Origin: Candidatus Sulfobium mesophilum
GTDB lineage: Bacteria > Nitrospirota > Thermodesulfovibrionia > Thermodesulfovibrionales > UBA6898
NCBI GenBank assembly: GCA_037916395.1
Contig: JBAIXS010000353.1
Location: 1 to 39,747, forward strand
Reading direction: 5' to 3'
DNA length: 39,747 nt
Under the pieces are notes generated by a model. It made no database searches. It was not told where the DNA came from and saw only the letters and a program-made list of their open reading frames with translations. The position numbers and the translations under genes were made by a program. Shown piece by piece: positions 1 to 39,747 of this stretch. Position 1 is the first letter of the stretch. Each line of letters starts with the position of its first letter.

Positions 1-126
1 GCCTGCGGGTATCTGGACTTCGGTATTTTTTGTAGCATTCTGGGCAGGGACAAACATTTCAAAAGCAGAGTAAGAAAGGACCATAAAAAAAATTGCCGTA
101 AAGATGATGAGGATATTTTTCTTCAT
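1..126 (-). CDS. 5' part of a membrane-anchored protein, possibly endolytic transglycosylase MltG (runs off the window)
   Basis: Not in the ORF track. ATG at 126 reads MKKNILIIFTAIFFMVLSYSAFEMFVPAQNATKNTEVQIPAG, open to base 1: basic N-terminus, hydrophobic helix, then a VxIPxG motif like the MltG N-terminus. Only 42 codons visible. Confidence 0.5.
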   Translation of the reverse strand, partial: MKKNILIIFTAIFFMVLSYSAFEMFVPAQNATKNTEVQIPAG

Positions 127-190
127 ACGATTAGCATGAACAAAAGAGATGTAAAATGTAAAGAAAGAGAGGGTGCAGAAGCCCGGAAAT

Positions 191-233
191 AAAAAAACAG
201 AAGGCGGAGCATTGCGCCCCGCCTTCTGTTTTT
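191..233. terminator. Intrinsic terminator downstream of groEL, likely bidirectional
   Basis: Perfect inverted repeat AAAAACAGAAGGCGG (193-207) / CCGCCTTCTGTTTTT (219-233) with T-tracts on both strands, 16 nt past the groEL stop. Confidence 0.85.
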
Positions 234-249
234 CTTGGATATGAAATTC

Positions 250-1884
250 TTAGTACATTCCGCCCATGCCGCCGCCAGGAGGCATAGCAGGCATTTCAGG
301 TTTTTCTTCGGGAAGCTCAGTGATCATAACAGATGTCGTGAGCATCAGTGATGCCACAGAGGAAGCATTCTGAAGAGCGTATCTTGTGACCTTTGTCGGA
401 TCGATGATGCCGCTCTTAAGCATATCAACATACTCTTCGCTTGCAGCGTCGAACCCGTAGTTTACATCCTTGGAGCTCTTGACCTTCTCGACGATTACCG
501 ACGGCTCAAGACCGGTATTGTTGATAATCTGACGGATCGGCTCCTCAAGCGCTCTCTTTAAGATGTCCACGCCTACAGTCTGGTCATGATTATCAGGCTT
601 CAGGTTTTTAAGCGAGCTTAAGCACCGAAGCAGTGCGACGCCGCCGCCAGGGACAACACCCTCTTCGACAGCAGCCCTCGTTGCGTGAAGCGCGTCTTCT
701 ACTCTTGCCTTCTTCTCTTTCATCTCTGTTTCGGTTGCAGCGCCGACATTAATGACAGCCACCCCGCCGACTATCTTCGCAAGACGCTCCTGGAGTTTCT
801 CCCTGTCGTAGTCAGATGTAGTCTCGTCGATCTGGGCCTTGATCTGTTTTACCCTGCCCTGGATCTTGGCAGCGTCTCCGGCTCCCTCTACGATTGTAGT
901 GTTTTCCTTGTCGACAGTGATCTTCTTCGCCCTTCCGAGATCGTTGAGTTTTACGCTTTCTAGTTTGATGCCGAGGTCCTCCGAGATCACGGTGCCTCCG
1001 GTGAGGATCGCGATGTCTTCGAGCATCGCCTTCCTTCTGTCGCCGAAGCCCGGGGCTTTTACAGCGCATACCTGTATCGTGCCTCTGAGCTTATTGACAA
1101 CCAGGGTGGCAAGCGCCTCGCCCTCGACCTCTTCCGCAATTATCATAAGGGGCTTGCCCATCTTTGCGGTCTGTTCGAGGATCGGCAGAAGGTCCTTCAT
1201 GGAAGATATCTTCTTTTCGTTGATCAGAATAAAGGCGTCGTCGAGGTTGCACTCCATTCTGTCGGGGTCTGTGATGAAGTAGGGCGATATATACCCCCTG
1301 TCAAACTGCATACCCTCCACTACGTCGAGGGACGTCACCATGCTCTTAGCTTCTTCAACCGTGATAACACCGTCTTTGCCTACTTTATCCATGGCGTCTG
1401 CTATGAGTTCGCCGATGGCAGGGTCGTTGTTGGCAGAAATTGTGCCGACCTGCGCTATCTCCTTTTTGTCCTGTACCGGTTTGCTGATTTTTTTGAGCTC
1501 AGCCACAACAGATTCAACAGCCTTTTCGATGCCTCTCTTTATATCCATCGGGTTTGCGCCTGCCACAACATGCTTGATGCCGCCGCTGTAAATAGCGTGG
1601 GCAAGGACGGTGGCTGTCGTCGTTCCGTCTCCGGCGACGTCAGAGGTCTTGCTGGCCACTTCCCTTACCAGTTGCGCGCCCATGTTTTCATAGGGGTCTT
1701 TCAGTTCGATTTCCTTTGCGACGGTGACGCCGTCTTTAGTGATGGTCGGCGCACCGTATTTCTTGTCGATAATTACATTTTTGCCTTTCGGACCAAGGGT
1801 GGCCTTGACCGCGTTGGTGAGCATTGTGATGCCCTTTAATATCGTGGTCCTTGCCTCCTCATCAAACAGAAGCTGTTTTGCCAT
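250..1884 (-). CDS. groL: Chaperonin GroEL
   Basis: 544 aa with [18 protein letters not shown] and [12 protein letters not shown] motifs and a GGM-rich C-terminus. Confidence 0.99.
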
Positions 1885-1927
1885 AATGTTTTTCCTCCTG
1901 AATAGTTAATATATTAATTGTTGAAAC

Positions 1928-2191
1928 TTATCCCTCGACGATGCCGAGTATGTCTTCTTCTTTGATGATCAGATATTCGTTGTTGTCGATATTTACCTTC
2001 GACCCTGAATATTTGTCAAAGAGGATGGTATTGCCGACCTTAATCTCCTTCACTTCAGAGCCGACTGCCTCTACGAGTCCCTTCTGGGGTTTTTCCTTGG
2101 CTGAATCCGGAATATAGAGCCCGCCGGCTGTTTTTTCACCCTCCTCGGTGTACCTTACGAATACCCTGTCTTTGAGCGGCTTGAATTTCAT
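1928..2191 (-). CDS. groS: Co-chaperonin GroES (short, 87 aa)
   Basis: KPLKDRV, KTAGGLYIPD mobile loop, KEEDILG; immediately upstream of groL. Confidence 0.97.
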   Translation of the reverse strand: MKFKPLKDRVFVRYTEEGEKTAGGLYIPDSAKEKPQKGLVEAVGSEVKEIKVGNTILFDKYSGSKVNIDNNEYLIIKEEDILGIVEG

Positions 2192-2230
2192 AAACTCTTC
2201 TCCTTTCCTTGAATTATTGTTTTGGGATTG

Positions 2231-2257
2231 TTAGCACTCAACGTGAATGAGTGCTAA
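2231..2257. promoter_or_regulatory. CIRCE element (HrcA operator)
   Basis: Exact consensus TTAGCACTC-N9-GAGTGCTAA (TTAGCACTC aacgtgaat GAGTGCTAA), about 40 nt upstream of groS. Confidence 0.97.
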
Positions 2258-2285
2258 TATACTAAATATTTAAATGCTAAGGCAA
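2256..2285 (-). promoter_or_regulatory. Putative sigma70 promoter of groESL
   Basis: Minus strand TTGCCT-N18-TATATT, abutting and slightly overlapping the CIRCE, as expected for HrcA-repressed promoters. Confidence 0.55.
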
Positions 2286-2365
2286 GGGCTTTTTTGAGAA
2301 GAATAGTTTAGAAAAGCTGTCGGTAAACTAAAAAAACTCTCAATTTCGTCGATTTTTCGACAAAA

Positions 2366-2815
2366 TCACGAAAGGGCTTTTTTTCTGGCTGAGATAAAAC
2401 TTTCTATTTCCTCTTTATAAAAGTCTGCGACTAGTCTCACTTCCTGGGAAACTCTTTGGTCATATAATTTTTTGCCTTCTTTCAATTCAGAAGCAAAAAC
2501 AGTGTAGAAATTATTGTTTCTGACAGATTCATCAAGTTTAGCCGAGTTATATATATAGATATCGTTTATAACTGTCCTGGCAAGCCTTTTTGCTTTTTCA
2601 ACCCTCTCGTCAGGGACAGAGGGACTCCGGGCAGGCTCTTCAATGATTCCTTCCCCGAGTGTTTTCTTGTCGTCAAGGATTTTTTGGGCAGCGACAGCAT
2701 GCCTCCTAAGCATCAACACCGCGCCACATTTAGGACATTTGAACTTTGCCCCGGGTAAGAGTTTTGCCTCCCGCACCTTAAGCCTGACCTTGCATTTAGG
2801 GCATATAACTACCAC
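2366..2815 (-). CDS. Zinc-ribbon (MJ0042-type finger) protein with a helical C-terminal domain of unknown function
   Basis: CPKC-x19-CPKC at the N-terminus. Start reassigned from 2884 to GTG at 2815, which has an AGGAGG RBS and overlaps the rhomboid stop. Confidence 0.75.
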   Translation of the reverse strand: MVVICPKCKVRLKVREAKLLPGAKFKCPKCGAVLMLRRHAVAAQKILDDKKTLGEGIIEEPARSPSVPDERVEKAKRLARTVINDIYIYNSAKLDESVRNNNFYTVFASELKEGKKLYDQRVSQEVRLVADFYKEEIESFISARKKALS

Positions 2816-3479
2816 TTCCGTTCCTCCTTGGCAGCCACAGTTTGATCGTAAGAAGGCCTGCGAGAAAACCGCCGACATGCGCAAACCAGGCCGTACCTCC
2901 CTGGTGCAGGATACCCTGTGTGATCAAGCCGCTTGCGAACTGTATGATAGCCCAAAATCCTATAACTATCAAGGCTGGTATCTTTATTACCTGGACGAAG
3001 AAGCCGAAGAAGACTATCGTGTGGATCCTGGCTGTCGGAAAAAGCAGCAGATATGCTCCAAGCACGCCGGAAATAGCGCCGCTTGCGCCTATCATCGGCA
3101 CTGCGGAGTTTGGAGATGACAGGGCATGGGCATAGGCTGCGAATACGCCGCAGAAGAGATAGAAAATAATGAACCTCACATGTCCGAGCCTGTCTTCGAT
3201 ATTATTGCCAAATATCCAGAGATAGATCATGTTGCCTGCTATATGCAACAGCCCGCCATGCATGAACATCGAGGTAAACAGTGTGAGCACAACCGGTATC
3301 GGCTGGTCCGAATGAAAACTCAGCAGGTTCTTCGGTATTGCGCCATAGGCATAGACCAGATACTGACTGTCTCTGGGAGACAGCAGTTCAAGGATAAAGG
3401 CCGATATGTTTAAGGCTAAAATTGCCAGGGTCACAAATGGAAGGGACTTCGTTGGATTGTCGTCCTTAAACGGGATCAA
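2796..3479 (-). CDS. Rhomboid-family intramembrane serine protease
   Basis: HGGLLHIAGNM, GASG (catalytic Ser), AHVGG (catalytic His), multiple TM helices; TTG start with AAGGAG RBS. Confidence 0.93.
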   Translation of the reverse strand: MIPFKDDNPTKSLPFVTLAILALNISAFILELLSPRDSQYLVYAYGAIPKNLLSFHSDQPIPVVLTLFTSMFMHGGLLHIAGNMIYLWIFGNNIEDRLGHVRFIIFYLFCGVFAAYAHALSSPNSAVPMIGASGAISGVLGAYLLLFPTARIHTIVFFGFFVQVIKIPALIVIGFWAIIQFASGLITQGILHQGGTAWFAHVGGFLAGLLTIKLWLPRRNGSGSYMP

Positions 3480-3541
3480 AGCCGCTCCTTGAGATCAAAT
3501 TACCTCTTTCATCACAAGTGACATCCATAACGACATATAGT

Positions 3542-4099
3542 TTATCCGACTTTTTTCTTAATATCATTTAGAGAGGCCCTCAGACTGTCTCTAAGCACTG
3601 ATATTACGTCGGGCGCATTAATAGGAATATTTTCAAGATCAGCCCTTATCTCCCGGGTATCGAATGAAAAAGGGGGCTCGGCTTTCTCATAATCATAGGT
3701 AAAGGCCAAGTCTATCCCCGGGTTGCCCGCTATCAATACAGCCAGTGTTTCCGCGATATCGCCAATGGGCTTCATGTCTACGTGCATCGGCCTGAATTGG
3801 GCAGATACAATAGTGCCCGCTCCTGCCGCAGAGTTTATTGTGATATCGCCGCCGGTTTCCCTTGCCGACTGGGCAAGCAGCGAAAGACCGAGACCTACTT
3901 TTCTTGTTGTGCGGGACGTAAAGAAAGGGTCGAGCGCCTTTTCAACCAGGTCCTGCGCCATACCCTTCCCGTTGTCTGTTATCTCCACGATCAAACTGTT
4001 TTCATCCCTGCGATAAATCAGCTTTATCACAACGAGTGTCGCGCCGGCCGTGATAGAATTTTCAGCGATATCGAGTATATGCAGGGAGATATCTTCCAT
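3542..4099 (-). CDS. Stand-alone histidine-kinase-like ATPase (HATPase_c), of the type found in bifurcating hydrogenase operons
   Basis: N-box (DIAENS), G1 (DNGKG), F (DPFFT) and G2 (GLGL) boxes; no DHp or sensor domain. Confidence 0.85.
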   Translation of the reverse strand: MEDISLHILDIAENSITAGATLVVIKLIYRRDENSLIVEITDNGKGMAQDLVEKALDPFFTSRTTRKVGLGLSLLAQSARETGGDITINSAAGAGTIVSAQFRPMHVDMKPIGDIAETLAVLIAGNPGIDLAFTYDYEKAEPPFSFDTREIRADLENIPINAPDVISVLRDSLRASLNDIKKKVG

Positions 4100-4105
4100 G
4101 GCGCT

Positions 4106-4846
4106 TCAAAAAGCGACCTTTCTTCCGCCCTCGCCTCTAAATGCAAGGCGTAGTTCATCGAAGGTGGAATGGTTCATGAAGAGGCTTGTTGTCCTCCGGC
4201 CGATGTCCTCAATGCTATGCGCGTCCGAAGAGGAAATCCAGGGCAGATAGCGGTAAGCTCCGAATTTGATCCGCGCTTCTTCCGGGCTCGTCATCGACGA
4301 TACCTCAAGCGCGTCTAATTCAAGTTCCTTCGGAATAAATCCCAGACGGCCAATGATCCCGTATCCTTCACGGTCGATATGGCTTGCAACGGCGATGCCG
4401 TTAAACTCATGGATAAAATCGACTACCCCGTTTACGGATATATTCGTCGCCCCTATCAGGAGTCTTTTGTTGAACTCCAGAACCTCGTTGACCTCATTTA
4501 CCACCACCTGCATTCCGAAGGCGTCCTCATCGTTTTCACCCGGCTGCAAATTATCATAAATAACACTCTGCATTTTGAATGCGTCATCGAGCTCGCTGAA
4601 GAGGCCAAGGAGATGGACCTCCTCAGAGGAGTTTATCTCGATTCCGGCGACCACATATATGCCCTTCTTCCGGCCAAGCTCTCTGGTGACGGATACGTTT
4701 TCGGCTGAATTGTGGTCGCAGACAGCAATGATGTTTATTCCCAGTGAAGCGGCTTTTTCGACTATGTCCCGGGGCGTCATTGAAAGGTCCGCACAAGGAG
4801 AAAGGCAGGTATGTATGTGCAGGTCCGCGACGAATTCTACCGGCAT
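4106..4846 (-). CDS. PHP-domain metallophosphoesterase
   Basis: DLHIH, CDHN, GIE, HLL, SHID and SSDAH motifs of the PHP family. Confidence 0.9.
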   Translation of the reverse strand: MPVEFVADLHIHTCLSPCADLSMTPRDIVEKAASLGINIIAVCDHNSAENVSVTRELGRKKGIYVVAGIEINSSEEVHLLGLFSELDDAFKMQSVIYDNLQPGENDEDAFGMQVVVNEVNEVLEFNKRLLIGATNISVNGVVDFIHEFNGIAVASHIDREGYGIIGRLGFIPKELELDALEVSSMTSPEEARIKFGAYRYLPWISSSDAHSIEDIGRRTTSLFMNHSTFDELRLAFRGEGGRKVAF

Positions 4847-5178
4847 CTCAAGCCGAGCGCATAAAGCTTTCCAACCAGATCGAATGCCGTAAGGGAAGTC
4901 GTCATGATCGGGACGTTCTCAGCCGACGCCTTCTTAATCGTTTCTTCAGCAGGTATCCTCCCATTGACCAGGATGATGCCGCTGATGCCCTTCAGAGATG
5001 CCACTGCGACGATATTGAGATGGGATTGGAAGGTCACCCAAACAGAGCCCTCCCTAGCGTTGGCGATGACATCAGAGAGCATGTCACTGACGTAGCCGCT
5101 CGTAACCTCCCTAGTGAGATCAGTTTCTGCCGTCTTTAATTCAAGGGACATCTGTTCTATGAGATCAGAGAGTTTCAT
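4837..5178 (-). CDS. DRTGG-domain (HPr-kinase N-terminal-like) protein
   Basis: 113 aa, YVSDMLSDVIA...WVT...HLNIVAVA...IILVNG pattern; paralog of 5692-6048. Confidence 0.8.
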   Translation of the reverse strand: MKLSDLIEQMSLELKTAETDLTREVTSGYVSDMLSDVIANAREGSVWVTFQSHLNIVAVASLKGISGIILVNGRIPAEETIKKASAENVPIMTTSLTAFDLVGKLYALGLRCR

Positions 5179-5248
5179 AAATACCTCGCGGTTATTATTA
5201 AAGCCCTGTTTTTATTAACACGATCGGTTCCCATACAGCCCTTCTCAT

Positions 5249-5695
5249 TCAGGATGTCTGAGGAGGCGGCCCCTCAAGATAAATCACAAACTCAAGAGTC
5301 GTCCCCTCGCCGACTACTGAATTTACCGTCAGTTTGTCCGTATTTTTTTTTATGTTCGGCAGACCCATGCCCGAGCCAAACCCCATCTCCCTTATATAGT
5401 CGGGAGCCGTTGAGTATCCCTCCTTCATGGCAAGATCGATGTCAGGTATGCCCGGGCCCATGTCCTGCAGAGTCACCTTCACGGCCTCCGGCGTTATTGA
5501 ATAACTTAACATCCCGGCCACTGCATATATGATAGCATTCATCTCAGCCTCAAAAGCCGCAATGGAGGCCCTGCGGACGATGTCTGCAGGTATCCCCATA
5601 TTCTCAAGTATGCTCTTCAGATTGCTCGATGCAGAACCGGCGTTGGTGAAATCCTTTCCAGTAAGGAAAAAGACCCCATCGCTGCTGCCGGTCAT
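5249..5695 (-). CDS. RsbT/RsbW-like anti-sigma-type Ser/Thr protein kinase (HATPase_c_2)
   Basis: EAEMN, DMGPGIPDI, GYST, GMGLPNIK and NSVVGEGT closely parallel the RsbT motif pattern. Confidence 0.85.
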   Translation of the reverse strand: MTGSSDGVFFLTGKDFTNAGSASSNLKSILENMGIPADIVRRASIAAFEAEMNAIIYAVAGMLSYSITPEAVKVTLQDMGPGIPDIDLAMKEGYSTAPDYIREMGFGSGMGLPNIKKNTDKLTVNSVVGEGTTLEFVIYLEGPPPQTS

Positions 5696-6048
5696 GGCGT
5701 GTCTCCTGTCGCACTCCTCAGACCGTTTTCATACAGCCTGCCGCATGTCTCAAACATCGATAAATTCGTTACGAGCAGGGGAATATTTTTACTGTTCGCA
5801 GTCTCTATCGTATCGAGATCGGGTCTTTTACCCTGAACGAATACAATAGCTTTAATGTCTGCCACGTCGGCCGTTCTCACCACCTGAACGTTTGTCAGTC
5901 CTGTGATAAGCAGAGACTGAGTTACAGAGAAGGCGAGCACGTCGCTCATGAGGTCTGCGCAATATGCCCGCCCGATTTCCCTGTCCATGTCGGTTCTTTG
6001 GGTAATGACGATTGCCCCAAGTATGCCCCTGATTTCGCCTAAAGTCAT
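5692..6048 (-). CDS. DRTGG-domain protein
   Basis: CADLMSDVLA...LLITGLTNVQVVRTA...IVFVQGK; ATGA overlap with the downstream kinase gene. Confidence 0.82.
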   Translation of the reverse strand: MTLGEIRGILGAIVITQRTDMDREIGRAYCADLMSDVLAFSVTQSLLITGLTNVQVVRTADVADIKAIVFVQGKRPDLDTIETANSKNIPLLVTNLSMFETCGRLYENGLRSATGDTP

Positions 6049-6074
6049 GTTATTCTCAATTATCAGCCAGAGTG

Positions 6075-8543
6075 TCAGCCCTTCGCGGGCTCGAGTTTAA
6101 CGGCATCCCTGAAGGGCGCCCCATCTTCAGCAGGATAGGTCAGGGCATTTACCCTGCCGTGAGGAAAATGCATGGATGTAAAGACGGAACCCCCTGGAAC
6201 CGTATCTGTAATCCTGACCTTAAGATATACGGCCCCACGCCTCGAAGATACCTTCACGTGGCTGTTATCAGTTAAACCATACTTGCCGGCCTCTTCTTCA
6301 TTGATCTCAAGGAATGCCTCGGAAACAACGAGATCAAGCGCCTTTGATCTTGTCGACATAGTGCCGGAATGCTGAAGCACATCCCTTGTCACAAGATGAA
6401 GCGGATATTCATCATCTGTGTCTTCCCCCGGGGCATAGGACACCGGCTGAAAGGTCTTTTTGCCGGCTGCTTCCGCTTGCTCCAGCGACTCATTATCTAT
6501 TCCGGCAGATACGTCATCGACGCTCCTGAACACTATTTCCTTGCCCATAGAAAGGGAGAGGTTGCGGAGTATCTGCCAGTCGGGCATTGACTGTCCCGAC
6601 GGTGAGACAATTTTTTGCAATTTCTGAGTTATCCCTTCGGCGTTGGTAAAGGTGCCTTCCTTTTCCGCCCAGCTTGATGCCGGAAGAACTACGTGGGCGA
6701 GCTTGGCAGTCTCAGTCATGGCAATATCCTGAACGACGACGAATTCAAGCGAATTCAAGGTGCCTATTATCTTCGAACTGTTGGGGAATGCAGAGACAGG
6801 GTCTTCGCCCATTATATAAAGAGCGCGCAGTGAACCAGGCTCGTAGAGCATATCGAAAATGTTCTTTCCCGCGGCAGTCCCTCCGCCAGGCCTTATCTTC
6901 ATTTTGAAAAGACCATAGGTATTTGCATATTCTGCAGGTATCTGAAGCGCATCCGTTTCTTCGCCGAGAAGGATGACCAGGTTCGCCGCTGCGGCAACTG
7001 TGTCGGCCCCCTTTGTGTTTTCCGTAAGACCGATGGTAAAGCAGATCATCCTGCTTTTAGCAGCTGCAAGCCTTTCAGCTGATGACACGAGTTCTTCCTG
7101 CGGGATGCCAGTGATTTTTGAGACGTTTTCCGGAGTATAGTCTGCAAGAACATTTTCAAGCTCGGAGAATCCCGGCATCTTTGATACGACCGCCCTGTCG
7201 AAGAGTTCCCTGTCAATGATTATCTTCATGAGGCCGTTCAGCAGGGCCACCGAGGTGCCCTGCGCCATCTTAAGATGAGAGGAACTGTGCCTGGTGAGCT
7301 TTGTCTCCCTGGAATCGGCCACCATAAGATAAGAACCTTCCCTTTTAGCCTGCAGGATGTTCAGCCCGTATACCGGATGAGTGACGCTGATATCGGACTC
7401 GATTATGAAGATCACCTCTTTGCCAAGCGGCGCCTTCATGCTGATAGGGTGTGCCTTCGCTCCCAGTGCGTTGTCGAGCACAGCCTGGACCCTCCCGTAT
7501 CCGAAGGCCGCCGAGGAGTCCATGTTGCCTGAGCCTACAACGCTCAGCATAAATTTCCTCAGCATAAAGTTGTCTTCGTTTGTGCAGCGGTGGGAGCCGA
7601 GCGCCCCGACGGAATTGCCGCCATAGGTTTTGATTATATGTGACAGGTTTTCGCTGACATATTTCAGGGCCTCATCCCAGGAAACGGAAACGAGCAGACC
7701 CTCCTTGCGGATCATCGGGGTCTTAATGCGGTTTTCGCTGTATATATAATCGAAGCCGAACCTGCCCCTGCCGCAGAGGTTCCCCTCGCTGCGCCCGGCG
7801 TCCTCTTTCGCCCGGGACCTGAGGATCTTACCTTCTCTTAGGCCAAGCGTCAGAGTGCAACCGCAGCCGCAAAAAGAACATACGGTGTCCTTTTCTTCAA
7901 GAAACCATGCACGGGCAAGGAATTTGACAGGTTTCGACAGAAGCGCCCCGGTAGGGCAGATATCTATACACTGGCCGCAGTAGTCGCATTCGAGTATCTC
8001 TCCGAAGGCAGGCTTTACGACCGTTGAAAACCCTCTTCCGATCAGGCCCAATGCTCCGCGGCCCTGGTGTTCAGAACAGATCCTAACACACTTGCCGCAG
8101 AGTATGCACCTGTTTGCGGTCAGTTCCACAAGAGGACCTCTTACGTCCGGAGGGGCAGCCTTGCGGTGACGTATGAAACGGCCTTCGGGCTTGCCGTACT
8201 CGTACGCTACATCCTGCAAGTCGCACTCCCCGGCCTTGTCGCAGATAGGACAGTCAAGCGGGTGATGGATGAGGAGAAGCTCAAGAACTGTCTGCCGCGC
8301 TTTTCGTAGTTTCGGCGTATCGGTTTTTATTACCATGCCCGGCGCCACAGGAGTAGAGCATGCGGCGAAAAGCCTCGGCTGTCCCTCTGCTTCAACAACG
8401 CAAAGCCTGCAGCCGCCGTATGGCCTTAGTCTCTTGTCGTAGCACATGTTGGGTATCCTTATGCCGTTTTGCTGCGCGGCCTTGAGGATTGTCGTGCCGT
8501 CTTCGACCGACATCTTCTTATCGTTTATCGTCAGTTCTATCAT
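6075..8543 (-). CDS. NuoG/FdhA-like multi-Fe-S subunit (second copy), molybdopterin-oxidoreductase fold without the Mo/W ligand
   Basis: [2Fe-2S] (C..GGCRLC..AC), HxxxCxxCxxxxxC, two CxxCxxCxxxC motifs and CSFCGCGC..C. At the Fdh ARx(C/U)H site it reads DSSAAFGY. No H-cluster motifs. Confidence 0.9.
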   Translation of the reverse strand: MIELTINDKKMSVEDGTTILKAAQQNGIRIPNMCYDKRLRPYGGCRLCVVEAEGQPRLFAACSTPVAPGMVIKTDTPKLRKARQTVLELLLIHHPLDCPICDKAGECDLQDVAYEYGKPEGRFIRHRKAAPPDVRGPLVELTANRCILCGKCVRICSEHQGRGALGLIGRGFSTVVKPAFGEILECDYCGQCIDICPTGALLSKPVKFLARAWFLEEKDTVCSFCGCGCTLTLGLREGKILRSRAKEDAGRSEGNLCGRGRFGFDYIYSENRIKTPMIRKEGLLVSVSWDEALKYVSENLSHIIKTYGGNSVGALGSHRCTNEDNFMLRKFMLSVVGSGNMDSSAAFGYGRVQAVLDNALGAKAHPISMKAPLGKEVIFIIESDISVTHPVYGLNILQAKREGSYLMVADSRETKLTRHSSSHLKMAQGTSVALLNGLMKIIIDRELFDRAVVSKMPGFSELENVLADYTPENVSKITGIPQEELVSSAERLAAAKSRMICFTIGLTENTKGADTVAAAANLVILLGEETDALQIPAEYANTYGLFKMKIRPGGGTAAGKNIFDMLYEPGSLRALYIMGEDPVSAFPNSSKIIGTLNSLEFVVVQDIAMTETAKLAHVVLPASSWAEKEGTFTNAEGITQKLQKIVSPSGQSMPDWQILRNLSLSMGKEIVFRSVDDVSAGIDNESLEQAEAAGKKTFQPVSYAPGEDTDDEYPLHLVTRDVLQHSGTMSTRSKALDLVVSEAFLEINEEEAGKYGLTDNSHVKVSSRRGAVYLKVRITDTVPGGSVFTSMHFPHGRVNALTYPAEDGAPFRDAVKLEPAKG

Positions 8544-10411
8544 TATTTGTCCTCCTTCTTCGTTTCTGCTTCCGCAGCTGTTGCAACGAGTTCGGAAGGA
8601 TCTCCTTCGAATCCGGCGGGCAGGATCTTTATAGACTTGAATTTGCAGGCTTCATAGCAGGTCCTGCAGTGAACGCAGACTTCCTGTATGATCTTGTGAG
8701 GCTGTTTCTTTTCTCCGATTATCGCTTTCGAAGGACAAGCCCTCAGACAGGCGCCGCAGCCTTTACAAAGTTTTTCGTCTATCCAGAAGGTGACTAGGTT
8801 GCGGCAGACGCCTGCCTTGCACCATTTGTCCTTTATGTGTGATTCATATTCATCCCTGAAATATTTTATTGTTGTTAGCACCGGGTTAGGGGCGGTCTGT
8901 CCGAGCCCGCAAAGAGAGGTGGCTATAATGTCCCTGCCCAAGTCCAGAAGTGTTTCGACATCGCCCTCTTTTCCTTTTCCTTCTGTGATATCGGTGAGCA
9001 TGTCTAGGAGTATCTTTGTGCCGACCCTGCAGGGAGTGCACTTGCCGCATGATTCATCGGCCGTAAATTCGAGGAAGAATTTTGCAGTGCCGACCATGCA
9101 GGTGTTGTCGTCCATGACAACCATTCCGCCTGATCCGACAATAGCGCCTGTTGCTACGATGTCTTCGTAAGTTACAGGCGTGTTTAGAAGGTGTTCGGGG
9201 ATGCAGCCGCCTGATGGACCGCCAAGCTGGACGGCCTTGAACTTTCTCCCTTTCCTTATGCCACCCCCTATATCGTATATTATTGTCTTAAGCGGAATTC
9301 CCATAGGGACCTCGACGAGCCCGACGTTGTTTACTGCGCCTGTCAGGGCAAACACCTTGGTGCCCGCGCTTTTTTCCGTGCCGAGGCTTCTGTACCATTC
9401 AGAGCCCTGAAGTATGATGGGCGCGATCTGCGCCAGTGTCTCGACGTTGTTAAGCACGGACGGTTTGTCCCAAAGACCTTTGTGAGCAGGGAAGGGCGGT
9501 CTGGGTCTCGGCATGCCGCGTCTGCCTTCGAGAGACCGCATCAGCGCTGTCTCTTCGCCGCAGACAAAAGCCCCGGCGCCCAAATATATTTCGAGATGGA
9601 AGTCAAAACCGGTATCAAGGATGTTATCGCCGAGAAGCCCGGCCTCGGTTGCCTGGTCTATAGCCAATTGAAGACGCTTGACCGCAAGTGGGTATTCCGC
9701 CCTCACATATATATACCCGTGATGAGCGCCGATGGCCTTGGCGCCTATGATCATCCCCTCGATTACAGAGTGCGGGTCTGCCTCCATTACGGATCTGTCC
9801 ATAAAGGCGCCCGGGTCGCCCTCGTCGCCGTTACAAAGCATGTACTTGATGTCCGATTTGACCTTTGAGGCAAATTCCCATTTGAGCCCGGTGGGGAAAC
9901 CGGCTCCTCCTCTTCCTCTTAACCCCGAGTCTTTCACGACCTTCACAATCTCTTCGGAGGTCATCTGGGTCAGAGCCCTGGCGACAGCCTGATAACCGTC
10001 CCTGGCTATATATTCTTCGATCTTCTCAGGATCGATCAATCCTTTGTTCCTTAATACCCTGAGGACCTGATGCTTGAAAAACGGAATGTCTTTCATTCTT
10101 GGAATCGCGGCCTTTTTCTCAGGCTCCTTAAACATCAGTTTCTGATAGGGCCTGCCCTTAAGGAAATGTTCTTCTACCAGCATAGGAATATCATCTACAG
10201 TTACTTTCTGGTAAAAGACTTCGTCCGGATATACCGCCATAACGGGCCCTTCGGCGCAATATCCGTTGCAGCCGGTAAGAACGAGTCTGATCTCTTCAGC
10301 GAGTCCCTTACTCTTCAGTTCCTCCTGGAGAGCCTCTTTGACAGCGGCGGTGCCGCCGGCCACACAACCCGTTCCTGCGCATAACATTACGTTTGCACGA
10401 ACCTTATCCAT
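8543..10411 (-). CDS. HydB/NuoF-like NAD(H)/FMN-binding subunit, electron-bifurcating type
   Basis: N-terminal thioredoxin-like Fe-S domain (CAGTGC..CNGYC), GRGGAGF, DEGDPGAFMDR, GAGAFVCGEE, GGPSGG, ESCGKCTPC..LCGLG, HxxxxxCxxxxC, and C-terminal 2x[4Fe-4S] (CKGCGACLRACP, CVHCRTCYEAC). Confidence 0.93.
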   Translation of the reverse strand: MDKVRANVMLCAGTGCVAGGTAAVKEALQEELKSKGLAEEIRLVLTGCNGYCAEGPVMAVYPDEVFYQKVTVDDIPMLVEEHFLKGRPYQKLMFKEPEKKAAIPRMKDIPFFKHQVLRVLRNKGLIDPEKIEEYIARDGYQAVARALTQMTSEEIVKVVKDSGLRGRGGAGFPTGLKWEFASKVKSDIKYMLCNGDEGDPGAFMDRSVMEADPHSVIEGMIIGAKAIGAHHGYIYVRAEYPLAVKRLQLAIDQATEAGLLGDNILDTGFDFHLEIYLGAGAFVCGEETALMRSLEGRRGMPRPRPPFPAHKGLWDKPSVLNNVETLAQIAPIILQGSEWYRSLGTEKSAGTKVFALTGAVNNVGLVEVPMGIPLKTIIYDIGGGIRKGRKFKAVQLGGPSGGCIPEHLLNTPVTYEDIVATGAIVGSGGMVVMDDNTCMVGTAKFFLEFTADESCGKCTPCRVGTKILLDMLTDITEGKGKEGDVETLLDLGRDIIATSLCGLGQTAPNPVLTTIKYFRDEYESHIKDKWCKAGVCRNLVTFWIDEKLCKGCGACLRACPSKAIIGEKKQPHKIIQEVCVHCRTCYEACKFKSIKILPAGFEGDPSELVATAAEAETKKEDK

Positions 10412-10431
10412 CTATATCCTCCGTTTATTAA

Positions 10432-10530
10432 TGTCAATACCAGTATCAGTGACAGTGTCAGAAATATCAGAAATAAAAGGAAAGAAGCAGGCCGCTGACG
10501 CCGACACAGACACAGATACCGAGATCTGAC
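10432..10530. repeat. Imperfect inverted array of degenerate hexamers (TRTCNG) in an intergenic spacer
   Basis: Left arm TGTCAA TACCAG TATCAG TGACAG TGTCAG (10432-10461). The right arm (10495-10530) reverse-complements to GTCAGA TCTCGG TATCTG TGTCTG TGTCGG CGTCAG. Confidence 0.6.
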
Positions 10531-10539
10531 GACTATTAT

Positions 10540-10923
10540 TTAATATGTTGATTCGCATCCCGCTACCAGCGCATATTTTTCTACCGGCTTTCCGCCGATG
10601 ATATGTTCCCTGAAAATCTCCCTGATCTTTTCGTCGGTAAGATCACAGTATTTTACCGGCGGGTGGTCCATTACCTCCACAGTGGCAAGTGGTTCCCTGG
10701 CGCAGAGACCCGCGCAACCAGAGGTTGTCACAATGACATCTGTAACGTTAGCCTTCGTGATTTCGTCCATAAGTGCAGTCATCACGGCTCTCGCCCCAGC
10801 GGCTATTCCGCAGGTGCCCATATGCACGGTTACCTTGGCCCTGTATCCGCCCTCACGAAGGGTGAAATCAGAACGATGCCTTTCCTTGATTTTCTTAAGG
10901 TCATCTATGGTCAATCTCGGCAT
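10540..10923 (-). CDS. Thioredoxin-like ferredoxin subunit (HydD/HndB-like)
   Basis: VHMGTCGIAAGA...SGCAGLCAREP...EHIIGG. Start reassigned from 10959 to ATG at 10923 (AGGAGG RBS, 1 nt after the upstream stop). Confidence 0.88.
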   Translation of the reverse strand: MPRLTIDDLKKIKERHRSDFTLREGGYRAKVTVHMGTCGIAAGARAVMTALMDEITKANVTDVIVTTSGCAGLCAREPLATVEVMDHPPVKYCDLTDEKIREIFREHIIGGKPVEKYALVAGCESTY

Positions 10924-10924
10924 A

Positions 10925-11851
10925 TTAGGCCTCCTTTTCGGCCATCTCTTCCGCCACATCGGCGGAAGGGGCCTCTAAAATAGTGGGGTCGAACTGACTT
11001 ATTTTTTCGAGTGCCTTTTTCGGGGTCATTGCCCCGTAAGTCTCCTGGTCTATGACCATTACGGGGGCCAAGCCGCAGGCGCCTAAGCACCTGACCGCCT
11101 CCACAGAGAACTTTCTGTTTTCGGTAGTTTCTCCGACATCTATCTTCAGCGTATCCTGTATCTTCTTTAAAACGCCCTCAATGCCCTTTACATAGCAGGC
11201 GGTTCCCAGACAGACCCTGATGTTATGATCCCCTCTTGGCTTCATAGTGAAAAAAGAGTAGAAAGACACAACACTATGCACCTCTGCCTCTGGCTTGTTA
11301 AGCCCTTTTGCAATTCTTTTTTGCACGACGGGAGGCAGATATCCGACAATTTCCTGAGCACGCTGCAGGACCGGTATCAGTGCCCCCGGTTTCTTCTTTA
11401 AATCGGCGATGACCCTGTCGAGTTCCGCGGCCATGGCAGGCGGGAATTCTTCGGTTTTTTTCGCCTCCTCCGGTTTTCTGCCTCTCGTCCATTCAACCGC
11501 TCTCTCTGTAACATCAAGCAGTACGGAAGGCGTAAACGGTTTTGGCACATAGTCTATGATGCCAAGCTCCAGCGCATCCTTAATGGTGTCCTGTGAAGGA
11601 TAGCCTGTAATGATGACGATTCCGATTGCAGGCTTCATCTTCTTTATCCACCTGATGAGGGTGATGCCGTCGACCTCCGGCATCTTAAGGTCCGTAAAGA
11701 CGAGGTCATAATTTTCCTGACCTATTTTCATGATCGCTTCTCTTCCCCCAAGCGCCCCTTCAACACTGTACCCCTCGCCCTTGAGCACCCTCTCGGCGCT
11801 CTTGATGACAACAAGCTCGTCATCGACAATCAATATTTTGGGTTCAGCCAT
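10925..11851 (-). CDS. Response-regulator receiver fused to NuoE/HydC [2Fe-2S] subunit
   Basis: Residues ~1-120 form a REC domain (DD, TDLKMP phospho-Asp, TG, KPF). The C-terminal half is NuoE-like (LIPVLQRAQ, SFYSFF, CLGTAC, CLGACGLAP). Confidence 0.92.
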   Translation of the reverse strand: MAEPKILIVDDELVVIKSAERVLKGEGYSVEGALGGREAIMKIGQENYDLVFTDLKMPEVDGITLIRWIKKMKPAIGIVIITGYPSQDTIKDALELGIIDYVPKPFTPSVLLDVTERAVEWTRGRKPEEAKKTEEFPPAMAAELDRVIADLKKKPGALIPVLQRAQEIVGYLPPVVQKRIAKGLNKPEAEVHSVVSFYSFFTMKPRGDHNIRVCLGTACYVKGIEGVLKKIQDTLKIDVGETTENRKFSVEAVRCLGACGLAPVMVIDQETYGAMTPKKALEKISQFDPTILEAPSADVAEEMAEKEA

Positions 11852-11882
11852 AAATCCTCCTCGATATTAAAACCGAATATGG

Positions 11883-12650
11883 TTAAATTTTAAGGACCTC
11901 GACGCGCGCAAGCCAGAGCAGCCATCCCTCGCAGAGATTGTCCCTCACCAGGGCGCTCATTGCCGCGTTTGCCTGGTGGTTTAGTTCGAGCACCTTGCCC
12001 GTCATCGGCGAAATCAGCTCCTCTGTCTGTCCGCCCCCGGAGAGTATCTTTCCAAAGGGTTCGCCGGCGGCGACCATCTTGAGGCTCTCCGGCAAGTCTA
12101 TATACATCAATTGTCCGCTCAGAAGCCAGTATCTAACATCGCAGCCAATCTCCCAAAGCCCGTTCTTGGCAGGTCTGGCCCATGTCCCCTCTTTATAAAA
12201 GATGACCGGGTTTTCAGTGTCTCTGAGGGAGACGATATCGTTGCGGAACTCGTCTATAAAAGCCTTCCTGAGGATCCAGCCCTTGTTGTCGAAGACCTTT
12301 TTTGCAACGTTCATCATGAAATCTGGTGTAAAAGGTTTTTCTATAAATTCGAATGCCCCGAGTTTTACCGATTCCTTTGCGTCTTCAAGGGTGGGATAGC
12401 CGGTAATAATCACCACGTCAAGCTTGGGCTGGACGACCTTCGCCTCCCTAAGCACTGTGATGCCATTTATGTCCGGCAGGCGGATGTCAGATATAAGCAG
12501 ATCAAACTCTTCATTGGATATCTTCTTGATGGCCTCTTCACCTTTATCGGCCGTTATTATGTTATACCCTTCGGCACCGAGAATCCTTTTGCAACTCAGC
12601 GTTACGACAGGGTCGTCATCAAGTACCAATATCTTCCCTTTGTTTTCCAT
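11883..12650 (-). CDS. Response-regulator receiver fused to a glycine-cleavage-H (GcvH)-like domain lacking the lipoyl lysine
   Basis: REC domain (DDD, SDIRLP, TG, KPF), then TWAR..IG...IDLP...GEPFG..LISPMTGKVLELN...EGWL, matching the GcvH pattern; ESVK is replaced by LSGG. Confidence 0.82.
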   Translation of the reverse strand: MENKGKILVLDDDPVVTLSCKRILGAEGYNIITADKGEEAIKKISNEEFDLLISDIRLPDINGITVLREAKVVQPKLDVVIITGYPTLEDAKESVKLGAFEFIEKPFTPDFMMNVAKKVFDNKGWILRKAFIDEFRNDIVSLRDTENPVIFYKEGTWARPAKNGLWEIGCDVRYWLLSGQLMYIDLPESLKMVAAGEPFGKILSGGGQTEELISPMTGKVLELNHQANAAMSALVRDNLCEGWLLWLARVEVLKI

Positions 12651-12684
12651 CGCCAGCCTCCTTTGTTGTGTTCGCGGCTAAATC

Positions 12685-12700
12685 AGCAATAAGGATACCA
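12685..12700 (-). promoter_or_regulatory. Sigma54 (-24/-12) promoter for the REC-GcvH...HATPase operon
   Basis: Minus strand TGGTATCCTTATTGCT, an exact GG-N10-GC close to consensus TGGCAC-N5-TTGCW, about 35 nt upstream of the 12650 ATG and directly downstream of a sigma54 activator gene. Confidence 0.85.
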
Positions 12701-12771
12701 TGTTTTGAAATACTTTAAAATCAAAAAGATAAGCAGTTGTCAGAGCGAAAAATTCTGCTTTGCGCAGTGAA

Positions 12772-12792
12772 ATGTATAGATAATTAATACAT
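12772..12792. promoter_or_regulatory. Candidate upstream activator sequence for the sigma54 activator
   Basis: Palindrome ATGTAT-N9-ATACAT about 70-90 nt upstream of the -24 box; an IHF-like AATCAAAAAGATA (12719-12731) lies between them. Confidence 0.5.
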
Positions 12793-12887
12793 CGTCGACC
12801 ACAATGCAAGTCAAAGGACCTACAACCGCAACGGTTCAGAGGTGTATATTTTTTTTATTATGCTAAATTGCGGTTGCATTCATTTTC

Positions 12888-14285
12888 CTATTCTGCCTCG
12901 GTAGTCTTTGTGGATATACGATATTTCTTCATCAGCGAATGGAAGTTTGTCCTCTGCATGCCGACATCCGTAGAGGCCCTGGAGATGTTCCAGTCATTGC
13001 GCCTGAGAGCCTCCATTATAAAGGCCTTTTCAACTCCCTCGACTGACTTGATTCTCAAATCTTTCTTTATTTCTTTAAGCTCTTCGGAGTTCCGCGGGAT
13101 TGCCTCTTCAGAGGGAAATTCCAGCGACGTAAGATGTTCAGGTTTGAGCGTCTTGTCCTGGCACATAATCACCGCCCGCTGAATTGTGTTTTCCAGTTGC
13201 CGGACATTTCCGGGCCAGGGATAAAGGACAAGCAGTCTCATGGCTTCGGCGTTTATGTGGGTAACCCGCTTGTTGAGGTCCGCGCTGTATTTCGCTAAAA
13301 AGTGCTGGGCCAGATGGGGTATATCCTCTTTCCTGTCTCTCAGGGGAGGTGTATGAATCGGGAAGATATTCAGTCTGTAAAAGAGATCTTCCCTGAATGA
13401 CCCCTCTTTTGTCATTACCCTCAGATCCTTATTGGTCGCGGCAATAAATCTCACATCGATATGGACGGTCCTTTTTTCTCCGACCGGACGGAATTCGCGC
13501 TCCTGCAGAATCCGTAGCAATTTTGCCTGGGTTGAAATATTAAGATTGCCGATTTCATCAAGGAAAATTGTGCCGCCGTTTGCCATTTCCAGAAGCCCCT
13601 TTTTAGTTTCAGATGCGCCGGTAAAGGCTCCTTTGACATGTCCGAACAGCTCCGATTCGATAAGGGTCTCAGGTATGGTAGTGCAGTCGACAACCACAAA
13701 AGGCAGGTCTTTCCTTGGACTGTTGTAATGAATCGCTCTGGCGATAAGTTCTTTGCCCGTGCCGCTCTCTCCGGTGATAAGTACGGTGCTTCCGGTGCCG
13801 GCGACCCTCGCGATAAGTTGAAATACCTTCTGCATAGCCTGGGATACGCCGACCATATTGCCCAGTTCATAATGGGAAGGGATTATCTCTCTGCCGGTAA
13901 TTTCCCCGGATGAAGGCTTTTGTCTTTTTAGCGCACGGTCAACCAGGGCGAGAAGGTCATCGGGGCTGAACGGTTTTTCTATATAATCGAATACACCCAT
14001 CTTCATGGCCTTTACAGCGGTTTTTACAGTCCCGTATCCGGTCATGATTATTACCTCGGTATCGGACCATTTCTCTTTGATTTTTATGAGCACTTCGATG
14101 CCGTTTATATCGGGCATCTTCAAATCGGTGAGCACCAGATCGACGGCGCCTGTCTCGAGGGCCTGCAGGCCCTCGCCGCCGGATATTGCAGTTCGAACTT
14201 CATAGCCTGCGGGTTCAAGCACCCTGCGGCAGCTTTCCCTTATTATCTCTTCATCATCTATAACGAGTATTCTGCCCTTGTTCAT
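12888..14285 (-). CDS. Sigma54-dependent response regulator (REC-AAA+-Fis HTH)
   Basis: REC domain, GESGTGKE Walker A, GAFTGA, FLDEIG, FREDLFYRL, WPGNVRQL, C-terminal HTH. Confidence 0.96.
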   Translation of the reverse strand: MNKGRILVIDDEEIIRESCRRVLEPAGYEVRTAISGGEGLQALETGAVDLVLTDLKMPDINGIEVLIKIKEKWSDTEVIIMTGYGTVKTAVKAMKMGVFDYIEKPFSPDDLLALVDRALKRQKPSSGEITGREIIPSHYELGNMVGVSQAMQKVFQLIARVAGTGSTVLITGESGTGKELIARAIHYNSPRKDLPFVVVDCTTIPETLIESELFGHVKGAFTGASETKKGLLEMANGGTIFLDEIGNLNISTQAKLLRILQEREFRPVGEKRTVHIDVRFIAATNKDLRVMTKEGSFREDLFYRLNIFPIHTPPLRDRKEDIPHLAQHFLAKYSADLNKRVTHINAEAMRLLVLYPWPGNVRQLENTIQRAVIMCQDKTLKPEHLTSLEFPSEEAIPRNSEELKEIKKDLRIKSVEGVEKAFIMEALRRNDWNISRASTDVGMQRTNFHSLMKKYRISTKTTEAE

Positions 14286-14311
14286 CCCAAACAGGCCGTG
14301 TCCTATGACTG

Positions 14312-14689
14312 TTATGACTTGTTCTTATGGTCCAGTGCCTTGGAAACTGCGTTTATAAGGGCGTCAGGAGTAAAAGGTTTTTCGATGTAGTCGAAAGCCC
14401 CGAGTTTTATGGATTTCACCGCTGTGTCGACGGTCTGGTAGCCCGTTATTATGATGACCTCAACCTCCGGCCAGTCCTGCTTGATCTTTCTTAGCACCTC
14501 AATGCCGTCCATATCAGGCATTTTAAGGTCGGTGAGCACAATGTCGACCTTGTCTTCACCCATAATCTTTAGACCTTCCTGGCCGTTTTGCGCCAGCCTA
14601 ACCTCGTAGCCGCTCGGCGTGAGGGTGCGGCTACAACTGGTTCTGACGATGTCCTCATCGTCAATTACGAGGATTATTCCTTTATTCAT
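14312..14689 (-). CDS. Single-domain response regulator
   Basis: 125 aa REC-only protein with intact DD, D, T and K; ATGA overlap with the kinase gene. Confidence 0.93.
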   Translation of the reverse strand: MNKGIILVIDDEDIVRTSCSRTLTPSGYEVRLAQNGQEGLKIMGEDKVDIVLTDLKMPDMDGIEVLRKIKQDWPEVEVIIITGYQTVDTAVKSIKLGAFDYIEKPFTPDALINAVSKALDHKNKS

Positions 14690-16269
14690 GGCATTTCCTT
14701 GTAGGCGGGTAATTTGATAAAGAAGCTCGTCCCTTCGCCCAGTTTGGTTTTCACGGAGATGCTTCCTCCGTGCTCTTGTATAATACCGTGACTTACAGCG
14801 AGTCCCAGCCCGGTGCCCTTACCGACCGGCTTCGTCGTAAAGAAAGGTTCGAAAATCTTTGCGAGATTGCCGTTGTCTATTCCGGGCCCTGTGTCCCTGA
14901 ATTCGATTTCGACCCAGTCGCCGCTGTTGTCCCTGATATTTCTTGTGGTTATCGTGATAGCGCCCTTGCCTTCAAGCGCATCTGCAGCATTCATGGTCAT
15001 ATTGAGAAATACCTGCTGCAGCTGAGAAGAATCGGCCTTCACCTTCGAGAGAAAATCGTCGAAATTCGTGACTATTTTTATATTAAAGAAATCGGCCTTG
15101 TTCTTAACGATATTAAGCGAATGGTCAATGACGTCGTTGATATTTACCGGCATTTTTTCGGCTGCCGAAGCCCTTGCAAAACCAAGGAGCCCCTTTATAA
15201 TAGTGGAGCACCTGTTCGCCTGCTCTATAATCACCTGTATGTCCTCGTTCTCCTCCGACCCCTCCGGGAACTTCTTTAATAACAGGTGCCCGAACGTGAC
15301 GATTCCGGTAAGGGGGCTGTTAATCTCATGAGCGACGCCTGCGGCCATCCTGCCGAGTGATGCCAATTTTTCGGAATGGATGAGCTGCGCCTGGGCCCGA
15401 TGTATTGCCTCTGTTTTTTCCTGCACCTTTTTTTCGAGTGTATTGCCCCACTCCACAAGTTCATTTTTGGCTTTTTTCAGATCTGAGGTCATGGCATTAA
15501 AGGCCTGGGCAAGTTCGCCTATTTCGTCTTTAGTATTGATGTCCAGATGATAGTCCAGGTCCCCGCCTGCAACCTTTTCCATGCCCCTTGTCAGCAGAGT
15601 TACCGGTGTGGACACCAGGTTCCAAAGAATAGTGCAGAGCACGACCGATATTACGAACAGAAAAACAAGCACGTAAATGGTTATGGCCAATCCCTGGTTT
15701 TTTACGCTCTTGTCCAGCGGGGCAAGGGAGAGGTTGGCCTCGACCAGTCCCAGCACTTTTTGTTGCTTCGGGTGCGCATGACAGGTGGAAGTATAGCAGG
15801 CGACTTCGTTATATATCGGCTGCACTATGTTGAGCACCCTGAAGTCTCTGTTGTCCTTACTTATCAAAACTGTCGGCGTGTCTTTTGGGTGCGTCCCCTC
15901 GGCAGAATGGCAGCCTACGCAGACCGGTGCTTTCTTATCAACCACCGTCCCGATGTCTTTTTTTTCAGACGAATAGGCTATCTTTCCCCTGCTGTCGAAA
16001 ATACGGACGCGAAGAACGCCTTCGGCGGAGCCGATAGCTTCAATCGTCTGCTGAATGAGAAGCTGCTGGAAGGTCAGCATCCCGTAGCGATTACTTTTTA
16101 TCACGTACTCAACGAAGGAATGTCCATACTTGACTGAATTTTGTATCAGTTCTGTTTCCTGATGACGAAACAGAAAATACCAGAAGATGGAACTGCCCAC
16201 AACCATCAGCGTGCCTATGGTGAGGATAAGCTTGCCGGTCAGTGAATGCAGAGATTTTTTTACGAGCAT
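14686..16269 (-). CDS. Membrane HAMP sensor histidine kinase with periplasmic c-type heme motifs
   Basis: TM - periplasmic domain with CVGCH (15907-15921) and CYTSTCHAH (CX4CH, 15778-15798) - TM - HAMP (DEIGELA) - HisKA (AHEINSPL) - HATPase. Confidence 0.93.
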   Translation of the reverse strand: MLVKKSLHSLTGKLILTIGTLMVVGSSIFWYFLFRHQETELIQNSVKYGHSFVEYVIKSNRYGMLTFQQLLIQQTIEAIGSAEGVLRVRIFDSRGKIAYSSEKKDIGTVVDKKAPVCVGCHSAEGTHPKDTPTVLISKDNRDFRVLNIVQPIYNEVACYTSTCHAHPKQQKVLGLVEANLSLAPLDKSVKNQGLAITIYVLVFLFVISVVLCTILWNLVSTPVTLLTRGMEKVAGGDLDYHLDINTKDEIGELAQAFNAMTSDLKKAKNELVEWGNTLEKKVQEKTEAIHRAQAQLIHSEKLASLGRMAAGVAHEINSPLTGIVTFGHLLLKKFPEGSEENEDIQVIIEQANRCSTIIKGLLGFARASAAEKMPVNINDVIDHSLNIVKNKADFFNIKIVTNFDDFLSKVKADSSQLQQVFLNMTMNAADALEGKGAITITTRNIRDNSGDWVEIEFRDTGPGIDNGNLAKIFEPFFTTKPVGKGTGLGLAVSHGIIQEHGGSISVKTKLGEGTSFFIKLPAYKEMP

Positions 16270-16343
16270 TGTCTAGAAATGTATACCATTTTATCTGTTT
16301 TATGCAATATAAAAAAACTAAATTTACAGGTTTAATTTTTTAC

Positions 16344-16372
16344 TTGACAACCGCGATTGTTTTCCTTATAAC
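16344..16372 (+). promoter_or_regulatory. Sigma70 promoter of the nuo operon
   Basis: TTGACA-N17-TATAAC with an AT-rich UP-like region; a second TATAAT at 16374-16379. Confidence 0.8.
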
Positions 16373-16403
16373 TTATAATCGTATGTTAAAAACTTATGAC
16401 GCA

Positions 16404-16775
16404 ATGCCCGGTTCTTTTATGCCGTCAGATTATTTACCGGTCCTGATATTTTTAATAATCGCAACCGCTTTCGGCCTTGGAGCTCTGTTGCTCGGCGAAC
16501 TTTTCAGAATAAGAAGGCCCTATCCCGAAAAACTCATGCCGTATGAATCGGGAAATCCGCCTGTAGGGGAACCGCGCATGAGGTTCTCGGTCAAGTTTTA
16601 TATTGTCGCGATGTTGTTTGTGGTGTTCGATGTTGAAGCGATCTTTCTTTATCCTTGGGCGGTCGTCTTCGACAAAATAGGTATTTATGCATTTATCGAG
16701 ATGATTATTTTTATTGTAATTCTCCTGGTCGGTTATATATATGCCTGGAAGAAGGAGGCTTTCATTTGGGATTGA
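16404..16775 (+). CDS. nuoA: NADH-quinone oxidoreductase subunit A
   Basis: PYESG, FVVFDVE, FIEM, three TMs. Start uncertain (in-frame ATGs at 16383, 16404, 16419); the track start at 16242 lies upstream of the promoter. Confidence 0.93.
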
Positions 16776-17293
16776 TCACCACGATAGAGACGGCTGCCCT
16801 TATAGAGGTCGAAGAAGGAACAAAAATCATGTCTCCGAATATTATCGTTACATCCCTGGATAAAATTATTAACTGGGGCAGACGATCATCGCTATGGCCT
16901 ATGACGTTCGGTCTTGCCTGTTGCGCCATAGAAATGATGGCCACCTATGCCAGTCATAATGACCTTGACAGGATGGGGATAATTCCAAGAGGATCTCCCA
17001 GACAGTCAGATTTTATGTTCATTGCCGGGACGGTGACAAAGAAGATGTCCCAGGTTGTAAGGAGGGTCTACGACCAGATGCCCGAGCCCAGATACGTCAT
17101 CTCGGTTGGAAGCTGCGCCGACAGCGGTGGCATCTTCAATACTTACAGCACTGTGCAGGGCTGCGACAGCTTTTTGCCGGTGGATGTGTATATCCCAGGT
17201 TGCCCCCCCAGACCTGAGGCCTTTATCGACGGGATAATCAAGCTTCAGGAAAAGATCAAGGCGGAACAATTCCACTGGAGCCGCTGGCGGTAA
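16766..17293 (+). CDS. nuoB: NADH-quinone oxidoreductase subunit B
   Basis: [23 protein letters not shown] (N2 cluster). Start reassigned to TTG at 16766 (AAGGAGG RBS, overlaps nuoA stop). Confidence 0.95.
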
Positions 17294-17390
17294 GATTATC
17301 AGAAAGGTTTGCCCGGAGAGAGTTACTAAATAGTTGGCAGCACATCGCCTGGTCTCAAACTTTAATTGAGGAGTGCGAACTCAGGATGTT

Positions 17391-17924
17391 ATGGAAGCAT
17401 TACTGATTGCCGAAAAATTAAAAGAAAGATTTCCTGAAGAGGTCCTTGATATAAAGGAATTCAGGGGGCAGGTATCAGTTACCCTGAAAAAGGAAAAGAT
17501 AATCGACATCTTAAGGTTCCTCCATGATGATCCCGATCTTTTTTTCGATTACCTGGTCGATGTCTGCGGCGCAGATTACCTGGGGAAAAAAGAAAAGAGG
17601 TTCGAGGTAGTTTACCATCTATACTCAATCAAGCACCGTCATGCCCTGCGGATAAAGGCAGAGGTGGCCGGAGACAATCCATCCATAGATTCAGTTGTGG
17701 CTATTTGGGCGGGCGCAAACTGGCATGAACGGGAAGCCTATGATATGTTCGGAATAGTTTTTAGCGGGCACCCCGACCTAAGGAGAATACTTTTGCCTGA
17801 GGACTGGGAGGGATATCCACTGAGGAAAGATTACCCTTTGCAAGGACCCGAAAAGGAGTGGCCTGGCTTTCTGGATGTCCTTGACAGAGCAAAGAAATAC
17901 AGGGAATTTGAGTGGCACGGATGA
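17391..17924 (+). CDS. nuoC: NADH-quinone oxidoreductase subunit C
   Basis: [34 protein letters not shown]; separate from NuoD. Confidence 0.95.
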
Positions 17925-19159
17925 GCGCCGATGAATATAAGACTGGGGATCCAAGCCTGATGGAACAGACAGAACCCCAAGAAAATACTTTCGAGACCAA
18001 AGAGCTTACCATAAGCATGGGCCCTCAGCATCCTGCGACCCACGGTGTTTTAAGGCTTGTGCTGGATCTCGACGGTGAAAATGTAGTCAAGTGTACCCCT
18101 TATGTAGGTTACCTCCACAGGGGTGTTGAAAAACTGGGGGAAAACAGGACATATTTTGCTGCACTCCCCTTGAGCGACCGGCTTGATTACATCTCTTCCA
18201 TGAACAACAACGTTGGCTACGTGAACGCAGTTGAAAAGCTCTTTGGCATCGAAGCGCCTGAAAGGGCCAAGTTCATTAGAACGATGGTAGCCGAGATGGG
18301 CAGGATATCCAGCCATATTATATGGCTGGGGACCCATGTTCTCGACATCGGGGCCACTACCCCCTTTCTGCACGCTATGGCCCAGAGGGAACGTCTCCTG
18401 GACCTGTTTGAGATGCTGTGCGGCGCGAGGCTTACTGTCAGCTATCCCCGGGTTGGCGGCGTGCGCAATGATATTTCGCAGGAGTTTCTCGATGCCCTTT
18501 ATGAATTTGTACTTGAGTTCCCTGCAAATATGGACAACTATGAGACCCTGGTTACTGAAAACAGGATTTGGAAGGACAGGACGGTAGGCATCGGCGTTAT
18601 CTCTGCCCAAGAGGCAATAAACTGGGGTCTGACGGGAGGTACTCTAAGGGGCTCCGGAGTTGATTACGACATAAGGAAATATGCTCCTTATGATGCCTAT
18701 GACAAAGTCGAATTTGACGTGCCGGTGGGCAAGGCAGGCGACTGTTATGACAGATATATAGTCAGAGTAGGCGAGATGAGACAGGCCAACAGAATTATTA
18801 AACAATGCATAGAAAAACTTCCAGCAGGACCTGTTATGGCCGAATCTCCCAAATTGACCCTGCCCCCCAAGGACATGATCCTTAAAGACATGGAACATCT
18901 TATACACCAGTTTATCCTTATCACGAAAGGGCCGTCTATCGCCGAAGGCGAAGTATACGTTGCCACTGAAGTGCCGAAAGGCGAACTGGGCTTTTATTTT
19001 GTGAGCGACGGGACTGGAAAGCCTTACAGAATGAGGGTGAGGGCCCCGTCATTCGTTCATGCCTCTGTGCTTCCGAGGTTGTGCAAGGGAGGGCTCATCG
19101 CAGACGTTATCGCAAATATAGGGACAATAGATATTGTCCTTGGAGAGTGTGACAGGTAA
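17921..19159 (+). CDS. nuoD: NADH-quinone oxidoreductase subunit D
   Basis: [35 protein letters not shown]; ATGA overlap with nuoC. Confidence 0.97.
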
Positions 19160-19164
19160 TCAGG

Positions 19165-19629
19165 ATGTTTAGCGAAGCTGCAAAAAAAGAACTGCAGGAA
19201 ATAAGGCTTAGATACCCCAATGCCAGAGCGGCACTTTTGCCTGCTCTTTATGTTGCGCAGCGGGAGTACGGGTGGTTGTCTCCAGACGCCTATGAGGCGG
19301 TGTCGGATCTGCTTGGCGTGCCGCAGGCGATTGCGCGCGGGGTAGGGTCTTTTTACGCCATGTACAAGCATAAACCGGCCGGCAGGAATATCATACAGCT
19401 TTGCACAAATGTTTCCTGCATGATACTTGGAGCGGAAAGACTCGTTGATTTCCTTAAGAACAAGTACGGCCTCGAACCCGGAGGCACAACCATGGACGAA
19501 AGGTTCTCACTTGTAATCATGGAATGCATCGGCGCCTGCGGTACGGCGCCTGCAATGCTGATTAATGATGATTTTTATGAGAACCTGACCGAAAAATACA
19601 TAGAGGAAATTCTTCAAAGATATAAATAG
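19165..19629 (+). CDS. nuoE: NADH-quinone oxidoreductase subunit E
   Basis: CTNVSC and CIGAC [2Fe-2S] motifs. Confidence 0.96.
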   Translation: MFSEAAKKELQEIRLRYPNARAALLPALYVAQREYGWLSPDAYEAVSDLLGVPQAIARGVGSFYAMYKHKPAGRNIIQLCTNVSCMILGAERLVDFLKNKYGLEPGGTTMDERFSLVIMECIGACGTAPAMLINDDFYENLTEKYIEEILQRYK

Positions 19630-19634
19630 GCGAT

Positions 19635-20897
19635 ATGGAAAAAATACTGCTTAAGAACATCGAGAACCCAAACTCTGCCGATATCAGTGAGTACATCAAA
19701 ACAGGCGGCTATGCAAGCCTGCCCAAGGCGCTCGGCATGGCGCCAAAGGAAGTAACTGAAGAAGTCAAAAAGGCAGGCCTCAGGGGCCGGGGCGGCGCAG
19801 GGTTTCCCGTTGCAATGAAATGGACCTTCGCCTCTGCGGACCCTAAATTCCCCAAATACCTGCTTTGTAATGCAGATGAAGGCGAACCCGGGACATTTAA
19901 AGACAGGCCGATACTTGAGAAAAACCCCCATCTTCTGATTGAAGGGATGGCAATTTCAGGATATGCGCTGAGCGCAGAATATGGCTACATCTACCTAAGA
20001 GGCGAATACCCTGCTGCAAAGCATATATTGGAAAAGGCGATCAGTCAGGCTTACGAAAAAGGTTTCCTCGGAGACAATATTGCAGGCAAAGGCGTGAAAT
20101 TCCACCTTGCGGTGCATCAAGGGGCCGGGGCTTATATATGCGGTGAGGAAACGGCATTAATTGAGTCGCTTGAGGGCGATAAGGGACAGCCGAGGATAAA
20201 GCCGCCTTTCCCCGTGAATGTCGGCGTATTTGCAAAACCTACAGTGGTTAATAATGTCGAGACCCTCTCAAACCTTCCATATCTTATCGGGGTGGGCGGA
20301 GAGGCATATGCCAAGATAGGAAACCCCGAATGTCCCGGACCCAAGATATATTGTGTCTCCGGCCATGTGGAAAAACCAGGGGTGTATGAGCTGCCTATGG
20401 GGACCGTCCTGAGGGATATTATTTATACGCATTGCGGAGGTATCAAGGGGGGCAGGAAATTAAAGGCTGTAATCCCCGGCGGTATTTCAACACCTGTGCT
20501 TCCGCCCGACAAGATAGACTGTCCCATGGATTTCGTCAGCATGCCGAAGCACGGCAGTATGCTTGGCTCCGGCGCAGTGATCGCCATGGACGAAACAGTA
20601 TGCCTGGTAAAGGTCTGCTACAGAGCCCTCAGATTTTTCGAGCACGAGTCCTGCGGTAAATGTACTCCCTGCCGTGAAGGGACCGGGTGGCTGCGGAAAA
20701 TTCTGGGGAGGATAGAGAGCGGAGGAGGTATGGAAGGCGATATTGATCTTCTGTTGTCAATATCCGGGAATATGCTGGGCAAGACTTTTTGTCCTTTGGG
20801 AGACGGGGCGGCCTCAGTCGTGCAGAACTTCATAAAACACTTCAGGCCGGAATTCGAGGACCATATTAGGAGCAAGGCCTGCACAATAGCAGGTTAA
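19635..20897 (+). CDS. nuoF: NADH-quinone oxidoreductase subunit F
   Basis: GRGGAGF, DEGEPGTFKDR, GAGAYICGEE, ESCGKCTPC..FC; canonical 420 aa with no extra ferredoxin domains. Confidence 0.97.
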   Translation: MEKILLKNIENPNSADISEYIKTGGYASLPKALGMAPKEVTEEVKKAGLRGRGGAGFPVAMKWTFASADPKFPKYLLCNADEGEPGTFKDRPILEKNPHLLIEGMAISGYALSAEYGYIYLRGEYPAAKHILEKAISQAYEKGFLGDNIAGKGVKFHLAVHQGAGAYICGEETALIESLEGDKGQPRIKPPFPVNVGVFAKPTVVNNVETLSNLPYLIGVGGEAYAKIGNPECPGPKIYCVSGHVEKPGVYELPMGTVLRDIIYTHCGGIKGGRKLKAVIPGGISTPVLPPDKIDCPMDFVSMPKHGSMLGSGAVIAMDETVCLVKVCYRALRFFEHESCGKCTPCREGTGWLRKILGRIESGGGMEGDIDLLLSISGNMLGKTFCPLGDGAASVVQNFIKHFRPEFEDHIRSKACTIAG

Positions 20898-20907
20898 CGG
20901 ACAACCG

Positions 20908-23490
20908 ATGATAAAGGTAACGATAAACGGTAAAGAGATAAACCTTGAAAAGGCGATGACGGTCCTTGAGGCTGCCAGGTCCGCCGGAATCAAAATTCCT
21001 ACACTTTGTTATCATGAGCAGCTTGAAAAGTACGGAGGCTGCAGGCTGTGCCTCGTTGAGGTGGAAAAGATGCCTCGTCTTCAGACCGCCTGCACGCTGA
21101 TGGTCACCGACGGCATGGTTGTCAGAACAGAGACCGATGCTATCGCAAATGTCAGAAGGAGCGTGCTTGAATTTCTGCTCATCAACCATCCGCTCGATTG
21201 TCCTTATTGCGACAAGGCGGGGGAGTGCGAGCTTCAGGACCTGGTCGAAAAATACGGGGCGAGGGCCGGCAGGTTTACCGAAGAAAAGAGGAAAGTCCCC
21301 GAGAGCCTTGAAGACCCTGTCCTTGTCAGAAACATGGAAAGATGCATCGTCTGTACGCGATGCGTCAGGATGTGCGAGGGCGTTCAGGGAGCGGCGGCAC
21401 TCGCTGTTATTGACAGGGGCGGCCATTCGCACATCGAGCCCTTCTCAGGAGGCAGGTTCGATTGCGAGTACTGCGGCAATTGCGTTTCAGTCTGTCCGGT
21501 AGGCGCTATGATGTCGAGACTCCACAGGCACAGCTACAGGCCGTGGCAGTTGGTGAGCGAGACTGAAACCATATGCCCTTACTGCGGCGTAGGCTGTACG
21601 CTTATTGTGCAAGTCCGTGATGATGTCATTAAAAGGGTAGTCCCCCGGATAGGCACTGCAGTCAACAATGGTCTTCTCTGTTCCCGTGGAAGGTTCGGCT
21701 ATGAATTCGTCGGACACAAGGACAGACTTACCGCGCCGCTGATCAAAAAGGACGGCGTTTTTGAGAAGGCGACCTGGGAAGAGGCCATCAGTCTTGTTGC
21801 AAGAAAGCTTGGAGAGATAAAGGGTACCTTCGGGGGTGCTTCAATAGCGGGGATAGCCTCCCCAAGATGCACTAACGAGGACAACTACGTTTTCCAGAAG
21901 TTCATGAGGGTCACTCTGGGCAGTAACAACATAGACAGTACGGCGCGGACCGGTTATGCGGGCGCGCAGGCTTTCATAGAAAATATCTTCGGGCAGGGGG
22001 CTACCGCAAACCTTATACGCGGGCTCTCGAATTCCGATGCAGTGGTTGTCGCCGGAGGCGATCCCACAGCTATAAATCCTATCTTGGGACTTCAGATAAG
22101 GGCGTGTGCGCGAAAAGGCGGGAATATTCTTACTATAGGCCATATAAAAGGGCTCAGACATTATACGCCAGTTGAACTGCGGCCGTCGGCGCTTTCGGAG
22201 ACGGCCCTGCTGGAAGGAATCTTATCCGCACTGAAGGACAAAAAGGGCCTGCCCGGTTCCAACCGGGTCCTCGAAGAAAAGATCAAGGATATAAATATAT
22301 CATCGTCAGAGGTCACCAGGCTCTGTGGTATTTCAGAAAAGGACTTTGCCTTATTTGTCGATAAGCTTTCCGGGGCGTCCAATGCTTCCGTAGTTATAGG
22401 CAAAGAGATTGTTCAGAGCAGCGGCGGAAGTCACAAACTTCTTCTGTTGGCTGCGATAACATACCTTATAAACGGCAGGGTATATCTGCTTTCGGAGCGT
22501 GCCAATGAACAGGGGCTTCTTGACATGGGATGCGCGCCTGACCTGCTGCCCGGATACAGACCTCTGGGATACGCAGAGTTCAGGAAAAAGTATGAAATTG
22601 CCTGGAAGAGCCCTCTTCCGGAGCAGCCCGGACTCACTATATTTGAAATGATCGGGGCCGCAAAGAGCGGCTCCCTGAAGGCCATTTACATAATGGGTGA
22701 AAACCCGGTCTTTAATCTGCCGAATTCAAAGGAAGTGGAGGAGGCCCTCAAGAAGGTCGATTTCCTGGTTGTGCAGGACATATTCCTTACTGAAAGCGCG
22801 AAGCTGGCAGATGTGGTTCTTCCCGCACTAAGCTGGTCTGAGAAAAATGGCACATATACGAACATGGAACGAAGGATTCAGCGCCTCAGAAAAGCGGTGA
22901 CGCGCGAAGGCATGGAGGACTGGAGAATTGTCTTGGAGATTGCAAAAAATATGGCCTCGAAGATGAACTATGAGGACGCAGAAGATGTTTTCTCGGAGAT
23001 CAGCAGGGTTTCGCCTCTTCACCGTGACCTAAGCTACGATGAAATAGAAAAAGGAACTGCGATTTACCCATATAAGGGGGAGCCTCTTAGAAGCGTGACG
23101 GAAGAGATTCAGACTGAAAAGGGCGGTTCCGTTGAGTCTGCAGGAAAACTCTATCTAAGACTCGATAGGCCGCTGTTTCACTCCGGGACACTTAGCAGGA
23201 AGGCGCAGGCACTTGTGAATATATATGCCGAAGCTGTTGCCAGGATTAGCCCTGTGACTGCCGGCAGGCTTTCGCTGAAAGACGGCGATGTCGTAAAGAT
23301 ATCGTCGGGGATCGGATCTCTGGATCTTCCGATTGCTGTCGATAAGGCTGTTGAGGATTCTGTCTTGATGCTGACGAACAATCTTGAGGGCAAGGGAGCA
23401 TTCAGTCTCATGGAATATTCGATTGATTCTGTTACAAAGGCCCCTGTTATCGACGGAAATGCGGTGACGGTGGAGAAGGTGGGCAGATGA
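20908..23490 (+). CDS. nuoG: NADH-quinone oxidoreductase subunit G (long, FdhA-like form)
   Basis: GGCRLC, HPLDCPYCDKAGEC, two CxxCxxCxxxC motifs, CPYCGVGC (N7); positioned between nuoF and nuoH. Confidence 0.95.
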   Translation: MIKVTINGKEINLEKAMTVLEAARSAGIKIPTLCYHEQLEKYGGCRLCLVEVEKMPRLQTACTLMVTDGMVVRTETDAIANVRRSVLEFLLINHPLDCPYCDKAGECELQDLVEKYGARAGRFTEEKRKVPESLEDPVLVRNMERCIVCTRCVRMCEGVQGAAALAVIDRGGHSHIEPFSGGRFDCEYCGNCVSVCPVGAMMSRLHRHSYRPWQLVSETETICPYCGVGCTLIVQVRDDVIKRVVPRIGTAVNNGLLCSRGRFGYEFVGHKDRLTAPLIKKDGVFEKATWEEAISLVARKLGEIKGTFGGASIAGIASPRCTNEDNYVFQKFMRVTLGSNNIDSTARTGYAGAQAFIENIFGQGATANLIRGLSNSDAVVVAGGDPTAINPILGLQIRACARKGGNILTIGHIKGLRHYTPVELRPSALSETALLEGILSALKDKKGLPGSNRVLEEKIKDINISSSEVTRLCGISEKDFALFVDKLSGASNASVVIGKEIVQSSGGSHKLLLLAAITYLINGRVYLLSERANEQGLLDMGCAPDLLPGYRPLGYAEFRKKYEIAWKSPLPEQPGLTIFEMIGAAKSGSLKAIYIMGENPVFNLPNSKEVEEALKKVDFLVVQDIFLTESAKLADVVLPALSWSEKNGTYTNMERRIQRLRKAVTREGMEDWRIVLEIAKNMASKMNYEDAEDVFSEISRVSPLHRDLSYDEIEKGTAIYPYKGEPLRSVTEEIQTEKGGSVESAGKLYLRLDRPLFHSGTLSRKAQALVNIYAEAVARISPVTAGRLSLKDGDVVKISSGIGSLDLPIAVDKAVEDSVLMLTNNLEGKGAFSLMEYSIDSVTKAPVIDGNAVTVEKVGR

Positions 23491-24542
23491 ACGACATCCT
23501 CAAGACGATAGTCGGGCCGGAACTCCTTGGCGACGCAATGAAGATAATCATTATTCTACTTAAGATCGCTGCTGTCATCGCAGTTGGACTTCTTCACGTA
23601 GCATTTGCGACATATTTTGAGCGCAAGGTCATGGCACATATGCAGGTAAGATTGGGTCCGAGGGAAGTTGGACCATTGGGCCTGTTTCAGCCCTTTGCCG
23701 ATGGAATAAAGCTTTTCTTCAAGGAAGACATAATACCTCAAAATGCGGACAAGCCTTTATTTTATCTGGCACCCGTGATATTTTTTGCATCCGCTCTCAC
23801 ATCCCTTTCCGTGCTGCCATTCTTTGACGGTTTCGTTATAGGAAATATTAATATCGGCCTGCTGTTCCTCTTCGCCATGTCTTCACTCGGAGCTTACGGC
23901 ATTGTTTTATCCGGCTGGTCGTCTAATTCCAAGTATGCTTTCCTGGGAGGGCTTAGGTCTGCGTCGCAGATCATAAGCTACGAAATTTCGATGGGACTTA
24001 GCCTCGTTGGGGTCATGATGATGGCAGGCTCATTTAACCTTTCGGACATCGTAAGGGCACAGCACCACTATCCATTGGGCATATTTGCGGTGCCCCAGCT
24101 GCTCGGCTTTTTCGTCTTTGTGGTTGCTGCCTTTGCGGAGACGAACAGGTTGCCTTTCGACCTTCCTGAGGCTGAGAGCGAACTCGTCGCCGGCTATTTT
24201 ACAGAATACAGCGGCTTCCGGTTTGCAATGTTTTTCCTGGGTGAATATACAGGCATGCTTGTGATGTCGTCTGTAGCTGCCCTCTGTTTTTTGGGCGGCT
24301 GGGCACTTCCGGAATTCGTTACGGCAAACTTGCCCGAATTTGCTGCCAAAGCACTCGGACTTTTCTGTTTCCTTATCAAGGTATACGCCTTTATGTTCCT
24401 TTATTACTGGGTAAGATCTACACTGCCCAGATACCGCTATGACCAACTTATGGCGATAGGATGGAAATTACTGATACCTCTTGCACTTTGCAACATCGTT
24501 ATCACAGGGCTTGCAAAAATGTGGTTTAAGGGATTGCTATGA
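23487..24542 (+). CDS. nuoH: NADH-quinone oxidoreductase subunit H
   Basis: ERKV..MQ.RLGP, DGIKLFFKED, ISYE, NRLPFDLPEAESEL, PRYRYDQ. Confidence 0.97.
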   Translation: MNDILKTIVGPELLGDAMKIIIILLKIAAVIAVGLLHVAFATYFERKVMAHMQVRLGPREVGPLGLFQPFADGIKLFFKEDIIPQNADKPLFYLAPVIFFASALTSLSVLPFFDGFVIGNINIGLLFLFAMSSLGAYGIVLSGWSSNSKYAFLGGLRSASQIISYEISMGLSLVGVMMMAGSFNLSDIVRAQHHYPLGIFAVPQLLGFFVFVVAAFAETNRLPFDLPEAESELVAGYFTEYSGFRFAMFFLGEYTGMLVMSSVAALCFLGGWALPEFVTANLPEFAAKALGLFCFLIKVYAFMFLYYWVRSTLPRYRYDQLMAIGWKLLIPLALCNIVITGLAKMWFKGLL

Positions 24543-25099
24543 CATCTGGAAAATTAATAAGGACAATATTTTTTGTTGAGATTTTAAAGGGTCTTGCCTT
24601 TACCCTGAAAACCATGTTGTTTACGAAGCCCGTGACGAGGAGATACCCGAAGGTTAAAGTGCCGGCACTTCCGGGTTTCAGAGGACTTCATGCCCTTGCC
24701 AAAAACGAAGAAGGCAAGCTGAAGTGTGTCGGCTGCGGCCTCTGCGGGGCCTACTGCCCGTCAAAATGTATACATATCTACACGTCCGAGGGCGACGACC
24801 ATTCGAAGGTTGTCGACAGATACGAAATAGACGTGCTCAGGTGCGTTTTTTGCGGCTTCTGTGTTGAGGCTTGTCCTTTCGGGGCGATTACGCTGAGCGA
24901 GCATTATGAATATGCGAACTATAAGAGAGAAGATTTCTATATGACAAAGGACAGGCTCCTCGGGAATTGGGACAAATATTTTGCGGGGCCGAAAGGTGAA
25001 CGTTATTTCAAAGACTTCTGGCAGCCCAAGTCTGAAAATTTTATAGGAGCACGGGACCAGGCGATGTTCAGTAAAGTGAAAGTGAAGGAGAAGAAGTAG
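24539..25099 (+). CDS. nuoI: NADH-quinone oxidoreductase subunit I
   Basis: CVGCGLCGAYCP and CVFCGFCVEACP. Confidence 0.96.
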   Translation: MTSGKLIRTIFFVEILKGLAFTLKTMLFTKPVTRRYPKVKVPALPGFRGLHALAKNEEGKLKCVGCGLCGAYCPSKCIHIYTSEGDDHSKVVDRYEIDVLRCVFCGFCVEACPFGAITLSEHYEYANYKREDFYMTKDRLLGNWDKYFAGPKGERYFKDFWQPKSENFIGARDQAMFSKVKVKEKK

Positions 25100-25102
25100 A
25101 AA

Positions 25103-25615
25103 ATGCTGCCTAAATTGTTCTTTGGATATTTTGCCGTCGTGATCACTGTCCTTTCTCTCCTTGTGGTGACCAGAAGGAACCCGGTTCACAGCGTCATGTG
25201 GATGCTCCTCATGTTTTTCAACATCGCAAGCATGTACCTTTTTCTCAACGCCGAGTTTATTGCGGCTATACAGGTAATAGTCTACGCCGGGGCCATACTT
25301 GTGCTCTTTTTGTTTGTTGTTCTCCTTCTTAATCTGAGGGAGGAACTTCAGACGAACAGGTTTATAGGGTCCTGGCCCGCCGGGCTCATTATCGCAGCGG
25401 CGTTATTGGCGAGCATCGGCTTTGCCGTAAGCTCCTTTGTGCCGGGCTTCTCCGGCAAATATACAACCGGCTACATACAAAGAGAGACATTTACCAAAGT
25501 ATTAGGACAAGTCCTTTATACGGAATACTTATTCCCATTCGAGATAGCGTCCCTGATTCTGCTGATTTCAATCATAGGAGCGATCGTGCTTGCGAAGAGA
25601 AGGACGAGGAGTTAG
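25103..25615 (+). CDS. nuoJ: NADH-quinone oxidoreductase subunit J
   Basis: NPVHS, AEF, VYAGAILVLFLF, PFEIAS. Confidence 0.96.
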   Translation: MLPKLFFGYFAVVITVLSLLVVTRRNPVHSVMWMLLMFFNIASMYLFLNAEFIAAIQVIVYAGAILVLFLFVVLLLNLREELQTNRFIGSWPAGLIIAAALLASIGFAVSSFVPGFSGKYTTGYIQRETFTKVLGQVLYTEYLFPFEIASLILLISIIGAIVLAKRRTRS

Positions 25616-25618
25616 GAA

Positions 25619-25921
25619 ATGGTGCCCCTGAACTGGTATTTAATGCTCAGCGCCGCAGTATTTACGATTGGCGTCTTCGGCTTCCTGACGCGAAGAAATA
25701 TCATTATCATGTTTATGTCGATAGAACTCATGCTCAACGCTGTCAACATCAGCCTGGTGTCTTTCAGCCATTACCTGAAGGATATGAGAGGCGTGATTCT
25801 GGTATTTTTTATTGTTACCGTTGCTGCGGCTGAGGCTGCGATAGGGCTTGCAATAATAATTGCCCTTTTCAGGAACAAGACCACTGCCAATGTCGACGAA
25901 ATGAACGAGATGAAGGGATGA
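25619..25921 (+). CDS. nuoK: NADH-quinone oxidoreductase subunit K
   Basis: [21 protein letters not shown]. Confidence 0.97.
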
Positions 25922-25997
25922 TGAAAGCCGCTGGAACCCAGCCACCTTCAATCGTAAGCAGGGGAGGAGTGCTGCCGCCCTTTAAGAGAGGAAAAAT

Positions 25998-27917
25998 ATG
26001 CAATATTATTTGCTGATACCTTTTTTGCCGTTTGCGGCTTTTTTGATCAATATCCTCTTCGGCCGTAGCTTTATAAAAGATAAGGCGCACTGGGTCGCTA
26101 TTTTGGCGGTGGGCGGCTCATGGGTAGTTTCAGTAGCCACGCTGGTGGATGTCCTCTCAGGGAAAACGCTTAATGAGAATCTTTATACGTGGATTCTATC
26201 CGGAGGATTCAAGGTGTCGGTGGGTTTTCTAATCGATCAGCTTACCACGGTGATGCTCATCGTAGTTACCACCTGCAGCACCCTGATACATATTTACTCC
26301 GCCGGTTATATGCACGGCGATAAAGGATACTACAGATTCTTTTCCTATCTCAGTCTGTTTACCTTCTGCATGCTGATGCTCGTTATGGCGAATAATTTTC
26401 TTCAGCTTTATTTCGGTTGGGAGGGAGTTGGACTCTGTTCCTACTTTCTCATCGGATATTACTTCAACAAGAAGTCGGCCTCTGACGCTGGTAAAAAGGC
26501 GTTTATCGTTAACAGGTTCGGCGATTTCGGGTTCGGCCTTGGAATAATCGTGATATTTCTCACCTTTGGAACGGTTTACTACGCTCCTGTTTTCAGCCAG
26601 GCGGGCGCCTTTGCGGCCAAGACCGTGAACTTTCTTGGTTACGACGTTCATCTGATGACGCTCGTGGCTCTGCTTCTTTTCTGCGGTTCAATCGGAAAAT
26701 CAGCTCAGATGCCCCTTCATGTGTGGCTTCCCGATGCGATGGAAGGTCCGACCCCTGTCAGCGCCCTGATCCATGCCGCGACGATGGTGACTGCCGGCGT
26801 ATTTCTGGTTGCAAGATGCAACCCGATTTTCAGCCTTTCTGAGACCGCCCTTACCGTTGTGGCGCTTACCGGAGCGATTACATCCCTGTTTGCTGCAACA
26901 ATCGGTCTGGTGCAGAACGATTTAAAAAGGATCATAGCCTATTCGACGGTGAGCCAGTTGGGTTATATGTTTCTGGCCTGCGGAGTCGGAGCATATACCG
27001 CCGGAATATTTCATCTGTATACACACGCCTTTTTCAAGGCGCTTCTCTTTCTCTGCGCCGGAAGCGTAATGCACGCCATGGCCGGCGAACTGGACATACA
27101 GAAGATGGGCGGGTTGAAGAAGTATATGCCTGTGACATACCTGACGATGCTTATCGCATCGTTTAGCATTGCGGGTGTTCCAGGCCTTGCCGGATTTTTC
27201 AGCAAGGACGAGATACTATGGCTTGCCTATTCGTCTCCAAACCCGACTGGCAAGGTAGTCTGGCTCATAGGGACCTTCGTGGCATTTCTTACCGCCTTTT
27301 ATTCATTCAGGCTTATATTCCTTACTTTCCATGGAACGTTCCGCGGAACGCATGAGCAGGAACACCACCTTCATGAATCACCCAAATCAATGACAGTCCC
27401 CCTTATGCTGCTTTGTGTAGGCGCGGTAGCGTCCGGATGGGTTGGCATACCGCATCTTTTGGGGGGAGGGGCACACTTTACAGAATTTATGAAGCCGGTT
27501 CTGGGCCATCCGGAAGGGCACGGCACACATGCAGAAGAATGGATGGTGATGGGAATCTCGGTTGCCGTTGGTTTCTCCGGGATCGGGCTTGCCTATTATA
27601 TGTATATGGTGCGGAAGGAATTGCCGGCCAGGCTTGCAGCGCAGTTCAGCGGCGTCTATAAGGTCCTCTTCAACAAGTATTATGTCGATGAATTGTATAG
27701 TTTTATACTCATCAGGCCTACAATCTGGATAGCCAAGAATGTTCTGATCGGCATTACGGACGCAAAGATTATAGAGGCGATAGTCAATGGAGTCCCCGCC
27801 GCCATCGGCGGCTTCAGCAGTCAATTAAGAAGGATACAGACCGGTCGTCTTCACCACTACGCAACTATTATGGCAACGGGCATACTTATAATAGTCGCCT
27901 GGATGCTTCTGAGGTAG
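25998..27917 (+). CDS. nuoL: NADH-quinone oxidoreductase subunit L
   Basis: WEGVG, NRFGD, GKSAQ.PLHVWLPDAMEGPTP, HAFFKALLF, SKDEI. Confidence 0.97.
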   Translation: MQYYLLIPFLPFAAFLINILFGRSFIKDKAHWVAILAVGGSWVVSVATLVDVLSGKTLNENLYTWILSGGFKVSVGFLIDQLTTVMLIVVTTCSTLIHIYSAGYMHGDKGYYRFFSYLSLFTFCMLMLVMANNFLQLYFGWEGVGLCSYFLIGYYFNKKSASDAGKKAFIVNRFGDFGFGLGIIVIFLTFGTVYYAPVFSQAGAFAAKTVNFLGYDVHLMTLVALLLFCGSIGKSAQMPLHVWLPDAMEGPTPVSALIHAATMVTAGVFLVARCNPIFSLSETALTVVALTGAITSLFAATIGLVQNDLKRIIAYSTVSQLGYMFLACGVGAYTAGIFHLYTHAFFKALLFLCAGSVMHAMAGELDIQKMGGLKKYMPVTYLTMLIASFSIAGVPGLAGFFSKDEILWLAYSSPNPTGKVVWLIGTFVAFLTAFYSFRLIFLTFHGTFRGTHEQEHHLHESPKSMTVPLMLLCVGAVASGWVGIPHLLGGGAHFTEFMKPVLGHPEGHGTHAEEWMVMGISVAVGFSGIGLAYYMYMVRKELPARLAAQFSGVYKVLFNKYYVDELYSFILIRPTIWIAKNVLIGITDAKIIEAIVNGVPAAIGGFSSQLRRIQTGRLHHYATIMATGILIIVAWMLLR

Positions 27918-27922
27918 AAATA

Positions 27923-29461
27923 ATGGAACAGGTTATTGCAAACAGTTTGGGATTCCCGGTACTTAGCACCTTGATATTTCTGCCTTTGGCAGGGGCTGTC
28001 CTTCTTCTGCTGATACCCCGGGCCCAGGAGGGACTGATAAAGATTGTAGCGCTTTTTGCGAGCATAGCCGCGTTCATTATTTCTCTTCCGCTTTTTACCG
28101 GATTCGACAAATCCACACACGTCATGCAGTTTGTCGAAAGGCATGAGTGGATACCGGCATGGAACATAAATTATTCTCTGGGACTGGACGGTATAAGTAT
28201 CCTGTTTGTACTGCTTTCAACCCTTGTTACAATTCTTTGCGTGCTTATATCATGGAATTCGGTAAAGACCAAGACTAAGGAGTTTTATATTTCGCTTCTT
28301 ATCGTGGAAGGGGCCATGATCGGGGTTTTCTGCGCGCTCGATTTTTTCTTGTTCTACATCTTCTGGGAAGCCATGCTTATCCCTATGTACCTTCTGATAG
28401 GTGTCTGGGGCGGGCCCAACAGGGTCTATGCCGCCATAAAGTTTTTCCTCTTTACCCTGGTGGGAAGTGTTTTGATGCTGGTCGGAATAATCGTCTTGTA
28501 TCTTTACTCCGGAAGGACCTTTGACATTGTCGAACTCTCTACCAGAGTATATCCTTACCAGATGCAGCTGTGGCTCTTCTGGGCCTTCTTTGCCGCTTTT
28601 GCAGTTAAGGTACCAATGTTTCCAGTGCACACCTGGCTGCCCGACGCGCATACAGAAGCCCCCACGGCCGGCAGCGTAATACTTGCAGCCATACTTATAA
28701 AAATGGGCGCCTATGGTTTCCTGAGATTTTCGCTTCCGCTTCTGCCCGACGCATCAAAGGCTATGACCCCCGTGATGCTGGTCCTTTCGGTGATTGCGAT
28801 CATATATGGCGGGGTGATCTGTCTTGCCCAGACAGATCTCAAAAGACTGATTGCATATAGTTCCGTGAGTCATATGGGATTTGTGACGCTCGGCATTTTT
28901 GCGTTAAATATGCAGGGGATGGAGGGCGGTATCCTTCAGATGGTGAATCATGGCATTGTTACCGGCGCTCTCTTTTTGAGCGTCGGGATCATTTATGACC
29001 GCACGCACACGAGGCAGATAGCGGATTACGGGGGCGTAGCTACAGTGATGCCTCTTTATGCCTCGCTGTTTATTGTGTTTACCCTGGCATCGATCGGTCT
29101 TCCCTCGACAAACGGTTTTATCGGGGAGTTTCTGATTATACTGGGCGGGTTTACTTCGAACCAGTGGGCAGGTCTGCTGGCTGCCACCGGCATAATTATC
29201 GGTGCAGGGTATATGCTCTGGCTCTATCAACGGGTATTTTTTATGGAGCCTGGCCCGAAGGTGGCGGGTCTTTCAGACATGGACGCCAGGGAACTTATAA
29301 CCCTCTTGCCAATGGTCGCGCTTATATTCTGGATAGGGATCTATCCTGATACCTTTCTTGGTTTTATGCATAAGTCAGTAGAACATCTTATTGAAAGAGT
29401 GAATACGGGCGGGATGCACGGACCTGCGGTCGCCAGGAGTATCATAGAGGTTATAAAATGA
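27923..29461 (+). CDS. nuoM: NADH-quinone oxidoreductase subunit M
   Basis: FYIFWE, KVPMFPVHTWLPDAH, KMGAYG, AYSSVSHMG, GEF. Confidence 0.97.
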   Translation: MEQVIANSLGFPVLSTLIFLPLAGAVLLLLIPRAQEGLIKIVALFASIAAFIISLPLFTGFDKSTHVMQFVERHEWIPAWNINYSLGLDGISILFVLLSTLVTILCVLISWNSVKTKTKEFYISLLIVEGAMIGVFCALDFFLFYIFWEAMLIPMYLLIGVWGGPNRVYAAIKFFLFTLVGSVLMLVGIIVLYLYSGRTFDIVELSTRVYPYQMQLWLFWAFFAAFAVKVPMFPVHTWLPDAHTEAPTAGSVILAAILIKMGAYGFLRFSLPLLPDASKAMTPVMLVLSVIAIIYGGVICLAQTDLKRLIAYSSVSHMGFVTLGIFALNMQGMEGGILQMVNHGIVTGALFLSVGIIYDRTHTRQIADYGGVATVMPLYASLFIVFTLASIGLPSTNGFIGEFLIILGGFTSNQWAGLLAATGIIIGAGYMLWLYQRVFFMEPGPKVAGLSDMDARELITLLPMVALIFWIGIYPDTFLGFMHKSVEHLIERVNTGGMHGPAVARSIIEVIK

Positions 29462-29492
29462 GCAGCTCGCAATTAAGATTGAGGAGGTTCAG

Positions 29493-30914
29493 ATGCAGTT
29501 TTTGATGCCCGACATAAGACCCCTGGTGCCCGAAATTGTTATGACGGTGCTTGCACTTGCAATCCTTCTGGCGGATCTTGTGATAAAACGGAAAGAAACG
29601 CTGGCGACGCTCAGCATAATATGCGTAGTTTTGGTGGCCTCTACCTTTAGCGGCTCTCTTGGCACCTCTTTTGGAGGAATGTTCCTTTCAGACGGTTATA
29701 GTATGTTTTTTAAAATTGTCTTCATCCTTAACGTTATACTTACGGTACTTATTTCCGTTAAATACATCGGAGTAGAGAAGGTTAATTTCGGCGAATATTA
29801 TGGTCTTATCCTTTTTTCGACTCTTGGGATGATGATCATGGCATCCGCCGGGGATTTGATCGTTCTTTACCTTGGTCTTGAGCTTATGGCACTGAGTACT
29901 TACATACTTGCCGGATTTATCCGGCACGATATCAGGTCCAATGAAGCCGCGATAAAGTATTTCCTGCTTGGCGCTTTTGCTTCGGCATTTCTACTCTACG
30001 GGACGTCCATGATATACGGTCTTACCGGCACGACGAACCTGGCGGCCATTTCTGAGTATATAAAGCAGCATGGACTGACAGGGAATCCTCTGCTTACGCT
30101 TTCGATGGTCTTTCTTGTGATCGCTTTTTCTTTCAAGATTGCTGCAGTCCCGTTTCATATGTGGACCCCCGACGCCTATGAAGGCGCGCCGACCTCGATC
30201 ACAGCCTTCATGTCGGTCGGCCCCAAGGCTGCTGGATTTGCGGTCATGGGCAGGGTATTGCTTTACGCCCTCTATCCGATCAAGCCGATGTGGACGTCGG
30301 TACTAATTCCCGTTGCAATTCTTACAATGGGTGTCGGAAACATAGTAGCGATCTCTCAGACCAACATAAAGAGGATGCTTGCCTATTCTTCAATAGCCCA
30401 TGCTGGATATGCCCTGCTGGGAGTAATCGCGGGGACGGCAGACGGGCTGGCAAGCATGATGACCTATTTGCTTATTTATGCCTTCATGAATATCGGAGCC
30501 TTTGCGGTTATAATTATGCTCAGGTCGGAGGGATTCAAAGGGGATATGATCTCTGACTATGAAGGCCTTTGGCACACTCATCCCGGTGCGGCGTCATTGA
30601 TGATTGTCTTTATGTTCTCTCTTACCGGAATACCTCCTACCGCGGGATTTATGGGAAAATTCTATCTGTTTGCAAGCGCCGTCAGCGCCGGCTACATGTG
30701 GCTGGTGATTGTAGCGGTGATTTTTAGCGCTATCTCAGCTTACTTCTATCTGAGAATTGTCATGTTTATGTGCATGCGGGAGCCCCGTCAGACGGTCGCA
30801 CTCAGCATATCGCCGTCTATCAGCCTTGCGCTTGCAATAACTCTCGCCGGTGTTATCGTGATCGGTGTGCTTCCGGCCCAGGTCGTTAACCTCGCGCGCA
30901 TCGCTTTTCCATAA
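29493..30914 (+). CDS. nuoN: NADH-quinone oxidoreductase subunit N
   Basis: EAAIKYF, FKIAAVPFHMWTPDAYEGAP, KRMLAYSSI, GIPP.AGF.GK. Confidence 0.97.
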   Translation: MQFLMPDIRPLVPEIVMTVLALAILLADLVIKRKETLATLSIICVVLVASTFSGSLGTSFGGMFLSDGYSMFFKIVFILNVILTVLISVKYIGVEKVNFGEYYGLILFSTLGMMIMASAGDLIVLYLGLELMALSTYILAGFIRHDIRSNEAAIKYFLLGAFASAFLLYGTSMIYGLTGTTNLAAISEYIKQHGLTGNPLLTLSMVFLVIAFSFKIAAVPFHMWTPDAYEGAPTSITAFMSVGPKAAGFAVMGRVLLYALYPIKPMWTSVLIPVAILTMGVGNIVAISQTNIKRMLAYSSIAHAGYALLGVIAGTADGLASMMTYLLIYAFMNIGAFAVIIMLRSEGFKGDMISDYEGLWHTHPGAASLMIVFMFSLTGIPPTAGFMGKFYLFASAVSAGYMWLVIVAVIFSAISAYFYLRIVMFMCMREPRQTVALSISPSISLALAITLAGVIVIGVLPAQVVNLARIAFP

Positions 30915-31125
30915 TTTTTTCGGACTCATCGCCGGAACGGCCCCTGCCCTTTCCCTAAGGTAACAAAACGATTATATTGCTATTTTCTGGGCTTCCCCTG
31001 TAAACTATAACGCTAGTCTCTCTGCAGTGAATCAGGGCAACCTGCATCATGGGGCATATACAGTCCCGCCTTTTCAGGCATCGCGCAGTAAATCAAGGAG
31101 ACAAAGACCAAAGGAGAAGGTAATA

Positions 31126-32937
31126 GTGAAGCGTGAAGACTTGAGAAATATCGCTATCATAGCCCATGTTGACCATGGCAAAACGACCCTCGTCGACGGG
31201 ATGCTGAAGCAGTCGGGTATTTTTCGTTCGAACGAAAGAGTGCAGGAACGAATCATGGACAACATAGACCTCGAGCGTGAACGGGGCATCACCATCATGG
31301 CGAAAAATACGGCGGTGGCATATAACGGATGCAAGATAAATATTGTCGATACCCCCGGGCATGCCGATTTCGGCGGCGAGGTTGAAAGGACGCTGAAGAT
31401 GGTTGACGGGGTCCTGCTTCTCGTAGACGCATCCGAAGGGCCGCTCCCCCAGACGCGTTTTGTTTTAAAGAAAGCCCTCGAATTGGGTCTTCCGCCTATC
31501 CTTGTGATAAACAAAATAGACAGGCCGGATGCCAGGATTCAGGAGGTCCTGAACGAAGTCTACGATCTCTTTATCGACCTTGATGCAACCGAGGAACAGC
31601 TTGAATTTCCGATTGTCTACACGAATGCAAAACTTGGCACTGCGATAATGGGTCTTGACGAGGAGCCGGTTGACCTTAGATGTCTGTTTGAGCTGATTTT
31701 AAAGACAATCCCGCCCCCGGAATCTGGCAGCAGCGGCACACTGCAGCTTCTTGTTACAAATATCGACTATAACGACTATGTCGGAAGACTTGCCATCGGC
31801 AGGATATTTTCAGGCTCGATCAAGGTCGGCGATTGGGTCTCGGTGGTAAACGCAAATGGTGAAAACATAAAAACAAAGATAACCTTTCTTTACAGCTTTC
31901 AGGGGCTTGAGAGGGTGGAGGCGAAAGAGGCCTCGGCGGGTGACATCGTCGCATTGGCCGGCATCGAGGGAATAAATATAGGGGACACGATAACGGACCT
32001 TGACAACCCGAAGCCCTTGCCCAGAATAAAGGTGGATGAGCCGACTATATCGATGGTATTTTCAATAAATACCTCGCCTTTTGCCGGAAAGGAGGGAAAA
32101 TACGTCACATCCAGAAACCTCAGGGAGAGGCTGGAAAAGGAACTGCTTTATAACGTGGCGATAAAGGTCGATTTTGATAACACGGATTCCTTCAAAGTTA
32201 TGGGGAGGGGTGAACTGCAGCTGGCCATACTTATAGAGATGATGCGGAGGGAGGGTTATGAACTTTCCGTTTCGATGCCCGAGACGATTACAAGGGACGT
32301 GAAGGGGACTCTTCATGAACCTATGGAGCACCTGGTAGTTGACGTGCCTGATGAATTTGTGGGCGTCGTAACACAAAAAGTGGGGATGAGACGCGGAAGG
32401 ATGCAGAAGATGCAAAACAATGGGCATGGCAGGGTACGCCTCGAATTCAGGGTACCCTCGAGGGGTCTTATAGGATTCCGTTCCCAGTTCCTCACCGATA
32501 CAAGAGGCACTGGGCTTCTTAACCATATCTTTGACGGATATGAGCCCTGGCAGGGCCAGATATCAAAACGCGCCACGGGCGCTATCGTTTCAGACAGGGC
32601 CGGCAAAACGACAACGTATGCCCTTTTTCATCTTCAGCCCAGGGGGACTCTATTTGTAAAGGAAAATACCGCGGTATACGAGGGTATGATAGTGGGTGAG
32701 AATTCCAGGGAAAGCGACATCGACGTAAATGTGACCAAGGAAAAGAAGCTGACCAATATGAGGGCGTCAGGGGCTGATGAGGCGCTGCAGCTTATTCCGC
32801 CGAGGATACTCAGCCTGGAGCAGGCGATCGAATTTGTCAAAGAGGACGAACTTGTCGAAGTAACCCCTGTGGCCGTGCGCATCAGAAAAAAGATTCTTGA
32901 GGCCAACAAAAGACCTAAAAACAGGGATAGAGGCTGA
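31126..32937 (+). CDS. typA: Translational GTPase TypA/BipA
   Basis: [37 protein letters not shown]. Start reassigned to GTG at 31126 (AAGGAG RBS upstream). Confidence 0.97.
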
Positions 32938-32964
32938 GCAAACGTAAGCGAAGTAAAGTAAAGC

Positions 32965-34356
32965 TTATTTGATTTTATATTCCTTAATCTTTGCCCTGAG
33001 GGTGTTACGGTTTATGCCCAGGACCTTTGCCGTCCTAAGCTGGTTGCCGCTAGTTTCCCTCAGGACTATCGATATCAGCGCCTTTTCAACCTCGGAGAGC
33101 ACGGTGTCATAAAGATTGAAATTTGTCACTTTTGTCATATCTTTCAGATACCGCTTCAACTTTTCTTCCAAAAAATCCTTGATGGAATAAGAGGCGTCCT
33201 CCTCTATGATGAGGTCTTTCTTTTCTATTACAGCCCCTGTTGAAAGCACACAAGCCCTTTTTATTACATTATCGAGTTCGCGCACGTTGCCGTGCCAGTC
33301 GTATTTAATGAGGGCCGCCTTTGCTTCCTTGGAAAGTTCTTTTTCCCCTGTTTCAAGTTTATTGGCCGCCTCTGTGAGAAAGAATTTCGCAAGCAGCGGG
33401 ATATCCTCTTTCCGATCCCTCAGGCGGGGCAATTTAATCTGCACAACGTTGAAGCGGTAGTATAGGTCCTCCCTGAAATGCCCTTTCGCGACCTCTTCGG
33501 GCAGGTCTTTGTTTGTTGCACCTATTATCCGAACATCCCCCTTAATAATATCATTGCTGCCCAAAGGGCTGAATTCTCTTTCCTCGAGAAAACGGAGTAC
33601 CTTCGCCTGCAAGCTAGGCTCCATTTCTGCTATCTCATCAAGGAACAGTGTGCCGCCGGCGGCTGCTTCAATCTTTCCTCTTTTGTCTGACACCGCCCCC
33701 GTGAAAGCGCCTTTCCTGTAACCGAAAAGCTCTGACTCAAGCAGTTCTTTAGGTATTGAGGCGGAATTTATGGCAACAAACGGGCCATGCGACCGCCGGC
33801 TGTTGTAATGGATGGCCTTCGCTACGAGTTCTTTTCCAGTTCCGCTTTCCCCGGTGATAAGGACTGTTATGTCTTTTGCAGCTACCTTGCCGATGTCCTT
33901 GAAGACCTTCAGCATACCAGGGCTCTTTCCTATCATATGCGGACTGTCTGTTTCGTACGCTGCTTTCTTAAGCTCCCGCAGTTCCTCTTTTAGAGAAATG
34001 TCCCTGAAGGCCTTTTCGATCACGATCTTAAGCTCTTCTATATCGAAGGGCTTCTCCAGGTAGTCATATGCGCCCTCTTTCATTGCCGTGATTGTGCTTT
34101 GCATCTGAGCATGCGCGGTGATCATTATGACGACCGCATCCGGATAGACGGAGCGTATCTCCCTAAGCCCGTCGAGCCCATTTCCGTCAGGCAGGATGAG
34201 GTCCAAAAGTATGACCTGGTGGCCTTCCTGAACCGCTTTAAGCCCAGAAGAAAGCCTGGTCCTTGAGATAATACTATGGCCCAGAGGTTCAAGGGCCTTC
34301 TTAATGACCCATATTATGCTCTCATCATCATCGATGACTAAGATCTTTTTATCCAT
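32965..34356 (-). CDS. ntrC: NtrC-like sigma54 response regulator
   Basis: REC domain, GESGTGKE, GAFTGA, and the NtrC/Fis-type HTH GNQ..AKVLGINRNTLR; paired with an NtrB-like kinase. Start set at the MDKK ATG. Confidence 0.8.
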   Translation of the reverse strand: MDKKILVIDDDESIIWVIKKALEPLGHSIISRTRLSSGLKAVQEGHQVILLDLILPDGNGLDGLREIRSVYPDAVVIMITAHAQMQSTITAMKEGAYDYLEKPFDIEELKIVIEKAFRDISLKEELRELKKAAYETDSPHMIGKSPGMLKVFKDIGKVAAKDITVLITGESGTGKELVAKAIHYNSRRSHGPFVAINSASIPKELLESELFGYRKGAFTGAVSDKRGKIEAAAGGTLFLDEIAEMEPSLQAKVLRFLEEREFSPLGSNDIIKGDVRIIGATNKDLPEEVAKGHFREDLYYRFNVVQIKLPRLRDRKEDIPLLAKFFLTEAANKLETGEKELSKEAKAALIKYDWHGNVRELDNVIKRACVLSTGAVIEKKDLIIEEDASYSIKDFLEEKLKRYLKDMTKVTNFNLYDTVLSEVEKALISIVLRETSGNQLRTAKVLGINRNTLRAKIKEYKIK

Positions 34357-35386
34357 TGTGGCCAAACGGTATATAAATAAAGAAGGAAGTGCCTTTGCCT
34401 GCCTGGCTTTTCAGCGTGATAAGGCCGCCATGGTCCTTAATGATCTTCCTTGACAAAGCCAGGCCCAAACCGGTGCCATGCTTCTTCTTAGTGTAAAAAG
34501 GGATGAAAATTTTCTGAAGATCTTTGTCCGGGATGCCTCTGCCAGTGTCTTTTATGGAGATTAAGACCCAGCGCTTTATGCGTCCTTCTTCTCTGACAGA
34601 CTCCTTTGAAGGTGAGGTGGAAATCTCCAGTCTGCCACCTTTTTTCATGGACTCAAGAGCATTTTTTATAATGTTCAAAAAAACCTGAAGCAGTTTTGAT
34701 TCATCGCCCTTTATTTGCGGGAGACTGGGATCATAAAATCTCTTCAATGTTATCCCTGACCCTTTTATCGGCGCATCCATGATGGAAAGGGCTTTCTCCA
34801 TTACCTCATGGATGTTAACCTGGTTGAATGCCGGTTTTTTGCAGAGTGTCAGGTAATCATGCAGTATGGAGTTGAGTCTGTCCGTCTCCTTCACAATAAG
34901 GTCGACATATTCGTCTACAGGCGCATTTTTCAATTTGGTGCGCAGAAGTTGCGCGGCTCCTTTTATTCCCCCAAGAGGGTTCTTGATTTCATGTGCGATT
35001 GAGCCGATGAGGTATACGAGGGAGTCAAAATCGTATTCCTCCCTTTCCGAGATATTAATGTTTTGTGAGATTGACAGTACGGCGCCCTCTATTTTACCGT
35101 TGGAAAAAAAAGGTGAAAGGTGAAAATCGATATTAATGAACCGGCCAATGTCCAGGCTGACGGATTTACCTTTAAACGAGCGGCCCTCATGTATAGTTTC
35201 ATTGATCAGCGGCGAAATGGCCTTTTCACTGTCGAGTACCTCCGACAGCTTTTTCATCATAATGTCTTTTGAACTTTTTCCGAGCAGCTCCTCGGCCGTC
35301 TTGTTCAAATAGACAATCCTCATTGTCTTGTCGAAAAGTATCAGGGCCTCTTCGAGGCTGTTTATTATTGCTTCAAGAGAAATCAC
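34349..35386 (-). CDS. ntrB: NtrB-like PAS histidine kinase
   Basis: Cytoplasmic PAS domain, AHEIKNPLGGIKGAAQLL H-box and YDPSLP, both typical of NtrB/GlnL. Confidence 0.8.
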   Translation of the reverse strand: MISLEAIINSLEEALILFDKTMRIVYLNKTAEELLGKSSKDIMMKKLSEVLDSEKAISPLINETIHEGRSFKGKSVSLDIGRFINIDFHLSPFFSNGKIEGAVLSISQNINISEREEYDFDSLVYLIGSIAHEIKNPLGGIKGAAQLLRTKLKNAPVDEYVDLIVKETDRLNSILHDYLTLCKKPAFNQVNIHEVMEKALSIMDAPIKGSGITLKRFYDPSLPQIKGDESKLLQVFLNIIKNALESMKKGGRLEISTSPSKESVREEGRIKRWVLISIKDTGRGIPDKDLQKIFIPFYTKKKHGTGLGLALSRKIIKDHGGLITLKSQAGKGTSFFIYIPFGHNG

Positions 35387-35587
35387 TGGTGATAGTTAAG
35401 GGATATATGTCAACCGGCTAATTATGCGCCATCAGACGCACGGTTCTCGCACTCTCCTGTTTTTTGAATACTAAGACTTTAGCACATGGCGAATGCCTTT
35501 GCAATCAAACAGCAGGCGAGTGTTATACGCTCTGCGGCACCGGCGATTATTTTCTTTATTATCAACAATTTCTTCAAAAAGTTTGCA

Positions 35588-35617
35588 TTGACACGTTCTT
35601 TATCGAACTGGTAATAT
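35588..35617 (+). promoter_or_regulatory. Sigma70 promoter of rpsU-yqeY-dnaG-rpoD
   Basis: TTGACA-N18-TAATAT with TG extension, 37 nt upstream of the rpsU ATG (GGAGG RBS). Confidence 0.7.
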
Positions 35618-35654
35618 TGGTGAACTATTTTAAACAGGGAGGAGTGATTAATGG

Positions 35655-35852
35655 ATGCCCTCAATACGGGTACGGGAAAATGACTCGTTCGAAAACGCTC
35701 TTAAGAAATTTAAGAAGCAGTGCGAAAAAGAAGGAATTCTTTCCGAGATAAAGAAAAGGGAGCATTACGACAAGCCCAGCGTAAAAAAGAAGAAAAAGGC
35801 TATTGCGGCGCGGAAAAAGGCTATGAAAAGAGTCAAGATGTCGGTGAGGTAA
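35655..35852 (+). CDS. rpsU: 30S ribosomal protein S21
   Basis: ALKKFKK..EKEG...KREHYDKPS. Confidence 0.96.
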
Positions 35853-35853
35853 C

Positions 35854-36309
35854 ATGTCGTTACTGCAGAGGCTTGACGCAGACATGAAGACCGCCTTAAA
35901 GGAGTCTGACAAACTTAAGCTTTCTGCGATACGGCTGGTGAAGGCTGCGGTCAAGAATCAGCAGATTGAAAAAGGACGTGAACTTTCTGACGAAGAGATA
36001 CAGTCAGTCATTTTGACCCTCTCAAAGCAGAGAAAGGACTCAATCGAGCAATTTTTAAAAGGCGGCCGTCAAGACCTGGCTGACCAGGAGAGCCGTGAAT
36101 TGGCGGTTCTTCAGGCATATATGCCGGAACAGCTTTCACCTGCCGAACTCGACAAAATTATTCTTCAGGCGATACAGGAGTCTTCATCCACTGACGAAAA
36201 AGATATGGGAAAGGTCATGAAGATACTGATGCCGCGGGTAAAGGGCTTAGCCGACGGAAAAACAGTCAACATCAGGGTCAAGGAACTCCTCCAGTCTCTC
36301 CGCAAGTGA
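35854..36309 (+). CDS. GatB/YqeY domain protein
   Basis: MK.ALK..DK, KQRKDSIEQF..GGR.DL, KDMGKVM, ADG; usual position after rpsU. Confidence 0.93.
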   Translation: MSLLQRLDADMKTALKESDKLKLSAIRLVKAAVKNQQIEKGRELSDEEIQSVILTLSKQRKDSIEQFLKGGRQDLADQESRELAVLQAYMPEQLSPAELDKIILQAIQESSSTDEKDMGKVMKILMPRVKGLADGKTVNIRVKELLQSLRK

Positions 36310-36444
36310 CGCAGCAAATTAATAAATTTCAATAGGCGCTGACTCCTTCTAGTCAGTGGTATATAGCTACCGGACAGATCCTCTGGACAATTTCTCCTTA
36401 GGTTCGTGGTAAAATATTCCTAAGAATTCTTCTGTGGGGAATGC

Positions 36445-38124
36445 ATGAAGACTGGCAGGCTTGTCGAAGATATAAAGACAAAGAATGATATCGTAGACTT
36501 CATATCCTCTTATGTGCAGTTGAAAAAGTCGGGACAGAACTGGAAAGGCAACTGTCCATTTCATTCGGAAAAGACGCCCTCTTTTATGGTGAGCCCATCA
36601 AAACAGATATTCCACTGTTTCGGTTGCGGGGCAGGCGGAGATATTATAACGTTTGTCATGAAACATGAAAATATTTCTTTCCAGGAAGCCGTGATACTGC
36701 TTGCAAAAAGAGCAGGTCTGCCACTGCCATCAGAGGTAACTGACAAAAGAGCATTCCAGAAATACGACAGGTTGCGAGACGTACTCTCTGAGGCGGGCAG
36801 ATATTATGCGATGAAATTGAAGGCGTCTGCCCAGGCGATGGCGTATTTAAGAGACAGGGGTATTAACGCCGGCTCCATAGAGACCTTCGGAATAGGATTC
36901 GCTCCTGCAGGATGGGACAACCTTTTGAAGCATCTTCGCGCAAACGGCTGCAGTGATTCTCTTATAAAGGAGGCCGGGCTAGCAGTGCAGGGGAATAAGG
37001 GTCTGTATGATATGTTCAGGCAAAGGATCATTTTCCCGATAACTGGCATGAGCGGCGGCGTCATCGCTTTCGGAGGAAGGGCGCTTGACGATTCTACACC
37101 GAAGTATATCAATTCTCCTGAAACTGCCGTTTTTAAAAAATCCGATTCTCTATTCGGCCTTTCTGCCGCCAAGGATGATATAAGAAAACACGGGAGTGTC
37201 ATCGTTGTCGAAGGATATATGGACGTCATTATTTGTCATCAGTATGGTTTTAAACAGGCCGTGGCGCCGCTTGGTACGGCCCTTACATCAGGGCATATCC
37301 AGAAACTGAGAACCCTCAGTGGGAAGCCTGTGCTGGTGTTTGACGGAGATGCGGCGGGCAGGAGCGCAGCGCGGCGCGCGCTGGCTCTTATGTGCACTCA
37401 TAACTATACTGCGAAGGTCCTGCTGCTGCCGGATGGCGAAGATCCTGACAGCTACCTGAGGAAATACGGGGCGGAAGCATTCGGTAGGCTGTTCGGTCAG
37501 GCAAAAAATGTGGTTGATTTTCTTTTCAGCGTTTCCGGTGGAGAAAAAATTGAAGTAGTACGGGAGGCATTGACTCTGATATCCGGTGTTAAAGATTTGC
37601 TTTCCGCCGGTGAGATGCTCAGGGAGCTCGCCGAAAGAGCCGGCATAAGCGAATCGTCTATCAGGGAGGAATTCAAGAGGATAAAGGAAGTGAACGCACC
37701 TTCAGTGCGCGCATCCCGTCGCACCTTTTCCTGTGAGAGAAAAAGCGAGGAACATCTGCTCTTGAGTGCGGCAATCTCCTTTCCCGAAAAGTCCGATTAC
37801 ATTCTTTCGAGGCTTGACATGAGCGACATTAAAGACGGTGTTATCGCCTCATTGTTCAGGAAGATCGCCTCTCTTGGTGAGGCCTGGGGAACAGCGCAGA
37901 TTCTTGAGATTGCAGATGATGAGGAACGAAAAATGGTTACGAGATATTCGTTGGAACCCGGTTTTGATCCGGAGCAGGTCGACAAGAGCATAGACGGGTG
38001 TTTCAGGAGGATCGAGGAGAGGAAACTCAGTGAGAGACTGCGTCTTGCGCAGACCTCAGGAGACGCTGTTCTTGCAAATTCTCTTCTGATCGAGAAGAGA
38101 TCTTTAGAGGATAGAGGGTTATGA
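36445..38124 (+). CDS. dnaG: DNA primase
   Basis: CPFH.EKTPSF..CFGC zinc finger, [27 protein letters not shown]. Confidence 0.97.
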
Positions 38125-39701
38125 AAGAGCAAGAGGACTATTTCGAAGATTACGAGGAAGAGGAGCCTCAGGTCAGCGAATTTGAAGAGGAATATGAGGA
38201 AGAAGCTGAAACAGTAGAAGATACTAATCATAGGGAATCAGCCTTCCTGGAAGGAGACCAGGACCCGATAAGGATTTACCTGAAGGAAATGGGAGGCGTG
38301 CCTTTGCTGACCAAAGAGGGCGAGGTCGAGATTGCCAAGGAGATAGAGAAGGGAAAAGAGAAGGTCGCCAGAGTAATATTTTCTCTTCCTTTCGTCTTAA
38401 GCAAGCTGGTTACACTTGGGGAAATGGTGGAGGCCGGCGAGGCGCCCCTGGAGGAGATAATACAAAACGGCGAGGACGAAGCAGAGGAGGACCTCATCCT
38501 GGAAAGGAAGGAGTTTTCAAAGAGCGCCCTGCAGTTGAAACCGCTTTGTGACTCAAGGAAGATGCTTCTTAGAAGCCGAAGGGAGACAGGCGGCGCTTCC
38601 AGTGAAAAGGAAGAAAAGGCCCTGACGGACAATCTGGAACAAATCCTTGACCTTGTATGGCAGCTAAAATTAAAGGACGATGTAATTCTTGCCTTTTCGG
38701 ATGAGATAAAAAGAGCGCTTGCCGACATCGAGGGAATTCATGTGAAGATGTCTGCGGCCCGGGAGAAGGCAAGGTCATCGGGTCTTGATATTGAAAATGT
38801 TCGGGATCTGTCAAAGTTTAATGATAAAACGGTTTCTCAAGATATTGCCGGCGTTCTTGCTGAATTGACGGTTTTCACGGCAGAAATCGAAAAAAAGGAA
38901 AGTTTCCTGGACATAAACTATAGCGAAATCGGCAAAACAGCGGCGATTTTGGAGGAAGGCGAGAAGGAGATAAGGGAGGCAAAAAACGCCTTGATAGAGG
39001 CCAACCTCAGGCTTGTGATTAGCATTGTAAAGAAACATCTTGGCAGAGGACTTGGGTTTTCTGACTTGATTCAGGAGGGCAACGTTGGCCTGATGAAGGC
39101 TGTTGATAAATTCGAATATAAGCGGGGATATAAGTTCAGTACTTATGCCACATGGTGGATAAGACAGGCCATTACCAGGGCCATTGCTGAACAGTCCAGA
39201 ACGATCAGGATCCCGGTACACATGGTCGAGGCAGTCAACAGGATGGTGAAAGCGATACAGGAACTTGTTCAGGAAAAGGGGCGGGAGCCATTGACTGAAG
39301 AAATCGCTGAAAAGATGAAGATACCGGTGGAAAAAGTGCGGGTTATGCTTAAGATTTCGAAGGAGCCCATTTCCCTGGAGACTCCGATTGGGGAAGACGA
39401 AGACAGCCATATACGGGATTTTATCGAAGATAAATCGGTGTTGTCTCCTCTGGATATCGCAATGCAGGGTGACATGAAAAAAAATATAGATAAAGCTCTT
39501 TCGTCTCTGACTGCCCGCGAACAGAGCATTATAAGGAAGAGGTTCGGTCTCGGAGAGGACTCCCCCCATACCCTGGAAGAGGTTGGGCTTGAATTTGATG
39601 TGACCCGTGAAAGGGTGAGACAGATTGAAGTGAAGGCTATCAGGAAGTTGCGGCACCCCTCCAGAAGCAAGTGGCTCAGGACGTTCATCGAGAGTTCTTG
39701 A
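38121..39701 (+). CDS. rpoD: RpoD-family sigma70 factor
   Basis: [11 protein letters not shown] (region 1.2), long non-conserved region, [40 protein letters not shown]; ATGA overlap with dnaG. Confidence 0.92.
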
Positions 39702-39747
39702 CTTAAGGAAGTCTTGCATTTATAGTAATAAGCTACGGATTTTTTTC

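Follow-up and report, generated by a model that had tools for sequence, protein, structure and literature searches.

A four-subunit Bfu module was found in the 39,747-nucleotide stretch of Candidatus Sulfobium mesophilum DNA analysed here (the window), and its sequence and gene context suggest that it is probably an alternative head of complex I, of the bifurcating type and probably under phosphorylation control, which docks in place of NuoEFG as a variant of the predicted Nuo-Bfu complex. The cofactor ligands and motifs are in place, BfuA has no H-cluster or molybdenum ligand, and the receiver fusion is intact. Docking is favoured because the same module fills the nuoEFG slot in one relative and shares one operon with nuoEFG in another, because BfuB is sister to Nuo-Bfu, and because the Fe-S segment of BfuA ranks the G subunit of complex I first.

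Bifurcation motifs of BfuB and NuoF

8543..10411, minus strand: BfuB, HydB-type FMN/NADH subunit, 622 aa, with ligands for B1, B2/Zn, B3, B4 and B5 and the AFM/F/GGPSG motifs
16404..30914, plus strand: complete nuoA-N operon, divergent from the Bfu cluster
19165..23490, plus strand: canonical head nuoEFG
19165-19629, plus strand: nuoE of the canonical head
19635-20897, plus strand: nuoF, plain (TFK/Tyr/GGIST)
20908-23490, plus strand: nuoG of the canonical head

The initial annotation had assigned opposite bifurcation signatures to BfuB and the NuoF of complex I, and the residues are as it described them. BfuB has GDPGAFMDR at 198, GAGAFVCGEE at 278 and GGPSG at 397, together with a Trx-like N-terminal [2Fe-2S] domain (Cys 11/16/48/52), a metal site (C438...H525-x5-C531-x4-C536) and a C-terminal 2x[4Fe-4S] domain (eight Cys within 549-589), while NuoF has GEPGTFKDR, GAGAYICGEE and GGIST, both extra domains being absent from it. 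The B1 ligands of BfuB are C455/458/461/501, and its Pfam domains are Complex1_51K, SLBB, NADH_4Fe-4S and Fer4. That reading of the motifs agrees with the accessible parts of Losey et al. 2020 (PMC7311640) and Schut et al. 2022 (PMC9304861); all three beta-subunit hallmarks given in the former (Ala/Glu-x-Met at the NADH site, Phe at the FMN site, GGPSG) are present in BfuB, and the Thr at position 476 is the most frequent variant in the latter. The best PDB match is A. mobile HydB (7t2r_B, E 2.9e-251), with identical metal-site numbering (C438, H525, C531, C536).

Among the 31 aligned sequences (the window and 30 locus ORFs), A202, F203, M204, F282, GGPSG, C438, H525, C531 and C536 are invariant, so the motif pattern is not a matter of chance, and the B5 residues Cys11/Cys16 are kept in 26/31. 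The related-locus scan (at least 600 matches) samples the distant relatives. In the phylogeny, BfuB groups with AFM/F/GGPSG BfuB sequences and not with NuoF. Bifurcation competence is a sound prediction; six orthologs of one family (f3) carry altered motifs, which indicates that the clade can drift.

The metal site had also been listed as a contrast between the two subunits. NuoF does lack the extra domains, but it retains three of the metal-site ligands (C323, H410, C416), as do 29/33 NuoFs of the class and 33/43 other short NuoFs, and the His alone is therefore not diagnostic of BfuB; judged from sequence, what separates BfuB from NuoF is the last metal-site Cys together with the B3/B4 and B5 domains. 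Nor does the genome hold just two paralogs, since five homologs were detected: three BfuB, of which one lies with a Sec formate dehydrogenase (C184) and one after CODH/ACS genes (C286), and two short NuoFs, each in its own nuo operon (C353, C39). An ordinary and a bifurcation-competent module do occur side by side as had been proposed, but with three BfuB and two NuoF such coexistence is commonplace. Two paralogs with differing motifs are ordinary as a finding, and the Bfu operon is more interesting. Given a BfuA without catalytic site, the receiver fusion and the nuoEFG slot in relatives, the two NADH modules probably serve one enzyme as alternative heads instead of standing as independent neighbours. 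The initial annotation had not included the missing catalytic site for a third substrate, the receiver-domain fusion or the nuoEFG-slot placement.

The BfuA subunit and its proposed docking on complex I

6075..8543, minus strand: BfuA, 822 aa, NuoG/FdhA fold, with ligands for five Fe-S clusters and a NuoG-type R211-x-W213

The Fe-S ligands of BfuA are complete in 27/27 aligned sequences. DSSAAFGY stands at the place of the Fdh DHCARL-Sec-H, and the Mo-ligand Cys/Sec-His is found in 0/74 BfuA-clade sequences versus 18/18 Sec-Fdh, so formate dehydrogenase identity was rejected. Instead of an H-cluster BfuA has the molybdopterin fold, and [FeFe] hydrogenase identity was rejected because three H-cluster patterns matched neither BfuA nor any other part of the genome.

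Residues 89-270 of BfuA ranked 31 complex I G/75-kDa entries of the PDB above any other enzyme and the true NuoG ranked 33 such entries first, while the matching segment of a formate dehydrogenase from the same genome, used as control, ranked six Fdh/Hyd/Nfn/Stn entries first (the ranking is inflated by near-identical mitochondrial entries). R211-x-W213 is present in 72/74 BfuA-clade sequences, 72/74 nuo-operon G subunits and 2/2 Fdh subunits inside nuo operons, but only in 5/16 other Sec-Fdh; W213 is absent in the alignment from the sister Nuo-BfuA pair (L104/L106). At full length BfuA is most like Fdh (19 Fdh-shared versus 7 NuoG-shared columns), and in the A-subunit FastTree it is not sister to the NuoG of the class, with unresolved deep branching and long-branch warnings. 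The Foldseek ranking, with Fdh first, rests mainly on the C-terminal domain, because the Fe-S region of the single-chain model is of low confidence (117-213 under 50).

Gene context in relatives also points to complex I. In a 100% complete genome (G222) the order is nuoABCD-HK-REC-[REC-BfuC]-BfuD-BfuB(88%)-BfuA(69%)-DRTGG/HATPase/PHP cassette-nuoHIJKLMN, in which the Bfu module, with a BfuB 88% identical to that of the window, occupies the nuoEFG slot inside the nuo operon. All three NuoF-like matches of this genome fall in frames of at least 596 aa, and the module is the sole head found for its complex I. Both the module and nuoEFG lie inside one nuo operon in G173; in three genomes (G284, G291, G304) the module lies upstream of a nuo operon without EFG and on the other strand, and five (G158, G266, G181, G211, G308) have a headless nuo operon with the module elsewhere. 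Furthermore, the BfuB clade of the window (100/99) is sister (100/96) to the deltaproteobacterial Nuo-Bfu of L104/L106 (IQ-TREE, 42 of 175 core sequences), in which BfuCDBA sit between nuoD and nuoH.

Against docking, the nuo operon of the window genome already has its own head; nuoEFG is intact there and the module is divergent from nuo, so the in-cluster replacement typical of Nuo-Bfu is seen in the G222 ortholog and not in the window. BfuA occurs in 77/111 genomes, and lies within 25 kb of NuoD on one contig in 22 of these 77 (counted by eye), the other 55 being not demonstrably close to nuo. All ten genomes of family f10 have NuoD and none has BfuA or NuoF, with a headless nuo operon seen in G033; such operons with neither head exist, and a headless operon plus Bfu therefore does not prove pairing. 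Neither head was detected in 23/111 genomes at the thresholds used. In two of the 77 carriers (G200 and G124) no NuoH or NuoM ortholog was found, which is likely due to assembly gaps, because nuoF of G124 is on a 5-kb contig and its congeners have nuo. Short contigs over bfu and nuo, some near-identical, were obtained from four soil metatranscriptomes (shares 0.06-0.08), but as their depth is low and they lack both strand information and a silent-stretch control, they were not counted as evidence; Table S2 of PMC5812927, in its accessible part, has two 'nuoF' rows and no peptides.

It is unlikely that the module is instead a soluble core docking on a catalytic partner encoded elsewhere (NiFe HydSL, a formate dehydrogenase or a heterodisulfide-type enzyme), its closeness to nuo reflecting co-regulation. 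The nearest solved relative of BfuB is indeed the NiFe-HydB of A. mobile, whose HydA likewise lacks a catalytic site and whose operon includes hisK and hydD (PMC8880783, accessible text), and an orphan group-3 small/large pair lies on C33 of the genome, its large subunit best matching A. mobile HydL (7t2r_D, E 2e-65). However, that pair was rejected as a general partner, as it occurs in 3/111 genomes versus 77/111 for BfuA, the other two being from a family with BfuA in 0/4. Six group-3 loci in five carriers resemble, by ORF sizes and N-termini, four-gene sulfhydrogenase or Mvh/HdrA clusters that have partners of their own, no catalytic gene was found beside the module in the loci read, and with the Fe-S segment of BfuA as query A. 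mobile HydA comes out much weaker than complex I (1e-18 versus 3e-39).

Signalling genes and the proposed mechanism

3542..6048, minus strand: accessory cassette, made up of the following five
5692-6048, minus strand: DRTGG
5249-5695, minus strand: anti-sigma-type HATPase
4837-5178, minus strand: DRTGG
4106-4846, minus strand: PHP
3542-4099, minus strand: HATPase
10540..10959, minus strand: BfuD/HndB-like small thioredoxin-like Fe-S subunit (PF01257 E 0.0019, below cut-off)
10925..11851, minus strand: receiver domain (REC) fused to BfuC/HydC, with [2Fe-2S] ligands
11883..12650, minus strand: receiver domain fused to a GcvH-like domain without lipoyl lysine, from sequence
12686..12700, minus strand: sigma-54-type -24/-12 site TGGTATCCTTATTGC, 36 bp upstream of REC-GcvH
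12888..14285, minus strand: NtrC-type sigma-54 activator (REC, AAA+ with GAFTGA, Fis HTH)
14312..14689, minus strand: stand-alone receiver protein
14686..16269, minus strand: membrane sensor histidine kinase (HAMP, HisKA, HATPase; PF21563 E 0.0018, below cut-off)

In REC-BfuC, both the receiver residues (D10, D11, D54, T82, K104) and the C1 [2Fe-2S] ligands (C214/219/255/259) are invariant in 31/31 sequences, and the fusion is present in 71/73 loci, the two misses beginning at a contig end. The model shows separately folded domains (pLDDT 77, pTM 0.47). BfuD likely starts at 10923, giving 127 aa as in most relatives. The position of the lipoyl lysine in REC-GcvH was placed by the GcvH motif. 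A strict sigma-54 match is found upstream of 22/57 REC-GcvH orthologs; within the window the pattern shows no enrichment (7 matches against 5.2 expected), and the single site is within chance. The kinase heads the Bfu cluster where it diverges from nuoA-N, and its periplasmic domain, a putative c-type heme sensor, carries CVGCH (117) and CYTSTCH (158), each in 34/35 orthologs. The same accessory set flanks the deltaproteobacterial Nuo-Bfu loci.

In the proposed mechanism, BfuBC would couple NADH with ferredoxin in the manner of characterised Bfu enzymes, and the merged electrons would pass from BfuA to NuoI/NuoD and menaquinone with proton pumping, which would give low-potential ferredoxin from CODH or pyruvate oxidation a way into complex I. 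In the third and weakest step, the heme-c-type kinase would act on expression by phosphorylating the sigma-54 activator and on assembly or activity by phosphorylating the receiver on BfuC, and would in this way choose between the two heads.

Another reading, rather improbable, keeps the docking on complex I but lets the module feed in NADH in an ordinary or loosely coupled way, or ferredoxin alone, with no true bifurcation. The motifs are correlative and, in the accessible literature, derived from hydrogenase beta subunits, electron flow from NADH to menaquinone runs downhill and requires no coupling, and motifs are altered in the six family-f3 orthologs; Nuo-Bfu itself is so far a prediction (PMC9304861, accessible text), no other paper on it having been found in the literature search. 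Yet conservation is strong for the five B clusters, for C1 and for the three motifs, and beside NuoEFG there would be no need for another plain NADH head equipped with three additional clusters.

A wider scheme built on the alternative head is tentative and on balance doubtful: Thermodesulfovibrionia would have one complex I with two swappable heads, and a heme-sensing kinase would phosphorylate the BfuC receiver and thereby install or switch on the bifurcating head. That head might run either way: it would confurcate NADH with ferredoxin to menaquinone, or use the pmf to bifurcate menaquinol to NADH and reduced ferredoxin for the Wood-Ljungdahl pathway. The potentials in Table 1 of Schut et al. 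(PMC9304861, accessible part) are -74 mV for MQ, -280 for NADH and -500 for Fd; the mean of the NADH and Fd values is -390 mV, which leaves a gap of about 0.32 V to MQ. Four protons per two electrons at 150-180 mV would provide 0.30-0.36 V. Receiver domains normally serve as an input of signalling and not as an output, which, with the complete Fe-S wire kept in BfuA (27/27) and the module as the only head found for the complex I of G222, makes it very unlikely that the module is chiefly a redox sensor passing the NADH/ferredoxin state to a phosphorelay through the BfuC receiver with little catalytic flux, despite the four receiver domains, kinase and sigma-54 activator around it, the REC-GcvH that also follows a detached nuoEFG in G090 and G028, and the lack of a catalytic site in BfuA.

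If the alternative-head reading is true, nature would have set up bifurcating and non-bifurcating heads for comparison on one proton pump within a single cell. Sulfate-reducing Nitrospirota would then also have a route by which ferredoxin electrons enter or leave complex I, and two-component control would act directly on an energy-coupling enzyme. The receiver-wired head would be a variant of Nuo-Bfu, itself only predicted so far in the accessible literature. Our literature search found no complex I reported to alternate plain and bifurcating NADH heads, or to bear a receiver on its HydC/NuoE subunit.

Comparison with known systems

Nuo-Bfu is a predicted 14-subunit bifurcating complex I (BfuB clades 38/39, clade 39 including Nitrospirae), in which BfuABC lie within the nuo cluster and replace NuoEFG (Schut et al. 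2022, PMC9304861, accessible text). The module shares with it the all-cluster BfuABC core, a catalytically blind Type 3-like BfuA, the association with nuo and the predicted reaction from NADH and ferredoxin to menaquinone. Sequence features by which that source defines the Bfu family (BfuB domains, B2/Zn and B5 ligands, BfuC with C1 in the operon) and Nuo-Bfu (BfuA with the full Fe-S set and no catalytic domain) are present; in contrast to Nuo-Bfu, the window genome retains NuoEFG alongside a separately encoded Bfu head. The accessible text of PMC9304861 does not mention BfuD, a BfuC receiver fusion, REC-GcvH, a heme-motif kinase or a sigma-54 activator.

NiFe-HydABCSL of A. mobile (PDB 7T2R; PMC8880783, accessible text) has the closest solved B subunit, a noncatalytic A subunit and an operon with hisK and hydD, but HydSL is not in the window cluster, Thr replaces Cys at 476 of BfuB, the Fe-S segment of BfuA resembles complex I G and not HydA, and the window has the receiver fusion. 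The [FeFe] HydABC(D) of T. maritima, A. woodii and T. kivui and the HndABCD of D. fructosovorans share the C-D-B-A order and the BfuB motifs, whereas the H-cluster is absent from the window module; automatic annotation names its C subunit HndA.

Rv3143/MSMEG_2064, the orphan response regulator of mycobacterial complex I, is a receiver-type protein acting at protein level, as proposed here, but it is a free protein that binds NuoD in an aerobe, while the window receiver is fused to the C subunit with a kinase in the cluster (PMC9274095, accessible part). The headless 11-subunit complex I of D. hafniense, for which interchangeable donors have been proposed (PMC11238625, accessible text), shares the idea of one Q/P engine with various electron-input partners, whereas the window encodes two full NuoEFG-like heads, one of them of the bifurcating type.

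Sequence features of BfuB and NuoF

All the motifs that the initial annotation attributed to the following protein were located, namely GDPGAFMDR (198), GAGAFVCGEE (278) and GGPSG (397), together with four N-terminal Cys, the metal site C438...H525-x5-C531-x4-C536 and a C-terminal 2x[4Fe-4S] domain.

8543-10411, minus strand: BfuB (HydB-type FMN/NADH subunit), ORF of 622 aa

TFK, Tyr and GGIST were likewise seen in the plain NuoF (19635-20897), from which the extra domains are absent, and the contrasts of AFM/Phe/GGPSG with TFK/Tyr are those in print in the available text of Losey 2020 and Schut 2022. The best solved relative of the window BfuB is the A. mobile NiFe-HydB, with identical ligand numbering. 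Whether sites of the C438/H525/C531/C536 type (B2) hold a [2Fe-2S] cluster or Zn is contested (PMC9499530, in the part available). Three ligands of this site are kept in the plain NuoF (C323, H410 and C416; the fourth position is Glu361), as in 62/76 short NuoFs aligned. They are possibly the remnant of a metal site, a feature that short NuoFs from anaerobes and Acidobacteria often have.

Several related loci carry other forms of BfuB. Orthologs on a long branch (L071, L072, L077, L074, L076 and L099, from family f3 plus one named contig) match neither the AFM nor the GGPSG pattern and read GAGTFICGEE, with the B2 ligands and B3/B4 retained, and their nucleotide specificity has possibly changed; genomes G242 and G269 have a further, intact copy as well as the altered one. 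L060:11789-14923 (genome G009) encodes a 1044-aa BfuB with, as judged by eye, a long GltD/NfnB-like domain in place of B3/B4; a similar type is known in Hydrogenedentota, according to the accessible sections of PMC11406978. A separate bfuD (HndB-like small subunit) is absent from L051, L052, L053, L057 and L058, and five aligned BfuB have His/Gly instead of Cys11/Cys16, which suggests a BfuD-type N-terminus in place of the B5 domain.

Three BfuB and two NuoF homologs are present in the genome of the window. One of each lies in the window itself, and the others belong to related clusters on other contigs:

Contig C184: Fdh-Bfu with selenocysteine
Contig C286: Bfu cluster after CODH/ACS genes
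Contig C39: second nuo operon

The side-by-side occurrence of plain and bifurcating-type modules proposed initially is real, but with so many homologs in one genome it is ordinary as a finding. The third Bfu cluster (L219, on C286) lies directly behind the acetyl-CoA synthase/CODH genes and encodes, with BfuB on one side and BfuA on the other, an extra 199-aa NADH_4Fe-4S + Fer4 subunit. The available part of the Ca. Sulfobium genus paper names complex I, Rnf and Nfn; the Bfu module of the window was not found in it.

Operon organization and distribution of the canonical and putative heads

The Bfu cluster runs along the minus strand and diverges from the complex I operon nuoA-N. It begins with a sensor kinase, followed by a receiver, a sigma-54 activator and a sigma-54-type site, and continues with REC-GcvH, REC-BfuC (HydC-like subunit), BfuD, BfuB, BfuA (NuoG/FdhA fold) and a DRTGG/HATPase/DRTGG/PHP/HATPase cassette. 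The putative promoter sites differ, sigma-54-like for the bfu genes and sigma-70-like upstream of nuoA (TTGACA-17 bp-TATAAC, 16344-16372, plus strand, read by eye). In L081, L208 and L209 (genomes G257, G311 and G300), tandem BfuB-BfuA-BfuB-BfuA follows one REC-BfuC and one BfuD.

The receiver fusion on BfuC was seen in 71/73 loci, and all catalytic residues are present in 31/31 aligned receivers; direct phospho-control through this domain, a guess from conservation, has about an even chance. The kinase motifs CxxCH and Cx3-4CH each occur in 34/35 orthologs, and a chemoreceptor sensor domain match was below threshold. An enrichment of heme-c Cache sensors in Nitrospirota has been reported (available text of bioRxiv 10.64898/2026.02.01.703092), which gives no more than a lead for the kinase sensor. 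That the module as a whole is a sensor hub is very unlikely.

REC-BfuC was found in 39/251 genomes of the phylum, all 39 in the same class (Thermodesulfovibrionia). Of 111 genomes of this class with a completeness of 90% or more, 77 yielded BfuA, 78 the canonical NuoF and 104 NuoD. The two heads (the canonical and the putative NADH-input part of complex I) were found together in 67 genomes and were both missing in 23, whereas 10 had BfuA alone and 11 NuoF alone; no statistic was drawn from these counts because the genomes are related to one another and strict thresholds were used. The BfuA module is no more than 25 kb from nuoD in 22 of the 77 carriers. In G222 it fills the nuoD-nuoH gap, and no short NuoF was found in this genome; G173 has the module and nuoEFG within one nuo operon, and in G284, G291 and G304 the module is upstream of a headless nuo operon (without nuoEFG). 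Canonical nuoEFG is itself detached from a headless operon and trailed by REC-GcvH in G090 and G028 (L188, L190), so each head behaves as a unit that can move. In L104 and L106, which lie outside the class, BfuCDBA is inside nuo with the identical accessory cassette type; the BfuB of these two loci and the window clade are sister groups (100/96, tree of 42 of 175 rows; 98 in the full FastTree). A zinc-ribbon/TPR gene fills the nuoEFG slot of headless operons at L171:13684-14427, and also in L173 and L175.

BfuA and the partner of the module

Ligands for five Fe-S clusters are retained in 27/27 aligned BfuA. The Mo ligand was found in 0/74 (vs 18/18 Sec-Fdh) and no H-cluster was found in BfuA, so a third-substrate site is lacking from the module itself. 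For BfuA segment 89-270, 31 complex I entries rank first; NuoG behaves alike, whereas the FdhA of the genome does not. In complex I structures, the corresponding segment is on the side of the Q module. R-x-W at 211-213 follows nuo association (72/74 BfuA-clade proteins, 72/74 nuo-operon G subunits and 2/2 nuo-embedded Fdh subunits vs 5/16 remaining Sec-Fdh). Counting against docking, the remainder of BfuA is closer to Fdh, BfuA is no copy of the class NuoG, family f10 has headless nuo operons without either head, and no NuoH or NuoM ortholog was found in G200 and G124. Docking of the module on complex I is rather probable, with moderate support.

Docking on another catalytic partner is unlikely, and an orphan NiFe pair was rejected in that role on account of its distribution. 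This group-3 small/large pair (L216:7382-9533, contig C33 of the genome of the window) lies amid glycogen and aldolase genes, has A. mobile HydL as best match and no adjoining diaphorase or HdrA, and is rare in the class. Docking on complex I without bifurcation is quite unlikely.

The most likely reading, which we favor with some confidence, is that the Bfu module is an alternative head of complex I. NADH would bind FMN in BfuB, ferredoxin would dock at B3/B4, and the two electron streams would join, as proposed for Bfu enzymes; BfuA would act as a wire, passing the merged electrons to NuoI and then menaquinone with proton pumping. Such merging gives added driving force with low-potential quinone, according to the accessible text of Schut 2022 (PMC9304861). 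The kinase probably governs both transcription, by the sigma-54 activator, and the protein, by the receiver on BfuC.

In L145 and L152, a selenocysteine formate dehydrogenase subunit with NuoG-type R-x-W occupies the nuoG position beside or inside the nuo operon, a candidate formate-fed head of complex I.

Comparison with known systems

Clade 39 of Schut 2022 (PMC9304861) includes Nitrospirae in the part available, so window-type proteins may already sit in that tree. Beyond that study, nothing specific on dual heads or a receiver-NuoE fusion was found in the literature covered, which includes few subscription journals. In mycobacteria, a free receiver acts on complex I (PMC9274095, available sections). 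The window module has every sequence feature of the Bfu family, and its membership is well supported and highly probable. It would work like the predicted Nuo-Bfu, but in the genome of the window it lies outside the position by which Nuo-Bfu is defined. The module is real and probably a variant of the predicted Nuo-Bfu type, differing in position in this genome.
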